Shown: piece by piece, positions 1-64,000 of the stretch
Layout of the letters: each line of letters opens with the position of its first letter
Numbering within the stretch: the stretch's first letter is position 1
Sequence record: NC_048173.1
Length of the DNA: 64,000 nt
Strand: one strand, 5' to 3'
Position numbers and translations under genes: made by a program
The notes under the pieces: generated by a model
What the model saw: the letters and a program-made list of their open reading frames with translations, nothing else
What the model was told of the DNA's origin: nothing
Database searches by the model: none

Positions 1-177
1 TTTGGTGCCGTACGTCCGGGAATGGGGGTGCAGTACAACTACGCCAACGACGGTGGGATGTTCACCAAGCACGGGACTATCATCGGGGAGATACACCACA
101 CCGCCCTTGATGGTGGGGGTACAGCTGGAGAACAATACGTTTCCAATGCAGAAATCTTGCTCTGGATTGCCGACTAG
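1..177 (+). CDS. 3' end of a protein truncated by the window edge, probably a virion structural protein
   Basis: Frame 1 is open from base 1 (FGAVRPGMGVQYNY...LLWIAD) to TAG at 175-177 and is followed by a hairpin-rich intergenic region; not in the ORF track. Confidence 0.6.
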   Translation, partial: FGAVRPGMGVQYNYANDGGMFTKHGTIIGEIHHTALDGGGTAGEQYVSNAEILLWIAD

Positions 178-407
178 ATTTTTTACAACAGGCTACTTAG
201 ATATAAGTCAGCCAGGGGATACCTAGGTTTGGGAGGGGGGTTTTTAACGAGTGACGAGCGTAGCGAGACACGACCTCCTTATTCCTAAGTAATCCTGTAA
301 GGGATTACGCTTAAGTAAGCTCTCCCTCCGGGGAGAGTCCTTATTTCTTTTTACGTTATTTTCTAATGGTATGTTATCCAAAACCCATTTAATAAGGAAT
401 TATCCGA

Positions 408-1163
408 ATGAGCGTTACTACAGATATCGTTCTCTATAAACTCTCTGCTGACCTCATCAAGAAGATTGATGAATTCGAAAAGGCAACGTTCGGTAAAAAC
501 GCCAGCAAGCTCTGGGACCGTATGCTGAAAGTTCTGCCGCAGAATGCCGCGGAGTTAGAGATTCTCGGTGTGCAGGCAACCAACCGTGACAGCACTATTG
601 TTATCCTGTATAAGGCTGATGGTGTGGAAGGCGGTAAGACCCTGCAAATCGCGGACACGGGTACCGTCGGCAATATGCTGTTCCTGCACGCAGTGGCGTT
701 TGCCCCGGCGTATCAGGCGCTGGGTTCGATCTACGACATCGATTACATCTATCAGCTGGCCAACACCATCTCTGGACGTATCGTGCCGAACGAGTTTGAC
801 AGCTATCCGCAGTACGTGAAACGTATTCGCCCAGAAGACTTTGACGACGTTGTGTCGCTGGACGTGTTCCGCTTCGAGCTGATTGGTGAAAACCGCACCG
901 ATGACTTCGTGACCTACCTGAAGGCCATTGTGCGCTACCACGCTGAGATGTCAACCGAAGACATGTCGAACAACCACAACGAACTGTACCCGGTTCTGAT
1001 GTACGGTAACCGTGTCGCCTTTGCGACCTACATCCCGTTCCCGGCCCGTATCGTGGCACCGTACCACGACAACACCATTCTGCCGGAACCGCTGGAACTG
1101 GGGCTGGTCTTCACCGATGCAGTGAACGCTATCAGCGAACAACGCTACCATCTGCAGCACTAA
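408..1163 (+). CDS. Hypothetical protein, 251 aa
   Basis: Long ORF, AAGGA RBS, strongly biased codons, TATG upstream, terminator downstream. Confidence 0.85.
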   Translation: MSVTTDIVLYKLSADLIKKIDEFEKATFGKNASKLWDRMLKVLPQNAAELEILGVQATNRDSTIVILYKADGVEGGKTLQIADTGTVGNMLFLHAVAFAPAYQALGSIYDIDYIYQLANTISGRIVPNEFDSYPQYVKRIRPEDFDDVVSLDVFRFELIGENRTDDFVTYLKAIVRYHAEMSTEDMSNNHNELYPVLMYGNRVAFATYIPFPARIVAPYHDNTILPEPLELGLVFTDAVNAISEQRYHLQH

Positions 1164-1173
1164 TAAACAAAAG

Positions 1174-1220
1174 CCGACTACTACCCCTTTTGGGGTAGTA
1201 GCGGTTATTTCCTTTTTTTC
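1174..1220 (+). terminator. Rho-independent terminator
   Basis: CTACTACCCC-TTTT-GGGGTAGTAG stem followed by a T-rich tract. Confidence 0.8.
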
Positions 1221-1222
1221 CT

Positions 1223-1259
1223 AACGAAAAATATTTCAGATATATATTACTTTCATGAA
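1223..1259 (+). promoter_or_regulatory. Putative early (virion RNAP) promoter, copy 1
   Basis: AACGAAAA-N6-CAGATATATATTACTTT-NN-TGAA; contains TATATTAC, the phiKZ early promoter core; nearly identical copy at 26822. Confidence 0.75.
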
Positions 1260-1305
1260 CGAGATGCATTATCTCACCTAATCTAAATACTTGTGGAGCT
1301 TTCAA

Positions 1306-1584
1306 ATGACTATTACCCGTACTCTGATTCATGTTGTTGCTGTTCTGGCTGTCGCTGTATTCTTCATTCTGTCTCCATTCGCTGTAATGGATTTACTGGG
1401 TGGCAATGATAACGCCATCGTTGCAGGCTTAGGCGGTGCACTGTACATCGTTACTGCACTGGGCTTTGTATTCTCAGATTCACTGGAACTGAACTTTGGT
1501 CCGTTCCGCATGTACCGCAACTTTGTAGATAACAATCGCTACGTAGCTCCAGTCTGGCGTTACGTGTTCTCTAACGAAGACTAA
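1306..1584 (+). CDS. Small membrane protein (early)
   Basis: GGAG RBS before ATG 1306; two hydrophobic segments. Confidence 0.75.
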   Translation: MTITRTLIHVVAVLAVAVFFILSPFAVMDLLGGNDNAIVAGLGGALYIVTALGFVFSDSLELNFGPFRMYRNFVDNNRYVAPVWRYVFSNED

Positions 1585-1624
1585 TACCCTTACTTAACTA
1601 AAACCAACTAAAAGGATTACCGCC

Positions 1625-1798
1625 ATGAAAAATGATAACCTCGATATGCTGCTGAAACTGTCTGGTAAAGAACTCGCTGCTGTGATGGCACAGGTAAAAG
1701 CTGAGAAAGCAGCAGGCCAACGTCTTCCGGCGGTAAGTCCAGTGAAAGCATACCTCTCAACTGACTTCCGTCCTAACCGCATTCTGAATAAGGCATAA
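1625..1798 (+). CDS. Hypothetical 57-aa protein, absent from the ORF track
   Basis: AAGGA RBS; MKNDNLDMLLKLSGKELAAV...RILNKA*; fills the gap between neighbours. Confidence 0.7.
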   Translation: MKNDNLDMLLKLSGKELAAVMAQVKAEKAAGQRLPAVSPVKAYLSTDFRPNRILNKA

Positions 1799-1802
1799 TC
1801 AC

Positions 1803-2252
1803 ATGTACTTCTTAAACGACAAAGGTGCAGCTCGCCTCGCTGAGCTGAAAGTAGGTGCAGGCGTTGAGCTGACTCTGCAGGCCGGCAAACAGATTATTGA
1901 CCGTGGTGGTAATCTGGTACGCAAGTTTAAACTGACCAACCACGGAAAAGTACATCATGTCGAATTGGCTATGGACGAGTACAGTCTGGTACACCCAGCG
2001 GAAGTCCAACCCATTGTGCTCGATGAAGAAGAGCCACTGGTGTTCGAGAAGATGAACAACTGTGCTCGTGGCGCTCGCTACAAAGTCGAACTGTGCCGCG
2101 ACGGTGGACGTGCCTTCGTCAAAGTGAAAACCCTGTCCGGCGTTAACCCGTCTGATTTCAGCTTTGCTATTAATCACATCATCCAAGACCTGCTGACTAA
2201 CGCCAGTCAGAACCTGCGGATGAAAATTACCTCTTTCCCTCAAATTCAGTAA
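1803..2252 (+). CDS. Hypothetical early protein
   Basis: 149-aa ORF in the operon, AAGG RBS. Confidence 0.8.
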   Translation: MYFLNDKGAARLAELKVGAGVELTLQAGKQIIDRGGNLVRKFKLTNHGKVHHVELAMDEYSLVHPAEVQPIVLDEEEPLVFEKMNNCARGARYKVELCRDGGRAFVKVKTLSGVNPSDFSFAINHIIQDLLTNASQNLRMKITSFPQIQ

Positions 2253-2265
2253 TAAGGATATTCCC

Positions 2266-2403
2266 ATGAAAGCATACTTCAATACCCGTGTTCTGGCTGT
2301 GCTGGTTGTCGCTACTCTGTTCGGCACTTTAGGGGCAAGCGTTGTCCACGGTTATGAGCAGTGCCGCGCAAACGGCCACAGCAGCATGACCTGCAATAAG
2401 TAA
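2266..2403 (+). CDS. 45-aa membrane-anchored or secreted peptide, absent from the ORF track
   Basis: TAAGGA RBS; MKAYFNTRVLAVLVVATLFGTLGASVVHGYEQCRANGHSSMTCNK*; hydrophobic N-terminus and a Cys pair. Confidence 0.7.
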   Translation: MKAYFNTRVLAVLVVATLFGTLGASVVHGYEQCRANGHSSMTCNK

Positions 2404-2468
2404 TCGCAGTCGCAGTACCCGCAGTAAATCTTCTTAACAAAACCCATTGAATATACTTGGAGCTAATC

Positions 2469-2909
2469 ATGAACGCAATCAACACCCTGAAACCATCTAC
2501 TATTTCTACCGAAGTTAAAGCATTCGTTCGTAACCAGCCTGTCGCACTGCTGTGCTTAACCAATTTCATCTACAGTGGCCGGGACTTAAAAGACCTGACC
2601 GTTGAAGAACTGCAGCGTGTTCACGACGAATCCCTTGAGAAAGGTAAATCGTTTGTACTGGAAGTGCCTGACGCTGACCAGCCGCAGGAAGTCTTAAACG
2701 CGTACTACCACAACGCCATCGCCAAAGAACTGATGTCGGCTGAAACCAACGAACCGCTGGTAGCCGAATCCGTATCGGGCATGATTGACGAACTGGTGGA
2801 GCGTGTGAAGAACAGCCCACGCGTTGGGCAGTATTATGCCATCCTCGAAAAGTCTGACCCTAATCAGGCCCAGTTCTTCGATGACATGAAAGCGTTGATT
2901 CAAGAGTAA
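2469..2909 (+). CDS. Hypothetical early protein
   Basis: TGGAGCTAATC-ATG start at 2469; terminator downstream. Confidence 0.8.
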   Translation: MNAINTLKPSTISTEVKAFVRNQPVALLCLTNFIYSGRDLKDLTVEELQRVHDESLEKGKSFVLEVPDADQPQEVLNAYYHNAIAKELMSAETNEPLVAESVSGMIDELVERVKNSPRVGQYYAILEKSDPNQAQFFDDMKALIQE

Positions 2910-2917
2910 TACCAAAC

Positions 2918-2950
2918 GGGGAACTTCGGTTCCCCATTCACTTTATTTTT
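2918..2950 (+). terminator. Rho-independent terminator
   Basis: GGGGAAC-TTCG-GTTCCCC plus T tract. Confidence 0.8.
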
Positions 2951-2967
2951 TCCTGAGGAGTAATCTA

Positions 2968-3546
2968 ATGACTGTTGACTTTGGCCGCCAGAATAAAATC
3001 CCTGTTATCAACGCAAAGGGCGTGGCCGCACATCCATACGCACCGCTCGAAGTGGGGATGCTCGTACACCAGCGTAGTCGGGGCCTGATGTCCCAGCCGG
3101 AAGAGAATCGTAAAGCCGCATTTGTGTTCAACTGGGAACGTGCGTTTTTCTTCATTCATCTTGAAGAAGACATGATTGATTGGGTCAACCATTCGCCGTG
3201 GTTGACCAAACCTATCTTGATGTTCCAGATGTCTGCACCCGATTTCGGCCAACCGTTGTTTTATAACGCGATGCCGGGTGTACCGATTCAACACACGATT
3301 CGTCGTTGTGAGGGGTATGCGGGTATGGTTTATACGCTGGAAGATTTTGGCGACATCCAAGCCAACTTCCGCGAAAGCCTCACCATGAGTCGCGCTAATT
3401 TCCTTAACAAGCTTAAGGAAAACATCCCCGACTTCCAGTTCCCAAGCGAGAACTACGTCAGTCCAACCACGTGGCGTGAATCTTCCCACCATATCGTCGA
3501 CATCGACGGTTACGTGGTGTCTATCACTCACCGCGGAAAGCCATAG
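2968..3546 (+). CDS. Hypothetical protein, 192 aa
   Basis: GAGGAG RBS, intact ORF. Confidence 0.8.
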   Translation: MTVDFGRQNKIPVINAKGVAAHPYAPLEVGMLVHQRSRGLMSQPEENRKAAFVFNWERAFFFIHLEEDMIDWVNHSPWLTKPILMFQMSAPDFGQPLFYNAMPGVPIQHTIRRCEGYAGMVYTLEDFGDIQANFRESLTMSRANFLNKLKENIPDFQFPSENYVSPTTWRESSHHIVDIDGYVVSITHRGKP

Positions 3547-3559
3547 ACATAAAAGCCTA

Positions 3560-3615
3560 CCCCTCTACCCGTTGGGTAGAGGGGCTATAAACCTGAGCGG
3601 TTTATTTTTTTTTGT
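3560..3615. terminator. Likely bidirectional terminator between convergent genes
   Basis: CCCCTCTACCC-GTT-GGGTAGAGGGG, with an A-run upstream and a T-run downstream. Confidence 0.7.
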
Positions 3616-5157
3616 TTAGAACAGGTCACCGGACATGCCGCCGGTGAATTTATTAATGGAGTTCGCAGTAACTTCGAATTCTTTATCGACATCCCATGGC
3701 AGGATGCAATGGTCTTCAAACGGAATAACCGTGTAGTGATGTTTTTCTGGCGTGTCAATAATCGTACGGTGCTTACCACGCTGCACTTCTAAATAACTGC
3801 GTCCTTCAATCACACGCTTGTTGAAGAACATCTCGCCGTCGGCTTCGTTATCCAGAGAAGAACAGGTGTCGTACAAGCCACGTCCCGGTAACGATTTAAC
3901 GAAAGCGGATTCATCAATCGCTTTCAGGCGTTTACCTTCCGGGCTAATCTGGTGTGGACCTAACAGGAACCCACGGTTACGCACTACCTGAATGTTACGG
4001 GCAATACGGTAAATCTCTTTAATGTCGGAACCGGCAATCCCGTTCCCGTGACCAGCTTTGTTGATGGTACCAAAGTAGTCCGCACGAATCCCCACGACAT
4101 GATAACCACGACGTTTGGCATCGCTGATAAGGTCGTTGAGGTAATGCACTTTAAAATCGGAGTTAGTATGTTTCTGGAATTCATAGTTCCAACCGTTACG
4201 GTTCAGTTTCGAACACACGTAATCGGCCATAACCGAAACATCCTGATTGACCATGTCGGCTTTGGTGCCCTCGAAGTGACCGTACAGCATCTGGTATGCG
4301 GTAGCGATGTTAATATCGAGTTCGTTCTCCAGCGACAGGTCAAGTATCATCGGCTGCAAATCACCTTTGATATCTTTCATCACGTATTCAGGCGTGTTGA
4401 ACACCGGAACCGAAATAGCCATACACAAACTGAACAGCGATTTACAGTTGAACGGCAGCGCAGGCATCAGCCACATCTCTTCGGTAATCCCACCGTTACA
4501 ACCCATCATGCGGTTCATGGACTGCCAACCAGTACGTAAACCGTGGCCCGCTGCTTTATCTTTGATAGAACTGAACACCTTCGCAAATGGGGCGGCGTTC
4601 GCGGTGTTCAAAGTGTTAACTAAAGATGGAATCTTATTATGACTACGTTCAGTGAACGTAGAGATGGAATCACGAAGGTTCCCTAACGCAGTGCTGAGGT
4701 CAATACGGGTCTCCGTACCGTTCAGCGCACCAAAGGCTTGACCCAATGTCTTACGTAACGTAACGGCATTCAGTGCTTGACGCAACTGGAAGTAATGGCG
4801 TGATACCATCTTATTGAGGTACGCTACGCGCTCCTCTGGCTTTGTGTCATCCGGTACTTCATCGCCTGCGATAAATTCCACTACGGTATCGTATAGGGGG
4901 CGATTCTGCGTTGTTGCCAATTTCAATTGGCGCATAGCGGCATCGTGGTCGTATGGAACCTGCCCATCAATAATGGGTTCGATGATAGCTTTGATTTCGG
5001 TGAGGGCGAGACGTTCGTCATCCTCATCGACATAATCCGGAAGACGAGATTCCGCTAATACCTTTCTTATGACCTCATGATCTGTTTGAGGCTCGGATAA
5101 AAGGCTTTCCGCGTGCAAAGTGGCTAGTGCGGTAATCAACATCGTCTTAATATTCAT
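3616..5157 (-). CDS. dnaB: DnaB-like replicative helicase (phiKZ gp118-like)
   Basis: GLRTGWQSMNRMMG, Walker-A-like ALPFNCKS, DLSLEN, ADYFG, VQRGKHR; position next to the capsid gene is as in phiKZ-like phages. Confidence 0.8.
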   Translation of the reverse strand: MNIKTMLITALATLHAESLLSEPQTDHEVIRKVLAESRLPDYVDEDDERLALTEIKAIIEPIIDGQVPYDHDAAMRQLKLATTQNRPLYDTVVEFIAGDEVPDDTKPEERVAYLNKMVSRHYFQLRQALNAVTLRKTLGQAFGALNGTETRIDLSTALGNLRDSISTFTERSHNKIPSLVNTLNTANAAPFAKVFSSIKDKAAGHGLRTGWQSMNRMMGCNGGITEEMWLMPALPFNCKSLFSLCMAISVPVFNTPEYVMKDIKGDLQPMILDLSLENELDINIATAYQMLYGHFEGTKADMVNQDVSVMADYVCSKLNRNGWNYEFQKHTNSDFKVHYLNDLISDAKRRGYHVVGIRADYFGTINKAGHGNGIAGSDIKEIYRIARNIQVVRNRGFLLGPHQISPEGKRLKAIDESAFVKSLPGRGLYDTCSSLDNEADGEMFFNKRVIEGRSYLEVQRGKHRTIIDTPEKHHYTVIPFEDHCILPWDVDKEFEVTANSINKFTGGMSGDLF

Positions 5158-5168
5158 GGAGCAACCTT

Positions 5169-5711
5169 ATGCTAATTCGTTTTAGTCCGCCGTGGGAAGA
5201 TGGTCCTGACATAGATAAAGGTGCTAGTGTAAAAAAGTTAGCAGACCTTCAGGCGCATTTCTTTAACTGGCTCTATGATTGCCCGCAAGGCTTCAGCTCG
5301 AAGACCCTGCCTGAGCAGTCCCCTCTTTATCTGTTTGACATCGTTATGGCACGCCCTGACTGTCCGAACAGTTATTATGACTACGTACTCAACATAGTTG
5401 AACGTGGCGATAAAGTGACTCTGTCTGATTTATATGGGATAGAGTTTCCTGAAAGTCGACTCCGTTGGAAGTTTAAACTCCAGGACGACAAAACGGTTGT
5501 GGCAACATTGGTTAGCGAGTCAAGCCCATCATGTGGGTTTGAAGCCACTGACGAATGTACTGCAAAAAAGATGTTCTGCGCAGAACTTTTTAAATTCATG
5601 CGTCCGAAGACTCGCGTCGTCGACGACACGTACAGCACTTCTACGCAATTCGCGCAAAACGAAGTGTTAACGGCGTTATACGCATGTCATCTCACTGAAA
5701 GGGTATCTTAA
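5169..5711 (+). CDS. Hypothetical protein upstream of the major capsid gene
   Basis: 180-aa ORF, GGAG RBS, stop 1 nt before the capsid ATG. Confidence 0.75.
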   Translation: MLIRFSPPWEDGPDIDKGASVKKLADLQAHFFNWLYDCPQGFSSKTLPEQSPLYLFDIVMARPDCPNSYYDYVLNIVERGDKVTLSDLYGIEFPESRLRWKFKLQDDKTVVATLVSESSPSCGFEATDECTAKKMFCAELFKFMRPKTRVVDDTYSTSTQFAQNEVLTALYACHLTERVS

Positions 5712-5712
5712 G

Positions 5713-7968
5713 ATGAAAGAAAGTCGTATCATTAAGCTGGAGTCGCTGATTGACGTTGGCCAAAAAATGGTTGATAACGCTAAGCTCAGCGGTAACTCCG
5801 AAACACTGTGGAAAACCATGGTCGGGCGCGAGTCTATCAAAGGTAGTCGTGATCTGATGCGTTCTCAGTCTGAGAACGCAGTTTCTGGTTATCAGGAAGT
5901 TACTTCCAAAAAACTGGGTGTAGCTGCACAGCGCGCTTCCAACATGATCCTGGCCGCGGCCCACAACCCGCTGGCGTTTGTGACCACTGTGGCGCAAGAA
6001 TCCCTGAAGTCTGATTACGATAAGTATCAGTCTGCTTCCTTCGCCGGTGCAACCGACGTGGACTACGGCAAAAACTTCGTTGGTGCCGAATACTACTCCG
6101 ACAAAGACCTGGACAAAAACCTGGGCCTGAGCTGGACCCTGAACGTACGTGCTCTGGAAACTCAGTCTCGCTTCGCCGAAACTCTGTATCCGACCATCAC
6201 CGTTGACAGCAACGACGTTGGTATCACGATCCGTACTAAAATCACCACCGTTACCCGCGGCGTGATGAACGCACTGCTGGCGAAAGACAGCGTTGAAGAC
6301 AACCGCCGTCCGCTGCACGATGCGCTGACCGACCACCGTGTTCTGCAGGATGATGCAATCCGCATCGTTCCGTACATCATGGAAGACGGTAAAAACTCCG
6401 AGTTCTTCGTTGATCCTGCTATCATCGAAAACACCACTGTACAGCTGGGCCGTGTGCCGGCGTACCCAACTAACTACCTGAACTTCGAGCAAACCCAGCT
6501 GAACCTGTTCCGTCTGGCCGCTCACCCGGGTATCGTTAGCGAAGGCTACGACGAAACCGACGAAATCGCACCGGGCGCAGCTCTGGGCGAAATCCTGCTG
6601 TCCGTGCGTAAGAAAGGCGAAGCCCTGGCTGATGGCGCGCTGTTCAAAATCAACACCCGCGACATGCAATACTCTACTTTCCAGCGTCCTGCTGAAGGTG
6701 GTGGTCGTGAGCTGCTGCTGAACTTCCGCGCAACTGTGTTTACCATCAACGGTAAATCCAAAGACTGGAAAGGCAACGAAATGCCTGCCCTGGACGCGCT
6801 GAAAGCGAACGGCTATAGCCTGCGCTTCGTGATTTCTGTGAACATGAGCATGCACACCACTGGTGACCGCTCTGGCTTCGTAGACATCACCGGTAAGTCT
6901 CTGCGTATCGACTCCGTGGTAACTGCTGACGGTACTAAACTGCCGATCAACGAAGGCTCCGTGAAAACCATTCTGGAAAACATCCAGCTGGAACTCTACG
7001 GCTGGCGCTTCGATGGTACTCGTACCAACGAAAACCGTCGTACTCAGGGCCTGATGCTTGACCCGATCTGGGAACAGGAAAACTACAAACTGCAATACGG
7101 TTCTCCGCTGCTGACCAAATCTCCAATTGGTGGCGAGTACGACGATGCAGAGCGTCTGGACGACCTGATCTCCGCAGTTAACATCCGTAACGAATCCCTG
7201 GCCGTTAGCCAGACTCTGAACTACACCGAACAGCTGCGCGAAGTTGTTGCTGCTAAAGTTACGGCGTACGACAAAGCTGCTATCCGTGGTCTGGGCCGTC
7301 ACTGGGTGTCTGCATGGTTCGAAGAGCTGGAATTCGATGTGTCCAAACACATCCAGACCTCCGATACCAAAGATGCGCTGGTCAACGCCCGTCAGGGTCT
7401 GCTGAACCGTCTGGGTGATCAGGTTACCCGTGCAATTCAGGAATCTCGCTACATGCCGGCTCTGCGCCTGCTGACTGCGAACCCTGACGCACGTCCGGTA
7501 GTTGTGATTGCAACTGACGAACCAACCGCGTCTATGCTGCTCCTGCAGCAGGGTGAAACCCGTATCCTGGGTGACCGTTACCAGTACGAAGTCGTTACCA
7601 CTAACGATGACCGCTGGCGTGTGAAAGACACGGATTACAACTCTGTAGTTCGTCGTCTGCAATGGGTGCTGCGTGTTGACCAGGAGAACGATGGTTCTTA
7701 CTGCGTCCTGAACTGGGGTAACCACTTCTGGTCTCCGGTGATGGTAACCAACATCAACATCCAGCGTAACGGTGGTGTGTCTAAAGAGCTGGCAGTTCAG
7801 CCTCGTAACGCGCACATCAACCACTGCCCGGTAGCCGGCGTAATCCTGATCAAAGGCATCACCGAGTTCGTTGCGAAGAAACTGGCTTACTATGTCGAGC
7901 TGGCGAACGCACCGACCGACGACACCAATCTGGGTCCGGTTGACGGCTCTGCTGGTACTGGCTCCTAA
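5713..7968 (+). CDS. Major capsid protein precursor (phiKZ gp120-like)
   Basis: 751 aa; extreme high-expression codon bias; synteny helicase-X-MCP-Y-RNAP; AQE/ALE protease-type sites in the N-terminal region; strong terminator downstream. Confidence 0.9.
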   Translation: MKESRIIKLESLIDVGQKMVDNAKLSGNSETLWKTMVGRESIKGSRDLMRSQSENAVSGYQEVTSKKLGVAAQRASNMILAAAHNPLAFVTTVAQESLKSDYDKYQSASFAGATDVDYGKNFVGAEYYSDKDLDKNLGLSWTLNVRALETQSRFAETLYPTITVDSNDVGITIRTKITTVTRGVMNALLAKDSVEDNRRPLHDALTDHRVLQDDAIRIVPYIMEDGKNSEFFVDPAIIENTTVQLGRVPAYPTNYLNFEQTQLNLFRLAAHPGIVSEGYDETDEIAPGAALGEILLSVRKKGEALADGALFKINTRDMQYSTFQRPAEGGGRELLLNFRATVFTINGKSKDWKGNEMPALDALKANGYSLRFVISVNMSMHTTGDRSGFVDITGKSLRIDSVVTADGTKLPINEGSVKTILENIQLELYGWRFDGTRTNENRRTQGLMLDPIWEQENYKLQYGSPLLTKSPIGGEYDDAERLDDLISAVNIRNESLAVSQTLNYTEQLREVVAAKVTAYDKAAIRGLGRHWVSAWFEELEFDVSKHIQTSDTKDALVNARQGLLNRLGDQVTRAIQESRYMPALRLLTANPDARPVVVIATDEPTASMLLLQQGETRILGDRYQYEVVTTNDDRWRVKDTDYNSVVRRLQWVLRVDQENDGSYCVLNWGNHFWSPVMVTNINIQRNGGVSKELAVQPRNAHINHCPVAGVILIKGITEFVAKKLAYYVELANAPTDDTNLGPVDGSAGTGS

Positions 7969-8025
7969 GCATTTATGCTGATAAGCTGGTAAAAAATACG
8001 TCAAGGATTTGATGTATGGTATTCG

Positions 8026-8062
8026 GGAGCCCCTTCGGGGGCTCCTGTTTATTTTTATTTTT
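8026..8062 (+). terminator. Rho-independent terminator after the capsid gene
   Basis: GGAGCCCC-TTCG-GGGGCTCC plus T tract. Confidence 0.85.
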
Positions 8063-8160
8063 TACGTGAGGGGTATCTCTTATGCAAGAGAGGACGTAGT
8101 GTAAAAAAACATAGACATATGTTATTTTCGTGACATCCTGCAATAAAAGAGGTCAACGTT

Positions 8161-9168
8161 GTGAACTTCCAGCAACAACGGCCCTCTGCATCTACGGCGA
8201 TATTACCGTCTTACCAACCGTTCACCCGAACAGTGGTCTATGAGAATCGGACAGGGTTTCCGATTACTGCGAGTCAGGCTCATGGCGAGTACGTGGTTAT
8301 TCAACCGTTGAATGAACAAGTACCGAAGATGGAGTTTAGCGTCTATGTACATTACCATGCGAGAACAGAAGCAAACCTCGCAGGGTTAAAGGGGGCCTTA
8401 ACCGATACTGAGTATAGTTTGGTTAGGGACGGAATCGTAGAACGAGGTTATGCCACGTTGAAGTATAGCGTGACTGATTTCTCTGCCTTCGCTTCGGAAG
8501 AGGGTATTCATCTTCCAGTAATTGGGGTGGCCTTGGTAAAAGGGGTGATGACAAATCACGTCTTCCCAACGGACAAGCCAAATGTGAGCGAAACGTCAGG
8601 CAGTTCCCATTTACAGATTGCGGTAAGTGTGGTAACTGACCAAGCTCTACGGACAGAACGAAAGTACATTCGATTTCTCTCTAGCGTGATTGAGGTACAA
8701 CCACAGGTGAGTTCAGTTTACGAGCCGGGTGTGTACATCATGATTAATCCTAACGGGCCCAAGCCCATTATGGAGTTCTTTCCACTTGGGGACAAGCGTT
8801 GTCCATTCCAAGTGTTCCCTAGCCGAGCACAGGCCGAAGCATTTGAGTGGGCAGACAGCTCACCTGAATACCTTGGCATGTTAAAAGAGCAAATCGCTCG
8901 GGATAGGATACTGTTAGATAAGGAGGCTAATGAGAAACGCAACGAGTTGGAAATCGCACATAGAGCCCAACTCGATGACCTTGCGCTAAAGAAAGAAGAG
9001 ATGAGCATGGAACGTAAGGAGCGTGAGTACGAATTCAAAACGCGCCTAGAACAACAGAAGGCGTATTACGAAGAACGTTCATACGCACGAAAGGACTCTT
9101 CAGAGCTGCTGAAGTGGCTACCTGCACTAATAACAGGAGCGGCAGCATTGTTTGGATTTTTAGCTTAG
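8161..9168 (+). CDS. Conserved hypothetical protein with a C-terminal coiled coil and hydrophobic tail
   Basis: 335 aa, GTG start with GAGG RBS; E/K/R-rich helix then LLKWLPALITGAAALFGFLA. Confidence 0.8.
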   Translation: MNFQQQRPSASTAILPSYQPFTRTVVYENRTGFPITASQAHGEYVVIQPLNEQVPKMEFSVYVHYHARTEANLAGLKGALTDTEYSLVRDGIVERGYATLKYSVTDFSAFASEEGIHLPVIGVALVKGVMTNHVFPTDKPNVSETSGSSHLQIAVSVVTDQALRTERKYIRFLSSVIEVQPQVSSVYEPGVYIMINPNGPKPIMEFFPLGDKRCPFQVFPSRAQAEAFEWADSSPEYLGMLKEQIARDRILLDKEANEKRNELEIAHRAQLDDLALKKEEMSMERKEREYEFKTRLEQQKAYYEERSYARKDSSELLKWLPALITGAAALFGFLA

Positions 9169-9178
9169 CGAGGCAATA

Positions 9179-10954
9179 ATGTTTAAGGACGCAATCGACT
9201 TGTTGGTGTCCTCGGGGGACGTTCCTAAGTTTAATAAAGCAATTGCGGAAGGCGTAGGCTTTACGCAAGCTAAGGACGGTATCCATAAACGAGTACACTC
9301 TATCCTTAAGCGAGAGCTCGTCCACAGCAGTGATAACCCCAAACTTCCCGAGGGTTTGGAGTACGTAGGGCTACGACATATGTCACCGCTGGAAACCTAC
9401 GTCTTTAGCCTGAAAGATGACAGTAATAAGAAGTCACGTCGACGCGGTGTTGCCATCTCCCCATCTGATAAATACATGGTGGCGTTGGAATTTAAAGTGC
9501 CGGGTGTCGGACAGTCGGTGTGGCGTCAGTTGTTCTTACCGTTCATCCGCCGTGGCGGTTTTATGAATTCATGGGGTACGCTGTATCACGTGGCACCGGT
9601 TATCCATACGCCGGGTATCTGTCGTGAGCATGGCGGGCTGTTCATTAACTTTGACTTCACACGTAAGGTGACTTTGCAGTTCTGTGACCGAACCGTAAAA
9701 GTGTTAGTCAATGGGCGTGAAGAGCAACTCTTCATTCCTGGTTCTTCTACTATCTACGGAGGTAAAGGGGCAGGTGGTGCAGAGAACGGTCCGAAAGCGT
9801 TGCCGTATTGGATCTTTGGTAAGTACGGATTTACCGAAGGCATCAAACGCATGACGGGCGCAAACGTCTTCATCTATCCGGCACACCGTGTGCATGAGCT
9901 GGACTTGACGAAGTATGTGGTTATTCAGTCTGGTGAGCGTACGCACTCACGTGACATTCAGTACGTACTGGTTACGGATGCAGCCACTATGCCATCGTCG
10001 ACTCGTGGCGGTTGGACTGAAGAAGAACACGTTCTATTGGTAATGTGCGCCGCATTCTTCCGGGCAGCACACTTCTATGCCGGTAAACGTATCGGACGAC
10101 GTGGCGGCGGTCGTGAATTGGCACCATTGTTCACACGCTTAGAAATCGAAGCCGAAGCCGAAGATTTGGCGAACTTAGACGCTCCGGATACATGGAAGGA
10201 GATTCTGGGACGTAGCCTGCTGGGGAATAAGCCGACGGACATCGATGTACTTCGTAGCATGGAGACCCACTTCTCCGAATGCGAACGCTATCTGACATCG
10301 CAGTTCCGTGGTGAGCTGATGATTACCGACCCGGAGATTAAGCCGGACATTGACTTCTTCGAATTCCTGTTCTACATCGTGAAGTTAATGACGCGTACTC
10401 GTCTGACCCGTCAACGTGATATCTCGTCAATGTATGGTAAGCGACTGACAGTGACTGATTATCTGTTGTTGGGGAACAATGGATTTACTGCAACCATTTC
10501 GAAGCTGCGTTGGCGTCTCGAAGGGTTGGATAAATTCAACAGTAATGGTGAACGTGCAAACCTCGGTAAAGTGATTACCGACCAGTTGAATCGGAACATT
10601 ATCGCTAATCTCGTTCAGCGTGCTGAGTCGAGCAATGGTGGTATCAGTACCTTCAACGCGTCCACCGAGTCGTTAGTGTTGGCGATTTCTACGCACGCTA
10701 TCTCGCAGACGGAAACGGATGTGAAGAAAGGCGGTAGTGGTAAGTCAGTTAACTTGAGCGACAAAACGAAACAAGTAAGTGCGTCCATGGCGGAATGCGG
10801 TAACGTGTATTACGTACCGAAGTCTGCACCGTTTAAATACAACATGCTGAACACTTACATGAAAACCACACCTACGCTAGTGATGGTGCCTAACCCGAAA
10901 CTGCGTCCAGTAATTTCGGCAATTGAAAACGATTTGGCCAAAATCGGTAATTAA
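9179..10954 (+). CDS. Non-virion RNA polymerase subunit, beta-like N-terminal fragment (phiKZ gp123-like)
   Basis: 591 aa; LFLPFIRRGGFMNSWGTLYHVAPV resembles the RpoB N-terminal motif; position two genes after the MCP. Confidence 0.75.
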   Translation: MFKDAIDLLVSSGDVPKFNKAIAEGVGFTQAKDGIHKRVHSILKRELVHSSDNPKLPEGLEYVGLRHMSPLETYVFSLKDDSNKKSRRRGVAISPSDKYMVALEFKVPGVGQSVWRQLFLPFIRRGGFMNSWGTLYHVAPVIHTPGICREHGGLFINFDFTRKVTLQFCDRTVKVLVNGREEQLFIPGSSTIYGGKGAGGAENGPKALPYWIFGKYGFTEGIKRMTGANVFIYPAHRVHELDLTKYVVIQSGERTHSRDIQYVLVTDAATMPSSTRGGWTEEEHVLLVMCAAFFRAAHFYAGKRIGRRGGGRELAPLFTRLEIEAEAEDLANLDAPDTWKEILGRSLLGNKPTDIDVLRSMETHFSECERYLTSQFRGELMITDPEIKPDIDFFEFLFYIVKLMTRTRLTRQRDISSMYGKRLTVTDYLLLGNNGFTATISKLRWRLEGLDKFNSNGERANLGKVITDQLNRNIIANLVQRAESSNGGISTFNASTESLVLAISTHAISQTETDVKKGGSGKSVNLSDKTKQVSASMAECGNVYYVPKSAPFKYNMLNTYMKTTPTLVMVPNPKLRPVISAIENDLAKIGN

Positions 10955-10984
10955 TACACAAAAACATAATGGAGTAATCAAGAC

Positions 10985-12535
10985 ATGTCTACTATTACAG
11001 CTCAGAACCTGAAAGAACTGCTTGGCGCTGCTCAGAACGGTAACCCGCGTCTGAAAACAATTATCGAAGGTGCCAATGCGAAAGGCGTCAACATGGATAA
11101 TGCAGCGAAGGCAGCTATCATTGTTGCGAACCTGATGTTTGCACAGAACAGTCCAGCGAACGTCGTATCTGCTGCTACAGTACGTACCTTCGAAGCCGTA
11201 TTGTATCTTGACCTGTCTCAGGCAAGCGGTGTGCAGTTGGATGCGGCAACGCATAACGAGCTGGTCAATAACCGACAGCAAGCGTTGGACTTTGTGCAGA
11301 AGCAACAGAACGGTGGCGGTAACCCGTTCACGTCAGGTGGTGGGAACAGTTCAAACAACCCGTTCCTGAGCAATAACAGTAATGCCGGCAACAGCAACAA
11401 TCCGTTCCTGTCTAACAACAACAGTGCGGGACAGGGCAATACCAACGATAACCCATTCTTGGGCACCACGTCTACCTCGGTTGCTTCTGAAGGGGAAAAC
11501 ATCTTTACCTCCGCGCCAACGGCACCTGCTCAGCCTGCGGCAACTGTAAAACCTGCCGAGCCTGTTGTTGCTCAGCCGGTGAACCTCAAATCACTTAAGG
11601 CGGCATCCTCAATGGAAACGTATCAGGACCACGAGCTTACGGTCGATTATACTTCCGTAGCACAACCTCCGCGTAAGACCAACGAAACCCTGAAACAGTT
11701 TAAGCTGACAGGCGACTGGGCAACGCGTGTAACTGAAGCGCTGGACGACGGCAAAGTCATTATCAACTTTGACGATGCAGAAGTTCTGGGCAAGCTGATG
11801 GTTGAGCGTCGTACCTTTAGCGGCTTCAACGACCAGACCAAATCTGAGTTCGATAACTGGTTGGTTAAGCACGGCCAGCAGATTTCCGATCTGGAAGGAC
11901 TGCAGGAAGAAGATGACATTCAGGTTATCATGAAGAAAGTCAACAGCACCGTTGCTGCTCTGCGTGATAATGCCATGGCTTACTTCCGCCACGTTGAAGA
12001 AACGGGCGTGCCGTCTACCGTGAAGATGGACGTCTCTGCGCTGATCGCAAGCTACCTGAACCGTCTGGAAGAGCTGGTGCTGTCTGGTTTCCGTATTGGT
12101 TCCAACCAGTGCCAAACCCCGGATGGTCGTAGCTTCAGCATTAAGAACACCATTGCTGACCTCGCTGACTTTGCCGACAGTGTGTTCAACCACTACTGCG
12201 ACAATAACGGTGTGTGCTTAGAGCCGGATTACTTCCGTGAGCTGTTCCTGAGCGTTGCTGCCCAGCTGAAGAAACTCCGCCTGAAAGTGCAGGACGGCGG
12301 TGAGGTGGATGTCGAGTTTGTGACTTTTGAGATCGTCACTGCCGGTAACTACACCAACTACGATAAAGAAAACGTCGTAACGGTGAACTCCTTCGGCCCG
12401 CTGGCAGAAGTATTAAGTTCCATCTACGAAGTCATCGCAGAAAAGATCCCGTATGCGTCTGTGACGGTACAACTACCAACCGGTAACATCGAGCTGCTCC
12501 AGTCTCTGGACTTGGGTGCGCCGATTCGTTACTAA
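10985..12535 (+). CDS. Hypothetical protein with an N/G/S-rich disordered linker carrying NPF repeats
   Basis: 516 aa; four NPF motifs in residues ~113-158 followed by a P/A-rich linker. Confidence 0.85.
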   Translation: MSTITAQNLKELLGAAQNGNPRLKTIIEGANAKGVNMDNAAKAAIIVANLMFAQNSPANVVSAATVRTFEAVLYLDLSQASGVQLDAATHNELVNNRQQALDFVQKQQNGGGNPFTSGGGNSSNNPFLSNNSNAGNSNNPFLSNNNSAGQGNTNDNPFLGTTSTSVASEGENIFTSAPTAPAQPAATVKPAEPVVAQPVNLKSLKAASSMETYQDHELTVDYTSVAQPPRKTNETLKQFKLTGDWATRVTEALDDGKVIINFDDAEVLGKLMVERRTFSGFNDQTKSEFDNWLVKHGQQISDLEGLQEEDDIQVIMKKVNSTVAALRDNAMAYFRHVEETGVPSTVKMDVSALIASYLNRLEELVLSGFRIGSNQCQTPDGRSFSIKNTIADLADFADSVFNHYCDNNGVCLEPDYFRELFLSVAAQLKKLRLKVQDGGEVDVEFVTFEIVTAGNYTNYDKENVVTVNSFGPLAEVLSSIYEVIAEKIPYASVTVQLPTGNIELLQSLDLGAPIRY

Positions 12536-12603
12536 GCGATCGTAGTGAAATGGCCCCACTGTCCTCGGACGGTGGGGTTTTATTTTTTGAGTGGAGCAAA
12601 CAA

Positions 12604-12870
12604 ATGTTTGAAGTGAATATCTACAGTCGTGAAGGAAAGAACGTACTGAACGTCGGGCTTACAGTGGGTGCGGATGCTACACGGGAAGTGGTGAAGGCTT
12701 TCAATAAGTCGAAGGTGTATCACATGTACAATAAGCAGAAAACTATCCGCTTCACTTACGTGAAACAAGAACTGCTCGCTGCGGTCAAAAATTCGCTGAT
12801 TGGCGACATGTATCCGGTTATTGAAGCCTTAGATGAAGATGAGAACTTCATTGGCTGTGATTACCTGTAG
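12604..12870 (+). CDS. Hypothetical protein, 88 aa
   Basis: GGAG RBS before ATG 12604. Confidence 0.7.
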   Translation: MFEVNIYSREGKNVLNVGLTVGADATREVVKAFNKSKVYHMYNKQKTIRFTYVKQELLAAVKNSLIGDMYPVIEALDEDENFIGCDYL

Positions 12871-12885
12871 CAAAAAAAGATAAAG

Positions 12886-12922
12886 AGATACACCCCCTTA
12901 CGGAGGTGTATTCTTTTTTTTG
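12886..12922. terminator. Bidirectional terminator between convergent genes
   Basis: ATACACC..TTAC..GGTGTAT stem with A-run upstream and T-run downstream. Confidence 0.65.
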
Positions 12923-12929
12923 TTTCGGA

Positions 12930-15671
12930 TTAGAACTTCAGATCCGGGTCAGTCACATCATCTTCCGCGTCACCGCCTGTTCCGTCGCCATCACCTCCGC
13001 CAGCACCGTCCGCATTATCGTCAACGTTATCAGCGTTGTCGTCTAATGAGTTGTCATCGGTATTGTCGTCTGTGTTATCGTCAGTGTTGTCATCCAGATT
13101 CAGATCGTCATCTCCACCGGTATTCAAGTCATCATCGCCACCTGCGTTGTCGTCGAGACCTGTGTCGTCTGAACCCCCGCTGTTGTCACCAAAGCCCATA
13201 CCGTCGCCACCGGTTTGGTCGGTACCCGCCTTCTTCGCAACAGTCTCAACCTTACCCGATGCCTTCTTAGCGACGCTAAGGAAGAACTGGGCAACTTTCT
13301 GAGTCTCATCGGTAATGGTCTTAACCACATCTGCACGCTGCTCTTCATCGAACAGGTCAAAGAATTCAGATTCAATGCCGTTGTTCTTGAGCCAGTTACG
13401 CAGGTAATAGTTCTTCACCATTGCCTTGAGGTTCTCTGGGTCCATCACGATGTTGTTTTCAGACAACAGAGTAGACAGTTCGTCAGACATCACCGTATCC
13501 GCAATCTTCTCAATGAACTCGACACGTTTGTCGAACTGCTCCATCTGAGAGGACGCTGCAGAAGTATCCGGCGGCGGCAGGGTTACCACAAGACCTTCAG
13601 TGAAACGGCGAACCATTTCACTAATCTCGGGCATCAATTTCTCAATGTCCATGTCTTGCTTCTGAGCCTTGTAGAACTCAACAACTTCCTGCAACAAATC
13701 GGCCTGCAGTTTTGGCGACGCCGTAATCATCGTCTGGCAATACTGGGTGATAGGTTTGGAAAGCTGTTCCTGCTTCTTGGTCACCTGCTGGGTAGTAATC
13801 AGGGACTTCGAATAAATCTGACTGGCGAACTCGAGGTTCTCAGGCGTCAATACCAGATCTGGGTCAACACCGGCAATCGCACAAGTACGACGTAACAGCT
13901 TATCATCCAGCTCTGCATCAGGTTCTTTATAGTCCGGGGTGTTATCCGACACTGACACTTTGTGAGAAGCGTAGTGGTCATTACCTTCAACGTTGAACGA
14001 GATACCGGCGTTCGTGGCGTTAGAGAAGGTATCGTTCATGTCGCCCCACATCGGCATACGACGTGCGTAGGAGTTAATGATATCCGATTTGATACGGTCT
14101 ACCGACTCCTGCGGGTTCATGTCGTCCGGAGACAACTGAATGTCGTACTGCAAATGGCGTGCTGAGTTCAGGATAGCAGTGTTCATACCTGCAAACAGCA
14201 AGGACATGCGGATAGTGGAGATAACGAAGGAACGCTCAGTAATGGACACGCCAATACCGTCTTCGTTAAAGTCGGTGGCAAAGTACGGCATGTTCTCAAA
14301 CGGAACGTACAGCACTTGTGTGTGTTCTTTCGCCAGATGACGTCCCAGCATCACACGACCGAAGTCTTCGCTAACGTTCACCGATACATCACCACCCCCG
14401 AGGGCCACGGAAATCATGCGTGACATCTGGTCTTCTGCCAGCTCACCGTAACGGGCAATCAGTTTGTTTGCAATGTCCGGAGACACGCTACCCTGATTAC
14501 CTAAGTTCAGGCTTGCACGGTTCACAATCGAGTCCACCTGACCATCGTTAGTCAGATAGTTCATGAAGGTGGCATCACCGTAGATAGAAGACTTGGAGCT
14601 GACAAAGTTACCGATGTCGTCCAGAATCAACAACCAGCCAATTGGATTTCTTACGTCGCCGGCCAATACTACGGGCAACGCACACTCAGGCGGAACGCGT
14701 CGGCGAATAGGCTCAAGGCGGTTTTTCTGCCCGAACGTAATCAGTGGCGCTTCTTTATAAGTGTTGATATCAAACTGACGATCGTATTTCGGGTTTAAAT
14801 CTGCACCAGAGATGAGTTTCTTTTCATCCGCCTGGCCTTGCAGGAGATTACCGCCACTTGGCTCGTTCAGCGTCCCTGCCGCACCATTATATGACGGCAC
14901 GCCCATCTGCTTGCGCATCGCGCCACGGGCGCTCTCTGTTGCTAAACGGCGACGGAAGGCAGCAAGCTGAGTAATTTGCGGGTTGTCCGTAATCGTTATT
15001 TTTTGGGTCGCGAGTTCATCTTTGAACAGCGAATCCAGTTTCAGATTGAACTCCTGTGGTGCATTCGACGCGGCAGTCACGTTGAGAATGGACTCCAGGC
15101 CAACCAGCTTTTTGTCTGGGTTAATGTTGCGAAGGATACCGAGTTGTCCTTCGAACGTGCCTTTAAGTTTGTTGCGGAACGATTCCTGTGCGACCTGCTC
15201 GCTGAGGTTAAACATCTCATCGAAGCCGGAGTCGGACGTAATCAGAATCGGAGTGGCTCCTTTAGAGCGCTGTGCGTCATAGAGCCATTCGTACAGGTTA
15301 CGGGGAAGTCCGTCCACATCATTAAAGAAGTCGCGCGCGACACGGGTCATCGCGGAACGTAAGTCAAGCGGTACTTCATCGTCAACACAATCGTACACCA
15401 GTGACGTGGTCACGAGGTCTTTGGTTGACAAGAGTGACGAGGTGGAGATAGTTACAATGGTCTCCAGCTCAGGCAAGGCGTCGAATATCTTTTCGGCATT
15501 ACGAATGGCGCGAATACGCGAGCCTGCCAAACTCACCAACTCACCACGGGTCGGCGTCACGCCGCCTTGGTCACGTTGGCCACGTCGCTGTTGCGGCGCT
15601 GGGCTCGTAGTCTTTCTCAGTATAGCGCTCATCGATTCGTCTTGCGCTGTTAATTTCTTTAAATCGTCCAT
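12930..15671 (-). CDS. Portal protein (phiKZ gp129-like) with an acidic disordered C-tail
   Basis: About 913 aa from MDDLKK (GGAG RBS); size, orientation and synteny; AQE/GLE/ATE sites; D/N/G-rich C-terminus. Confidence 0.75.
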   Translation of the reverse strand: MDDLKKLTAQDESMSAILRKTTSPAPQQRRGQRDQGGVTPTRGELVSLAGSRIRAIRNAEKIFDALPELETIVTISTSSLLSTKDLVTTSLVYDCVDDEVPLDLRSAMTRVARDFFNDVDGLPRNLYEWLYDAQRSKGATPILITSDSGFDEMFNLSEQVAQESFRNKLKGTFEGQLGILRNINPDKKLVGLESILNVTAASNAPQEFNLKLDSLFKDELATQKITITDNPQITQLAAFRRRLATESARGAMRKQMGVPSYNGAAGTLNEPSGGNLLQGQADEKKLISGADLNPKYDRQFDINTYKEAPLITFGQKNRLEPIRRRVPPECALPVVLAGDVRNPIGWLLILDDIGNFVSSKSSIYGDATFMNYLTNDGQVDSIVNRASLNLGNQGSVSPDIANKLIARYGELAEDQMSRMISVALGGGDVSVNVSEDFGRVMLGRHLAKEHTQVLYVPFENMPYFATDFNEDGIGVSITERSFVISTIRMSLLFAGMNTAILNSARHLQYDIQLSPDDMNPQESVDRIKSDIINSYARRMPMWGDMNDTFSNATNAGISFNVEGNDHYASHKVSVSDNTPDYKEPDAELDDKLLRRTCAIAGVDPDLVLTPENLEFASQIYSKSLITTQQVTKKQEQLSKPITQYCQTMITASPKLQADLLQEVVEFYKAQKQDMDIEKLMPEISEMVRRFTEGLVVTLPPPDTSAASSQMEQFDKRVEFIEKIADTVMSDELSTLLSENNIVMDPENLKAMVKNYYLRNWLKNNGIESEFFDLFDEEQRADVVKTITDETQKVAQFFLSVAKKASGKVETVAKKAGTDQTGGDGMGFGDNSGGSDDTGLDDNAGGDDDLNTGGDDDLNLDDNTDDNTDDNTDDNSLDDNADNVDDNADGAGGGDGDGTGGDAEDDVTDPDLKF

Positions 15672-15686
15672 CCGGAGTTGTCTCCA

Positions 15687-17858
15687 ATGCAAAGATACAA
15701 TATATTCGTTGGGCAATGTATTGACTTGGCAGACTCAATGATTATTAAATCAGAGGCAATTGCCGATGCCATGAACAGGCCCCTAGTGGAGGCGGGTAAA
15801 CCCGTCCCCATGGACAAGTCTCAATGGCGTTATTATCAACATCTTGCCGGTCAGCGGTTGAACACCGACAGTCCGGTGATGATAACGTCACTGGATGATC
15901 AGAAGTCAATTGAGTTAACGGTTGAGAACCTTGCTCGCCATAAGAAGACTTCTAATGTGTATCGCGCCAATCCAAGCTATATCACGGCGTTGGTGTCCGA
16001 TTACCCTGACATGATTGTCTATATTCGAGCCTGCTTTAACCCGATTCCGTTAGCGGAGTCGTTGGCGGCCCCTGATTGTACAATCATGCGTTACTCCGCC
16101 AAGTTAATCGAAGAGCAAGAGCAGTCGATTATCAGTGACCTCCAGTTGTGGATTCTGGCTGCTCACCGCCGTTGGATGGCGGAAGGCTGGAAAATCCACA
16201 ACGATGCCTTTGAAGCAGCGTTCTATGCCCAGCTGTTCCCTCAGCTGCCCGGGAAGATTATGGAATTGCGTATGGCCCGCTGCCATACCCCGGAAGTGCA
16301 TAGCTATCACGTTGAAGAGTTCTTGGCCTCACACCAGAAGCTAAATGAATTCCTGCCATACTTGACCCCGGCTCAGAAGTTCACGTTGTACCGCAACATC
16401 CGTTACTGGGAACGCAACACCGGCAAGCACGATAACTTTACGTGGCTGGTTGACGTGTTCTTGACTGGCTGGAACATGCCGACGGTAGCGTACGACGTGG
16501 GCCAACAGATTCACGATGCGTCGGATGACAATAACCTGCGGCCCCTGCCAGTAGGCTATAAAGTCCCGTTGAACTTCGATGATATTCAAGGTGGGCGTGA
16601 CCTGCAACTGGTGTCGACCACGGAGATTATCAACAAAGAGTACGCGCTCGCTGATGAGAACTACCTCTATCAAGAGGAGATGCTCAATGAGTTAAACGAG
16701 AGCCTTTCGTTGACCCAGTATCCTGACCAGCCGACCAAGCTCGTTGAGATTACGGCGATTGACCCGGAAGCGATTGAACGTGACCAGTTGGACATGACAC
16801 TCTTTAATGAGTTGCTTCATCTGGCGTGCTTAGACCGTTACAATATTCAACACGAAATCATTAACCCGACCACCGGCGACACCATGCGCATGTCAACCAA
16901 AGAGTTGATTGCCTTGTTCCTGTACTCCGCGTTTAAAGGTTACTCTGGTATCGAGCTGGAGCATATCCCGATTATGAACTGTCAGGGTGTGTTGATTAAA
17001 CGTTGGGTGACCGTGGATGAACTGATGGCGTTCCTGCCCGAGTCTTACCCAGGGCGTTGGACACCGACAGTAAACTATTACGTCGATACCCATCAGGAAA
17101 TTTACAGTAATCTGTTGAGTGCCGATGAGTTTTACGAAGCAGCGAGCAACATTCTTGCAATGAAGCGCAACCGCTGGAAGTACACGCACAATCGCCGCCG
17201 CGACACCGATACCATCGCAGGTCAGCTGCTGTATCAGTATTACTACCGCAGCTACAAGTGCGACTTAAAACTCAACTACGAGGATTACACGCAGTTCTTC
17301 TCGAAGTTTGCAATGGACTACGAAATCATCTCGTCGGAGTCGTGGGCGGATATCGCAGTGGATGCGTTCAACATCTTGACTGCGTATGAAACCAACACGT
17401 CAGTGACCCAAAGTGAAATCCAGCGTGCAATGGTCCGTCTGCTGACCATGTTGTCGTCATATACGGTTCACTTTGCGACTCGAATGGCATCTGACTCCTT
17501 TATTGTAACGGAACCCGTTGTAATCAAGCCTGACGAAACGATGATGTCAGCTTCTTTGGGTGAAATTATCATTCAGGAAGCGCTCGAGCCGATTGAGCGC
17601 AACATAAAGGCACGTGGGAATATTGAAGTCGATTCGCCGATGCCTGACGTGGTCGAGGTGAACATTCCCCAGAACTTTAACTTCTTCTTTAACATGCGTC
17701 CCCGTATCGACATTGTCGTCGACGCCAAACTCGATGTTGTCATTGAACATCCGTTGGTGCATGCCGATATTACGGAGATTGAGCGTATTTCGTGGGATGA
17801 TAGGCTCCTCGTGGATCGCGTGTTGATAAGAGATAATGGGCCGTACACCGCGCCGTAA
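15687..17858 (+). CDS. Virion structural protein (baseplate-associated by synteny)
   Basis: 723 aa, divergent from the portal gene as in phiKZ-like phages. Confidence 0.7.
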   Translation: MQRYNIFVGQCIDLADSMIIKSEAIADAMNRPLVEAGKPVPMDKSQWRYYQHLAGQRLNTDSPVMITSLDDQKSIELTVENLARHKKTSNVYRANPSYITALVSDYPDMIVYIRACFNPIPLAESLAAPDCTIMRYSAKLIEEQEQSIISDLQLWILAAHRRWMAEGWKIHNDAFEAAFYAQLFPQLPGKIMELRMARCHTPEVHSYHVEEFLASHQKLNEFLPYLTPAQKFTLYRNIRYWERNTGKHDNFTWLVDVFLTGWNMPTVAYDVGQQIHDASDDNNLRPLPVGYKVPLNFDDIQGGRDLQLVSTTEIINKEYALADENYLYQEEMLNELNESLSLTQYPDQPTKLVEITAIDPEAIERDQLDMTLFNELLHLACLDRYNIQHEIINPTTGDTMRMSTKELIALFLYSAFKGYSGIELEHIPIMNCQGVLIKRWVTVDELMAFLPESYPGRWTPTVNYYVDTHQEIYSNLLSADEFYEAASNILAMKRNRWKYTHNRRRDTDTIAGQLLYQYYYRSYKCDLKLNYEDYTQFFSKFAMDYEIISSESWADIAVDAFNILTAYETNTSVTQSEIQRAMVRLLTMLSSYTVHFATRMASDSFIVTEPVVIKPDETMMSASLGEIIIQEALEPIERNIKARGNIEVDSPMPDVVEVNIPQNFNFFFNMRPRIDIVVDAKLDVVIEHPLVHADITEIERISWDDRLLVDRVLIRDNGPYTAP

Positions 17859-17881
17859 CGGTCTGGATTATTGGAGGATTC

Positions 17882-18397
17882 ATGAGTTACCGCCTTGACA
17901 TGACCTTACGTCCTGAGGTCATTCTCCGTTCGTTAGTTAACTATCGCAATAACACTAATTACAAAGAGAACCAACTAATATGGCACCCCAGCGGTGCTCG
18001 CGAATTGGATAAGAAGCGACGTGACACACTGGTACCCCGCTGTGACACCTACGCCTTAGCTAACTTCGCTCATGGATTCATTGGCTCGCGTAACTTCACT
18101 TATCTGCGTGTTGACCTCACGGAAATGTTTGACGGGCAGGTGGCATACGCCCCTGCTAATGAACACACGGAAACTGACGAGCTTCTGCCGTACATCCTTG
18201 CTGACCTTGGCGTCAGCTTAACCCGTAAAGACATTGTTCCTCTGCTGATTCCTGAAGATGCAGAAGAAGTAGAAGTCCTGATTGCCCCGCGTCATCTGAC
18301 GTACAAAGGGAAGATTATGGTTTCGTTAACGGGTGGGAAAAAGCGTCTGGTAGAACGCGTATTAATTACTGACGTGGGTGCTTACCCAACTGCTTAA
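17882..18397 (+). CDS. Putative virion protein, distant relative of the tail paralog family
   Basis: LGVSLTRKDIV and VLIAPRHLTYKGKIMV resemble the motifs of the 52-64 kb paralogs. Confidence 0.65.
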   Translation: MSYRLDMTLRPEVILRSLVNYRNNTNYKENQLIWHPSGARELDKKRRDTLVPRCDTYALANFAHGFIGSRNFTYLRVDLTEMFDGQVAYAPANEHTETDELLPYILADLGVSLTRKDIVPLLIPEDAEEVEVLIAPRHLTYKGKIMVSLTGGKKRLVERVLITDVGAYPTA

Positions 18398-18408
18398 TGG
18401 AGCAATAA

Positions 18409-19290
18409 ATGTCTAAGGTCTATGATGGGAAACTCTCGACGCCAACCCTTAGCGCCATGCGTTTAGCAATGGCGTTGATGACCGGCTCGCTGATTAAGTA
18501 CCCTGAAAAGTCAACCCTCAACGAGCACTTCAACCTGCTGACCAACCGCATCCCGGATGGGACGGAACGTGCCACGATGAAGTACATGTGTATCGGTAAC
18601 CGCGGGCACGTTGCCAAAACCGAATCTGACGGCTTCACGGACTTCGTGCCGGTCGGTAAAGTGGCAAACGCTTCGGGCATGTTTAATGCCGTCCCGTTTG
18701 TCCTGCGTGAAATGGATAATGACCTGAGTGATGCACAGCGTAAAAACTATGCCTTCCGCACACAGGTAACCATTGAAGGCCGCAACTACTGGGCGTACTA
18801 CCTCAAGCGTATCGACATGCGCACCGTGGAAACCAACGACTACCTGATTACCAAACAAGGTAAAGTGCAGACCGTTGTCGACCACGTGTACACCGATAAC
18901 GAGCTCTTCCCGAAACCGATTGAGCTGCCGGACTACGATTACGACGACGATAACCGCGTTGAAATCCCGGATGGGAAGTACGTAACCTCGAATGCGGATA
19001 TTAAGATTCTGTTCGATGAGTTCGATGTGCAGGAGTACATGAACGTCACGGCTATCATGCGTGGCTCTTCACGTTCTTCTGTTATCTCTGAAATCGCACT
19101 GTGTTCCGGTCTCGACGGTACCGCCACGGGTGAGTCTGCTACTGGCTCTCCGTTCCCGTACGACGAAGCGCTGGGTGTGCAGGTATTGTACTACATCACG
19201 TTATACAGCAACCTTGCTATCACCAACGAAAACCTGAACATGACGGTCAAAATTGGCCAGTCCTCTCCGTTCTTCATCGGAGCGGTCTGA
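18409..19290 (+). CDS. Virion structural protein (baseplate-like)
   Basis: 293 aa; YMCIGNRGH and YWAYYLKRID motifs recalled from phiKZ-like virion proteins upstream of RuvC. Confidence 0.65.
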   Translation: MSKVYDGKLSTPTLSAMRLAMALMTGSLIKYPEKSTLNEHFNLLTNRIPDGTERATMKYMCIGNRGHVAKTESDGFTDFVPVGKVANASGMFNAVPFVLREMDNDLSDAQRKNYAFRTQVTIEGRNYWAYYLKRIDMRTVETNDYLITKQGKVQTVVDHVYTDNELFPKPIELPDYDYDDDNRVEIPDGKYVTSNADIKILFDEFDVQEYMNVTAIMRGSSRSSVISEIALCSGLDGTATGESATGSPFPYDEALGVQVLYYITLYSNLAITNENLNMTVKIGQSSPFFIGAV

Positions 19291-19955
19291 TGCTAATCCC
19301 CGCTCCACGCAAACCAGATAACATGGTGCGTATTGTTGGGGTTGACCCCGGCACCTCACACCTTGGCCTTGCCGTTCTGGACTGGGAGTGGGGTACCGAC
19401 CAAGCCGAAGTGGTTTGGGCCAGTACGGTTCATGTGAAAGATGCCACCCACGAATCCGACTTCACTGAAAGTTGTGGGAAACGTGATAAACGGATGGAGC
19501 AGTTGGAGGCAGCGTGGGAGGAGTTCTTAGAACTCGTCGGCGGTACGTTCTTCATTACTGAAACCCCGTTTATGTTGCGCAGTAAGTTAAGCGCTTATGA
19601 GTCCGGAGTCGAGTTACAGAAAATGCTTAGGACGGGACTGTGGAAGAAACACCCGCAGAAAGTCCTGCATGGTATTAACCCGATAATGGTCAAGTCTTTT
19701 GTAGGTGTAGTGGCAAAAGGGACAACCAAAGAAGACATGGCAGCAGCCGTACAAAAGCTGTACGCCAATCACACTTTGATTGACCTCTCAGTATTGGACG
19801 AACACTCGATAGATGGCATAGCAGTGGCGAACTACTTTATTCGTTCCTCGCTGCTGAATCTGAACACCCTCTTACCGCCCAAGGAGAAGAAACCGGACAG
19901 CGGTGTAGGTGGGAAAAAGAAACGCTTTAAACGTTTCAGGAGAAAGAAAAAATGA
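19290..19955 (+). CDS. ruvC: RuvC-like Holliday junction resolvase
   Basis: IVGVDPGTSHLGLAVL, ITETPF and DEHSIDGIAVA catalytic motifs. Confidence 0.85.
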   Translation: MLIPAPRKPDNMVRIVGVDPGTSHLGLAVLDWEWGTDQAEVVWASTVHVKDATHESDFTESCGKRDKRMEQLEAAWEEFLELVGGTFFITETPFMLRSKLSAYESGVELQKMLRTGLWKKHPQKVLHGINPIMVKSFVGVVAKGTTKEDMAAAVQKLYANHTLIDLSVLDEHSIDGIAVANYFIRSSLLNLNTLLPPKEKKPDSGVGGKKKRFKRFRRKKK

Positions 19956-20539
19956 GTGCAGTAGCTGAGGCCGTGAAGACTGTAAGTGCTCCCTCTGCCC
20001 ACGACGTCGTCGGGCCGATTTTGGATATTCTGATTCAGGCAGGGTCTGCAAAGATTGCCAACGATGAAGATGCCAAGAAAGTGCTGGACGCGGCAAAGGA
20101 ATCGCTCGGCGTAACGGTCGACATTACCCAGCCGGCGGATATTATCCTCGGCAGTCTGCGCCCGATGATTGTGGGTACCGTTGGACAGATGTCTGATGTG
20201 TTTGCAAACAAGGCTGCAACCGCGGTGGATAACCTCAACGAAATCTATGGCAAGGAAACCCTGCTGACGATTTACCCCACCCTCCAGTTCGCACAGAAGC
20301 TGCTGATTTGGCTGTTCTTCTTAGTGAGCTGTGGTGTATCGGCAGCGTTGACGCTGGACTTTCTCAAGGCGCCTGCCTACGATTACTTCGACCTCATCTT
20401 TGCTGCAGGTTGGCCGGTGCTTGCCGGGTTCGCGTTCTGTACGTGGCCTATCAAATCACTGGCATTGACCTCGCTGCAGATTGGTTCGAAAGCGTTGGCG
20501 GTGAAACTCGAGCGCAGTGCTAAAAAGACCAAGGTCTAA
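19952..20539 (+). CDS. Membrane protein with two C-terminal TM segments
   Basis: LLIWLFFLVSCGVSAAL and LIFAAGWPVLAGFAF; basic C-terminus. Confidence 0.75.
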   Translation: MSAVAEAVKTVSAPSAHDVVGPILDILIQAGSAKIANDEDAKKVLDAAKESLGVTVDITQPADIILGSLRPMIVGTVGQMSDVFANKAATAVDNLNEIYGKETLLTIYPTLQFAQKLLIWLFFLVSCGVSAALTLDFLKAPAYDYFDLIFAAGWPVLAGFAFCTWPIKSLALTSLQIGSKALAVKLERSAKKTKV

Positions 20540-20545
20540 TAAGTC

Positions 20546-20580
20546 GGTCAGTCACTTCGGTGGCTGGCCCTTTTATTTTT
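20546..20580 (+). terminator. Rho-independent terminator
   Basis: GGTCAGTCAC-TTCG-GTGGCTGGCC plus T tract. Confidence 0.8.
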
Positions 20581-20623
20581 AAACATCATTGTGCATTTAT
20601 GTGTAAAATTAATGAGGTGAGCT

Positions 20624-21220
20624 ATGGACATTCGTATTGTTTATCGGGATATTCTGATTCCTGTGCGCGGCTTAAAGAAGTCGATTCCTACCGGGCGCAA
20701 GTACCGTATCACTGAAGAAAAAAAAGAAGAAATTATTCTGGCCGCGTTTCGCGATTGGTTCACCATTAAACGACGCTGCCAGCATGCTGACGAACCGAGT
20801 AACCCATTACCGACGAGCAAGCTCAATATCGTGCTGGGTCATCTGCCGTACGCCGCAGAAGAACGGAAATACATTGAGGGGCAGCTCCCTATCGAGATTG
20901 AGAAAATCCTCAACAGTATGCACATGGAAACTGTTGACTTCGGTGGCGGCTTTACCTGTGCCTTTTGGGGCGAGAACGCCTACTCCCTACGCTTCACACG
21001 CAACTGTGTTGTCTTCCGATTCCCGCGTGTGTACCGGGATTACAAACTGATGACCGCGAATGCCTATATTGACGATTGCATCAAACGGGTGTCGTTGCGC
21101 TTGAAAATGTCGGATATGTTTATCCGTAAAGAGACTGCTAATCTGACGTGTACCGACTTACTCAGACCGGACACGGTGGATGTGCTTACCACGCTACTTC
21201 GTGAGCGCTTTGATAAATAA
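20624..21220 (+). CDS. Hypothetical protein
   Basis: 198 aa, GAGGTGA RBS. Confidence 0.8.
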   Translation: MDIRIVYRDILIPVRGLKKSIPTGRKYRITEEKKEEIILAAFRDWFTIKRRCQHADEPSNPLPTSKLNIVLGHLPYAAEERKYIEGQLPIEIEKILNSMHMETVDFGGGFTCAFWGENAYSLRFTRNCVVFRFPRVYRDYKLMTANAYIDDCIKRVSLRLKMSDMFIRKETANLTCTDLLRPDTVDVLTTLLRERFDK

Positions 21221-21228
21221 GGGCCATC

Positions 21229-21705
21229 ATGTATCTGATAGATGTAGAACGCGATAAAATCCCAGCGGGAATCTTCCCCGGTTTGAACGAATGGCTCGAT
21301 GATACCAACTCAGTGCGCACAAACCCGGTAACGTTTACGTTGGCGGTGGAAGACGATGTCGCGGTGGGTGTCTGTATTCACGAGCCCGGTCACCTCCTGT
21401 ATTTGGCGATTGCTAAGGATGAACGGCGTCAGGGTTACGGCACCAAATTATTAAAGAATGCCCTCGGCACGTTTAACGGCCCTACGTGGCTCCGTGTTGA
21501 CCCCAAAAATACCGAAGGGGTTTGCTTCTTCTCCTCCCATGGCGCTATTATAGACCGTGTACACGTCGCAGAAGAAGGTGCTGTGTATCATCGTATGGTA
21601 CTTGGTACCAAATCGAAACGTGTAATCCCGCCAGAGGAGACTTCTTTACTTCATTATTTAGCTAACACACCTGTGTTCGTTTCGGTGGCGGGTAAGATCG
21701 TATAA
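21229..21705 (+). CDS. GNAT family acetyltransferase
   Basis: Motif A LAIAKDERRQGYGTKLL and a motif-B-like VDPKNTEGVCFF. Confidence 0.8.
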   Translation: MYLIDVERDKIPAGIFPGLNEWLDDTNSVRTNPVTFTLAVEDDVAVGVCIHEPGHLLYLAIAKDERRQGYGTKLLKNALGTFNGPTWLRVDPKNTEGVCFFSSHGAIIDRVHVAEEGAVYHRMVLGTKSKRVIPPEETSLLHYLANTPVFVSVAGKIV

Positions 21706-21729
21706 TTTACCCCTGGGAGCGATGTAACT

Positions 21730-22254
21730 ATGAAACGTGTTGTCTATGAAAAATGGATTTCAAGCGAAGACGGACCGAAAAAAGTCCGTAGTGTGGATGT
21801 AGTCCCGACTTACGAAGTCAATGAGGCGGCATCTACCCTACGCGGGTCGACTGTGCTATTTCTAAGTGTGCGGAGTGTTGAACTGAAGTTGCCCCAACAA
21901 CCTCGTCCAACCACCAAATACTCAGGGCCACAGTTTGAACCTTTGCGACAGCACCTTTATCAGCATTATCGGAGGTCTTCTTGGCGCGCATGCGTTGAGT
22001 TACTTATCGATGAGCTAATAGTTGATTTGGAGTGGGACAGAGTCGTCGCCCAAGCAGGTTACGACCAGATTCCATTTTCAGTTCGCTGGAATAAATTTAA
22101 GGAGACCTACTACAAGGAATTGTACTGGTCACCGAATACTCGCAATATGATGGCCCGTTTAGAAACCATGCCTTGGCTGCAACCTTATCTTAATCAGAAA
22201 ACTTGTCATAATGCGAATGTACTAATGTCAGCCCCGCCTACTGTCCCGGTTTAA
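21730..22254 (+). CDS. Hypothetical protein
   Basis: 174-aa ORF. Confidence 0.7.
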   Translation: MKRVVYEKWISSEDGPKKVRSVDVVPTYEVNEAASTLRGSTVLFLSVRSVELKLPQQPRPTTKYSGPQFEPLRQHLYQHYRRSSWRACVELLIDELIVDLEWDRVVAQAGYDQIPFSVRWNKFKETYYKELYWSPNTRNMMARLETMPWLQPYLNQKTCHNANVLMSAPPTVPV

Positions 22255-22277
22255 TATGACCGTCGTTTACCGGGAGA

Positions 22278-22958
22278 ATGGTTATGTCAAAAGAGCTCTA
22301 CACTCTCATTCAAGAACGAATGAAGAAAGACCTCGTCTACACCGCGAAAGTTGACGGTGTATGGGGTGGCGGAAGTGAACGCGCTTTTGCAGCGGGTCTC
22401 GCACGGGGTATCGATTATGCTGATGGTCTGTTTGACATCGCGTGGTCGGCAAAAGTATCCCCTGAGTTTGTCCGCAAAGTAAAAGGGATTGCACAACAGC
22501 TACAACTTACTAAAAAGGGTCCGGACGAGATGATGGGCTGCATGGCGTTCGAAACCGGTGAGACATTTAGTCCTACCATTCGAAACGGTGCAGGCGCGCC
22601 GTATTACGGTATCATTCAGTTCGGCGAAGACGCGGCGAAAGATGCAGGTACCACGTTATCTGCTCTGCTGAAGATGTCCGCTGAAGAACAGCTCGACTAC
22701 GTGTACCGTTTCTTTAAACCGTACACCGGTAAGCTGCACGACATCAGCGACATCTACATGCGTATTCTGTGGCCAGTGGCCGTCGGTAAGCCGATTAACT
22801 CTACCCTTTGGGATCAGAAGACTCGACCTACCACGTACGCACAGAACAAAGGTCTTGACTTGAACTTCGATAAAGTCATTACCAAAGCTGAAGCCACTGC
22901 CAAAGTGCAAGAGAAACTTAATCGCGGGATGTCTCCGCTATTTCGTCGGCCGTTATAA
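22278..22958 (+). CDS. Endolysin (lysozyme-like/lytic transglycosylase fold, short PG-binding-like N-terminus)
   Basis: VDGVWGGGS; MAFETGETFSPTIRN, YYGIIQFG, EQLDYVYRFF, NKGLDLNFDKVIT. Confidence 0.85.
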   Translation: MVMSKELYTLIQERMKKDLVYTAKVDGVWGGGSERAFAAGLARGIDYADGLFDIAWSAKVSPEFVRKVKGIAQQLQLTKKGPDEMMGCMAFETGETFSPTIRNGAGAPYYGIIQFGEDAAKDAGTTLSALLKMSAEEQLDYVYRFFKPYTGKLHDISDIYMRILWPVAVGKPINSTLWDQKTRPTTYAQNKGLDLNFDKVITKAEATAKVQEKLNRGMSPLFRRPL

Positions 22959-22966
22959 GCGTTTTA

Positions 22967-22997
22967 ATAAGGGGGCTTCGGCCCCCTTATTTTTTCG
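22967..22997 (+). terminator. Rho-independent terminator
   Basis: ATAAGGGGGC-TTCG-GCCCCCTTAT plus T tract. Confidence 0.85.
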
Positions 22998-23032
22998 TCC
23001 CAATTACTATGTAGGGGCGAAGGAGCACAAAG

Positions 23033-23563
23033 ATGAGTTACGTTATTAATTTTGCAACAATGCACGACACGTCGCTCTTAGAGAAAATCAACGATATCAA
23101 CGCCGCCAGCGTAGGCCGCAAGCTGAAAGTGGAAGATATCGAAATCGTCGAATTAAGCAAACTGCCTTCTGGGGCGTTTAGCGTAGAGTTAATCAACCGC
23201 GAAGACTTAACGGATACCGTGGTCGTCACGCATGAGAAACTTGACTTGGCTGATTTTCTTAAGCACGAGCTTGCAGATTTGACTTGGTGGAATCCTGACA
23301 ACTTTGATGCAGCACGCGATACCGCCGCCGCGTCGTTGATGTTTAATAATGCACTTATTAAAGCTGGCATTATTGCAGCGAAAGCGTGGGAAGTCGGTAG
23401 TGGACAAATGAGTATTGTCTACGACGCACCCACTGCACAGTACACCATGGTCTTCACCTGCACTTCACATGTGTGGAAAGAGTACCGCTTTGATTTACCA
23501 CGCAGCTTTGCGAATGTCTTTAATCAGCAAATCCTGCCCGGATTCACTGCGGCGAACGTGTAA
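23033..23563 (+). CDS. Putative virion protein, isolated member of the tail paralog family
   Basis: INAASVGRKLKVEDI...THEKLDL and FTCTSHVWK echo the family motifs IN..N...L...DV, YDRLDL and S..W. Confidence 0.65.
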   Translation: MSYVINFATMHDTSLLEKINDINAASVGRKLKVEDIEIVELSKLPSGAFSVELINREDLTDTVVVTHEKLDLADFLKHELADLTWWNPDNFDAARDTAAASLMFNNALIKAGIIAAKAWEVGSGQMSIVYDAPTAQYTMVFTCTSHVWKEYRFDLPRSFANVFNQQILPGFTAANV

Positions 23564-23569
23564 GAATTG

Positions 23570-23606
23570 AGAGAGTATCTTCGGATACTCTCTTTTTCTT
23601 TTATTT
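23570..23606 (+). terminator. Rho-independent terminator
   Basis: AGAGAGTATC-TTCG-GATACTCTCT plus T tract. Confidence 0.85.
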
Positions 23607-23653
23607 TTTACAACAGATACGCTTGATATAGACGAGCAATGAGGTGAGGTCTA

Positions 23654-24250
23654 ATGGGAGCCGCAATCCGGATAGCAATTATAGGTTCAAGAAAAACTGA
23701 CGGGGAAACCATGTCAGTAATGGGGAAGGTCATGGCGGCGCTGATTCGTAAAGCCGTCAGTATGGAGATACCCATTGAAATCGTATCCGGAGCTTGTGCG
23801 GAAGGACCTGACCAAGTACAACTCATGTTATCGCGCATATTCGACGACGAGTTAGTTACGTTCACTGCTTATCTACCAGACGATAAAAAGCTTTGGCTTT
23901 CTAAAGTCTATCCAAGGGTTAAGTTTGTCGTGGGAACTGATGATGAGCACCACCGTGCGATAGTCGCAGAACTACATCCAGCCCCAGACAACTTAAAAGA
24001 GTATGCTTACAAACTACACGGGAGGAACTTAGAAATAATAGCCGGCGAGTGTTTAGGGGACCTTGTCGATGCGGTATATTTTTCAGCGCCTGAGAACCAG
24101 AAGGGACTTGTTTCGGGCGGCACAGCAATGGGGGTATCGTACGCGCGTCAGCGTGACGTCCCTACATTCAATGCATCATCACCTGACGGAACTGATGCTT
24201 TTATTAGACATGTGCGTACTCTCCTCCGTAATTACTCACGGAAAGAGTGA
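23654..24250 (+). CDS. SLOG-superfamily (DprA/Smf-like Rossmann fold) protein
   Basis: IAIIGSR, IVSGACAEGPD and SGGTAMGVSYA motifs. Confidence 0.75.
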   Translation: MGAAIRIAIIGSRKTDGETMSVMGKVMAALIRKAVSMEIPIEIVSGACAEGPDQVQLMLSRIFDDELVTFTAYLPDDKKLWLSKVYPRVKFVVGTDDEHHRAIVAELHPAPDNLKEYAYKLHGRNLEIIAGECLGDLVDAVYFSAPENQKGLVSGGTAMGVSYARQRDVPTFNASSPDGTDAFIRHVRTLLRNYSRKE

Positions 24251-24309
24251 TTGTCAGAACGGAGTTACGGTAGGTTGAGTTAGCAGTAAAAAACCCACTG
24301 GGGGTTACT

Positions 24310-25557
24310 ATGCTTTCCATCAGCAACGCGAATCTGGAGATGGTTCGTCGCTTTTGTACTGTAGAGACAGCAATACACACGTGCCCTGACACGGTATTAG
24401 ACCTCGATAAAAACGTGGTCTTAGAGATGCTTGCCACTAACGAGATTTCTAAGGAAGTGGCATTGCGTGCAGCGTATGTTTTAGGATGCACTTTGGGAAC
24501 GGTTCGGGACATGACTCTGTTGGAGCGTATTGCTTCGCTAAGTAACCCTGCCTACGCAAAGAGCTGGTATAGCATGAGGGACTATTGGTCCAGACTGCTT
24601 TATTGTAACCCAGAAAATTCCGACCTATTGTCTGTAGTGTTGCGCCACCTGAGTCCCGATGACATCAGACGGCACGATTACAGTCAAGAACGTTATTTGG
24701 CAGCGAAGGTTCCCTTTATCGGTGAAATTGCCGAAGCGCCTTCCAGTGTGCAGGCCCGCTATGCGCAACCCCGATTTGAACCTAATGATCCGGTGTTGGC
24801 AGAATGGCGTCGTCGACTCACTCCTGCTATGGCCACTAAATTGTTTGAAAGTACCGGCTGGGATATCTTTAATCCGGCGTCGGACGATTACATCATGGTG
24901 CAGACCACTGATGAACAAACAGAGCTGCTGTTAGACTCTGATAAGCCTTTACCCGTGGTGGTTTCACGTGGTCGCTGGACTCGAGGTAACATTGAACGCA
25001 TCTTGACTCGAATCGAAGAGTCACCTGCGCGAGATGGGTTAATGATTATCCTTTACGAACGCGTCTGTGAACTTTGGGGAGACACTTCTGTATTGTCGAA
25101 ATTGGTACGCGACCACCTTCGGTACGCCGCCATTATGGACGATGAACATGTGCAGAAGATTTACACCACCGACTGGCATTGTTGCGTGCCGCCAATCCAT
25201 TATTACTTGGTGAATGCCAACTACTTGGATTTGCGTCGCTTAATTGAAACGAACTTCAATGCCCGGGTAACTATCTTTGACATCATCAGGCACGCCACTC
25301 CCGAAGCGATTCGCGCTATCAGTGTAGAAGCTGTGCGTTGGCTTGCGGAGTATCACCCGCACGATTACAAAGGCATGCGTAACGTTCTGAATGTTATTGC
25401 GAACCACACAACCTCGGTTGCATGGGACAGTGATACAGCAGAAATCGTCATGCGCGGCATGCGGCGTACCTACACGAAGAAACTGATTCTCCAGTTTATT
25501 CTGATGTCCACCTTCCCACACGAGCTGAAAGAAGAACTCGTGAATTTACCATGTTAA
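24310..25557 (+). CDS. Hypothetical helical protein, 415 aa
   Basis: Long ORF, GGGG RBS. Confidence 0.8.
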   Translation: MLSISNANLEMVRRFCTVETAIHTCPDTVLDLDKNVVLEMLATNEISKEVALRAAYVLGCTLGTVRDMTLLERIASLSNPAYAKSWYSMRDYWSRLLYCNPENSDLLSVVLRHLSPDDIRRHDYSQERYLAAKVPFIGEIAEAPSSVQARYAQPRFEPNDPVLAEWRRRLTPAMATKLFESTGWDIFNPASDDYIMVQTTDEQTELLLDSDKPLPVVVSRGRWTRGNIERILTRIEESPARDGLMIILYERVCELWGDTSVLSKLVRDHLRYAAIMDDEHVQKIYTTDWHCCVPPIHYYLVNANYLDLRRLIETNFNARVTIFDIIRHATPEAIRAISVEAVRWLAEYHPHDYKGMRNVLNVIANHTTSVAWDSDTAEIVMRGMRRTYTKKLILQFILMSTFPHELKEELVNLPC

Positions 25558-25602
25558 CAAACTTTCCTCTTGGTATGGTTAAATCGCCTAGGAGAGAAAG
25601 GT

Positions 25603-25875
25603 ATGAAAGCTTCACTGGTTAATGTGGGTCTGGCAGTGCTTAAGCTGCTATCATTAGTAAAGCGTCCCAAACCCGTGGCCCGTCATGCGCCGTGGGAGGG
25701 TTCTGAGGAAGACTTCTTTGACAAAATGCTCAATGAAGGTACGTACGCGGTTACCGACAACACTGCACGCGCAGTGGTTACCTCGTATCACGACAAAGAG
25801 ACTCACGAACAGCTGGGAATGGCTATTCGCTGGCCTAACCGTCATTTCTACTTCGAAACTATCCGGAAGGGATGA
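25603..25875 (+). CDS. Hypothetical protein
   Basis: AAGG RBS before ATG 25603. Confidence 0.65.
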   Translation: MKASLVNVGLAVLKLLSLVKRPKPVARHAPWEGSEEDFFDKMLNEGTYAVTDNTARAVVTSYHDKETHEQLGMAIRWPNRHFYFETIRKG

Positions 25876-26017
25876 GGTATTGGCACCCAAGGCCCCGTAT
25901 TAACATGACGTTAGTGCGGGGCTTTATCCTAAAACAACTTATCTCCCTTATTGTGAGCAGTACAAATCTCTCTTACCGCCGGTAAGATATTTTGACTACA
26001 ACAGTAAGGTGCGTGCT

Positions 26018-26773
26018 ATGGGACGTGAAAAGCAACAAGGTGTAAGTCGTAAGAACCGTCGCCCCTCTACCAAAGGTCAGGTGATTCAGTTCCCTGAACA
26101 AGAGCTTGACGAATCTTTACCGCAGTCAAAACGCGATACCAGTCCAATCGAACCACGCAATACGAATCAACAGCACTACGCACTTGCTCTGGAAACCAAG
26201 CAACTCATCTTCTCCACAGGGGAAGCCGGATGCGGTAAGACCTTCATGGCCACCGCCTACGCGGTAGAGCGATTACTGGCCAAAGACGTCGATCGTATCA
26301 TTGTCACTCGCCCTGTCCTCTCCGCAGATGAAGACTTAGGCTTCCTGCCGGGCGATGTTGGTGAAAAGTTCGCGCCTTACTTCCGACCTGTTTACGATGT
26401 GCTCTTAAAACGTCTGGGCAGCCGTTTCTTACAATACTGCCTGAAACCGGGTATAGACAAGGTTGAGATAGCTCCCTTCGCCTATATGCGTGGCCGCAAC
26501 TTCGAGAACGCGGTCGTTATCTTAGATGAAGCTCAGAACACCACTGCTCAGCAGATGAAGCTCTTCCTGACCCGTATCGGGGAGAACTGTATCGTTATCG
26601 TTAACGGTGACGTCACTCAGTGCGACTTACCTTCCGGGGTGAAGTCGGGACTGGCCGACGCATTAGCCCGTTTCGAAGAAGACGAATTAGTCGGCATCGT
26701 TCGTTTTACGAAAGATGACTGTGTGCGCTCTCCGCTTTGTCAGCGTGCGTTATTTGCGTATGACGATAAGTAA
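26018..26773 (+). CDS. phoH: PhoH family ATPase
   Basis: TGEAGCGKT, TRPVLSADEDLGFLPGD, APFAYMRGRNF, ILDEAQN; very close to E. coli PhoH as recalled. Confidence 0.95.
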   Translation: MGREKQQGVSRKNRRPSTKGQVIQFPEQELDESLPQSKRDTSPIEPRNTNQQHYALALETKQLIFSTGEAGCGKTFMATAYAVERLLAKDVDRIIVTRPVLSADEDLGFLPGDVGEKFAPYFRPVYDVLLKRLGSRFLQYCLKPGIDKVEIAPFAYMRGRNFENAVVILDEAQNTTAQQMKLFLTRIGENCIVIVNGDVTQCDLPSGVKSGLADALARFEEDELVGIVRFTKDDCVRSPLCQRALFAYDDK

Positions 26774-26776
26774 GAA

Positions 26777-26812
26777 GCAGGGGGCTATTTGCCCCCTGCC
26801 CTTTTATTTTGT
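26777..26812 (+). terminator. Rho-independent terminator
   Basis: GCAGGGGGC-TATTT-GCCCCCTGC plus T tract. Confidence 0.8.
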
Positions 26813-26821
26813 CAGTTTGCG

Positions 26822-26858
26822 AACGAAAATAATCTCAGATATATATTACTTTAGTGAA
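26822..26858 (+). promoter_or_regulatory. Putative early promoter, copy 2
   Basis: AACGAAAA-TAATCT-CAGATATATATTACTTT-AG-TGAA. Confidence 0.75.
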
Positions 26859-26902
26859 TGACATGGGTTATTCATTAATTAATTATCGTGGAGATTTCAA
26901 TT

Positions 26903-27379
26903 ATGTTCAGCATCCAATCCTTTGACTTCGCTTCTGTCTGTGACATCATTCGTAAAGACGGCTTCTACGCCAAACAGTCCGACGGTCTGCCAAAGAACAT
27001 GTCTTTGCTGGAAAAGGCGACTGAGCAGCAGCTGACTTCTTTTGCAATTTACCGCACCGGCATCAAACAAGAACTTACCCCGTTCATGCCGGCCATGAAT
27101 ATTATTCCATCGCCGCTGAAGAAGTATCAGGCGCTGGTTGTGGTTGACCGGGATGACAAAACCTTCCTTGAAACGATGGACGGTTTTAAAGTGGCTAAGG
27201 TTACACGTGCCCCGCACGGTTCAGTAGACCCAATCATGAACCAAGGGACTAGCATTATCATTAACCTTTCCAAGCACCCAATCGCATTTAACTTTGTCTC
27301 GATGTTCTTTACGGCTTTCTGGGCAGCATTCCAGGAAAACAAAAAGAACGCAAAGTTGAAGCGTATGTTCCGTAAGTAG
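26903..27379 (+). CDS. Hypothetical early protein
   Basis: GGAG RBS; first gene after promoter copy 2. Confidence 0.8.
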   Translation: MFSIQSFDFASVCDIIRKDGFYAKQSDGLPKNMSLLEKATEQQLTSFAIYRTGIKQELTPFMPAMNIIPSPLKKYQALVVVDRDDKTFLETMDGFKVAKVTRAPHGSVDPIMNQGTSIIINLSKHPIAFNFVSMFFTAFWAAFQENKKNAKLKRMFRK

Positions 27380-27431
27380 TAGTAATCGTAATACCCGCAG
27401 TAAAACAATTTAAATAAATCTGGAGCTAATC

Positions 27432-27863
27432 ATGGAATACACTTTTGAAAATGTTACAACCCGTCGTTACACTGTTGGCGTGTGCACTATTACCTGGGTT
27501 GATAATGGGAATCAGCGCAAAGCATGGCTGGAACTGAACGGTAAAGAAATGTGCAAGTGGGAAGAGAACGAAGACGGCCGCTGGATTGTATCCGCCGCAA
27601 TCGAGTTCATGAGCCGTTTGAAGAAACGCACCTTCTCTAAAGAAAACACCTTCTGCATCTACGCCTGCATTGGCCGGATGATTGAAGCCCCACATGCGGG
27701 TCTGCACTGGCAAGACCACCACCGTCCGGGCACTGTGGGTTCCGCTATCATTCACGCACAAGCACAGTGCGGTTTGATTTTCCGCGTGAACAGTAAATAC
27801 CAAACCCCAACCACCCGCTCGAGCAAAAATACCGCAGACGTGAGTCGTACTCACCTGCATTGA
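27432..27863 (+). CDS. Hypothetical early protein
   Basis: TGGAGCTAATC-ATG leader. Confidence 0.8.
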   Translation: MEYTFENVTTRRYTVGVCTITWVDNGNQRKAWLELNGKEMCKWEENEDGRWIVSAAIEFMSRLKKRTFSKENTFCIYACIGRMIEAPHAGLHWQDHHRPGTVGSAIIHAQAQCGLIFRVNSKYQTPTTRSSKNTADVSRTHLH

Positions 27864-27946
27864 TTTCTGTAGTAGTCGACGATTAACCCCTACTTAGGTA
27901 GGGGTACTTTTTAATTTCTATCTATCAAATATACTTGGAGCTAATC

Positions 27947-28756
27947 ATGTTTAAATTCGAAGCTATCGACGTTCTGCACGACATTGACCGTAACGCACTG
28001 CACAACAACTTTGCAGTCAACTGGGAAGCGCTGGATAAAGCAGGCTTCCGTTTCGATGCCTACCGTGGCCTGAAAGACGGTACCGAATACCTGCTGATTG
28101 TGGCGGGCCGCAATGTGGGTATGATTACCCGTACAAATGGTGTAGTTGAGGCGGTGCGCGTGGCAGAAGATGCCCAGAGCCGCTTCGCATTGGAAACCCT
28201 GATTGAGAAGAATCTCGACTGGCGTTTCTACGAACCCAATAACCTGAGCTACACAGTTCAGAAACCTCGTGCTTTCTTAGCCCGTCTGTTTGGTAAGAAA
28301 GCACCTAACGTCGGTGCGCTGAAAGAGGAGGTAAATGCCAAATTGAAAACTGCACAAGAACAACTCGCGAAAGCGAAAGAAGAGCTGTCGAAAGACAACA
28401 CCGCCGAAGCCGCAGCAGCAGTTGCACAAGTTGAAGAGTTGACACAAGTCGTTCAGGCAATGTCTGACGACGTAAACTCTCCAGAGGTGCTGGCTGCTGA
28501 GACCAAAAGCGAAACCAAACGCACACTCGGCATGGCTGTCGCCGCCGTCAACCATAACGGTATGACTTCCCGCGAGCGCATCATGGCGATGCGTGCTCTG
28601 CTGGAACTCGAAGAGTATGCGGATGACCCGCAGATGAATACTCTGCGCGCAAACCTTGCAATGCCACCGGTTGTACGTCCGGAACCGCCGGTTGAAGTCA
28701 CGGTGATTGTAGTTGAAGCTACTGCACCGGCCGCTGAGGCTGAAGTGCAGAACTAA
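27947..28756 (+). CDS. Hypothetical early protein with a central coiled coil
   Basis: TGGAGCTAATC-ATG leader; A/E/K-rich helix; terminator downstream. Confidence 0.8.
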   Translation: MFKFEAIDVLHDIDRNALHNNFAVNWEALDKAGFRFDAYRGLKDGTEYLLIVAGRNVGMITRTNGVVEAVRVAEDAQSRFALETLIEKNLDWRFYEPNNLSYTVQKPRAFLARLFGKKAPNVGALKEEVNAKLKTAQEQLAKAKEELSKDNTAEAAAAVAQVEELTQVVQAMSDDVNSPEVLAAETKSETKRTLGMAVAAVNHNGMTSRERIMAMRALLELEEYADDPQMNTLRANLAMPPVVRPEPPVEVTVIVVEATAPAAEAEVQN

Positions 28757-28760
28757 GAAT

Positions 28761-28790
28761 AAGGGGCCATGCGCCCCTTTTCTTTTTTTG
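28761..28790 (+). terminator. Rho-independent terminator
   Basis: AAGGGGC-CATGC-GCCCCTT plus T tract. Confidence 0.75.
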
Positions 28791-28827
28791 CCCTTTGATA
28801 TGTATTCCTTAACCTCCGAGACAGACT

Positions 28828-29880
28828 ATGGACAATTTAGACCATGACCTGGACAAAGATTTCGCCACACTGTCGGAAGACTTCGAAACAGTTCTGGCGC
28901 TTGAGTCCTTAGGCGTTAAACCGAATGACGTCGCTATGTTAACCATCGCCAAACGTTGGGTAGCGCATGAGTATTTCGGTGAAGGTGGGGTGGAGTTAGG
29001 TAAACGGGTAACCAAAGACACGGCAAAACTGGCTTTACGCGGCGCGGTATCCGGTACCAAGAAACTCTCATCACATTTGGCCAATACTTTTATGGAGTGG
29101 GCAAAAGCACGAGATGGTCAGATTCGTGCCAAACTTTCCGATGCCACCTCGAAAGGGGAAGTGTTGAAGAAGCGCGCTCAGAAACTCCAATCCGTGGTGC
29201 TCGGTATGAAGTCGGTTGAGAAACACGACATCAAAACCGGGAGCTGGACTTCAAAAGTTTGTCAGGAAGATAAAGTCAATGTACAAGCATGCATTCAGCT
29301 GGCTCAGGGCCATGCTAATCTCGACGATATTGTGGAAGCCTACACCGTATACACCAAGTCCGTTTTGGATGGGCCGGCCAAGCGTAAAGGTGATCAGCTC
29401 GAGAAACTCGGCCACTCCTCCGCTAGCGCTGTAAAACGCGCAGCGGGTATTCTGGGCATCGTGCAAACCAAAGCGGTATCGGCTTACCCTTTACCCGGCA
29501 ACGTCATTGTGGTTGTCTCTAACCCAGAGACCCACACAGAGCGCGTCCAGTTCGCTGTGGCACGTGATGGTGAGTACGGGGAGACTATCCCCTCGCTATC
29601 AGTGCAGCAGTGTAAAGAAGCACTGAATGCGGCTGAGGCGATAAGTAAAGCTATCTACCAGCGTGGAACGAAACGGGGTGTATTCTCGTACAGCGGTATT
29701 TACGACAACATCCAATCTCTTGAGAGCCAGTTAGACCGCGACGATTTGTCTAACCGCCAGATTCACGAGATTACCCAGCGCTATAAAAACGCCATTGAAG
29801 TAGAAGACGCTATTACTACTGCATTGGTTCGTGTCGCTGAAGGGTTGTTGGATTATGTCCAGCACTCAGCGAAATCTTAA
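28828..29880 (+). CDS. Putative internal head (ejection/inner-body-type) protein
   Basis: Acidic propeptide ending LALES, typical of phiKZ-type head-protease substrates; TATG upstream; own terminator. Confidence 0.6.
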   Translation: MDNLDHDLDKDFATLSEDFETVLALESLGVKPNDVAMLTIAKRWVAHEYFGEGGVELGKRVTKDTAKLALRGAVSGTKKLSSHLANTFMEWAKARDGQIRAKLSDATSKGEVLKKRAQKLQSVVLGMKSVEKHDIKTGSWTSKVCQEDKVNVQACIQLAQGHANLDDIVEAYTVYTKSVLDGPAKRKGDQLEKLGHSSASAVKRAAGILGIVQTKAVSAYPLPGNVIVVVSNPETHTERVQFAVARDGEYGETIPSLSVQQCKEALNAAEAISKAIYQRGTKRGVFSYSGIYDNIQSLESQLDRDDLSNRQIHEITQRYKNAIEVEDAITTALVRVAEGLLDYVQHSAKS

Positions 29881-29884
29881 TTAG

Positions 29885-29910
29885 AGGGGCTTCGGCCCCT
29901 TTATTTTTTT
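29885..29910 (+). terminator. Rho-independent terminator
   Basis: AGGGGC-TTCG-GCCCCT plus T tract. Confidence 0.8.
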
Positions 29911-29931
29911 AATACGTAAGGATGTCCTAAT

Positions 29932-30408
29932 ATGGGCGAAATACGCGATGTTGAATTCGTGGTGTTTACGGATATGGACAGTGGTCTATATCGCCAACTG
30001 GAACCTCAGCTTTTGGTATTGCAAGCAGAGTTAACCAAACAAGAACTGGCATCAGTTTTTGCGGCGATGGGGATTGAACCGAGGGATATACCGCTGCCTC
30101 CGGCAAAACCGGATTGGTGGAAAGGTTCTTTATTGGTCGCGTATAACGCCGATCGTGTCCATGGGTTTGTCAGCCTTCGCAAGGACAGTGTGGAAACACA
30201 AGCGAAGATTAACAACCTCATTGTGCACCAAGAGTCTCGTGGGTTTGGGATAGCGTCTGAGTTAATGACTCGGGCGACTGAACAAGCACAAGGCGAAGGC
30301 TATACCAGCATAGTTTTAGAAGTGATGCATGACAATCCTGCGGCAGAAGCATTATACCGGAAGCTCGGCTTTGTTTTTCTGACCAAAAAGATGTGCAAAC
30401 TATTCTAA
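29932..30408 (+). CDS. GNAT family acetyltransferase (RimI-like)
   Basis: LIVHQESRGFGIASELM and NPAAEALYRKLGF. Confidence 0.9.
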   Translation: MGEIRDVEFVVFTDMDSGLYRQLEPQLLVLQAELTKQELASVFAAMGIEPRDIPLPPAKPDWWKGSLLVAYNADRVHGFVSLRKDSVETQAKINNLIVHQESRGFGIASELMTRATEQAQGEGYTSIVLEVMHDNPAAEALYRKLGFVFLTKKMCKLF

Positions 30409-30467
30409 AATACAATTAAAACAATTACTTACCGTAGTATGGATACTCGAGCATAGGAGTTTTTGGT

Positions 30468-31100
30468 ATGACAACTATTAAAAACGCCGTTGCTGGCGAA
30501 GGACGTCGCTACACCTTTAAAGTTAAGCGTTATTCGCTACCGGTTCATCTAGGTTGGTCGGCAGTCCGCATGTGGGGGCGTATTTGGAATCTTCCGCCCG
30601 GACTGACCCGACACCTTGAAGTGGAGTACATCGACCGTATTTTCAGAGACGGCGACTCTTCACAACTCCGGAACTTCATCAGCGTTTGTGCCCTGCGCCC
30701 GACCGGCCAGTCAACAGACGCAACGAAGCCCGGTGTATATTGGGATGGTGCCAATCTTTTCCATGTTGGCCAGAAATGTTCTAAACCCCGTGTGACGGAA
30801 GTCTATGTTGAGACAGCAAAACAACGCTTCATTGGCATCGAGATCGCTCTCGAGAAAGATGGGCAAGAGTTCTGCTACCAACTGCTTACGGATAAGGACG
30901 TGGATATTCGTACCTTCTACAAATATCTTTTATTTCAGAAGCACCGTATTTCGGTGCGCGGCGTAACGGGTGCCTTTGGTCACTTTGCCTCGTTACGTTT
31001 TGGACGTGACAAGCGTTTGGAGGATGAATGTATTACCACGAAATTAGACGGCTCACTGCTGCACTCTCCGCAGCAACAACGGCAAAAGATAACAGCCTAG
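30468..31100 (+). CDS. Hypothetical protein
   Basis: 210 aa, AGGAG RBS. Confidence 0.75.
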   Translation: MTTIKNAVAGEGRRYTFKVKRYSLPVHLGWSAVRMWGRIWNLPPGLTRHLEVEYIDRIFRDGDSSQLRNFISVCALRPTGQSTDATKPGVYWDGANLFHVGQKCSKPRVTEVYVETAKQRFIGIEIALEKDGQEFCYQLLTDKDVDIRTFYKYLLFQKHRISVRGVTGAFGHFASLRFGRDKRLEDECITTKLDGSLLHSPQQQRQKITA

Positions 31101-31399
31101 CCGATGTCAAGTCCGCGTTAGAAGCCATTGAGAACCCACCGCTTGTGATTCTGCAAGAACGCAAGGTTGGTCGGTCTACTCAGGCGCATCTGCGGGTCGC
31201 CATCGGTAACGACTGTTTCCACTTGCGCTGCGTTATCAGTGAACTTGCGTTTGCTGTGATGCGCTCCAGTGTGAGCATTGACGGTACGAGAAAAGAGTGG
31301 TGCTGGAATAACAAACCAGCGGATTTTAAATTCGATGCGACAGAAGACGAACGTCAAACGATGCACGAGTTTATCACCGCAATCATTAACGCGTTATAG
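31028..31399 (+). CDS. Hypothetical protein overlapping the upstream gene by 73 nt
   Basis: GGAGG RBS before ATG 31028. Confidence 0.7.
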   Translation: MYYHEIRRLTAALSAATTAKDNSLADVKSALEAIENPPLVILQERKVGRSTQAHLRVAIGNDCFHLRCVISELAFAVMRSSVSIDGTRKEWCWNNKPADFKFDATEDERQTMHEFITAIINAL

Positions 31400-31407
31400 G
31401 TGTTGTT

Positions 31408-32010
31408 ATGATTTTAGAATCTCTTTTGCGAATTACTAGTTCACGGTTCAGGAAAAACGGAAAGTTACCCCCACACGTAACTATCCGCCGACACGGATTT
31501 GAGCGCAAGTACCACCTGCAAACCATTGTGGCGATTGCTTCCCGTTTAGCGGGTAAGAAGCGCACCATTGGTATCAAAAACGAAGAGAACGCAGCCTGCA
31601 TGGTGCGTATCGCCAGTCGTGAGATTTACAAGTACCGTAAACAGTCGCCGGTTGCTTGCTGGGCATTACGTGATGTTGAGAAGACACCACTGCCTGCTAC
31701 CGCTCGGGTGGTTGACTTGCGTGAACCGCATTACAATGTTGACGGGCTGGTGCTTGATCGTTTGCTGCGTGTTATAAGCGGCGACCAATCGGGCGACTGC
31801 TCCCAACAGCACGGTGTCGCCACAGTGCAGAAGCTGCTGGAAACCGACATCATCATCGTTAACACACCGTTAGAATCCGCACGTATGCAAGACTACCTTG
31901 CGCGCCGTGTACTCAAACCGGTTGTGGTAACAGGGGAAGAAATCGCGGGTTACTACGACGCACCGGTTACAGCGGGTGAGTGGGGTAAGCCGACAGTGGC
32001 GTACGGTTAA
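31408..32010 (+). CDS. Hypothetical protein
   Basis: 200 aa, AGGT RBS. Confidence 0.75.
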   Translation: MILESLLRITSSRFRKNGKLPPHVTIRRHGFERKYHLQTIVAIASRLAGKKRTIGIKNEENAACMVRIASREIYKYRKQSPVACWALRDVEKTPLPATARVVDLREPHYNVDGLVLDRLLRVISGDQSGDCSQQHGVATVQKLLETDIIIVNTPLESARMQDYLARRVLKPVVVTGEEIAGYYDAPVTAGEWGKPTVAYG

Positions 32011-32014
32011 TCAA

Positions 32015-32662
32015 ATGCAGAAACCTTTTGTAATTGCGATTGGTGGTCCCGACTATGGCGGGAAATCCACGTTTTGCAAGAAGTCCACAGAGCTGTTAGC
32101 GGCAGCTGGGTATAAAGCGGTTACTATCGGCTTTCCCAGCACCTCTGAATTAGGCTTAGCTGCCCGCGCGTCTATTCGTGCGAGTGAACCGCCTGAAGTA
32201 CAGGCCGCTAAACTGATTGCGGACTTCAAGCATCATTTGAATACGTTTGGGCAAAGCGATGCAGATGTGATTTTCCTTGACCATTTCGTCATCTCGACGA
32301 TTATGTATCAGGGCGAAGCAGGAAAAGCTGCAGTCTTTAATAGCGCGATACTGCGTCACAACTACGCCCCCTCGGTCTTCGTGGAAATCACGTGTGACTA
32401 CGAAACCATGCTAGCTCGTGCTAAGCAGCGTTTCGAAGAGAAGGGTGAAACGTGGGACGACGTGTTGACCGCGAAATATACCTCTACTCCGGAGAACTGG
32501 GACGCATTAGTGCAGCGAAGTGAATTCGCCCACCGGATTGTTACTGACTCAGGCGAACGTCGGGATTGGATTCGTTTAAATCCCCACTGGCAAACCAGCG
32601 ATGCAATGCAACTGGTTCTGAAGTTGGTCAATACGTTTGAGCACGAACGCCAGCCGGCTTAA
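32015..32662 (+). CDS. tmk: Thymidylate kinase-like dNMP kinase
   Basis: P-loop GGPDYGGKST; FLDHFVISTIMYQG corresponds to the DRY..S..AYQG motif. Confidence 0.75.
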   Translation: MQKPFVIAIGGPDYGGKSTFCKKSTELLAAAGYKAVTIGFPSTSELGLAARASIRASEPPEVQAAKLIADFKHHLNTFGQSDADVIFLDHFVISTIMYQGEAGKAAVFNSAILRHNYAPSVFVEITCDYETMLARAKQRFEEKGETWDDVLTAKYTSTPENWDALVQRSEFAHRIVTDSGERRDWIRLNPHWQTSDAMQLVLKLVNTFEHERQPA

Positions 32663-32668
32663 GATGCA

Positions 32669-32690
32669 CGTCCTGACTTCGGTCAGGACG
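32669..32690 (+). terminator. Terminator hairpin
   Basis: CGTCCTGAC-TTCG-GTCAGGACG. Confidence 0.7.
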
Positions 32691-32706
32691 ACATCAATTA
32701 TTTTTT

Positions 32707-32729
32707 CAGATATATTTTATTTTGATGAA
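32707..32729 (+). promoter_or_regulatory. Putative early promoter, copy 3 (upstream of the GNAT trio)
   Basis: CAGATATATTTTATTTTGATGAA aligns without gaps to copies 1 and 2. Confidence 0.6.
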
Positions 32730-32777
32730 AATAACATGACAAAGTTATGCTATGCCGAAGAACCGTGGAGTAATAAA

Positions 32778-33635
32778 ATGAAGACCGTGGAATTAACCTT
32801 GTCGCATTTACATCGCAGCGAATGGATTAAACAATTGAATGCGATGTCAGAACAATACCCCGTTCGCAAGACGTTACTGGACATGAAAAAGAAAGACGTC
32901 AAAATTGCTATTCAGGTGAACGACGATAATAAACTGATGGCATTCCTTGCGTTAATCCCAACCGGTGTCCCGGGTGACTGTATGGGGCTGTGCTTCGGTA
33001 ATGCGCCGGGTGCGACGCCGAGCTTTGCAGAGGAAGCCATGCGCCTGTTCGACTTCAAAGTCCTGCGCATGCAAGTACCGCAGAAACATTTCCACCCTGA
33101 GGCAGAGCGCCTTGGCATCATGAAGAATTTCAATCTGCTCCATCGTCGCCTTCCTCCAGTAGGAGAAGCACCGGTAGGGACAGAACTGATTAGCGGCGAA
33201 GTCTTCCAAACCTTATCAGGTGAAGATATCGTTGCCGTGCGCGACCTCCTTACCTACGCCGTGAGTGTAGAAGAGAAGTTCGACAAACTGGGCCGCGACC
33301 ATCTCAGTCACTATAACAGCCAGCATGTCTTAAACCGCATGGACGACTTGGGCTTCTTTGCTCTGGTCTACCGTGTTGAGGGCAAAGTGTCAGGCTTGAT
33401 TACCGCACAGGCTGGTTGTGAGTGGGTCGAGATAAACGGACTGGCTGTTGCGCAAGAGCATCAGCGTAAAGGTATTGGCAGTAAATTAGTAAATGGGCTG
33501 ATTCATCTGGTCAAAGAGTATTACGACCAGCATGCGGCCATGGTATTCACCAACAACCTCCCGTCGTTGGCGTTATTCGAAAAACTAGGATTCGTTGAAG
33601 AGTCCGCACTATTCATGAAAATCGTTGAGGATTAA
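32778..33635 (+). CDS. Tandem-GNAT acetyltransferase 1
   Basis: GGAG RBS at ATG 32778; C-terminal GNAT with LAVAQEHQRKGIGSKL and NNLPSLALFEKLGF; degenerate N-terminal GNAT-like half. Confidence 0.85.
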   Translation: MKTVELTLSHLHRSEWIKQLNAMSEQYPVRKTLLDMKKKDVKIAIQVNDDNKLMAFLALIPTGVPGDCMGLCFGNAPGATPSFAEEAMRLFDFKVLRMQVPQKHFHPEAERLGIMKNFNLLHRRLPPVGEAPVGTELISGEVFQTLSGEDIVAVRDLLTYAVSVEEKFDKLGRDHLSHYNSQHVLNRMDDLGFFALVYRVEGKVSGLITAQAGCEWVEINGLAVAQEHQRKGIGSKLVNGLIHLVKEYYDQHAAMVFTNNLPSLALFEKLGFVEESALFMKIVED

Positions 33636-33638
33636 TAG

Positions 33639-34508
33639 ATGGAATATGTACAGTTAGATGTTACGAGTGAAGCACCAATGCCCCTGTTCTCAGAAGAGAT
33701 GCAACATCTCATTTATGGCATGGCCATGCAGGGTGGTCTGGTGTTCTTCGCACGTGATGAAGAAGCCGAAGAAGTTAAAGGCGTTCTTGGCGTGTTTCAG
33801 TCACATTTCCCGGGCGTGATTGAAGTGGGCATGATGTACACATTCGGTGATAATGTGGATGGTGTCATTACGCGTGAGTTCATTGACTTTATCATGAAAG
33901 CCACCGGTGCGAAAGTGATACGTTGTCAGCTCAGTGATGACCCGAGTCGGGAACTGGTTGCAGGTCTGGGCTTTACTCACGAGTCGACCATTCAAGGTAT
34001 CGATTTGGGTGAGCCGGTGGAGCAGGCGACAGAGGGTGTTATCAGTATTGCCGGTAAAGGTTTTGATTACCTCAATATCGAGCAGCGTAATCAACTGCGT
34101 CATCTGATTCGCCTGGGTGCAGAAGATGAGTCGAGCTACACGCCGAACCTGCACATTCCAAGCGACAGCGACATTGACACTATCTTCTCTGATATTGCCG
34201 AGTCGAAATATGACGTGTACGTGCGTCTGGAAGAGGATGCAGTTATCGCCCTGTTGATGATTGACCCGTCCAATCCGCAGTCTGCAGTTATCGGTTCGGT
34301 GGTGGTGCATCCTGACCATCGCTTAAAGGGTATCGGCCGTATGCTGGTCGCACAGGCTGTCTCTGACTACGGTGATGCCGAGCGTTTAGTGCTGGCGGTG
34401 ACCTTGCAATCCACACCGCATCTGCGTGAGTTCTTCGGTAACTGTGGATTGATTCCAGTTGCCACCGTGCACAAATTTGCCTCAGACGAGGTGCAGGAGG
34501 TCGCATGA
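33639..34508 (+). CDS. Tandem-GNAT acetyltransferase 2
   Basis: VVVHPDHRLKGIGRMLV and EFFGNCGL; N-half ends AGLGF. Confidence 0.85.
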   Translation: MEYVQLDVTSEAPMPLFSEEMQHLIYGMAMQGGLVFFARDEEAEEVKGVLGVFQSHFPGVIEVGMMYTFGDNVDGVITREFIDFIMKATGAKVIRCQLSDDPSRELVAGLGFTHESTIQGIDLGEPVEQATEGVISIAGKGFDYLNIEQRNQLRHLIRLGAEDESSYTPNLHIPSDSDIDTIFSDIAESKYDVYVRLEEDAVIALLMIDPSNPQSAVIGSVVVHPDHRLKGIGRMLVAQAVSDYGDAERLVLAVTLQSTPHLREFFGNCGLIPVATVHKFASDEVQEVA

Positions 34509-35395
34509 TAGTAGCCGGGCACAAATCCGATATTCCTGCCGTCGTGTGGGAAAGTGCTATCAAAAAGATGCCGGACGAAATTGTTCGGCAGTCCCGTCAC
34601 GCTAACATCAAGTTCATTATTGAAACTGATGACGATGGCGAGGTGGTTGCGTTTGCCGTCGGTGAAACCATGACGGTGTATTATGTCATGGCAGGTATCT
34701 ACACTGTCGACGACTGCCCGAGCCCGAATTTCATGGCGGAAGGTATGCGTCAACTGGGGTTAAAGGTCGCTACGCTGTCAGTAGAGTCTGACGATGAAGT
34801 GTTTAAAGAGATAGGCTTTGTTGTCGCCAATCGCCTTTACGCTTCTACGCCAGAAGTGCCGCTTGATACACCGGCCTTTGTTACCAGCATGGATCTCGTG
34901 CCAGAGTGTGATTGGCCGAAATACGAAATGCTGATGGCGATGGACTTAGAAGTTCATAAACCGACAGAAGACGGTCGGGGATATGAAGCACCGTGTCGTG
35001 AACTGTTTAAGAAAATCAAAGCCAATCCTGAATTGGCAGTGGTGAAACTGAAAGACGGACGACTGCATGGCATCATGATGATGATGAAGTCATTGATGCG
35101 CCCTGACGACTGTACACCGCTGTTACAGGCCGATCTTTACGTCCCGCAGGCATTGTTAGCCTTACCGAGTGAACCCGGTGAGTTAACCATTCCTGATGAA
35201 TTGCTGCATTACGCTACTCGACTGTTAGAGTCGCAAAATAAGCGCATGGTCATCCAGTCTGAACGGGAAGACGGTGAAATTTATTTACGAGATGTGCTGA
35301 AATACCAATATATTTACAGCACGTGCCAGTATTACGTCCAGGAAGAGGACGAACTGGTTGAAGCAACCGCAGATGCTATGGACGACCCATCCTGA
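34505..35395 (+). CDS. Degenerate tandem-GNAT paralog 3
   Basis: N-half aligns with paralog 1 (PNFMAEGMRQLGLKV vs PSFAEEAMRLFDFKV; KEIGF); lacks the R/Q-x-x-G-x-G motif. Confidence 0.6.
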   Translation: MIVAGHKSDIPAVVWESAIKKMPDEIVRQSRHANIKFIIETDDDGEVVAFAVGETMTVYYVMAGIYTVDDCPSPNFMAEGMRQLGLKVATLSVESDDEVFKEIGFVVANRLYASTPEVPLDTPAFVTSMDLVPECDWPKYEMLMAMDLEVHKPTEDGRGYEAPCRELFKKIKANPELAVVKLKDGRLHGIMMMMKSLMRPDDCTPLLQADLYVPQALLALPSEPGELTIPDELLHYATRLLESQNKRMVIQSEREDGEIYLRDVLKYQYIYSTCQYYVQEEDELVEATADAMDDPS

Positions 35396-35474
35396 GCACT
35401 TCCGTTTAACCTAGCGGAACTGTGAGGAATTAATTCCTTCAAGCTATGCGCAATAATCCCATTATGGAGTAACC

Positions 35475-35741
35475 ATGAGTCAGAATATTAACCGCAAAGT
35501 CAGTGCCAAGAAAGATGTGTACTATGCCGTGGATGAGGTCGTTCGCGGGGTGATTGACAAGTCTGGTGTCTTACACCTCGCAGTGGCCGACGAGGTTTCA
35601 CGTGCAGACCGTCGCATGTTGAAACAGTTGGTCATCAAGGCAAAGCACCGCGACGGTGTTCGTAGCGTCAAGGAAATTCCCGGCACTACAATGGAATTGG
35701 TGGACGGTGAGATTCACGTAAGACGTACCGCGGCAGCATAA
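35475..35741 (+). CDS. Hypothetical protein
   Basis: GGAG RBS, 88 aa. Confidence 0.75.
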   Translation: MSQNINRKVSAKKDVYYAVDEVVRGVIDKSGVLHLAVADEVSRADRRMLKQLVIKAKHRDGVRSVKEIPGTTMELVDGEIHVRRTAAA

Positions 35742-35792
35742 CGCTGTCTACGAACGCCGGTGGCGGTAGTAACGTCACTCAAGGGGGTTCGT

Positions 35793-35948
35793 ATGTCTGT
35801 AGCTATCCTGACGGGTGCATTAATCTCCGCGTTCGTATGGGAGTGCATGACTTGGTTTTTTCGACTGGGCGGCATTCCCGTACTTCAGCGTGTAGGTATG
35901 ATGGGGGTCTGGGTCGGTTTCTATTATGCCCTGTTCCACATCGATTAA
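35793..35948 (+). CDS. Small two-TM membrane protein
   Basis: AAGGGGG RBS; two hydrophobic stretches. Confidence 0.65.
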   Translation: MSVAILTGALISAFVWECMTWFFRLGGIPVLQRVGMMGVWVGFYYALFHID

Positions 35949-35980
35949 TAATAAGTTGATTCCTCTGGGAGTAGAGAATC

Positions 35981-36169
35981 ATGTCGTTTAACGTAGCAAT
36001 TGTACCACAACGTAAATTTGGTGCCGCACGGCGGGTTAGTGCCATCCAGCTTTACGCACAGCGCAACAATCTCGACTACAACGTAGCAGCAAGTCAGCTG
36101 GCGGACACGCCTCTCAACGATATCCTTCGTGAGCTCGGTCTTTTACCGAAAGAAGAAGCTGCAGTTTGA
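35981..36169 (+). CDS. Hypothetical 62-aa protein
   Basis: GGAG RBS; terminator downstream. Confidence 0.7.
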   Translation: MSFNVAIVPQRKFGAARRVSAIQLYAQRNNLDYNVAASQLADTPLNDILRELGLLPKEEAAV

Positions 36170-36176
36170 TTTAGTG

Positions 36177-36212
36177 GGCGTCCTCTTCGGGGGACGTCAT
36201 TTTATCTTTTTT
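36177..36212 (+). terminator. Rho-independent terminator
   Basis: GGCGTCCTC-TTCG-GGGGACGTC plus T tract. Confidence 0.75.
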
Positions 36213-36229
36213 ATTTGGAGTAATCAGAA

Positions 36230-36670
36230 ATGTTAAGAAGCGTATATTTGGAAGACCAGCTAATGGCACACGGTGCACAGGGACATCAGGTCGATGACTT
36301 CCTGAAGAAAGCCCGCATTATTTATCGTAAGAACAAACGTAAGCAGTCTGCTGCTACCCACGTGAACTGCGAGTGGCAGTGGGATGTTAAAATCGGGCAC
36401 GGGAAGAATACCATTGCATACCGTTTACTGGACATCGACGTACTGTTACGTGGCACAACTATTGTCATGTCCCACGATACCACTTTCGACTCTTTCGATG
36501 CTATTCAGTTAGTGATTCGCAACACCACCTTGCGTGATATTGACCAGCTGAATATTTACCCGCCACGTTACGATGCCAAACGTAAACAGTATTACGTCCG
36601 TGTTTCGGCAAAACCGAACTCTTTTGTTTATAAAAGCGGCGCCCGGTTGTACTTGCGCTTTAGCAAATAA
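36230..36670 (+). CDS. Hypothetical protein, possibly related to the tail paralog domain
   Basis: GGAG RBS; VRVSAKPNSFVYKSGARLYL resembles the family motif. Confidence 0.7.
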   Translation: MLRSVYLEDQLMAHGAQGHQVDDFLKKARIIYRKNKRKQSAATHVNCEWQWDVKIGHGKNTIAYRLLDIDVLLRGTTIVMSHDTTFDSFDAIQLVIRNTTLRDIDQLNIYPPRYDAKRKQYYVRVSAKPNSFVYKSGARLYLRFSK

Positions 36671-36731
36671 AAAATACATTAGTGCGCAAACTTATGCGCA
36701 CTAAACACTTTATTTTTTTGTGGAGTAACTC

Positions 36732-37154
36732 ATGAATATCGAGCAGTTTGTCGTTCGTGCCCGTCAGGCCGATAATAACGAACCGAATAAAACCACGGAG
36801 CGAAAACTGGCGTTAGAATTTGCAGCGCACGTTAACTTTATTACCACGACCGATTACAGTCGTACTCGTGCTACCGAACACGCAGAAGCTGCTTTACGTA
36901 TTATCGTGATGCTCGGCATTCGCCTGGGGTTAACCGACGACGATTTAGAGCACGGTTTGTATAATCCCGCAACGAGCGATGGGGTATTAGTGCAGGCCGG
37001 ATTCAGTAGTGTTGCCGCTGCTTTTGATTCGGTGGTAGGTCATCAAGAACCGTTGCGGTGTTGGTTACATGCCGTTGCTACTTTCAAAGCAGTGTTGGGT
37101 ATTCGCAGCATCGGCTTCGATAAAGCATTAACCGATTTTCTTATCCCGGCTTAA
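36732..37154 (+). CDS. Hypothetical helical protein
   Basis: GGAG RBS, 140 aa. Confidence 0.75.
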   Translation: MNIEQFVVRARQADNNEPNKTTERKLALEFAAHVNFITTTDYSRTRATEHAEAALRIIVMLGIRLGLTDDDLEHGLYNPATSDGVLVQAGFSSVAAAFDSVVGHQEPLRCWLHAVATFKAVLGIRSIGFDKALTDFLIPA

Positions 37155-37163
37155 GGAGCAATC

Positions 37164-38192
37164 ATGGAACAGTATCAAGATTTAATGACTCGCGTAATGA
37201 GCGAAGGCGTGCCGAAGAAAGACCGTACGGGAACCGGTACCCTGTCTATTTTCGGGCACCAGATGCGTTTCAATCTGCAAGAAGGCTTTCCGCTGGTAAC
37301 GACTAAGCGCTGTCACATGCGTTCGATTATTCACGAACTGCTGTGGTTCCTGAAAGGCGATACCAATGTCAAATATTTAAATGATAATGGTGTAACTATT
37401 TGGGACGAATGGAAGAACAAAGATGGCGACCTCGGACCGGTATACGGTAAACAGTGGCGGTCTTGGCCTGTTATCCGTGCTGTGCCTTACGAACAGTTCA
37501 ACGAATTAACTGCTGCCGGTTATGAAGACCTCGATGCCGGCACGTGGAGCATGGATGAAAATTGCTCGCTTTATTTTGTCCGAACTCAGATCGACCAAAT
37601 CTCCAAGGCCATGGACCAGTTGAAAAACGACCCGGATAACCGTCGTATCATCGTGTCGGCATGGAACGTAGCTGACCTCGACGAAATGGCTTTAGCACCG
37701 TGCCACGCATTCTTCCAGTTCTACACGCGTGAACTGACACATGAAGAACGTGAGCAGTGGCTGGACGAACACCGTCCCGGCGAGTGGGCAAAGATACAAC
37801 GCCTGTGCGGTATTGACCCTGAGACAGGTTACCACGACATCTTCGACTCTGAGGGTGTTCCTGACCGTCAGTTATCGTGTCAGCTTTATCAACGCAGCGC
37901 CGATGTGTTCTTAGGGGTGCCGTTTAATATTGCGTCATACGCTTTGTTGATCCACATGTTTGCACAGCAGGCTAACATGACCGTGGGTGATTTCGTCTGG
38001 TCTGGTGGTGACGTACATCTGTACAATAACCATCTGGAACAAACCCGTACCCAGTTAGGTCGTGCCCCGCGTCCGTTACCTAAGCTGATTATCAAACGTA
38101 AGCCAGACTCCATCTTCGAATATAAGTTTGAAGACTTCGAACTTGAAGGCTACGACCCGCATCCTGCAATCAAAGCACCGGTCGCGATATGA
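37164..38192 (+). CDS. thyA: Thymidylate synthase ThyA with two insertions
   Basis: [56 protein letters not shown]-terminal IKAPVAI. Confidence 0.97.
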
Positions 38193-38452
38193 GAAAGAAA
38201 AAGTCGCCAGTTGAGCGCACCAATCTCACGGTACGTTTGGCAAAAAAAGCCGACATGTCGAAAAGCGAGATTTTTTCAGCGGAGCAGTGGGAAGAGTTAA
38301 AAAAGCTTCGTCCGAATATTCCGGGTTCTATTTTAGTGCAGCATGCTCTTCTTCATTACGCAAAAACGTTACCGTCACTGCTGATTGAAGAGCACGAAAA
38401 AGAGCTGGAAAGACTGCATCAGGTTAAATATAAACTGACTAAGCTGGAGTAA
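38189..38452 (+). CDS. Small hypothetical protein (possible DNA binder with a coiled-coil tail)
   Basis: ATGA overlap with thyA; basic N-terminus. Confidence 0.65.
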
Positions 38453-38454
38453 CG

Positions 38455-38634
38455 ATGGCTAGTGATAGACCGCCGCAAGAGATTCTAAATGAAATCCTTG
38501 CCGATTATAATGAGCGCGGACTTGAGCAAATCACATTGCACAGCACAGGCGAGTTTATTCACGTCTCTGCGGTCGATGTAAAGCGTAAGCGTGTCATTAA
38601 TACTCACGCCCGAACGGAGCCTAAACGCCGATGA
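38455..38634 (+). CDS. Hypothetical 59-aa protein, absent from the ORF track
   Basis: GGAG RBS; MASDRPPQEILNEIL...TEPKRR*; ATGA overlap with the next gene. Confidence 0.7.
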   Translation: MASDRPPQEILNEILADYNERGLEQITLHSTGEFIHVSAVDVKRKRVINTHARTEPKRR

Positions 38635-39347
38635 AGCGAATTCCGCAGATGGACCATAATGGTAAGTTATATTACCCGATTACCCTAATTGACAGTGAAG
38701 GGTATTTCGTCATCAACCGCATCAATTACCGTTTGGACTTAAAACGGCTGAAAGAGTTTCCCACGTTTCGTCGCAGGACACTGCGGGTAGAGCGTGGTCA
38801 CCCTACAGGTGGTTTGATTAACGAGCATCGTTTCAAGTGTATCGAAATCGAACGTGTCATTGGCAACTTGGACAACCTCACTATTGTTGGTGACAGTAAC
38901 CGTTCGTTCACGGTTAAGGCAGATTTCTACCCGAATCCTAAGATGTCCCCAACAGACCTGCGGATGTTTGAAGAAGGTCAGACTGACTTAGCAGTGCGGG
39001 CTATTGTTGACGCTGCGGGTAATATCGATGAAATCATTACATGGGATTTACTCCCTGTAGGGGAACCGATATTTCCACCGCGGGTAGGCGAACGCCCTCC
39101 GATTGACAAAGTCGTCTTCGTTAGTTCGAACAAAGGATTCACGTGGTTCCCCGCGAAGTTTCTCTGGGTAGGTGAAAAAACATTTGTGTGGCGTAATATG
39201 TTACCGGGCGCCGCCGCCGACGGCGAAAACACAAATAACAATCACCACACGTATTTCCTTTGGGCTGAGGCTATCCCTGAACTCGAATTGAAAACGTACT
39301 CAGGTAAAGACCGTCCGGACTATTTGCTTAGCAGGAGTGTTAAATAA
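38631..39347 (+). CDS. Hypothetical protein
   Basis: 238 aa, translationally coupled. Confidence 0.75.
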   Translation: MKRIPQMDHNGKLYYPITLIDSEGYFVINRINYRLDLKRLKEFPTFRRRTLRVERGHPTGGLINEHRFKCIEIERVIGNLDNLTIVGDSNRSFTVKADFYPNPKMSPTDLRMFEEGQTDLAVRAIVDAAGNIDEIITWDLLPVGEPIFPPRVGERPPIDKVVFVSSNKGFTWFPAKFLWVGEKTFVWRNMLPGAAADGENTNNNHHTYFLWAEAIPELELKTYSGKDRPDYLLSRSVK

Positions 39348-39835
39348 TGCTAATTAAAGAACTCGATGGCCGTATCAACTTTATCGATAAAAACGATAAC
39401 TTTGTCGGTATCGAGCACCAGAAACAACACCACGGTCTGTGCACGTTCGACTGGTGGTTCACTGATGATGAACGTGAGATTGGTACCCTGAAGCCACGCG
39501 AAGACCGCCTTATGCTCCGCGATGGTAGCACCGTTGATGTTAATGAGTTGGTATTCGATACGCGTTCGGATATCTTTCAAGGTAAACTGGTGCTGAAAGG
39601 CGTCAGTAATAAACACCCGATGATGGGCGAACGTGAAGAGCTTGAAACCAAGCACTACATCATTGCCGTTAAGGTGCGTGACCAGTATGATATTGAACAT
39701 TGGCTGGTAATGACCAACAACCATAACGGCTGGTACAGTCTCGGCTGGAAATCCAATCTGATTCCCGGCGAAGTTAACATTGACGACAGCAACTTCTATC
39801 AGGAAGACTGTGACGGTAATACGCTGGGGATTTAA
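39347..39835 (+). CDS. Hypothetical protein
   Basis: AGGAG RBS, TAATG overlap. Confidence 0.75.
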   Translation: MLIKELDGRINFIDKNDNFVGIEHQKQHHGLCTFDWWFTDDEREIGTLKPREDRLMLRDGSTVDVNELVFDTRSDIFQGKLVLKGVSNKHPMMGEREELETKHYIIAVKVRDQYDIEHWLVMTNNHNGWYSLGWKSNLIPGEVNIDDSNFYQEDCDGNTLGI

Positions 39836-40369
39836 ATGAGCGATAAAATTGTACAGTTTACCCCACGCCCTGCGAACGGGCCAGTGGCAGACAAACCGGC
39901 AGTCGAGGGTGATGGGGTAGTGGCTGAGTTTAAAGACTACGACACCGGCCGTATCGAAGTGCCTCAGGCGGATGGGTCAACCAAGTCGATTATCTTCAGT
40001 CTCGATATGGTCGATTGGTGGATGGCGTTGTCTGAGCGTTTCATCGCCACTATGCCGGAAGGTCCGTACGGTCGAGCCTTCGTTGGGTTGAACAAACTCG
40101 AGCATGCCTGCACGGACGTCTTTACGAACCGTAAGCGTCATCTCGAAATGGAAATCACCCGCCAGCAGTTTGAGCAGTTTGTTCAGGCGGTGCCGTGTCA
40201 ACTAATGGAAACCGAACATCGTACCTGTCAGTTGAGTGTGGCGGAGTTTGCTATTAAGTATGCAGAAGACACAGTCTGCGCTAAAAACATTCCGGCTGAC
40301 CTCGTGTCTGCCATTTTCCTCTATCAAGTGGACGGCGAGCGTTTCCGTCTCCACTACGTTGAACAGTAA
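39836..40369 (+). CDS. Hypothetical protein
   Basis: 177 aa, abutting the upstream stop. Confidence 0.75.
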   Translation: MSDKIVQFTPRPANGPVADKPAVEGDGVVAEFKDYDTGRIEVPQADGSTKSIIFSLDMVDWWMALSERFIATMPEGPYGRAFVGLNKLEHACTDVFTNRKRHLEMEITRQQFEQFVQAVPCQLMETEHRTCQLSVAEFAIKYAEDTVCAKNIPADLVSAIFLYQVDGERFRLHYVEQ

Positions 40370-40378
40370 GGGTTTACA

Positions 40379-40639
40379 ATGTCAGAACTGAATACACAAC
40401 AAGCAGTCGACGGTATCAAGCAAGATATCATTAAGTCTTACGAAGGTCGCGCCACCTCCCTGACAGGTGACCCGGTTGATATTGGTAATCGCGGCATGAC
40501 CAATGTCCATATTCCGTGCGATGATCCGCCGTTCGATATGGACACCATTCCCGGTCTCGATCCTGAAGCGTTAGCGCCTAATGGTGTTGATGCGGCTGCT
40601 GATGATTCTGGCTGCGAGGGTGGCGCATGCAAGATTTAA
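40379..40639 (+). CDS. 86-aa protein ending in an NrdA-like C-terminal redox tail (CxxxxC)
   Basis: TAAGGG RBS; acidic Pro-rich linker then DDSGCEGGACKI*, compared with E. coli NrdA DDGCESGACKI*. Confidence 0.8.
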   Translation: MSELNTQQAVDGIKQDIIKSYEGRATSLTGDPVDIGNRGMTNVHIPCDDPPFDMDTIPGLDPEALAPNGVDAAADDSGCEGGACKI

Positions 40640-41094
40640 AATCGGATAATGATGTTGGCACGCAGCTGTTGCAGCATCTGATTGCAAATGCTGACGATGG
40701 GCAGGTCACATTTTACGGTGCAGGGCGTGTTAAAGTAACACGTCTAATCGCGAAAGAAATGCCCGCGATTTGCTGGGAGCACGTGTCTGACAATATTTTT
40801 ACCCAACGAGTCATTGTTTGCGCTGCTCTGCGTTATCCGGACTTAGGGATTGTTATCCCGGGAGCACGACACTATAGCCCTGACATTAAACGACTGTTGG
40901 ATCGATTGCAGGAGCTGGGTGTGATGCCGCCGAAGAAACAACAAGTGACCGGCGATAATCAAGGTTTCGTCGATAACTTTGGTAATTACTGGAACCGCGA
41001 GCAATCCTTTATCATTGCAACACATGCCGGTCAGTTAACCGGGAAAGATAAGTGCGGCAGTGAAAGCGACCTCTTCTCTGAAGACCTGTATTAA
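40627..41094 (+). CDS. Conserved phage hypothetical protein
   Basis: GARH...QGFVD..G.YWNRE...IA..AGQL...LFSEDLY pattern recalled from many phages. Confidence 0.8.
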   Translation: MQDLKSDNDVGTQLLQHLIANADDGQVTFYGAGRVKVTRLIAKEMPAICWEHVSDNIFTQRVIVCAALRYPDLGIVIPGARHYSPDIKRLLDRLQELGVMPPKKQQVTGDNQGFVDNFGNYWNREQSFIIATHAGQLTGKDKCGSESDLFSEDLY

Positions 41095-41098
41095 TCTC

Positions 41099-41125
41099 AC
41101 CCCGCTTCGGCGGGGTTTTACTTTT
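41099..41125 (+). terminator. Rho-independent terminator
   Basis: ACCCCGC-TTCG-GCGGGGT plus T tract. Confidence 0.8.
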
Positions 41126-41127
41126 AA

Positions 41128-42027
41128 ATGGAAATAACGAAAATGACTCGTCAGACTTTTCAAGTACCCGTAGCGTACACCATCATCAAACCGACCGACG
41201 GTGTAATGGGTGACCTTATCCCTTCCATCAACAAATGGTCAGCGCAGAAAGCCGCACACCTTGCTGGCCCGGGTGTGAAACTGGAAGCACTGTACGAAAT
41301 CGCCATCAACAACGAAACTAAGCAGTGGCGTATCTCCGGTCGCGAAGCTATTAATGGTGATGTGTGGTTCTGGATGCCACCAACCGCGTTGGTGTTTGAA
41401 CACGAAGTTGTGGGACAAACTGCCTACCCGCGTGATGTGCCGCTGTTCACTATTGCTGAGTGCGTGGATAACGTAGTTGGCTGGTCTACCGCCCGTGGTA
41501 TACTGGAAAACGGCCGTTGGGCTACCCAGGTCACCAAGTTCTACGAAGAAGACGGCGAAGCGGCAACCGGTATTAGCAAAACCAAACGCCAGTACATCAT
41601 GGATGGTATCGGTGATGCGCTGGTTGTGATGGTGAACGTAATCAGTCTGGCCGGTGGTAATGCGAAAGCTATCGCGTTAGAAGTAGAGCGCCTGCCTGAG
41701 CGTCTGCTGCCGTATCCGTCTGGCGATGCCCACCGCCTGTTCCACAAAATGCGTCTGTATTCAACCCTGATGCACGAAGCGCTGTACATCGGCTGCGACC
41801 TGCTGGGCCAGCACGACGGTAAAGGCTATCAGCTAGACACCCGTCAGGACGACATTTATCGTGAGTTCGAGAAAAACATGCGTGAAGCCATCTGCTATGC
41901 GAATGCGCTGGCTAGTGCGTACGACATGACGCTGGAACAATGCTTCTCTCTGGCGTGGGACGAAATCAAAGACCGTAAAGGTTTCTTGAACGCCGACGGT
42001 ATCTTTATCAAAGAAGCTGACGCGTAA
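41128..42027 (+). CDS. MazG-like NTP pyrophosphohydrolase fused to an unknown N-terminal domain
   Basis: GWSTARGI, KFYEEDGEA, DGIGDALVV, LEQCFSLAWDEIKDRKG...GIFIKE. Confidence 0.8.
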   Translation: MEITKMTRQTFQVPVAYTIIKPTDGVMGDLIPSINKWSAQKAAHLAGPGVKLEALYEIAINNETKQWRISGREAINGDVWFWMPPTALVFEHEVVGQTAYPRDVPLFTIAECVDNVVGWSTARGILENGRWATQVTKFYEEDGEAATGISKTKRQYIMDGIGDALVVMVNVISLAGGNAKAIALEVERLPERLLPYPSGDAHRLFHKMRLYSTLMHEALYIGCDLLGQHDGKGYQLDTRQDDIYREFEKNMREAICYANALASAYDMTLEQCFSLAWDEIKDRKGFLNADGIFIKEADA

Positions 42028-42092
42028 AAACAACAATAACAACTGGGCGATGCGTTATGTGTCGCCCCTTTTATTTTTTTGAGGATTCAACG

Positions 42093-43505
42093 ATGAATAT
42101 CATCATGGAGTGGTATAACCTCCTGACTGAATCAATGAAAGCGTACCCTGCTCTACAAGCAGCTTTCTTAACGGTGATGTCTGGCGGTGTAATGGCAGCA
42201 GTGGGTTTTGCTTTAGTGCGTATGCCTCGCTCTGTCGCCACCTTCTTTCGTAATCAGTGCCTCACTTCTTTAGTCTTCAACACAGCCTCATCCGGTTGGT
42301 CGGACTACAACCAGATGCAATACGTCGCCTTCATTAAGTGGTTCTCTAAGAATCGCTGGTTCGGTTGGTCGCGTACCATTACTTTTGATTCAGACGGTCG
42401 CAAAGATGGCGACGGTGTCGGGCCGGGGTTAGGTCGTCACTTCTTCTTCCATAACTGGCGTCTGTTTATCTTCGCGATTCACGAGATGGACTCACAAGGC
42501 ACAAACAGTCAGAAATATAAAGTCAGTCTGTCATGTGTGGGTCGCTCGAAGAAACCAATTTACGCGGTGATGGAAGAGTTCATGGTCAAACCCGACCGTG
42601 AGAATCGCATCGGGGTTTACCGCAACGGTACGGATGGGTGGAACTGGGTCACCTATGCGAACAAGCGTTCTCTGCGCTCGGTGATTATGTCGCCGGAGCT
42701 GGAAGAGCAGCTGGTTGGTTCCATGACCAACTTCATTAACAACGAAGCATGGTACCGTGAACGCGGACTGAACTACAAGCTGACCTATCTGCTCTACGGC
42801 CCTCCGGGTACCGGTAAGAGTTCACTGGGGCGCGCGTTGGCTTCCCACTTTAACCGTGACCTGTATATCCTCAGCCTGTCGGAATCCTCAGACCTACTCA
42901 CCTTGTTGCAAAACGCCAAGGGTGGGATGGTGTTGATTGAAGATATCGATGGGTTCAGTGCAGCTCGTAAACGTTCTGCTAAGAAGAACCAGCTCGAGTC
43001 ACCGAAGTCGTCTGTGCAACCAATACAGTTCGATGGTAACGGGGAGCAGATTGCAGACTCGCAGTCGCCTTCTAAGAACCTCGAAGACATCATGGCTGAA
43101 TGGGGTGGGATGAACACGTCGGCTCTACTCAATGCGTTGGACGGCGTTGTAGGGTTGGATGACGTCATTATCCTCCTGTCAACTAATCATCCAGAGAAAC
43201 TCGACCCGGCACTGATTCGTGATGGTCGTGTGGACATCCGTGTGGAAGTTGGCTTCCTGCGTTCTGCTGAGATTCGTCGCTACATTAACTTGTTCTTCCC
43301 GGACTATGTAATCCCGGAAGGTATGGTCTTTGCCGACATGCCGGGTTGTACTGTGCAGCGCCACTTCATGGAGAACAAAAACAACCCTGAAGGTTTTGTC
43401 AATGCTTTGTTGGGTACAACCGCTGGCGGTTCAGTAACTACCAGTCCGATTCGTCCGGAGATGGCTTTCGCTTCTCCTAACTACAAAGAGGCGGTAAATG
43501 GTTAG
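42093..43505 (+). CDS. BCS1-like membrane-anchored AAA+ ATPase
   Basis: N-terminal TM; YLLYGPPGTGKSS, LIEDID, SALLNALDG, TNHPEKLDPALIRDGRVD. Confidence 0.85.
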   Translation: MNIIMEWYNLLTESMKAYPALQAAFLTVMSGGVMAAVGFALVRMPRSVATFFRNQCLTSLVFNTASSGWSDYNQMQYVAFIKWFSKNRWFGWSRTITFDSDGRKDGDGVGPGLGRHFFFHNWRLFIFAIHEMDSQGTNSQKYKVSLSCVGRSKKPIYAVMEEFMVKPDRENRIGVYRNGTDGWNWVTYANKRSLRSVIMSPELEEQLVGSMTNFINNEAWYRERGLNYKLTYLLYGPPGTGKSSLGRALASHFNRDLYILSLSESSDLLTLLQNAKGGMVLIEDIDGFSAARKRSAKKNQLESPKSSVQPIQFDGNGEQIADSQSPSKNLEDIMAEWGGMNTSALLNALDGVVGLDDVIILLSTNHPEKLDPALIRDGRVDIRVEVGFLRSAEIRRYINLFFPDYVIPEGMVFADMPGCTVQRHFMENKNNPEGFVNALLGTTAGGSVTTSPIRPEMAFASPNYKEAVNG

Positions 43506-43722
43506 ATACGAGTTCTGGGCACTCGCTGAACTGTGTGCGTACGTTATCATCGCGCTCGGTTTGCTCTGTGTTGCTATCCCAGCAGTCTTACTGATGCTCG
43601 GTTATGGCGTGCAGGGTTATTTCGAGGACAAAAGACTGGATACCCGTAAGCAGTTGGGTATTCGCTGGCGTGAACGTAACCGGGCGTCTGGGCAAGCGCT
43701 GTGTGGAAAACGACCCAGTTAA
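43498..43722 (+). CDS. Small membrane protein
   Basis: GAGG RBS; long hydrophobic stretch and basic tail. Confidence 0.7.
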   Translation: MVRYEFWALAELCAYVIIALGLLCVAIPAVLLMLGYGVQGYFEDKRLDTRKQLGIRWRERNRASGQALCGKRPS

Positions 43723-43770
43723 GCCTACCTTATGAGGCCACAACCGTGGTGCCTATTAGAGGAATCTCCC

Positions 43771-44259
43771 ATGGATAACATCGACTTGACTCAACTCGAG
43801 TCACACGACTACGACCTCGGGGTTCGAGATGAGGCTGGTGCGACAGCGGAAACTTTACTGGCCCGCTACCATGAGCTATTTACTGGTACCGACGGTGGTG
43901 ACCAAGTATTGTCGAATTTCGAGAAGCTGTTAATTGCGCTGGTACGCAGTGACGGTGAAAACTCTGCCATGCTGACCGAACTCGGCTTTGGCGATCTGTT
44001 TGCAACTGACCTTCAGGCTATCCTGCAACAAGCCATCGTCCCGACGGACGAGATCCAGGATAAAGCGATGGTGCTACGTGGGCAGCTCGAAGAGTTGGCT
44101 GACGAGTATGCTGAACATCTGAGTGGGTTAAACACTCACGGTCCACGCGGGGAACAGTTGCCCAGTGAAGAACAGACTGCTGCCTACAAACGCCGCTTAG
44201 CGTTGTACGTGGTGGCTTCTTTGCTGACGGCTATTCCTGACGACCCGGATGATGCGTAA
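43771..44259 (+). CDS. Hypothetical acidic protein
   Basis: GAGGA RBS before ATG 43771. Confidence 0.75.
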   Translation: MDNIDLTQLESHDYDLGVRDEAGATAETLLARYHELFTGTDGGDQVLSNFEKLLIALVRSDGENSAMLTELGFGDLFATDLQAILQQAIVPTDEIQDKAMVLRGQLEELADEYAEHLSGLNTHGPRGEQLPSEEQTAAYKRRLALYVVASLLTAIPDDPDDA

Positions 44260-44267
44260 AGTTTTTA

Positions 44268-44290
44268 CAGATAGATATTATCTGTATGAA
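44268..44290 (+). promoter_or_regulatory. Putative early promoter, copy 4
   Basis: CAGATAGATATTATCTGTATGAA aligns to copies 1-3; also contains the inverted repeat TACAGATA/TATCTGTA. Confidence 0.6.
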
Positions 44291-44325
44291 CCAAACACAT
44301 AAACCTTTTAAATGGAGTATTTCAG

Positions 44326-44658
44326 ATGCAAGAACTGATTAAGATTGTTGGCCTGCTTCCGGTGAAAGATGGCAAATCTGAACTGCGCATTCTGGCAGTA
44401 AAAGGTGGCGAGTTCACCATCGCAGCTGACCCGAAAGGGGAAGTTGGTGGTCTGACCGGTATTCGTGAGTTTACCATCGAATCCCCGACTCTGAAAAAGC
44501 TCGGTATCAAAGCCAACGAATCTGCGTATCTGGTTGCGGACGAATCGGCTATCGATAACGCCTACGATCTCGAATACACCGCGCCGGCTAAAAAGGTTGC
44601 ATCTGAATCTGTTGGTAAAGGCCGCAGTGCGACCCCGAACTTCAGCATTCAGCGTTAA
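44326..44658 (+). CDS. Hypothetical 110-aa protein, probably highly expressed early
   Basis: GGAG RBS; codon bias similar to the capsid gene; own promoter and terminator. Confidence 0.8.
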   Translation: MQELIKIVGLLPVKDGKSELRILAVKGGEFTIAADPKGEVGGLTGIREFTIESPTLKKLGIKANESAYLVADESAIDNAYDLEYTAPAKKVASESVGKGRSATPNFSIQR

Positions 44659-44666
44659 GCAGTAAA

Positions 44667-44706
44667 TAGGTAGTCCTTCGGGGCTACCTAGCTCTTTATT
44701 ATTTTT
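44667..44706 (+). terminator. Rho-independent terminator
   Basis: TAGGTAGTCC-TTCG-GGGCTACCTA plus T tract. Confidence 0.85.
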
Positions 44707-44722
44707 TCGTGGAGTATTCAGA

Positions 44723-45226
44723 ATGACAACGGTATTCGTTTGTAACGACTTTATCGTCGCTGACCGTGTGTTAACCCGGGGCGATGAAACCATACACACC
44801 GACTTTCAAAAGCTGCATGTGAACCGGGACAAAACTATTGCCATCGCAGTGGTGGGTAACGTGAACTTCCGTAACCATCACAAGACAGCGGCCGACCATT
44901 TCTTTAAGGTGGTCGAGCAGCGTTACGTCGGCATCCCTGAACCGGTACTCTCTAAGAACGATGTCTCGGTGTTGGGTGACCTGCAGCTCTATGTACTCAC
45001 AGCACTGGATGTGTTCGTCATTACCCGTGACCAGAATGTACAGTGGGTCGCAGACGGGCAGGTAGAAGGTGCCGGTACCGGCTTCCCATTAGCGTGCGCG
45101 GCGTACTCATTAGGCGCAAAGCCAGAACACATCATTCCTCTGACGGCGAAGATTGACCCCATGTCTTCGCGGACTTTCAACATCGTTTACCGTAACGAAC
45201 TCAAACGCATCGCACTGAGGAAGTAA
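44723..45226 (+). CDS. HslV/proteasome-beta-like Ntn peptidase
   Basis: N-terminal M-T-T, IVAD, a Lys near position 30, GAGTGFPLA..YSLGA, AKIDPMSS. Confidence 0.7.
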   Translation: MTTVFVCNDFIVADRVLTRGDETIHTDFQKLHVNRDKTIAIAVVGNVNFRNHHKTAADHFFKVVEQRYVGIPEPVLSKNDVSVLGDLQLYVLTALDVFVITRDQNVQWVADGQVEGAGTGFPLACAAYSLGAKPEHIIPLTAKIDPMSSRTFNIVYRNELKRIALRK

Positions 45227-45228
45227 CC

Positions 45229-45777
45229 ATGGATATCGCAGCTATTGTCACCAAGAAAGAACTCTTTATCCGTAGCGTTCACTGGGCGGCGGGCTTACCT
45301 CAGCCGCTGAATATGGACGTTTGCTACACCCCATACGGGTTCATTTTCCCGAGCAATAATTTCCAGCCTATCATTGACGCAATAAATACAAAACAGGTTG
45401 ATGCTATGTCGGAGTCGTTATACCGCTGGGTTGTGCTGACCCATGATAATGAACTGCGCTTTGGCCGTATCGGTCAAAACTTCTGGACACTGAATACAGT
45501 GTCTAAAGACCAGCGTTTTTACTGCTTTGCAGATGAGGCAGAGTCGCATTACTTAGCCGCGATGATTCATCTGATGTCGAGTAACGTGATTGAAGAAGAG
45601 ATGCAGTTGAAAGACACTGCTCCTCAGCTTATCCGTCGCTTGACGAAACACTGGCCACTGGTTGGTGACTACCTGAAATTTAACCGCAGCGAAATCGTTG
45701 CCGAACTGAACAAACGCTATCCTAATCCTGAAGAGCTTCTTTTCCATTCCCAATTCACACGAGTAATCAAAGACTAA
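45229..45777 (+). CDS. Hypothetical protein
   Basis: GAGG RBS, 182 aa. Confidence 0.75.
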   Translation: MDIAAIVTKKELFIRSVHWAAGLPQPLNMDVCYTPYGFIFPSNNFQPIIDAINTKQVDAMSESLYRWVVLTHDNELRFGRIGQNFWTLNTVSKDQRFYCFADEAESHYLAAMIHLMSSNVIEEEMQLKDTAPQLIRRLTKHWPLVGDYLKFNRSEIVAELNKRYPNPEELLFHSQFTRVIKD

Positions 45778-45778
45778 T

Positions 45779-46528
45779 ATGGCTAACAATAAATCTACCC
45801 GCAAAAAGAAACCTACCAACGGCAAGAATCGTGCAGCACATCACATGGTTCTGGCTATCAAAGCGGCTTACAACAAGCTGTTCTTCATGGGCTCCTCTAA
45901 CTGTCCGATTACGGCGTTCCGTGCTAACACGTTACGGGCGCACCTCAAACCCGCGGATGTGGAGTTGGCGATTCCTACCCTGCTCGACGAACTGCGCTTC
46001 TTCCCACGTGACTGGAACCTGTGGGTGGGTGTCTTCTGCGAGAAAGACGGTGAGCAGTATGTTGAAACGTCAGTTAGTAAGATGCCACAGTTTGTTATTA
46101 GCGACTTTTCCGATAACGCTGAGCAGATTGTTCGTGGGGTGATGGATGAAGATCATCTGGAGTACATGGTCGGGTATGCGTACATGGTTGCACCAAACGA
46201 TTATTACGACATGGCGACGATGTCTGATGAACTGTGTGACAAATGGGTGGAAGCGAAAATCTTCGACAAGTTTACACACCTGTCAGCAGACCTCCTCAAA
46301 CTGCGTGAGAACGATATCGCGGCAGCGTTCATGGGTTTACCGGGTTATGTCATGCAGTCCCGTGACCGTATCGTACAGAAGACCGTAGAGCGCTTAGAAG
46401 CCAAAGGCATCAAAGTCACTAACGACTTCGTTAACTCTCACTTTGACCAGAAAGAGATTGTCGAGGCATTAACACCGGGCGGGGTACAACGCAACCCGTT
46501 CAATGTTGATGACGGCGAAAAGCTCTAA
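45779..46528 (+). CDS. Hypothetical protein
   Basis: 249 aa, coupled to the upstream gene. Confidence 0.75.
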   Translation: MANNKSTRKKKPTNGKNRAAHHMVLAIKAAYNKLFFMGSSNCPITAFRANTLRAHLKPADVELAIPTLLDELRFFPRDWNLWVGVFCEKDGEQYVETSVSKMPQFVISDFSDNAEQIVRGVMDEDHLEYMVGYAYMVAPNDYYDMATMSDELCDKWVEAKIFDKFTHLSADLLKLRENDIAAAFMGLPGYVMQSRDRIVQKTVERLEAKGIKVTNDFVNSHFDQKEIVEALTPGGVQRNPFNVDDGEKL

Positions 46529-46542
46529 AAATTTACATTTAC

Positions 46543-46570
46543 ACCCCTTACTTTGTGTAAGGGGTTATTA
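46543..46570 (+). terminator. Terminator hairpin
   Basis: ACCCCTTAC-TTTGT-GTAAGGGGT. Confidence 0.6.
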
Positions 46571-46607
46571 CTGTTTTGCATGCAATAATAAAAATGAAGA
46601 GGATACG

Positions 46608-46928
46608 ATGAAAAAGAAACTGTTGCTACTTCTGCCGCTGATTGCGCTGGTAGGGTGTGATACAGCCCCGGTTAATGTTTATCAAGACCAGGCGTTACGT
46701 CGTCAGATTTTCAAAGAGTGTCTGGAGTCAATTCCGAAAGGTCCGGAAAAGATTGACAACTCGAATGACTGGCAGGAAGTGGTGGAAGAGTGTGGCGACC
46801 AAGCGGACAGAATGTCCTCTTTTAACGTTGAGATTCCGGGTAACCAATCCGGCTCCAGTTACTATTTCAACAACGATATTAAAAGTGGCGAAGAAAAGCC
46901 ACGCGATAGCTGGAAACGCTCACAATGA
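46608..46928 (+). CDS. Lipoprotein A
   Basis: MKKKLLLLLPLIALVG-C lipobox; GAGGA RBS. Confidence 0.8.
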   Translation: MKKKLLLLLPLIALVGCDTAPVNVYQDQALRRQIFKECLESIPKGPEKIDNSNDWQEVVEECGDQADRMSSFNVEIPGNQSGSSYYFNNDIKSGEEKPRDSWKRSQ

Positions 46929-47182
46929 AAACAACCTTACTCGCTGTCTCCATCGCGGTAATGACCCTGTCCGCCTGTGACCAGAATAAACCGCAGGCTG
47001 TCTACCAGACCGATGAGTCCAAAGAAGAACGGCTGTATCTGGCGTGTCTGGATGCGGTAAAAGTGAAAGTAAAGGCCGGTGAAGACAATCTTGAAGATGC
47101 CATCACCTCGTGCCGTACTAACGCGAACGTCCTTTCCTCTAAACTGGTCTATACCCATGCGAACGGTAAAACTGCTCATTAA
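46925..47182 (+). CDS. Lipoprotein B, paralog of A
   Basis: MKTTLLAVSIAVMTLSA-C lipobox; VYQ..., CL..., C pattern shared with A. Confidence 0.8.
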   Translation: MKTTLLAVSIAVMTLSACDQNKPQAVYQTDESKEERLYLACLDAVKVKVKAGEDNLEDAITSCRTNANVLSSKLVYTHANGKTAH

Positions 47183-47270
47183 GGCAGGCGCTTACACTGT
47201 CGGTTCTGCCGCAGTCGCAGTAGGGTCCGCGTTCTGCGTGTACCTGCTCTCGTATTACGTCATCGTTTAA
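47157..47270 (+). CDS. Possible 37-aa membrane peptide
   Basis: MRTVKLLIKAGAYTVGSAAVAVGSAFCVYLLSYYVIV*; weak RBS. Confidence 0.35.
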   Translation: MRTVKLLIKAGAYTVGSAAVAVGSAFCVYLLSYYVIV

Positions 47271-47317
47271 ACTGTCACCTGCCTACTTCTCGTGGGCGGG
47301 TACTTAAGGAAAAAAGT

Positions 47318-49372
47318 ATGAAAGGCAAAAACGGCATTATGTCACCTATCGAAATGGTATCCATTTTCGATAAGTCTGTTCGCGGTCAGGAAGAAGCGAA
47401 GCGTCAGCTTTCTATTGCACTCTTTAACCGTCACCGTCGTGCAAAGCTCCCTGCAGACGACCGCAAGTTTGTTAAGAAGCAGAACATCCTTATCGAAGGG
47501 CCAACCGGGTCGGGTAAGACGGCGCTAATGCGCGTACTGCGCGAAGACTTCGGTCTGCCGGTGTTGGAAGTCGACATTACCGAATACAGCGAAGCAGGCT
47601 ATCACGGCAAGTCCGTCGATGACATGTTACGCGAGCTGCAGGAAATCGATATTCGTGTACCGAAGTGGTTCAACGAAAAGCCGGAAGCGAAGAAAGGGGA
47701 TAAGCCTAAAGTCACCGACCTGACTCCCGTGGATAACGTAAAGCGTGATGCGGAATCTGCAAAACGCATGTTAACCGCACTGCGTATTTTAGCGGTCGGT
47801 TCTGTGGGTGGGCGGCTTTACGGGATGCATATCTTCCGGGATATGGATGCGGCCTCTCGCTTATTCTCAACCGTCGAGCAATACGTCGCCGAGGAAGCGA
47901 ATTTCTTAATCGAGTTCTTTAACCGTGGCGTGGACATTGTCGAAAATCAATCTATCGGGCTGCAAGACAAACACAACGTCTTCGCAAACGATTGTGAATC
48001 GGTATTCGCACCGCTGGTTGGCGAGACCGGTACCGCAACGATAGAGATGTCGACCGCGTTCAAAGACAAATACGGTTTAGGTGATTATACCGCCCAGCGT
48101 CTGTTAGAAGAACTGAGTGGCTATGACGTGTCTGACTTTGGTGCGTTGTGGGACATCCAAATCCCCGTCGCTGAAATTAAAGAATGGCCGACGAACGATA
48201 TTGCCGCCGAGAAAAGCGGGTTCTATCGCGAACGCTTAAAAGGTGCAATGATTGCATACTTCTTCCGCTCGTTGATTGCAGGTCTGATTAAAACCGGCGA
48301 CAGCAAGGTAGAAGATCATGCCAGCAAAACCATGGCAATGCAGAAATACAACGGTAAAGACATGGCGAAAGAAGTGGCGTCTATGTTTGGGCTGGGTATG
48401 GATGCGGGGGCGCAATCGCAAGAGAAGTTAAAGGAGTACATCCGTGCGGGTATGGCGTGTATGGCGCAGGAGCGTGTGCTTCAGTTAGGTCGTAGTTTCC
48501 GCTCGTGGACTAATCAGCTGGCTAAGCTCAAGATGGTTGGTGCATCAAAGATTATTTTCCCGCCGAAGATGACCGGGGCGTGGGAAGAACTGAAAGATAT
48601 GTCTTTCGACGAATACTGGAAACAGACCACTGCTGAAATTGCAAAGCGTAGCGTGAAACAAATCCGTGAAGATGTGCAACATGCGCCATTGATTTTCGCC
48701 CCGGTTGGTGATGCGCCTGATTTCGGGGGTATGACTTTCCGTCCGGGTCGTCCTGACTTCCCAATGGGCGGTATGGGTGGGTTGTTCGGCATGATGCGTG
48801 GCGGCCCTCGCATTGGCGGTGACAGTAAAGAGTTCCTTGAGAACTTTGCCGTTATCTTCATTGATGAAATCGACAAACTGATTCAGGAGCCGGGTCGTTC
48901 AGGCGATGTCTCTCGCATGGGCGTACAACGTGGTCTGCTGAAGTTGGTGGAAGGCGGTGTTTATAACGGCATCGATACCTCTAACATTCTGTTTGTGGGT
49001 GCCGGCGCGTTCTCTGGAACCTCTCCTGCGAAACTGCTGCCTGAACTGGTCGGTCGTTTCCCTATCCGTGCTCGTCTTAAAGCACTGAACAATGACGACT
49101 ATGTCGCCATCTGTAAACTGGAACGTTCGCCGTTCAACATGTACATCAAAATGTTGGGCACGGACGACGTGAAGGTTAAGTTCGACGAAGATACTTTTGT
49201 ATACATTGCTCAATTGACTGAGCTTGAGAATCAAGAGTTCAATCTGGGCGCTCGCCGTATCGAAGGCATCATCGAGCGTGTTTTTGCACCGGCCATGTTC
49301 GAGCCGGAGAAATACTTAGAACACGGGTTCGACATCCGTGGTGAAACACTCCGTAAAACCTTAAGAGGCTAA
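47318..49372 (+). CDS. hslU: HslU (ClpY)-like AAA+ unfoldase with an expanded I-domain
   Basis: GQEEAKRQLSIALFNRHRR, NILIEGPTGSGKT, TEYSEAGYHG, FIDEIDK, GVQRGLLKLVEG, PELVGRFPIR, GARRI. Confidence 0.85.
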   Translation: MKGKNGIMSPIEMVSIFDKSVRGQEEAKRQLSIALFNRHRRAKLPADDRKFVKKQNILIEGPTGSGKTALMRVLREDFGLPVLEVDITEYSEAGYHGKSVDDMLRELQEIDIRVPKWFNEKPEAKKGDKPKVTDLTPVDNVKRDAESAKRMLTALRILAVGSVGGRLYGMHIFRDMDAASRLFSTVEQYVAEEANFLIEFFNRGVDIVENQSIGLQDKHNVFANDCESVFAPLVGETGTATIEMSTAFKDKYGLGDYTAQRLLEELSGYDVSDFGALWDIQIPVAEIKEWPTNDIAAEKSGFYRERLKGAMIAYFFRSLIAGLIKTGDSKVEDHASKTMAMQKYNGKDMAKEVASMFGLGMDAGAQSQEKLKEYIRAGMACMAQERVLQLGRSFRSWTNQLAKLKMVGASKIIFPPKMTGAWEELKDMSFDEYWKQTTAEIAKRSVKQIREDVQHAPLIFAPVGDAPDFGGMTFRPGRPDFPMGGMGGLFGMMRGGPRIGGDSKEFLENFAVIFIDEIDKLIQEPGRSGDVSRMGVQRGLLKLVEGGVYNGIDTSNILFVGAGAFSGTSPAKLLPELVGRFPIRARLKALNNDDYVAICKLERSPFNMYIKMLGTDDVKVKFDEDTFVYIAQLTELENQEFNLGARRIEGIIERVFAPAMFEPEKYLEHGFDIRGETLRKTLRG

Positions 49373-49377
49373 GCATC

Positions 49378-50418
49378 ATGCAACTTTCTACTGTCGAAGA
49401 ACTGCAAACCTTTTTGGCGAGTTCTTCTATAAACGAGCGCATGAACTGGGCCAGAGAAACCCTGATCAATAATGACGGTTGGTTGACCTTTACGGTCCCC
49501 AACCTTATTGATATCGGTGACGACCTTGTAGCGGCAAATTGCCGCTCTTGGGGCAGTAAGCAGAAGCGCAGTGCGCGCCTGACGTTTACCCGTCATGACA
49601 GTTTTCTCTGGAGCGACATCGTTTATAATCGAGCACTCCGTCAGACTTCTGATTCTTACTTTTCCTCGATGTATCGCAATGCATCCGAGTCTTTTCGTCA
49701 TGCGACCGACGCTTCCATCATTGAGATTGTGTATGCAGTCTCACGCAAACTGATGGATGCGAAGGATGAGTACAACACAGTGTACGAATTCCGTGATTGT
49801 GCAGATAAGTTGTTCGAGCACTTTGAATTGCCTCGCAAACCTGACCAGCGACGTAGTATTCAGGCAATTCTTTTATTAGCACGCATGTTCCCCGGTCGTG
49901 AAATTAAGGTCGGGGACTTCGAATGGCAGAAACAATTCTCTGAGTTACTCCCGGCAGACAGTTCGCCGGCGAAGTTGTTACGTACGCAAATTGAAGACGG
50001 GATTGCATGGCAGCCCACCGGCAGTTCCCACAACGAGACTGGCTTAAGTTACAGCTATACCTCGTTAGGACTTTCTGCGGGTAACCGTTCTGAAATTCGC
50101 ATTGTGTTTGAAAACTGTAACCGTGCTCATGCGGACGCCATGTCGAATATACTCGACGCCGGCACCAACATCCAACGTGAGCTGTTAGCAGGTATCTCGG
50201 ACATCCTGAAGCGTGAGTGCATCTATTACGGTGTAGATGTGCAAAACGTCCAACGGGATATCCGTTTGTATCTGCGCGAGAAAGGCTACAAAATGGACGT
50301 GGGAACATCGCTGTCAATGCACATGCCATTAGCAGGCTCGGTGTTCCCGCAGGCCGTGCAGGTATTCAAGGTAGACCTTACCCATGAAAGCCTACACAAT
50401 CAGCCTGTCGAAGCATAG
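49378..50418 (+). CDS. Hypothetical protein
   Basis: 346-aa ORF. Confidence 0.75.
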   Translation: MQLSTVEELQTFLASSSINERMNWARETLINNDGWLTFTVPNLIDIGDDLVAANCRSWGSKQKRSARLTFTRHDSFLWSDIVYNRALRQTSDSYFSSMYRNASESFRHATDASIIEIVYAVSRKLMDAKDEYNTVYEFRDCADKLFEHFELPRKPDQRRSIQAILLLARMFPGREIKVGDFEWQKQFSELLPADSSPAKLLRTQIEDGIAWQPTGSSHNETGLSYSYTSLGLSAGNRSEIRIVFENCNRAHADAMSNILDAGTNIQRELLAGISDILKRECIYYGVDVQNVQRDIRLYLREKGYKMDVGTSLSMHMPLAGSVFPQAVQVFKVDLTHESLHNQPVEA

Positions 50419-50767
50419 AGTCGCCAAGGGGAAAGGAATCCCCTTAGTTGACATCACCGTAAAGTCCGGCATCAAGGAGTTCGCTCCCGATTGGGATTTC
50501 TTGATGGAGTATAAAAAGTCAAATCAGGACGCTGAAGCTCAGGCGGTCTACACCCGAAAATATTACGCCAAGCTGAATACAGTATGGCAACATAAGCCGG
50601 AGTTGTTCCTAAAGCTGTTTGAGGAATACAATGAGGTTGCCTTCGCGTGTTACTGTCCTGAGAACGCCTGCTTCTGTCATCGTTTTCTGTTCGTCGATGG
50701 GTTAGAGAAGATGGCAATAAAACTCACGCTCCCATTCGAACGGGGAGGTGAACTAACAAACAATTAA
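50384..50767 (+). CDS. DUF488/YeaO-like protein
   Basis: DITVKSG..FAPDWDFL...Y..KL and ACYCPENACFCHRFL motifs. Confidence 0.65.
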   Translation: MKAYTISLSKHRVAKGKGIPLVDITVKSGIKEFAPDWDFLMEYKKSNQDAEAQAVYTRKYYAKLNTVWQHKPELFLKLFEEYNEVAFACYCPENACFCHRFLFVDGLEKMAIKLTLPFERGGELTNN

Positions 50768-50784
50768 ACTGTGGAGCATTTCTA

Positions 50785-51303
50785 ATGGAATTAAACTTTT
50801 ACACACCGCGCGAGAAAGCTTACCTGAACGGTCAAATTCAGGCGGGAAAAGCAAACATTAATATTGAGCCCCTGAAAGAAATTGTGGCTCGTAAGTTTCC
50901 CGATGAAAACTGGGACCGTATCTATTTTGTCGCAAAAGCCGTTGGCAATGCGTTGGTTGAGCTCAGCAAGATGAACACCTGTCATCGCGAAGGGTGGGAG
51001 TGGTTTGTACCGAAAACGCCATCTGCTATTCGTATTGACGGGTTCGAGCATCGCATTTATACCGTGGCGCACAACAAAGCGGCCAGCGATTTGCTTAAAG
51101 TAATATGGGACCGCCCTCGTCGTGAAGTCATCATGGCGATTGAAGTATTGAAAGAAGCCGGGTACGAGGGGTTGGTAAGTGTCGACCTCGAAGAAGAAGA
51201 CGATAAAAGCGAATACCTCACTTTACAGTGGCACGGTACTCGTATTCCATCCACTCGTAACATGATCTACTTGTACAAAGGCAGTCAGGGCCGTCCAAAC
51301 TAA
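50785..51303 (+). CDS. Hypothetical protein
   Basis: GGAG RBS, 172 aa. Confidence 0.75.
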   Translation: MELNFYTPREKAYLNGQIQAGKANINIEPLKEIVARKFPDENWDRIYFVAKAVGNALVELSKMNTCHREGWEWFVPKTPSAIRIDGFEHRIYTVAHNKAASDLLKVIWDRPRREVIMAIEVLKEAGYEGLVSVDLEEEDDKSEYLTLQWHGTRIPSTRNMIYLYKGSQGRPN

Positions 51304-51334
51304 AACGTGGCGGTCACGGCTGACAGGTGACCGT

Positions 51335-51544
51335 ATGTTCTCACGTTTGTTTTGGTTCCTCGTTCCATTAGTTAATAAGCGTAATGCTGAGCTGATGAAA
51401 CGTAACAATCAACTGACTGCGCTGCTCAATGCAGAGAAGCTTGCGCACGTCCAAACAAAAGATGATGTAATGGGACTCAAAGTGATTATAGCCCGACACG
51501 AGGTGGGGATGGCGGATTTGTTAAGGAAGCTCGACCATGTGTGA
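51335..51544 (+). CDS. Small coiled-coil protein with a hydrophobic N-terminus
   Basis: AGGTGA RBS, 69 aa. Confidence 0.6.
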   Translation: MFSRLFWFLVPLVNKRNAELMKRNNQLTALLNAEKLAHVQTKDDVMGLKVIIARHEVGMADLLRKLDHV

Positions 51545-51881
51545 CCTGTGCAACTTTTTAGATGATGATGTGATTAACCGTTTGAAGACGTCGTTAGTCG
51601 TGATTCAAATGTTGCCACAGAAAGGTTTCCGGCAGCGTCGATTATCTGGCAGTATCATGACGCTTGTAGGGCGTTATAACGCCATTAAAGACGTGATGGT
51701 AGATAAGCTCGAAGATGACTACCAGAAGACGCTGGAGCGGTTTAAGCGCGACCCTACGGTACGGAATGAGATGTTCTTACGAGAACTCCAACGTGCCCGG
51801 TCGCAAATCTTGATAAACGTGAACGAGGTGAAGAAACTTCTCACCACTGCAGAACCGTGGTTATCGGTTATGGAGGCGTAA
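51537..51881 (+). CDS. Hypothetical protein
   Basis: AAGGA RBS; overlaps the upstream stop. Confidence 0.7.
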   Translation: MCDLCNFLDDDVINRLKTSLVVIQMLPQKGFRQRRLSGSIMTLVGRYNAIKDVMVDKLEDDYQKTLERFKRDPTVRNEMFLRELQRARSQILINVNEVKKLLTTAEPWLSVMEA

Positions 51882-52165
51882 TGGTTGATGGTCGTCAATT
51901 ATTAAGTGACGTCATGTTCGGGAAGAAAATCGAAGACACGTATGACAACGCGGACGCCTTGCTCCAGTTGTTCATTCCACTGACGTCTGAGCATTACGAG
52001 ATTTTCCCCGCCGGACAAGAATACATTGTCCGTTCCCGCAACAAAAAATTTGAAGCAGCCCGCTACCCGCGTACGTTGGGTGGCGTGATTGTGCTGCAAG
52101 GTCAGTTCGAAGGTGCGATAGCGAGAATCCTCGTTTATTACGCTACCGGCGGTCAAGGGTTTTAA
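51881..52165 (+). CDS. Hypothetical protein
   Basis: GGAGG RBS, TAATG overlap. Confidence 0.7.
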   Translation: MVDGRQLLSDVMFGKKIEDTYDNADALLQLFIPLTSEHYEIFPAGQEYIVRSRNKKFEAARYPRTLGGVIVLQGQFEGAIARILVYYATGGQGF

Positions 52166-52169
52166 TCGC

Positions 52170-52204
52170 AGGAGCCTCCGGGCTCCTCACCCTTTATTTT
52201 TTTT
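52170..52204 (+). terminator. Rho-independent terminator
   Basis: AGGAGCC-TCCG-GGCTCCT plus T tract. Confidence 0.75.
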
Positions 52205-52274
52205 GTCTCCCGCCTTGGGCCTAATCGTATGTATCCACGAGTTACTTTTTAACTTTGTCATAAGGCGCTTCAAG

Positions 52275-53075
52275 ATGAGGTCAGGCACATTAGAGAATTT
52301 AATCTCACTAATTAATTCCGCTAACTCAGCTGAAACACCCATCGCACTTGAAGATGTCGACGTTTCAGTACCGTATGCGGTTAACAAAGACGGTTGCAAC
52401 ACCGAGGTGGAAGTCACCATCAAACCGACTTATTTCCCGTTACGAGGGAAGCAGACTTTTCGCTACAATCGCCTCCCCATTGACACAGTGGTAAAAGGTG
52501 ATTTGGAGCTGTACATGGACCCGGAGATGCGGAACAGTTACGACATGATTCCGTACCTCAACCAACAGCTCAACATCGAACTGACTGAAAACGACGTCAT
52601 TAACGACCCGGTCACTGGACAGCAGCACGCCTTCCGTGCCGCCTCCACGTCCTACCAATGGAAAGACCTGGCGTTGGTGTTGTTAAAGCAAGCGACGCCG
52701 CTCGACGAGGTTATCCTCACGACCGCGCTTGACGGTTTAAAATACCCCGACACGCAAGACCCGAAAGGACAAGCGTCAGTTTACTCCTACGGGATTGACT
52801 GTTCGCGCATTGCACCGTTCCTTTGGGTTATGGATGCCGGGGTGGACTTTGACGATACGGCATTAGCCGCCGAGTTCAATAAAACCGTACCCGAACTTTG
52901 GGTCTCTGCCCCGGAAGCAGCTCCTTGGAACCTACGTGGCTCGAAATGTGTCTACGAAGGTTTAACCACGGGACTGCCGGGTAGCAACACTGTGTTCAAA
53001 CGCGTGGTGTCAATCGAACTGGGCCCGCTCTGCAGTAACTTCGCAGGCACCCTTAACTTGCACTACAATCCGTGA
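52275..53075 (+). CDS. Tail/baseplate paralog 1
   Basis: LINSAN, GCNTEV, FRYNRLPI, LNQQLNIELTENDV, STSYQWKD, LDGLKYP, YSYGIDC, LNLHYN. Confidence 0.8.
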   Translation: MRSGTLENLISLINSANSAETPIALEDVDVSVPYAVNKDGCNTEVEVTIKPTYFPLRGKQTFRYNRLPIDTVVKGDLELYMDPEMRNSYDMIPYLNQQLNIELTENDVINDPVTGQQHAFRAASTSYQWKDLALVLLKQATPLDEVILTTALDGLKYPDTQDPKGQASVYSYGIDCSRIAPFLWVMDAGVDFDDTALAAEFNKTVPELWVSAPEAAPWNLRGSKCVYEGLTTGLPGSNTVFKRVVSIELGPLCSNFAGTLNLHYNP

Positions 53076-53084
53076 GGTTAAAGG

Positions 53085-53927
53085 ATGGCTAAGTACACTA
53101 AAACCTCCAACGAGATGTTGCTCGATGCGATTAACATCGAAAACAACCTGCAGAATGATCCACTGACGTGGAATCAGATTGCGGCCGGCTTTCCCGAGAA
53201 GGTAACAACACCGGGTGCCGACCGAAACACTCGTTTACTTATCTACGGACTGAAGCAGGGTGGTTATAAAGGCACGGTCACGTTACAGTACGACCGTATC
53301 TCGCTGCCAGCTATCTTCCGTAATGTAACCCCGGTGGTAGTGACCAACCCTGTGCAGTTGCTGAGCCAGCTGCTGCCGCAACTCAACAAAGCGTACGGGC
53401 TGTCGTTAGACAAAGACGATATCCTTGAGCAGTCGGTTGCGGACTTAGGGGAAGACTTCCTGATTAACGTCCAGCTGCGACCTGGCTGTTTGGCGTGGGA
53501 AGGGGATTTTGAATTACGCTTTACCAAGTTCCGTCCGAAACTGAAAGACATCATTGCCGATGCTGTGCTGGATGTCATCGTAGCGCCGTTCCCTATTGGA
53601 ACGAAGCCCCGTGCCGAGTATGTAACCTACGGGTATGACTACTCCACGATGGGAGAAACGTTTAAAACGTGGGCCATTAATCGGACATTAACGCAGGACG
53701 ATATTGACGAACTGAACGAAACCGTGCAGGGGTTGAAACTGGTGAACAAAACCGGTGCCAATGCTTCTGCTGGGGAGATTGCGTTGTCGGGGGCGAAAGT
53801 CACCTCGATTAACAACGTGACAGACGGCAGTTTGTTTAACGTGCTGTACGAGAAGGCAATCGTGATTACACTGGCCACCACCAGTAACTACGAGGGTCAG
53901 CTTATCCTTCACTACTCTGCGCTTTAA
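53085..53927 (+). CDS. Tail/baseplate paralog 2
   Basis: INIENN, RNTRL, YDRISL, LNKAYGL, CLAWEG, YGYDY, LILHYS. Confidence 0.8.
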   Translation: MAKYTKTSNEMLLDAINIENNLQNDPLTWNQIAAGFPEKVTTPGADRNTRLLIYGLKQGGYKGTVTLQYDRISLPAIFRNVTPVVVTNPVQLLSQLLPQLNKAYGLSLDKDDILEQSVADLGEDFLINVQLRPGCLAWEGDFELRFTKFRPKLKDIIADAVLDVIVAPFPIGTKPRAEYVTYGYDYSTMGETFKTWAINRTLTQDDIDELNETVQGLKLVNKTGANASAGEIALSGAKVTSINNVTDGSLFNVLYEKAIVITLATTSNYEGQLILHYSAL

Positions 53928-53935
53928 GGATTGCT

Positions 53936-54781
53936 ATGCCTATCTTAAAACGTCCTGAGCAGTTAATTGTCGATCGTATTAACCTTGAGAATAAGACCGA
54001 CCTGAAGCTTACCGACGTAACCTTATTTACGCCGCGTGTGCCGACGACTGCTGAAGAGATTCAAAACGCTCAAGGTCGTAACTCGTTTGTGCGTATTGCC
54101 GCGACCCCGCTGGCTAATGCAACGGGTGCGACGTTTGTCTATTATAACCGTCTCGATTTCACGGCGATGTTTACCGATGAGACGGGGATTCAACCGTTGG
54201 TCGTGCCGGTCGACTTCGACACTGTCTTTACTGCATGGGATGTCGTGCCGTTCATTAACCAGTATTACGGGTTGATGCTCGAACCGAAAGACGTGCTGGA
54301 AGAAACCATCAACCGGGGTGACTGGACGGTGCAGCTGAAAGCGCATCCCGACTCCCTCGGCTGGGTGGGTGAAGTGCCGGTGCAGTTGGTGCGTGGTGAC
54401 GCGTTGGTACCGACGAACTTCACGGATGTGAAGATTGCGCCGTATGCCTATCCGTACTTCAACACGAAAGTCGGGCAAGGTGCTATTTACTCTTACCCGT
54501 GGCGTTTCGATAACTTTGCGGCGGAACTGCAGGGCATGGGAACCACCACCAATGAAACGCGTTTGGCACAGATTCTTAAGTCTGTGACTGCGGATAACTG
54601 GATGGTGTACCGTAGCCCGGTGGACTTCAACCTTAAAGAAGCCACGGTGGTTTATAACGGCAAGAACAGCCGTGACCTCCCAACGAACCCCTCGGTTGAC
54701 AACGTGATGGTTATCGAGTTGTCGCTGTATTGTCTCAACTTTGGCGGGCGCTTGTACCTGCATTACAATGACCCTGAATAA
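53936..54781 (+). CDS. Tail/baseplate paralog 3
   Basis: INLEN, RNSFV, YNRLDF, INQYYGL, DSLGWVG, LYLHYNDP. Confidence 0.8.
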   Translation: MPILKRPEQLIVDRINLENKTDLKLTDVTLFTPRVPTTAEEIQNAQGRNSFVRIAATPLANATGATFVYYNRLDFTAMFTDETGIQPLVVPVDFDTVFTAWDVVPFINQYYGLMLEPKDVLEETINRGDWTVQLKAHPDSLGWVGEVPVQLVRGDALVPTNFTDVKIAPYAYPYFNTKVGQGAIYSYPWRFDNFAAELQGMGTTTNETRLAQILKSVTADNWMVYRSPVDFNLKEATVVYNGKNSRDLPTNPSVDNVMVIELSLYCLNFGGRLYLHYNDPE

Positions 54782-54794
54782 GGAATAACGTTAA

Positions 54795-55715
54795 ATGAAA
54801 CCGTTAAACAAAACCTCCGATTTGCTGGTACTGGATCTCATCAACGAAGCGAACGTCGATGCCGACCTCGACCTGACCAAAGTCATCCTGCTACCCCCAG
54901 TCGATAACGATGAAGAAGGCGCTGACCGTAACAGTAAGCTGACTGTCAAAGCACGTAAGAACTCCGGCTTCATTAAGACGCAGGATGTGACTTATGACCG
55001 CCTGCAGGGTGAAGCGCTGTTCCGCAACATCGCTGCTTACCTCGATGTTAAACTGCCAACCTCTTCTACCGACCTGCTCGACCAGCTGAACAAACAGTAC
55101 GGTCTGAAGATTCAGGCAGAAGATATCGTTCCAGCCCCGATCGCGGCAGATACCAACCCGCCACTGACCGACCCGGAAGAGGATGCACCGCCTGCTGTGC
55201 AACACGTCATTACCTTTAAAGACGACTGCTACGCGTTCAAAGGTGCTATCAACGTCCTTATCGGCGAGCGTCCACAGGTGGGTGAACGCCTGTCTCTGGT
55301 TATCACCAAAACCAAACTGGACGGTCTGCAGTACCCTGATGGCAAAACAGACGAGAAAGGTCAGGCGTACATCTACTCTTACGGCACCGACTGCACCGCG
55401 ATTATGGGCTTCCTCAGCAAGCTGGCTGTAGGCACCCCGCTGGATGACACCGCGACTGCCACCGAGCTGAACAAAGTGTTCCCGGAAGAGTGGGTAGCGG
55501 TTGCTGGTACTGCTGACTACAACCTGACCGATGCTGATGTGATCTACGCGGGCTCCACTACCGAAACGGTACAAGACCCGAACGACCCACAGAACACCAT
55601 CACTCAGGATGTCCCGGGTGCAGACATGTCCTTCAACTCCATCGTGAAGCTGAAACTGTCTGACTCTGCGTGCGCGAACTTCCAGGGCGAGTTGTTCTTG
55701 CATTACAACGCATAA
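54795..55715 (+). CDS. Tail/baseplate paralog 4 (strong codon bias, likely abundant)
   Basis: INEAN, RNSKL, YDRLQG, LNKQYGL, LDGLQYP, LFLHYN. Confidence 0.8.
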   Translation: MKPLNKTSDLLVLDLINEANVDADLDLTKVILLPPVDNDEEGADRNSKLTVKARKNSGFIKTQDVTYDRLQGEALFRNIAAYLDVKLPTSSTDLLDQLNKQYGLKIQAEDIVPAPIAADTNPPLTDPEEDAPPAVQHVITFKDDCYAFKGAINVLIGERPQVGERLSLVITKTKLDGLQYPDGKTDEKGQAYIYSYGTDCTAIMGFLSKLAVGTPLDDTATATELNKVFPEEWVAVAGTADYNLTDADVIYAGSTTETVQDPNDPQNTITQDVPGADMSFNSIVKLKLSDSACANFQGELFLHYNA

Positions 55716-55722
55716 TGCTACC

Positions 55723-55762
55723 CCGGGGGAGATTTCTCCCCCGGTTCATCTGCTATTTTTGA
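55723..55762 (+). terminator. Terminator hairpin
   Basis: CCGGGGGA...TCCCCCGG followed by a T tract. Confidence 0.6.
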
Positions 55763-55778
55763 TTAGAAGGATGGTATT

Positions 55779-56780
55779 ATGCCAAGTCCATATGCCAAGT
55801 CTTCACAGCAACTGTTCTGGGACTTGGTAAACGCATCAAACCCGCAGTTGAAGATTCCTTTGTCGGACGCCAACTGTGTTATTTACGGCTATCCGCAAGC
55901 AGTCACCTCAAATGCGGCATCGGGTTATCGCAATACCAAGATTCGTTTGTATGCGAAAGTGGGGATGGGGTATAAAGGCGAGGTTTCTGTCTACTATAAC
56001 CGCCTGAATATTGCCAGCTTCTTTGTGGGCATCACTCCGACTGTTACGCATTACACTGCAAACACCCCAGCACTTGTAATGGATGTGTTTAATGCCACGT
56101 ACGGCTTGCAGTTGACATACGCCAACCGGTCCTGGACTGACTCCACGCCCGCCTGGACGTTAGGGATGACAATTCCGGACATCATGATGTATAGCTCATC
56201 GTACCAAGCCGGGGCAGCCAGTAGTGACAACACCAAACGCTACACGACGGCAAACGAATCGCTGTGTTGGGTGGGGGGTACTAACCTTGACATCAGTCGT
56301 ATTCGCGGCAACCCTGACTACGGTACGTTGATTACGAAGCCTGAGATTGTGACCATGCGTAAAGTGCCGGTACAAACGCCTAACACGTACAATACCGCTT
56401 TACTGACGTGGGGTTACGATTTCACTGATAAGCAAACCACCATCGCTAACTTCCTATCCTCGCCAACGAACCGCACTTATCAGTTGGCGTTGGCGCAGAT
56501 GCTGGCGGATGTGACGGGTCTTCCTTTTGCATGGGGGAACGGTGGTGCTGCCGGGGCTTTAGATTTGCAAGGATTTACGCAGCAGCAGGCGCAGCTGGCC
56601 CTCGGAACGCGTTATCACACCAATACCGATGATTATAACCGCTGCTTAATGTTGTACCGCGACACGACGCCATTAGGTGCTGGTTGGTCTACAGACGGCT
56701 GGCAGGGAATGAACGGTGACCAAGATGACGTCAACAATACCGTGTTCCGTCACATGGTCTTTATGCACTACAACGCTTAA
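55779..56780 (+). CDS. Tail/baseplate paralog 5
   Basis: VNASN, RNTKI, YNRLNI, FNATYGL, WGYDF, FMHYN. Confidence 0.8.
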   Translation: MPSPYAKSSQQLFWDLVNASNPQLKIPLSDANCVIYGYPQAVTSNAASGYRNTKIRLYAKVGMGYKGEVSVYYNRLNIASFFVGITPTVTHYTANTPALVMDVFNATYGLQLTYANRSWTDSTPAWTLGMTIPDIMMYSSSYQAGAASSDNTKRYTTANESLCWVGGTNLDISRIRGNPDYGTLITKPEIVTMRKVPVQTPNTYNTALLTWGYDFTDKQTTIANFLSSPTNRTYQLALAQMLADVTGLPFAWGNGGAAGALDLQGFTQQQAQLALGTRYHTNTDDYNRCLMLYRDTTPLGAGWSTDGWQGMNGDQDDVNNTVFRHMVFMHYNA

Positions 56781-56792
56781 CCGGAGTAAGAA

Positions 56793-57683
56793 ATGTCACG
56801 CAATCTATTTTATTACACCGGTTTAGAGCGAGTGATGCGGGCGATAACACTGGCCAACGGGTTAACTAACCTGACGACATCAAACTGCGTTATCTCCAAA
56901 CCGGCTCCGATTTCAGGCAGTTGGAAAGAGAACACCACCACCAAGAACACGGTTGTGAAAATTTCTCAGACTATCCCGGCTGTTACGTACAACGGTAAAA
57001 ACTGGGTCACGTATGACCGTGTTCCTATAGCGTCGATGTTGAACCAGTTACCTAACGCCGCCACCCTCAAAGTCGACCATCCTGCGAATGTTTATGCGCT
57101 GCTCCGCGCGATTAACCGTCGTTGGGGTATCGGGTTGGAAGAAGCGGACGTTATCAACGACCCTATCACGCTGGATGGCGACGGTAAAGCTACCGTCACG
57201 ATGATGATACACCCAGACAGTTATTTGTACACTGGGAGTTTCACCTTCAATATCGTGCCGGGTGATGCCAACTTGGACGAGAACGTCACGGTGACCACGT
57301 TGTCGGGTATGAACTACCCTGACGGTAACACAGCCGCGCTGGGCGGCAGTAAAGGCTATGCCCAACCGTACAGCTACAGCTTCGACTTCACGTTGAAAGA
57401 AGCCGAACTGCGCGCGCTGAAAGTGGGGACAGACCTTGGGACACTGGCGGACATTCTGACGTACATCACGAAAACCACGTGGACGAATGGCGCTTCGGAT
57501 GCGGATAACGCGTACACCGTGCTCGGCTCGGAAATCCTGTACAATGGTTTGAACTCATCCAGTTACCCGACCAGTTCCGCCTTTAAGTATCTGGTGATTG
57601 TGAAGATGGGTCCACGGAGCAAACTGCAAGGGAACATGTACCTGCAGTTTAATGATAAGGACGACCCGAACTCCCCTAACTAA
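56793..57683 (+). CDS. Tail/baseplate paralog 6
   Basis: KNTVV, YDRVPI, INRRWGI, DSYLYTG, MYLQFNDKDDP. Confidence 0.8.
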   Translation: MSRNLFYYTGLERVMRAITLANGLTNLTTSNCVISKPAPISGSWKENTTTKNTVVKISQTIPAVTYNGKNWVTYDRVPIASMLNQLPNAATLKVDHPANVYALLRAINRRWGIGLEEADVINDPITLDGDGKATVTMMIHPDSYLYTGSFTFNIVPGDANLDENVTVTTLSGMNYPDGNTAALGGSKGYAQPYSYSFDFTLKEAELRALKVGTDLGTLADILTYITKTTWTNGASDADNAYTVLGSEILYNGLNSSSYPTSSAFKYLVIVKMGPRSKLQGNMYLQFNDKDDPNSPN

Positions 57684-57694
57684 CGGAGGCTGCT

Positions 57695-58513
57695 ATGGCT
57701 TTGTATAGCCAGTCTCAGCAACAGTACATGGTGGATGCCATTAACGCCCGTAACCCGGGCGCTATCAGTTTACTGACCCTGAAGAATTGCTTCATCGGTA
57801 AACCGAAGGCTATCACCCCAAAACTACCGGGCGACCCCAACACGGAAATCGTGGTACGTGGCCGGCCGGGAAGTGGGTACATCGGTTCGCAAACGTTCCA
57901 ATATACTCGCTTGTCGCTGAGTGATTTGTTTAAGAACTTCACCCCTGTTATCACCATGCCGGGCATCGGCGTCACTCAACAGGCGGTAGCCAACATTAAC
58001 GGGCGTTACGGGTTGAACCTTGTGCCTGAAGATGTGGTGTCGTATTACCTGTACCGCAACTCGTTAAGCCCGCTGCGGGTGTATGGCACGAGCCTGCAAT
58101 ACGTGGGTAGCGTCAACATCAAATACGTACCGGGCCCGTACAGTCTGGAAGAACTGGTGGTCAACAACATCTTAAATGAGATGAACCATCCGATTGATCC
58201 AGACGACGGGAAACTCTGCGGTACCATGCTGGCCTACGGCGTGGACTTTACTGACGAATACCAGTTACTCGGTTCCTTCGCAACAGGTGCTATGGGTACG
58301 GGGTCGAACTTCACCTCGGGCCGTAGTGATTCGTTGGTTGACATGATGGAAGCCCGCGGCCTCCCACGCTGGGACTTCACCGGTGCGCGAGCGCAGGTCA
58401 AAACCACAGCCAACGAACCGCGTGCGAATAAAAAGTTCGACCGTGTTCTCGTGATTACGTTAGTCAACGACCCTCACGTGGCTGGCGATTGGTTACTCCA
58501 CTACAATATTTAG
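57695..58513 (+). CDS. Tail/baseplate paralog 7
   Basis: INARN, PNTEI, YTRLSL, INGRYGL, YGVDF, WLLHYN. Confidence 0.8.
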   Translation: MALYSQSQQQYMVDAINARNPGAISLLTLKNCFIGKPKAITPKLPGDPNTEIVVRGRPGSGYIGSQTFQYTRLSLSDLFKNFTPVITMPGIGVTQQAVANINGRYGLNLVPEDVVSYYLYRNSLSPLRVYGTSLQYVGSVNIKYVPGPYSLEELVVNNILNEMNHPIDPDDGKLCGTMLAYGVDFTDEYQLLGSFATGAMGTGSNFTSGRSDSLVDMMEARGLPRWDFTGARAQVKTTANEPRANKKFDRVLVITLVNDPHVAGDWLLHYNI

Positions 58514-58525
58514 TAGGAAACGAAA

Positions 58526-59404
58526 ATGGCAATTTATCAACCATCGAAAGATGTGCTGTTGGCCGCCGTTAATTCGCAGAACTCCCTGACGATTAAACTG
58601 ACCGACATTACCTACAGCGCACCCAAGGACATTCGTGGAACAGACCAAGAGTCTACCACCCAGCGTAACACGTTGGTGAAAATCACCGCAACCCCAACCG
58701 GTTCGTGGACAGGCAAAAAGAACCTGTTTTATAACCGCTTGAAAGTTGAAGATATCCAGACTCTTATTGGCGACACGCTGCAAGTGGGTAGCGTTACCCA
58801 TCTGCACGATGCGCTAATCGGTCTGAATAACCGTTACGGGTTTGCGTTTGAAGCTGTAGATGTGGAAAACACAGAACTGGAATGGGAACCGGACGGTCTG
58901 AGTGGTTTTCTGGATATCACTGCCAAAACTGACTCACTGGGTTGGATTGGGAGTGCGCGCTTTAAACTGGCGAAAGGTGATGAGTCGCTGCAGTCTGCAG
59001 TTACAACCACCACCCTGAACGGTCTGAAGTATCCGAACGGCGACATGGGTTCTGTTGCACAGACTGCGGTTCTGGCAGAAATCTATTCTTATCCGTTTGA
59101 TCACACCGCGAACCGTGATGCGCTGTTGGTATACCAGCCGGGTGTATTGGCTGCAGGCGCTGACCTGAACAACCTCGTTACACTGCTAAATGGTATCACG
59201 GGCACAACGTGGGTAGCGACGAATGCCGCCTCGTGGGGTCTGCTGGGTGCAGAAATCACCTATAACGGACTCAACAAAACCGAGTTCCCAACTAACACCA
59301 AGTACAAGTACGCAATGGCTATCAAGCTGCCTGCGACGACCACGAACATTAAGGGCACCCTGTACGTCCAGTATAGCGACCCTGACGACCCGAACGAGGT
59401 GTAA
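58526..59404 (+). CDS. Tail/baseplate paralog 8
   Basis: VNSQN, RNTLV, YNRLKV, LNNRYGF, DSLGWIG, LYVQYSDPDDP. Confidence 0.8.
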   Translation: MAIYQPSKDVLLAAVNSQNSLTIKLTDITYSAPKDIRGTDQESTTQRNTLVKITATPTGSWTGKKNLFYNRLKVEDIQTLIGDTLQVGSVTHLHDALIGLNNRYGFAFEAVDVENTELEWEPDGLSGFLDITAKTDSLGWIGSARFKLAKGDESLQSAVTTTTLNGLKYPNGDMGSVAQTAVLAEIYSYPFDHTANRDALLVYQPGVLAAGADLNNLVTLLNGITGTTWVATNAASWGLLGAEITYNGLNKTEFPTNTKYKYAMAIKLPATTTNIKGTLYVQYSDPDDPNEV

Positions 59405-59407
59405 TCT

Positions 59408-60235
59408 ATGTTGTCCTACAAAAAGCCCTCTAACGAGCTGGTATACGACCTGATTAACCTCGCCAACCCTGACCTGCCGGTACCGGTTTCTGCTGCTAAC
59501 GTTATCATCGAGAAAATCACCGATGTGGCGGTGAACGCGGCATCAAACCAACGTAACACATCGGCCCGTTTGCGCGGCGTTCAGGGTGCAGGGTATACTG
59601 ACTCGGTAACGCTGTATTACGACCGCATTAACTTAGCAACCATTATACCGGTGTATAACCAGTCGAAGGCAGGGTTCACGACCTTTACGGCGACAAACGT
59701 ACACGGGGCGCTGGCAGCTATCGAAGAAGCCTTCGGTGTTAATTTCGGCACGATGGATGTGGTGAACACTGGTTTAGCGGGTGCAAACTCGCCAGACTAT
59801 TCTTCGCAGTTTACGTTAAGTGCCCAGCCTAACTCCCCAGCATATCGGGGTTCGCAGGGTGTGCGTTATTACCGCGGTAAGCCGGTTCTTGATACGTCCA
59901 TTACCAAAGATGTATTGAGTGCGCTGACACATCCTATCGATGAAACTCTCAACAAGAAGTGCGTTGACTTGTTGACGTATGGTATCGACTTCACGGCGTA
60001 CAAAAACCTGTTGAACGTTACAGCGGCGGGTCTACCTAACTGGGCAGGTCTGCGTACCGTGCTAGATCAGCTGGGTATTCCGCAGTACGCGGGTCCCCTG
60101 AACTCGAACACTGTGCAGGATGTTGCGACCTCCACCATGCCAACGGCGAATAAGAACTTCGACCGTGTTGTGGTGCAGACCGGTATCGACGATGTCGGTG
60201 TGAAAGGCGTGGCGTACTACCACTACAACAGTTAA
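59408..60235 (+). CDS. Tail/baseplate paralog 9
   Basis: INLAN, RNTSA, YDRINL, NSPAYRG, YGIDF, YYHYN. Confidence 0.8.
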   Translation: MLSYKKPSNELVYDLINLANPDLPVPVSAANVIIEKITDVAVNAASNQRNTSARLRGVQGAGYTDSVTLYYDRINLATIIPVYNQSKAGFTTFTATNVHGALAAIEEAFGVNFGTMDVVNTGLAGANSPDYSSQFTLSAQPNSPAYRGSQGVRYYRGKPVLDTSITKDVLSALTHPIDETLNKKCVDLLTYGIDFTAYKNLLNVTAAGLPNWAGLRTVLDQLGIPQYAGPLNSNTVQDVATSTMPTANKNFDRVVVQTGIDDVGVKGVAYYHYNS

Positions 60236-60239
60236 ACCG

Positions 60240-60266
60240 TGGCCCTTCGGGGCCATTTCTTTTTTT
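60240..60266 (+). terminator. Rho-independent terminator
   Basis: TGGCCC-TTCG-GGGCCA plus T tract. Confidence 0.75.
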
Positions 60267-60276
60267 GGGAGGCGTT

Positions 60277-61659
60277 ATGGGCCTTTATGGTAAGGCGGCG
60301 TTGGATATCCTCGGCGCACTTATTAACCGAGACAACCCGAGCTTAAAAACTCAGTTGAACTCGAGTAATATTGTGTTGCTCGGAGGCCCTTACACCACCG
60401 GACTAGGAACAAGTGGGCGAAATACTCGGGTCGTGATTAACGGCAAAACCGGGTCGGGCGTGACAGGGAAAAAAGAATTCTTTTATGACCGACTAAACCT
60501 CGGGGATTTGTTTAAGAACTTGACCGTTGTGTTTCAAGCCGGCAATAAAGTTGTTACTGTCGGAGATTTGCTGCCCGCATTAAATGAGCAATACGGAATT
60601 TATTTAACTGCGGACGATGTCACGAATGCTGGAACGAACTTAGGCTTCGGGTATACGCCGACCGCGGTTACTTTTAATATCGCCACCACCAGTCTGGTTT
60701 ACCGTGGAACGCTGTCTGCAACATGGACACGTAAAGCGGCGGGTGTGTATCCTGACTCGGGACCTGGGTCGAAGACCATGTTGATAGGCGATATGTCCGC
60801 GGGCTATTTCGGAACAGTGTCGCAAGACGAGATGTTTAACTCTTCAGAGGTGATGCAAGAGATGTTTGCAGGCAGTCTACCTGCTGGCGTGTCTATTGTC
60901 GTCGACCCCGCGATGTTGTGGATAAAGTTTGCCATCGACAATGAATTTGTTTTCTTCCCGACGAAAAATATTGCCTCTAACATCAGTTGGAACACGTTGG
61001 ATGCGGCAGGCGCGGTAATCGGTAATCGTAACGTGCCATTGCTCCTTGAGAAAAACGGTATGCAGTTGTTCCTTCCTCGGCTACCGAAGATGGGGAATGC
61101 TGATCCAATTGAGCCGGTTCGTGGTGATCCGACGTCTGATGCCGCCCGACTGTTCAATAAGGTTCACAACAGCTCGTACGGTACTGCGGTATGGGACATT
61201 ATCTCTACCTTAGACCAGTCCGCTTTCTGGTGGAAAAACTCCCGCGTTGGGTTCGAAACCTCGGCATTTGTAGCCGGCGCTAACCAAGCGGGTATTAACA
61301 GCACCGCTAAAACCGGCAATAGCAGCTGGCGCCCGTTGCTAAAACTCGTAGACGGTAAGGATTATGTTCTGCCCATGCGAAGCGTGCAGGGTGTGGCGGT
61401 CATGCCTCTCCAGCGTATCGATTTCTTTATTGATAGCACCCGTGACCCGAACATGCTGCTACCTATGGAGAACGTTGAAGGTAACCTGTACCTGAAATTC
61501 CCAGCACCGGTTAGTTACGCGCCTGTTTACGACACGATTGCGGCGGTGCCAAACCTGTCCGGGACTAAACCTATCCAATCTATCGTTGCGAGCTTCACCG
61601 CGACGTACGATACCCGTTTCAATTTATCAACCGCCAACGCAGAGCTTGACGGCTTTTAA
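60277..61659 (+). CDS. Hybrid tail protein: paralog-family N-domain plus a GYFG/WxKF C-domain
   Basis: GGAGG RBS; RNTRV, YDRLNL, LNEQYGI; then GPGSKTMLIGDMSAGYFG, WIKF. Confidence 0.8.
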   Translation: MGLYGKAALDILGALINRDNPSLKTQLNSSNIVLLGGPYTTGLGTSGRNTRVVINGKTGSGVTGKKEFFYDRLNLGDLFKNLTVVFQAGNKVVTVGDLLPALNEQYGIYLTADDVTNAGTNLGFGYTPTAVTFNIATTSLVYRGTLSATWTRKAAGVYPDSGPGSKTMLIGDMSAGYFGTVSQDEMFNSSEVMQEMFAGSLPAGVSIVVDPAMLWIKFAIDNEFVFFPTKNIASNISWNTLDAAGAVIGNRNVPLLLEKNGMQLFLPRLPKMGNADPIEPVRGDPTSDAARLFNKVHNSSYGTAVWDIISTLDQSAFWWKNSRVGFETSAFVAGANQAGINSTAKTGNSSWRPLLKLVDGKDYVLPMRSVQGVAVMPLQRIDFFIDSTRDPNMLLPMENVEGNLYLKFPAPVSYAPVYDTIAAVPNLSGTKPIQSIVASFTATYDTRFNLSTANAELDGF

Positions 61660-61670
61660 AGGATACCGTT

Positions 61671-62687
61671 ATGGCATTAAAACTTTCATGGGCGAATCCT
61701 AACAAGGCCGCCACAGCGATTCGTATTTATCGCAAAGATACCGATTTCGATAGCAGCACCTTGCCTGCGCCGTTGGCCTCAATCGGTCCAACTGAAACTG
61801 CTTACATCGACACTACTGCAGTCGAAGGTAAAACGTATTACTACATCGTGGGCACGGTTAGCGCTGTCGATGAAGTCTTTACTGCCAGCCAGAAAATCAC
61901 AGTTACTGATAACCGCGGTGTGGGGCCGGGTATTCTGGTAGGGGGTGACAATCTGTTAGGCTACTTCGGTCAAATCCCGACTGAAGACTTTGTTAACAGT
62001 AGCGTACTGTTGGCGGCGGCTGCCAGTGTCACCGGTATCCCTAACGCCCTCCAGACACCGGCATGGCATAAGTTCATTCGTAACGGGAAAATCCTTTATC
62101 TGCCCGACCAGATTATGGGTAGTACGGATTGGCGCTATTTGTATCAAGCCGGGTTCGTGTTCGGCGTCGATGCTAATGGCCCTCCCGGCGCAGTGCTCAC
62201 CGGTGTAACCCCCACGAATCAGTTGCGTACGTTTGTCTTCAAAGGTAAAACGTATAAGATTCGTCTGCTGCGTGGGTGGAGTGATGGTCCGGAAACAGAT
62301 ATCACCGCTTACAACGGCGCGGCCGCTAACCATGACAACATCGCGAATACCAAGGACAATGAGTTCAACGATTTAGTGTATGCGTTAAACATGTATACGC
62401 CAAACAAGCAGCGCACGCCAAACTTCATTAACTTAGCGTGGGAAAAGTGGGTGGGTCAGCCTACCACAAACTGGAGTGATACTGCGAGTTTGAACGCATT
62501 GATTGCGGCATATCGCATCACCTGTCAAGAACGTTGGCCTAATGGTAACGTGCTGTCTCGTGGGCAACGTGAGGTGACTTGGGGACCGAATGCCTCGCCC
62601 CACACTCGCGCGCACGTCTCCAATGCTGCGGCCGCAGCCTACACCCAGTCGATGTACTGGTTGCCAGTTTTAGAACTTGTTGATTAA
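61671..62687 (+). CDS. Tail protein with an FN3-like N-domain and GYFG/WxKF C-domain
   Basis: LKLSWAN..IRIYR..YIDTTAVEGKTYYYIV; GPGILVGGDNLLGYFG, WHKF. Confidence 0.8.
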   Translation: MALKLSWANPNKAATAIRIYRKDTDFDSSTLPAPLASIGPTETAYIDTTAVEGKTYYYIVGTVSAVDEVFTASQKITVTDNRGVGPGILVGGDNLLGYFGQIPTEDFVNSSVLLAAAASVTGIPNALQTPAWHKFIRNGKILYLPDQIMGSTDWRYLYQAGFVFGVDANGPPGAVLTGVTPTNQLRTFVFKGKTYKIRLLRGWSDGPETDITAYNGAAANHDNIANTKDNEFNDLVYALNMYTPNKQRTPNFINLAWEKWVGQPTTNWSDTASLNALIAAYRITCQERWPNGNVLSRGQREVTWGPNASPHTRAHVSNAAAAAYTQSMYWLPVLELVD

Positions 62688-62696
62688 GGGATCAAA

Positions 62697-63584
62697 ATGG
62701 GCATTAAATTAAATTGGGTAGACCAGTCTGTCCAGAACCTCGACGCGATTGAGATTTATCGTAGTACCTCGCCTATCGATTCAGACAACCCCGGCGCACC
62801 GATTGCAACCTTACCGGGCACCGCGACGTCTTACGACGACACGACAGTAAAAAATAAAAACGTTTATTACTATCGCGTTGTCGCGAAGAAAGGAACCGAC
62901 CGTAGCTGGGGACCAAACCAGTTCACTGGGTACTTTGCTGAAACCGGTCCGGGACGTCCCACACCATTGCGTGGCGATTGGAAAGCTGCGCTAATGGACA
63001 TTCTTGCCCCTGCAGATTTCATCACGAATGCTGCGTTGCGTGCGAAGGTGCCAGCTTTAGCCGCATTAACTGCAGGAGGAGAGCCCTCAGGCTGGTTTAA
63101 GATGTTTTGGAAAGGCAAAGTTTTCTTTGTGCCGAACGCAAACCTGATTACGGCGTCGTGGGGACAGGTGTACAATGCTGGGTTAGTGTACGGGGTTGAC
63201 GGTGTTGGTGACCGCCCGGCCGGTATTGGCGCGGGCACGGTGAATCAAAAAGTCACTGTGGACATCGGTGGCCGTCGTTACTTGATTCGTTGCCCGAAAC
63301 TTTCTTCGCTGCCCGAAACGTCTTTCGCCACCACACAGGCTGATACCCTCGGCTCCGAGTGGCGCGATACGATGGCACGTATGGTGCGAGAAACGGTAGA
63401 CCCACAACCGGGAAGTCTGACGCGACTGTATGATAATACGTCACTTCCCAACTTCTTCGGTTCCCACTACACGTCGGCTGGAAACATTATCATCCTGACG
63501 GGGACAAAACCTGAAAGCTACGCATCCATTGCAGGCGCAACTGCCGCCAGCGTTGGACTGGTATTAGAACTCATCATGCCGTAA
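62697..63584 (+). CDS. Tail protein with an FN3-like N-domain, paralog of the upstream gene
   Basis: IKLNWVD..IEIYR..YDDTTVKNKNVYYYRV; GPGRPTPLRGDW, WFKM. Confidence 0.8.
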   Translation: MGIKLNWVDQSVQNLDAIEIYRSTSPIDSDNPGAPIATLPGTATSYDDTTVKNKNVYYYRVVAKKGTDRSWGPNQFTGYFAETGPGRPTPLRGDWKAALMDILAPADFITNAALRAKVPALAALTAGGEPSGWFKMFWKGKVFFVPNANLITASWGQVYNAGLVYGVDGVGDRPAGIGAGTVNQKVTVDIGGRRYLIRCPKLSSLPETSFATTQADTLGSEWRDTMARMVRETVDPQPGSLTRLYDNTSLPNFFGSHYTSAGNIIILTGTKPESYASIAGATAASVGLVLELIMP

Positions 63585-63593
63585 GGAGGCCGT

Positions 63594-64000
63594 ATGGGAT
63601 TATACACACGTGGTTCGCTGGACTTATTGGGACAGCTTATCAAACGAGATAACCCCGGCTTCAAAGGCGAAATAAATAAGAGTACCGTGCTTGTATTAGG
63701 CGGTCCTTATACCTCTGGATTAGGCACAAGCGGGCGCAACACCCGCATTGTGTTGAATGGTAAGACAGGGTCTGGGGTGGTCGGTAAAAAAGAGTTTTTC
63801 TACGACCGCCTCAATATCGCCTCGATGTTCAACGGGATTACCGTTGTCTTCAAAGCCAATGGGCAATCAGCGACCGTGGCTGACTTGTTACCCGCCCTTA
63901 ACGAACAATACGGTTTAGGTTTAACAGCGGAAGATATCACCAACGGCTCTACAAAGCTCGGTACCGGCTATTCGCCGACACCGGTGACTCTGACTATCTC
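63594..64000 (+). CDS. 5' part of a second hybrid tail protein, close paralog of 60277 (truncated by the window edge)
   Basis: GGAGG RBS; MGLYTRGSLDLLGQLIKRDNP...LGGPYTSGLGTSGRNTRIVLNGKTGSGVVGKKEFFYDRLN; not in the ORF track. Confidence 0.85.
   Translation, partial: MGLYTRGSLDLLGQLIKRDNPGFKGEINKSTVLVLGGPYTSGLGTSGRNTRIVLNGKTGSGVVGKKEFFYDRLNIASMFNGITVVFKANGQSATVADLLPALNEQYGLGLTAEDITNGSTKLGTGYSPTPVTLTI

Follow-up and report, generated by a model that had tools for sequence, protein, structure and literature searches.

Three adjacent tandem-GNAT-type genes behind a putative early-type promoter motif in an Erwinia jumbo phage

The Erwinia jumbo phage Derbicus/EarlPhillipIV (genus Derbicusvirus, related to phiKZ and SPN3US; 224-kb genome) carries three adjacent genes, g1, g2 and g3, that probably (at a probability of about 0.6) represent a Derbicusvirus-specific tandem expansion of a tandem GNAT, expressed from an early promoter and serving N-acylation of host proteins or metabolites with diverged paralogs. 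The trio is a gene-family expansion and not a new kind of system. To our knowledge, no function is known for the majority of early genes in nucleus-forming jumbo phages; for three such genes, a fold and an evolutionary history can now be given, together with a clear prediction, namely a constant catalyst, a fast-evolving paralog and a constrained pseudo-enzyme. Coordinates refer to the window, a stretch of 64,000 nucleotides from sequence record NC_048173.1.

Gene arrangement and transcription signals

The three genes lie on the + strand and encode a tandem GNAT of 285 aa (g1, gp102, 32778–33635), its tandem-GNAT paralog of 289 aa (g2, gp103, 33639–34508) and a degenerate paralog of 296 aa (g3, gp104, 34505–35395). 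The g1 stop codon is separated by 3 nt from the g2 ATG, g2 and g3 overlap in an ATGA, and a GGAG-type Shine-Dalgarno sequence precedes each gene, all in agreement with an initial annotation of the locus as three tightly coupled ORFs of these lengths.

Upstream of g1, the dTMP-kinase transcript is ended by an intrinsic-terminator hairpin (32669–32690, + strand) with a 9-bp stem, a UUCG loop and a T-run at 32697–32706. The RNA fold of the region 32660–32782 has a z of −3.97, and the hairpin is kept in five phages, the changes in Phobos being G-U-compatible. An AT-rich promoter-like motif, CAGATATATTTTATTTT (32707–32723, + strand), follows a T-rich tract and is nearly invariant in five phages; its first base, 32707, is the point at which the initial annotation had begun the locus. 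A degenerate pattern, CAGATATATWTTAYTTT, has three exact matches in the window and six at up to three mismatches, compared with 0.41 expected. The fixed consensus CAGATATATATTACTTT has six sites genome-wide at up to three mismatches, all six on the + strand and all six intergenic, and the motif is present in about 6–8 copies, exclusively on the + strand, in the whole genome.

Early promoters of the phiKZ-type virion RNA polymerase (vRNAP) form an AT-rich motif class (PMC7598289, PMC8244752, PMC11512511). The features of this class are present in Derbicus/EarlPhillipIV, which itself encodes split RNA polymerases: an AT-rich motif, a T-rich tract upstream, and same-strand intergenic copies before operons of unknown function. 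The architecture of the 32707–32723 element also matches that of the phiKZ early promoter (PMC8244752, PMC7598289). By this analogy the element is a putative vRNAP early promoter, which the injected virion RNA polymerase would read early in infection. The early-type promoter of the initial annotation thus stands as a phage-specific motif that precedes the genes, with the word early drawn from analogy; a literature search retrieved no Derbicusvirus transcriptome and no relevant paper on EarlPhillipIV.

Between the promoter motif and g1 lies a conserved 5′ leader (32724–32777, + strand) that contains the blocks GAAAATAACAT and ATGCTATGCCGAA and the Shine-Dalgarno sequence GTGGAG (32765–32770). 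Mean column identity is 89% in a 139-column alignment of 32655–32790, above that of the flanking coding DNA. Rfam gave no match within or near the locus.

Downstream of g3, three small genes, gp105–107 (88, 51 and 62 aa; 35475–36169, + strand; annotated in NC_031007), are syntenic across all relatives. No terminator-like site was found between g3 and 36177, and the first strong terminator-like hairpin 3′ of the trio is located at 36177–36198 (+ strand; 9 pairs, 6 of them GC, then a T-rich tail). The transcription unit therefore probably extends to gp105–107. The operon of three genes described initially holds as regards the predicted co-transcription of the trio but not as regards an end at g3; the trio, probably together with the three small genes, would be transcribed from one of the few copies of the AT-rich promoter.

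Two tandem GNATs and a diverged third member

g1 contains an N-terminal domain (approximately aa 1–125) that lacks the acetyl-CoA motif A and a C-terminal domain (approximately aa 135–285) that has it. Motif A, the acetyl-CoA pyrophosphate loop between β4 and α3, reads QRKGIG in g1 (aa 229–234, nt 33462–33479) and RLKGIG in g2 (aa 228–233, nt 34320–34337). The pattern [QR]xxGx[GA] matches once in each of the two proteins, in the C-terminal domain, and the N-domain loops of g1/g2 (NAPGATPS, DNVDGVIT) do not match it. Pfam Acetyltransf_1 (cut-off 20.7 bits) is found at aa 187–272 of g1 (E 4e-14, 53.2 bits) and at aa 183–270 of g2 (E 8e-10, 39.4 bits), and both proteins match phrog_8663 at full length (6e-107 over residues 1–285 and 3e-89 over residues 1–289, respectively). 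The g1 and g2 families are connected by hhalign at 97.5% and E 8e-12.

The AF2 model of g1 (pLDDT 88.5, pTM 0.79) is built from two β-α-α-β-β-β-α-β-α-β halves. A Foldseek search of the PDB with this model placed the tandem GNATs VipF, CBG and MshD on top (E 2e-14 to 9e-12), and the model aligned full-length to 6WQB, 2WPW, 1OZP and 7Q3A. The BFVD model of Derbicus g2 agrees with the g1 model at a TM of 0.77. These models, together with the located motifs, support the initial assignment of g1 and g2 as tandem GNATs with a C-terminal motif A, each predicted to form a two-domain pseudo-dimer that is catalytically equipped in the C-domain only. Each protein of the trio would be a pseudo-dimer of two GNAT-fold domains.

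VipF (6WQB, Legionella), MshD (1OZP), CBG (2WPW, from the clavulanate cluster) and GlmA (5KF1) are, like g1 and g2, chains of ∼290 aa with two GNAT domains. They are the best structural matches of the g1 model, over its full length (E 2e-14 to 1e-9), at an identity of just 12–16%. In characterised tandem GNATs the C-terminal domain alone is active (PMC10936415), and the confinement of the acetyl-CoA motif to the C-domain of g1 and g2 follows this rule. Unlike these proteins, the trio is phage-encoded, consists of three adjacent paralogs and includes one member without any CoA motif. An MshD identity was rejected, as TIGR03448 gives 17.1 bits for g1 and 24.9 bits for g2 against a cut-off of 163.1. 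The Eis-like PDB entries 3N7Z, 2I00 and 2HV2 are among the matches of the g1 model (TM 0.32–0.36); an Eis-type identity was likewise rejected, since the GNAT-GNAT-SCP2 chain (380–400 aa) has a third domain whereas the trio proteins have 285–296 aa and two domains. No search gave a Mom signal, and the likeness to Mom or Eis raised in the initial annotation does not go beyond the general GNAT fold.

The third protein lacks motif A, as first noted: the pattern is absent from g3 and from any position in all eight of its distinct orthologs. Opposite motif A of g1, g3 has an acidic, variable loop, PSEPGELTIPDE (nt 35165–35200), and its family (phrog_22414) carries invariant motifs that are not found in g1 or g2 (PTExGRG.E, ESQN and QYIY). 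Absence of motif A is not in itself proof that a protein has no activity. g3 had no matches in Pfam or NCBIfam, and its profile found nothing among the PDB sequences even at E 10.

Some comparisons would suit a g3 that shares no ancestry with g1 and g2 and resembles them by chance or composition. BLASTP between single sequences gives borderline values (E 0.001 and 0.43), the g2 and g3 family profiles alone (A2 vs A3) give a probability of 4.8%, and the g3 profile, run as an HMM exhaustively over 1.84 billion representatives, retrieved three clusters and no GNAT. This reading is nevertheless highly improbable. Compared with the joint g1+g2 family, the g3 family reaches 92.9% in hhalign (E 3.7e-7) over 182 colinear columns; the score of 54.6 compares with 16.0±2.8 (maximum 24.5) in 40 block-shuffled controls, a z of ∼14, and with 15.6 in a reversed-profile control. 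A g3 HMM run over the 651 ORFs of the phage finds g1 as the best non-self match (E 1.4e-4). The alignment of the three N-halves given in the initial annotation (PSFAEEAMRLF.. / REFIDFIMKAT.. / PNFMAEGMRQL.. in g1/g2/g3) is recovered by hhalign in the identical register, and the strongest conservation common to the three proteins lies in the α3-β5-α4 segment of the N-domain. The genes are adjacent and similar in length. The AF2 model obtained from g3 alone, of low confidence (pLDDT 61.4), has the element order of g1, and every one of its best 50 PDB matches has a GNAT-superfamily fold, FemX-type transferases included (E 2e-4 to 7e-3, TM 0.2–0.5). Judged from the profile comparisons, g3 is a remote but real paralog of g1 and g2, and the paralogy of all three genes claimed at the outset is borne out.

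GNAT folds without active-site residues are used in binding or assembly, as in the chimallin C-terminal domain of nucleus-forming phages and the inactive N-domains of tandem GNATs (PMC9365700, PMC10936415). g3 fits the same pseudo-enzyme pattern; it differs in being a free-standing two-domain protein beside its putatively active paralogs. With no acetyl-CoA-binding loop in either domain, yet constrained, g3 may be a non-catalytic ligand- or protein-binding pseudo-enzyme. Fold-level BFVD matches of the g1 model include several uncharacterised proteins of 213–278 aa from SPN3US-like phages. On a less likely reading, these model matches would mean that nucleus-forming enterobacterial jumbo phages possess a concealed group of GNAT-fold binders with scrambled sequences, reminiscent of the nuclear-shell protein with its GNAT-derived domain.

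Origin and selection

SPN3US (ACQ60_gp162) and Kwan (gp131) each encode one tandem GNAT of phrog_8663, in the syntenic position downstream of the dTMP kinase. Against the joint g1+g2 profile the SPN3US-like tandem GNAT reaches 98.6% in hhalign (E 1.3e-15), which marks these proteins as true homologs; the SPN3US protein matches g1 at E 2.7e-11 and g2 at E 9.5e-8. They are uncharacterised and differ from the trio in being single-copy, in their length of 317–332 aa and in being followed by a Dam-type methyltransferase instead of paralogs. Comparison of the SPN3US and Kwan neighbours with g2 and g3, using hhalign with single sequences and 2–3-sequence profiles, stayed at noise level, and one neighbour considered as a g2/g3 counterpart was rejected as a genuine Dam-type methyltransferase. 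Because a single homolog, itself a tandem GNAT, occupies the syntenic site in the SPN3US-like relatives, local duplication is the likely origin of the trio, in line with the initial proposal. The trio would most simply be a Derbicusvirus-specific expansion, the alternative direction being loss in the SPN3US-like phages; pairwise distances among g1, g2 and the SPN3US-type genes are all similar and long. Larger tandem paralog arrays are present elsewhere in the same genome, and triplication at this locus is thus not unusual per se.

Substitution patterns indicate purifying selection on all three genes. g1 is the most conserved (ω 0.014), and g3 has an ω of 0.059–0.083. In comparison with CR5, dN is 0.17 for g1, 0.46 for g2 and 0.17 for g3, making g2 the fastest-evolving member at about three times the non-synonymous rate of g1; identity to CR5 is 76.8% for g1 and 49.8% for g2, and g2 identity across lineages is 42–50%. 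Motif A follows a gradient through the trio: it is kept in seven of seven g1 orthologs, retained by the g2 sequences of isolate type, lost from the divergent g2 orthologs P0011 and P0012, and absent from every g3. g1 would be the conserved catalyst, its acetyl-CoA pyrophosphate-binding loop intact in the C-domain in every lineage, and g2 a faster-evolving paralog that keeps the loop in isolated phages and has lost it in a divergent lineage. Gene order and coupling are kept in five of five lineages. With g1, g2 and g3 as queries, word-indexed searches of proteins gave 3–5 clusters each, all Derbicusvirus-like, and an IMG/VR scan gave the three known isolates only.

Candidate roles of the trio

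AcrVA5 is a phage GNAT that acetylates Cas12a. Rac, from the phiKMV group, is an early phage GNAT that modifies host proteins and offers a functional precedent for jumbo-phage GNATs (PMC7824862, PMC13282480), which have been predicted to modify host proteins in the same way (PMC7824862). Both serve host take-over or counter-defence; as single-domain GNATs they differ from the two-domain trio proteins. Precedents among phages, Rac for one, and the action of VipF and similar tandem GNATs on peptides and small molecules lead us to infer that the trio most likely N-acylates cytoplasmic proteins or metabolites of the host, in an acyl-CoA-dependent manner, while the phage takes over the cell; the diverged paralogs would give different target specificities. 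If host proteins or defence factors are acetylated, the trio would be a compact natural example of target-range diversification by duplication and catalytic decay, and would help to study how Erwinia and Cronobacter phages considered for biocontrol take over their hosts. PADLOC defence and counter-defence models gave no match for g1, g2, g3, gp105 or gp97, a separate single-domain GNAT.

How the three proteins would work together is a further question. They may be independent, g1 and g2 acetylating different targets and g3, in no physical contact with either, working on its own as a binder or decoy that might sequester, for instance, a host protein or metabolite. The strongly different evolutionary rates, the invariant motifs private to g3 and the sufficiency of one copy in SPN3US-like phages speak for this reading, which has clearly less than even odds; the trio has, however, never been seen split among its known relatives in five lineages. 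Gene order and tight translational coupling, retained though g2 is so diverged, are consistent with the heteromeric acetyltransferase of the initial annotation, taken as an obligate complex: g1 would be its catalytic subunit, and g3, possibly along with g2, a pseudo-enzyme that confers specificity or serves as a scaffold. A g3 that is non-catalytic by sequence and yet constrained, the shared α3-β5-α4 segment as the best-conserved region, and a motif A gradient suggesting that the paralogs can do without catalysis also point this way. Against this, a tandem GNAT already provides the usual GNAT dimer interface within its own chain, the characterised MshD, VipF and GlmA work as single chains (PMC10936415), and close gene packing is the norm throughout the Derbicus/EarlPhillipIV genome, so a heteromer is on balance doubtful. 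Somewhat less likely again is its more specific form, an obligate hetero-oligomeric acyltransferase in which the fully degenerate g3 and the fast-evolving, sometimes degenerate g2 aim the catalyst g1 at host targets early in infection; if true, phages would have their own counterpart of the N-acetyltransferase complexes that pair a catalytic with an auxiliary subunit.

The initial annotation had linked the trio to the adjacent dNMP kinase and to nucleotides. The dTMP kinase (32015–32662), ThyA (37164–38192) and MazG do lie near the trio, and a Dam-type methyltransferase follows the tandem GNAT in SPN3US and Kwan, as might be expected if the trio modified nucleotides or phage DNA together with dTMP kinase and thymidylate synthase, by Mom-like modification or hypermodification. 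The link to the kinase is weak because a conserved terminator and the promoter stand between it and g1; three unrelated genes also separate kinase and tandem GNAT in SPN3US, ThyA is ordinary (467 bits against a curated thymidylate synthase cut-off of 405), and Pfam, PHROG and NCBIfam searches gave no Mom-like or hydroxymethylase signal. The proposed nucleotide role is thereby weakened to the point of being very unlikely.

Acetylation of small molecules such as polyamines, aminoglycosides or amino sugars by g1 and g2 also appears unlikely, if less so. The structural neighbours MshD, GlmA, CBG and Eis-like proteins act on small molecules, and spermidine acetyltransferases are known in related Erwinia phages (PMC9992855). 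NCBIfam matches to AAC(3)-I, PaiA and phosphinothricin acetyltransferase are weak, at 17–27 bits against cut-offs of 86–300, and a SpeG/PaiA-type identity was rejected (the PaiA model, with a cut-off of 250 bits, scores 19 bits for g1 and does not match g2 or g3). Should the three proteins act separately on small molecules, the trio would be an ordinary family expansion. The phage spermidine acetyltransferase candidates were found with SpeG/BltD-type queries and then tested (PMC9992855); the tested enzymes are short (154 aa in SPN3US), and gp97, rather than any gene of the trio, is their positional counterpart. gp97 was rejected as an ortholog of the 154-aa SPN3US enzyme, as the generic GNAT core alone aligns (27% over 55 aa). 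Members of the gp97 family from related phages have been tested (PMC9992855), and gp97 is a more plausible polyamine acetyltransferase than the trio.

Paralogy and predicted fold of g1, g2 and g3

The three adjacent genes g1, g2 and g3 (gp102, gp103 and gp104) are most simply a lineage-specific three-fold expansion of a jumbo-phage tandem GNAT, one member of which is a predicted pseudo-enzyme. They encode proteins of 285 aa (g1, 32778–33635), 289 aa (g2, 33639–34508) and 296 aa (g3, 34505–35395). The g1 start was assigned because a conserved Shine-Dalgarno sequence, GTGGAG, precedes it and an in-frame ATG further upstream is not conserved. The g1 stop codon TAA is followed by TAG and then the g2 ATG; g2 and g3 overlap in ATGA, with GGAGG upstream. 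Motif A, the acetyl-CoA pyrophosphate-binding loop, is QRKGIG in g1 (residues 229–234) and RLKGIG in g2 (residues 228–233), in each case the sole match to [QR]xxGx[GA] in the protein, and a scan of g3 with the same pattern gave zero matches. The three ORFs, their tight coupling and the motifs read from the sequence by the initial annotation are accurate. In Pfam, the C-terminal halves of g1 and g2 each match a GNAT domain, and g3 has no match; in GenBank, gp102 and gp103 are labeled 'putative GCN5-related N-acetyltransferase' and gp104 hypothetical.

Over their whole length, g1 and g2 both match phrog_8663, and alignment of the two family profiles gave 97.5% probability (E 8e-12). Despite its assignment to another PHROG (22414) and marginal pairwise BLASTP similarity, g3 is, as judged by profile comparison, a paralog of g1 and g2. 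A 5-sequence g3 profile aligned to the 11-sequence g1+g2 profile over 182 colinear columns (g3 13–196 against g1 14–213) with 92.9% probability (E 3.7e-7), in exactly the register that had been proposed for the N-terminal halves. The real comparison scored 54.6, against 16.0±2.8 for 40 block-shuffled controls (maximum 24.5) and 15.6 for the reversed profile. When the g3 HMM was run against the 651 ORFs of the whole phage, g1 was the only significant non-self match. Once the alignment threshold was relaxed, g1 motif A was paired with the g3 loop PSEPGELTIPDE.

The AF2 model of g1, built from an 11-sequence alignment (pLDDT 88.5, pTM 0.79), contains two halves, each with GNAT topology. The closest PDB structures are characterised tandem GNATs, namely VipF (E 2.4e-14), the clavulanate-cluster CBG protein, MshD and MAB_4324, each aligned over the full length. 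In BFVD, the model matches an independent model of Derbicus g2 (TM 0.77) and Kwan gp131 (TM 0.75); fold-level matches at E 1e-12 to 6e-7 are uncharacterised 213–278-aa proteins of Kwan, phiEaH2 and other phages. The g3 model is weak (pLDDT 61.4) and is unbiased by g1 and g2, since its input contained g3 orthologs only. Its secondary-structure order mirrors that of g1, and the best 50 PDB matches to this weak model are all GNAT-superfamily folds, tandem ones included (E 2e-4 to 7e-3). The modeling suggests that g3 likely adopts a GNAT fold. The structural reading of the initial annotation is largely right: g1 models as a tandem GNAT, and g3 is a diverged paralog without motif A.

Conservation and history of the trio

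Erwinia phages vB_EamM_EarlPhillipIV and Derbicus match the region 32707–35395 at 100% identity, pEa_SNUABM_38 at 92% and Cronobacter phage CR5 at ∼74%. Together with Phobos, these phages constitute the genus Derbicusvirus, 224–230-kb myoviruses with split RNA-polymerase β subunits. More than half of the CR5 genes are common to SPN3US, a phiKZ-related giant phage (PMC5105663), and an Enterobacter phage resembling CR5 builds a phage nucleus (bioRxiv 10.1101/2024.10.29.620934).

Synteny of the trio extends to every known relative, the divergent metagenomic contig L005 among them, and the gene order is internal head protein, single GNAT, three small genes, dTMP kinase, g1, g2 and g3. Purifying selection acts on each of the three genes, with ω between EarlPhillipIV and pEa_SNUABM_38 of 0.014 for g1, 0.069 for g2 and 0.059 for g3. 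The fastest-evolving of them is g2, with 49.8% identity to CR5 versus about 76% for g1 and g3. The g3 family is tiny, with 3 clusters among 1.84 billion representatives. Motif A follows a gradient across the paralogs: it is always kept in g1 (7 of 7 orthologs), partly lost in g2, where isolate-type sequences have it and two divergent metagenomic orthologs do not, and never found in g3 (absent from all 8 distinct orthologs). In the latter two g2 proteins, P0012 (L005 5953–6843, RLNDYG) and P0011 (RLKDFG), Asp replaces the first motif A glycine, and g2 may be turning into a pseudo-enzyme in this lineage. The Phobos and L005 lineages lack the acidic C-terminal tail of g3; in Phobos (L003 6001–6879), the g3 tblastn match extends ∼40 nt beyond the annotated stop of gp104 (278 aa).

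SPN3US-like phages (Seoulvirus, Wellingtonvirus and others; 53 records) carry one homolog of 317–332 aa at the corresponding place, and the genes beside this single tandem GNAT could not be related to g2 or g3 by sequence. On these comparisons, the simplest history of the trio would be tandem duplication within Derbicusvirus. At the Kwan and SPN3US loci (L010 2428–9028 and L011 1721–8372), Kwan gp133 and SPN3US gp160 are homologous to each other, and Kwan gp128–130 with SPN3US gp167 form another weak family; no link to g1–g3 exists at the sequence level. This phage genome is rich in tandem paralog arrays, and the trio is not the sole case. A far larger family occupies 52275–61659 on the plus strand, where ten consecutive ORFs of 266–460 aa are mutual paralogs (21–34% identity, BLASTP E down to 8e-46), and two further ORFs at 61671–63584 are related to each other.

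The putative promoter region and probable transcription unit

The spacer that separates the dTMP kinase gene from g1 contains a GC-rich hairpin (9 bp, UUCG loop; 32669–32690), followed by a T-run and a promoter-like motif, CAGATATATTTTATTTT (32707–32723). The leader between this motif and g1 contains two conserved blocks, GAAAATAACAT and ATGCTATGCCGAA. A 139-column alignment of five phages that covers the intergenic region (32655–32790) shows 89% mean column identity and is more conserved than the surrounding coding DNA, the flanking proteins being only 42–77% identical. Within the window, the degenerate promoter pattern has six matches at three or fewer mismatches (0.41 expected), three of them exact. 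The fixed consensus occurs at six sites in the whole genome, all intergenic and on the plus strand, with RTGA (ATGC at one) at a fixed distance downstream. Further copies or variants of the motif are present at 1237–1253, 8112–8128, 26836–26852 and 44268–44284, and three more outside the window at NC_031007 154505, 161133 and 222910; each window copy is located directly 3′ of a terminator hairpin and 5′ of unknown-function genes.

In the early promoters of phiKZ, 201φ2-1 and AR9, an AT-rich element near −10 can be recognised bioinformatically and has a T-rich tract upstream; these promoters occur in limited copies ahead of unknown-function genes and are transcribed by the virion polymerase that the phage injects (PMC7598289, PMC8244752, PMC11512511). 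The motif at 32707–32723 fits this class, and it is therefore reasonable to infer that the trio has an early-type promoter. Of the early-type promoter originally called, the conserved motif of a described class is present upstream of g1; its early character is probable by analogy. There is no terminator directly after g3. Because the next one lies only at 36177–36198, the three small genes gp105–107 are probably part of the same transcription unit.

Possible function and other GNAT genes

The acetyl-CoA loop is complete in the C-terminal domain of the tandem-GNAT fold in both g1 and g2, and g3 is a constrained paralog without this loop. By analogy, g1 and g2 would be acyltransferases that are expressed early and target host components. 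Rac of phiKMV-like phages sets a precedent, as does a general prediction for the GNATs of jumbo phages (PMC7824862, PMC13282480); VipF, itself a tandem GNAT, acetylates a specific protein by way of its interdomain cleft (PMC10936415). All NCBIfam matches were far under the cut-offs and PADLOC found nothing, making a subfamily assignment impossible.

The initial annotation also considered nucleotides as substrates, on account of the adjacent kinase gene. Nucleotide modification by the trio together with the dTMP kinase is a weak proposal: the kinase is on a separate transcript from g1, it does not adjoin the tandem GNAT in SPN3US, and an insertion is the only departure of ThyA from an ordinary one. 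The 342-aa thymidylate synthase (37164–38192) is matched by 264-aa ThyA models in 3–4 separate stretches, so that an otherwise canonical ThyA would contain insertions of about 80 aa. Assembly of g1, g2 and g3 into a heteromer is an attractive idea given the conserved linkage of the genes and the gradient of catalytic decay across them, but tandem GNATs are already internally dimeric.

Polyamine acetylation fits the separate single-domain GNAT gp97 (158 aa, 29932–30408) better than the trio; in one screen, spermidine N-acetyltransferase candidates from Erwinia phages Caitlin and phiEaH2 were active and that from SPN3US was inactive (PMC9992855). The best NCBIfam match of gp97 is RimI, below threshold. 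Like the inactive 154-aa candidate of SPN3US, gp97 is placed after an internal head protein; the alignment of these two proteins is confined to the GNAT core (27% over 55 aa). The g1+g2 HMM also weakly matches another 158-aa ORF (21229–21705) around motif A (E 3e-4); this ORF probably represents a fourth phage gene with a GNAT domain. On the minus strand, 26569–26762 matches the Rfam family Ysr251, a Yersinia antisense sRNA, at 101.8 bits (gathering score 100); the match lies inside a PhoH-like gene and therefore probably reflects phoH coding similarity, not an RNA gene. The annotated genes gp98 (30468–31100) and gp99 (31028–31399) overlap by 73 nt in different frames, and the annotations of Phobos and SPN3US contain a comparable overlap.

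Follow-up and report, generated by a model that had tools for sequence, protein, structure and literature searches.

The window analysed here is a stretch of 64,000 nucleotides that corresponds, at 100% identity, to positions 62001-126000 of the record of Erwinia phage Derbicus (NC_048173.1/MK514282.1, 223,950 bp, genus Derbicusvirus). The host of this phage is Erwinia amylovora, and its genome is that of a jumbo phage with phiKZ-type split multisubunit RNA polymerase genes. Phage EarlPhillipIV was found to be near-identical to the Derbicus window. The gene under study, gp116 (YP_009821160), is annotated as a hypothetical protein and lies among genes of nucleotide metabolism. A first-pass annotation, made from the nucleotide sequence, had placed a thyA, a dTMP kinase and a MazG-like gene nearby, and all three were confirmed. 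The features of the locus are collected in Table 1.

Table 1. Features of the gp116 locus (positions in the window, start to stop codon for genes)
Feature	Position	Strand	Remarks
Thymidylate kinase, gp101	32015..32662 (record 94015-94662)	+	From annotation
Thymidylate synthase, gp110, 342 aa	37164..38192	+	Upstream anchor of the nucleotide-metabolism cluster
SD-like AAGGG	40368..40372	+	6 nt 5' of the gp116 ATG; overlaps the gp115 TAA; read from the sequence
gp116, putative stand-alone NrdA-tail protein, 86 aa	40379..40639	+	ATG start, TAA stop (stop included)
gp116 residues 1-56, variable N-terminal part	40379..40546	+	Phage alignment
gp116 residues 57-71, conserved upstream motif IPGLDPEALAPNGVD	40547..40591	+	Phage alignment
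gp116 residues 72-86, acidic linker and putative redox tail	40592..40636	+	Matches E. coli NrdA 747-761
gp116 Cys79	40613-40615	+	CX4C spacing with Cys84
gp116 Cys84	40628-40630	+	Followed by Lys-Ile at the free C-terminus
gp117, 155 aa	40627..41094	+	phrog_839; Arn.3-like in the CR5 annotation; ATG inside the tail codons
MazG-like nucleotide pyrophosphohydrolase, gp118	41128..42027	+	Usual downstream neighbour of the tail gene in phiKZ-like lineages

The gp116 frame, whose product has the C-terminal end DDSGCEGGACKI, agreed with its first description, both by the reading of the ORF and by the annotation of the record. A ribosome-binding site of its own had also been ascribed to it, and the SD-like element of Table 1 was located ahead of the start codon; the gp115 stop and the gp116 start are separated by 9 nt. 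On the other side, gp116 and gp117 overlap by 13 nt and are thus probably translationally coupled. The gene gp117 adjoins the tail gene only in Derbicusvirus. Its family, phrog_839, is listed with 'unknown function', and only a sub-threshold match to Ntox17 was obtained for it with Pfam.

The protein has a calculated pI of 4.05. Its C-terminal half had been described as acidic, rich in Pro and Asp and probably disordered. The composition bears this out, as residues 44-86 comprise 10 D/E and 6 P against a single K/R. An AlphaFold2 model based on a five-sequence alignment gave a mean pLDDT of 50.6, with a low-confidence helix at residues 4-19 and coil elsewhere, which is consistent with intrinsic disorder of the protein. 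No Pfam family was detected in gp116 at E ≤ 0.1. The tail motif occurs only once in the Derbicus genome.

The identity of the tail was approached with a profile built from the C-terminal 36 residues in nine phage homologues, which was compared with the PDB (matches reported at E ≤ 10). Fourteen distinct sequences were matched, and every one of them (14/14) was the C-terminus of a class Ia NrdA. All 14 alignments ran from profile position 22-24 through the last position of the profile and the last residue of the chain. In the case of E. coli NrdA, the aligned stretch was residues 747-761, PSIQDDGCESGACKI, with an E-value of about 1e-3. This end-to-end alignment upholds the initial observation that gp116 ends like class Ia NrdA, Cys pair included. 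Among the 14 matches was 1qfn_B, an isolated 25-residue R1 peptide in a structure bound to glutaredoxin 1. Since all the PDB matches of the profile were NrdA ends aligned to the last residue, the likeness of the gp116 tail to NrdA, judged by these alignments, is not a matter of chance. The profile was needed for this link: a single-sequence phmmer search of the PDB with gp116 gave no match, and a word-indexed search with the single gp116 sequence retrieved 5 proteins only.

When bacterial genomes (one per species) were scanned with the same profile, 14 loci were confirmed, their sources including Lonsdalea, Morganella, Moritella and Neptuniibacter. Three of the 14 were tested with Pfam and their ORFs were NrdA (L015, L027), with NrdB directly downstream (L027). 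The other 11, read as C-terminal peptides only, showed the same NrdA end. The last 8 residues of gp116 are identical to those of NrdA from Lonsdalea and Morganella. Full-length NrdA proteins with the same tail are also encoded by phages in IMG/VR (L051, 790 aa; L052, 752 aa). The tails of most class I enzymes carry CXXC, and CX4C, with E. coli as the typical case, is found in a minority (PMC9669993), so that the spacing in gp116 points to a copy of the host-type tail specifically. For E. amylovora itself we infer the tail type of NrdA from three other Enterobacterales families. A flexible tail with a Cys pair at the extreme C-terminus, as in class Ia NrdA, is present in gp116. Taken as sequence comparison, these results strongly support that gp116 faithfully reproduces, on a chain of its own, the redox tail of class Ia NrdA.

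Several phage genera have homologues that retain the terminal Cys pair. By tblastn, the C-terminal 30-36 residues were detected in Cronobacter phage CR5, Phobos and pEa_SNUABM_38 (Derbicusvirus), in pEa_SNUABM_30 and pEa_SNUABM_1 (filed under Alexandravirus) and in phB78. They were likewise found in phiEaH2 and Asesino (Erskinevirus) with their close relative Stratton, in Machina, Huxley and Parshik, in SPN3US, SEGD1, the SPFM and SPLA phages and SPAsTU (Seoulvirus), and in the E. coli phages EC001 and Lh1B and Proteus phage 7. The stand-alone tail gene is thus a conserved feature of jumbo phages that infect Enterobacterales, Machinavirus being among their genera. More tail-bearing jumbo contigs, of 210-266 kb, were present in IMG/VR. 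An exhaustive HMMER search over 1.84 billion representatives added five small proteins (54-92 aa) ending in the tail and, besides those, one unrelated repeat protein; no longer protein with the whole tail module was found among these representatives. In PHROGs, gp116 matched 24014 (E 1e-44), 14561 (E 2e-10) and 38753 (E 1.6e-7). These are the existing bins of the family, all of 'unknown function', split by the variable N-termini and with no record of the link to NrdA.

The phage tail proteins are 40-120 aa long; from genus to genus the N-termini show no relationship, and an alignment is possible for the final ~30 residues only. Members of the family, gp116 included, consist of a short ORF with the upstream motif and CX4C-Lys-Ile/Leu in its last ~30 residues, and the stop codon directly follows the tail in every member compared. 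Of the last 30 columns, 10 were invariant in 14 phage sequences from at least five genera (P58, G59, D61, G69, D71, C79, G82, A83, C84 and K85 in gp116 numbering). The positions that do vary within the tail are the residue after the first Cys, the Gly/Ser that follows and the terminal Ile/Leu, and the same positions vary in real NrdA tails. At the codon level, each invariant column is encoded by 2-4 synonymous codons in the 14 sequences. The codon-pair differences amounted to 1005 synonymous versus 821 non-synonymous over the last 30 codons, and to 307 versus 143 over the last 9. As synonymous codons are free at the invariant columns, it is the peptide and not the DNA that is under selection.

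The conserved upstream motif is located 8-22 residues before the first Cys. No counterpart was found in NrdA or in NrdB, and its derivation from a segment of either protein was rejected on this ground. The motif is possibly a docking element for the peptide. A variant of 40-48 aa from a 261 kb contig (IMGVR_UViG_3300033997_000092, L053:4968-5090) has the acidic lead-in and the exact tail without the upstream motif, and hence the motif may not be indispensable. Four tandem repeats closely resembling gp116 residues 57-71 were observed in P0009, an unrelated, membrane-like protein of 267 aa; they may point to a short linear motif that is used more widely, or be a chance product of an acidic composition rich in Pro. 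Further towards the N-terminus, a second short motif, SLTGDP in gp116 (residues 27-32, window 40457-40474), is kept only in Derbicusvirus-type members and in several metagenomic relatives (P0002-P0008). It is absent from the SPN3US, Erskinevirus and Alexandravirus versions of the tail protein.

The tail gene was always found among nucleotide-metabolism genes, 3' of thymidylate synthase or, in Alexandravirus, of dCMP deaminase. The genes that separate thyA from the tail gene, two or three in number, look syntenic by size but are not homologous across genera. A conserved phage partner next door was rejected, because the upstream neighbours are non-homologous between genera and without conserved Cys. 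The phage pEa_SNUABM_30 (L004:6007-6150, L054-L059), an Alexandravirus, is not of the phiKZ type: it encodes a sigma factor together with replication genes resembling those of T4, and Alexandravirus has a topoisomerase II and a clamp loader as well. Because the tail gene is common to phiKZ-like lineages and to the unrelated Alexandravirus, it must have moved between jumbo phages that share hosts. Its sharing across unrelated lineages suggests the transfer of a useful accessory gene.

Several observations were made on the surroundings of gp116. In the thymidylate synthase gp110, 341 residues align to about 275 PHROG profile positions, with ~65 extra residues inserted, and the thymidylate synthases of relatives are equally long (339-353 aa). 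The product of gp119 (window 42057-43505) is an AAA ATPase with the BCS1 N-terminal domain PF08740 (38 bits, above the cut-off), an architecture of the mitochondrial-chaperone type and not a usual one for phages. A few kb 3' of the cluster lies gp123 (window 44723-45226), which encodes a peptidase of the HslV family; Asesino also has such a gene, its gp1. From window position 52203 to 64000 and beyond, ~15 consecutive same-strand genes of similar size (about 270-510 aa) are all annotated as virion structural (gp136-gp150). This run resembles a tandem paralogue array, and the same array is present in SPN3US and Asesino.

In one uncultivated jumbo phage of 236,909 bp (IMGVR_UViG_3300011862_000001, L042:4038-5105), the tail module forms the C-terminus of a 355-aa ORF. 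The body of this ORF is homologous to Machina gp244 (36% identity, E 4e-60), phiEaH2 gp151 and SPN3US gp232. The gene that normally lies between the gp232-family gene and the tail gene is absent there, and the fusion is in frame. Such an arrangement could be expected if the gp116 C-terminus had converged on that of NrdA and had an unrelated function, as a metal- or cluster-binding peptide, as the precursor of a modified peptide or as a handle for a phage protein like those of the gp232 family; a radical-SAM gene pair conserved elsewhere in these genomes would suit the same reading. These radical-SAM genes are, however, separated from gp116 by over 90 kb. Cys residues are not conserved in the gp232 family, and a Derbicus homologue of it was not detected, gp113, at the corresponding position, being the only protein compared (hhalign probability 0.1%). 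For these two reasons the L042 fusion is regarded as a curiosity; it is not general, and it shows only the need for a free C-terminus. Convergence is in addition difficult to reconcile with a match of 11-13 residues that includes the acidic lead-in and the exact end, NrdA being the sole class of protein matched. An unrelated function is accordingly very unlikely.

The occurrence of RNR was evaluated in Derbicus, SPN3US, pEa_SNUABM_30 and Asesino, each representing a different genus; all four complete genomes were read whole, piece by piece. Neither a ribonucleotide reductase nor a thioredoxin or glutaredoxin is annotated in any of them. Using Morganella NrdA and NrdB and two phage NrdA proteins as tblastn queries, which cover class I only, no match reached E 0.01 in any of the four genomes, and nothing like the catalytic body of either subunit was among the matches. 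The absence of class II and III enzymes rests on annotation and on Pfam applied to large ORFs. The only high-identity tblastn match in each genome was the tail itself (60-92% over 12-20 residues, E 0.02-1.8). With full-length Morganella NrdA against the Derbicus genome, it consisted of the 13-residue gp116 tail with 92% identity. The other matches were short, of low identity and with E-values of 0.07 or above; in SPN3US, three of these low-identity matches had lower E-values than the tail. No RNR domain was detected with Pfam in the eight largest unknown proteins of Derbicus, and no redoxin active-site motif in Derbicus ORFs of 50 aa or more. A phage-encoded redoxin partner, neither annotated nor recognisable by its active-site motif, was consequently rejected.

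The first-pass annotation had pointed out that no RNR catalytic domain is fused or adjacent to gp116. This was borne out, and the rest of the genome, for which a check for nrdA and nrdB had been proposed, contains none by annotation, class I tblastn or Pfam. Host or phage NrdA had been named as the possible partner; the phage option has to be dropped, as the phage lacks RNR, and any RNR partner must be that of the host. From the absence of RNR in these genomes it also follows that the tail is neither a split-off piece of nrdA nor the partner of a phage RNR. A frameshifted or split nrdA remnant, which had already been doubted because the upstream ORFs showed no NrdA motifs, was rejected: no sequence similar to NrdA or NrdB was found upstream of gp116 or elsewhere in the genome. 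A recent capture from host DNA was rejected as well, since no nucleotide similarity to E. coli nrdA was detected, the blastn matches in that check being chance ones in ftsK.

RNR subunits are encoded by phiKZ (PMC12571901), which makes it plausible that the enzyme was lost in the course of evolution and the tail kept or acquired. This, together with the full NrdA proteins that carry the same tail in other phages and the position of the gene where nucleotide-metabolism genes cluster, would agree with gp116 being a non-functional relic, that is, the 3' end of an otherwise deleted phage nrdA kept by chance as a short ORF. Yet the invariant columns were retained across at least five genera with synonymous codons free, while the flanking genes diverged beyond recognition. 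The stop codon is always placed directly after the tail, the gene is also present in an unrelated phage lineage, and neither the sequence upstream of gp116 nor the upstream motif derives from NrdA. Given the codon-level conservation, the relic reading is disfavoured and appears extremely unlikely.

The re-reduction of class I RNR by its own C-terminal tail is textbook enzymology. In each turnover an active-site disulfide is formed and is reduced by the Cys pair of the tail, which is then reduced by thioredoxin or glutaredoxin (PMC5704485; PMC9669993). Electron transfer between subunits from RNR C-termini has been documented (PMC5704485). Against this background, the preferred reading is that gp116 would stand in for the host NrdA tail in trans, being reduced by redoxins and feeding the active site of host NrdA; this is considered close to an even prospect. 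In a first step, Cys79 and Cys84 would in all likelihood be reduced by host thioredoxin or glutaredoxin in the manner of the native tail. This step is based on the tail peptide of 1qfn_B, which is a glutaredoxin ligand and whose determinants are kept in gp116; as an isolated R1 peptide on Grx1, it indicates that a free tail peptide is competent as a redoxin ligand.

The same structure could be taken to mean that the tail captures host thioredoxin or glutaredoxin as a substrate mimic or handle for a purpose other than RNR. Reducing power might be diverted in this way, or redoxin-dependent functions of the host or of competitor phages blocked, and Derbicus has no redoxin of its own. A reduced dithiol peptide without an oxidising partner would nevertheless neither consume nor hold a redoxin, a further surface for binding is not conserved in the variable N-terminus, and the constant nucleotide-metabolism setting points to dNTP supply. 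Such a decoy or adaptor is thus quite unlikely.

In the second step of the proposed trans action on host NrdA, the reduced tail would enter the active site in trans and reduce the disulfide formed on turnover, the upstream motif perhaps holding the peptide in place. The step is suggested by the need of a dithiol peptide for an oxidising partner and by a sequence that evolved for the NrdA active site. In the third, gp116 would provide extra reducing 'arms' for the host enzyme or replace damaged ones. The host enzyme would then supply dNDPs for the 224-kb RNR-less genome, beside the phage ThyA, dTMP kinase and MazG-like enzymes.

Asesino, in which the tail gene is gp255, is informative on the demand for such a supply. 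This phage forms a phage nucleus, its thymidylate kinase is cytoplasmic and host DNA is not noticeably degraded during infection (PMC11724907). As Asesino is without RNR and host DNA stays largely intact, a de novo supply of dNDPs via the host enzyme would be needed. For gp116, a role as a diffusible electron shuttle from host thioredoxin or glutaredoxin to host NrdA, which would lift a re-reduction bottleneck and allow RNR-less jumbo phages to replicate genomes of 220-260 kb while host DNA is undegraded, is possible, somewhat short of an even chance. The benefit of a diffusible copy is questionable, since host NrdA has its own tethered tail at high local concentration. The proposed shuttle is further weakened by one case in which activity could not be recovered in trans by expressing the C-terminal domain of a class II enzyme separately (PMC5704485), and by the upstream motif, for which neither NrdA nor NrdB has an equivalent.

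Alternatively, gp116 could inhibit host RNR, with the extra motif giving the affinity needed for this. Using the motif as its anchor, the mimic tail would fill the tail site of NrdA or form a dead-end mixed disulfide, so that regeneration of the active site is blocked and host dNTP synthesis is shut down in a Sml1-like manner. The identity and conservation of the tail apply equally to this case, and eukaryotes are known to have small disordered proteins acting as a block to R1 regeneration, Sml1 being an example (PMC6382339). Such a block would, however, starve a genome of 224-260 kb, given that the four genomes lack RNR and that host DNA remains largely intact with Asesino. The strict conservation of both Cys residues is also a better fit to a full redox cycle than to plain occupancy. 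Inhibition is therefore rated as unlikely. The RNR-less genomes of 224-260 kb and the largely intact host DNA of Asesino indirectly favour support of host RNR over its inhibition, and this argues for a positive direction of the effect.

No description of a stand-alone class I tail gene, or of the function of this phage tail family, was found in the literature. An RNR redox tail encoded apart from its enzyme, by a virus that lacks that enzyme, was thus not found described. If action in trans on host NrdA holds true, it would reveal the way in which dNTPs are secured by jumbo phages that lack RNR, among them the well-studied SPN3US and the nucleus-forming Asesino. It would also serve as a natural experiment on whether class Ia RNR is limited in vivo by the step that depends on the tail, and represent a new type of host takeover, by mimicry of a disordered catalytic appendage as opposed to a folded domain or DNA. 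If inhibition were true, gp116 would be the first counterpart of the Sml1-type regulators in a bacterial virus, and a starting point in the search for peptides that bind enterobacterial RNR. Either way, a widespread 'hypothetical protein' family distributed over three PHROGs receives a specific, checkable annotation.

Compared with known systems, gp116 is closest to the tail of class Ia NrdA (E. coli R1 ~737-761, with Cys754 and Cys759). The last 11-13 residues, the acidic lead-in, the CX4C spacing, the Gly-Ala before the second Cys and the Lys-Ile/Leu at the free end are shared, as are the disordered character and the pattern of variable and invariant positions. In contrast to NrdA, gp116 has no catalytic domain, is encoded by its own gene (40-120 aa products in RNR-less phages) and carries the extra upstream motif. 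Its assignment as a class Ia NrdA was rejected, as no Pfam family was matched and the catalytic domain, a ten-stranded alpha/beta barrel (PF02867) accompanied by the all-alpha domain and ATP-cone, is absent; Morganella NrdA, used as positive control, scored 462 bits on PF02867. An assignment as thioredoxin, glutaredoxin or NrdH redoxin was rejected too, since the Cys spacing is CX4C and not CxxC and neither a Pfam match nor a fold was obtained.

The split class II NrdJa/NrdJb enzymes had been put forward as a precedent. The analogy holds in that the electron-delivering C-terminus of NrdJb from Pseudomonas aeruginosa is on a separate polypeptide (PMC5704485; PMC9669993). It is loose in other respects, because NrdJb is a folded domain of 150-220 aa with six conserved Cys and zinc, does not resemble the tails of class I enzymes in sequence and has its gene next to that of the catalytic partner, within one genome (PMC5704485), whereas the partner of gp116 would be the enzyme of another organism. 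No adjacent catalytic RNR gene of this kind was present in the four complete genomes. With 86 aa, two conserved Cys and no confident fold, gp116 was rejected as a NrdJb-type domain.

With the Sml1-type yeast regulators (also Hug1, Dif1, Spd1; PMC6382339; PMC4245953), gp116 shares the character of a small disordered protein and the putative connection to the regeneration step of the large subunit. It differs from them in being viral and in its Cys pair, the Sml1-type proteins being cellular inhibitors without one, and there is no sequence relationship. Membership in a Sml1-like sequence family was rejected, as no Pfam family was found at E ≤ 0.1 and the PDB matches were NrdA tails only. GrcA/YfiD is known as a 'spare part' of pyruvate formate-lyase, a small stand-alone protein that duplicates the C-terminal module of a large radical enzyme and can serve in trans. 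It is a folded glycyl-radical domain, encoded by the same organism as its partner. It pertains to a different enzyme family and has no homology to gp116; what both have in common is the concept only.
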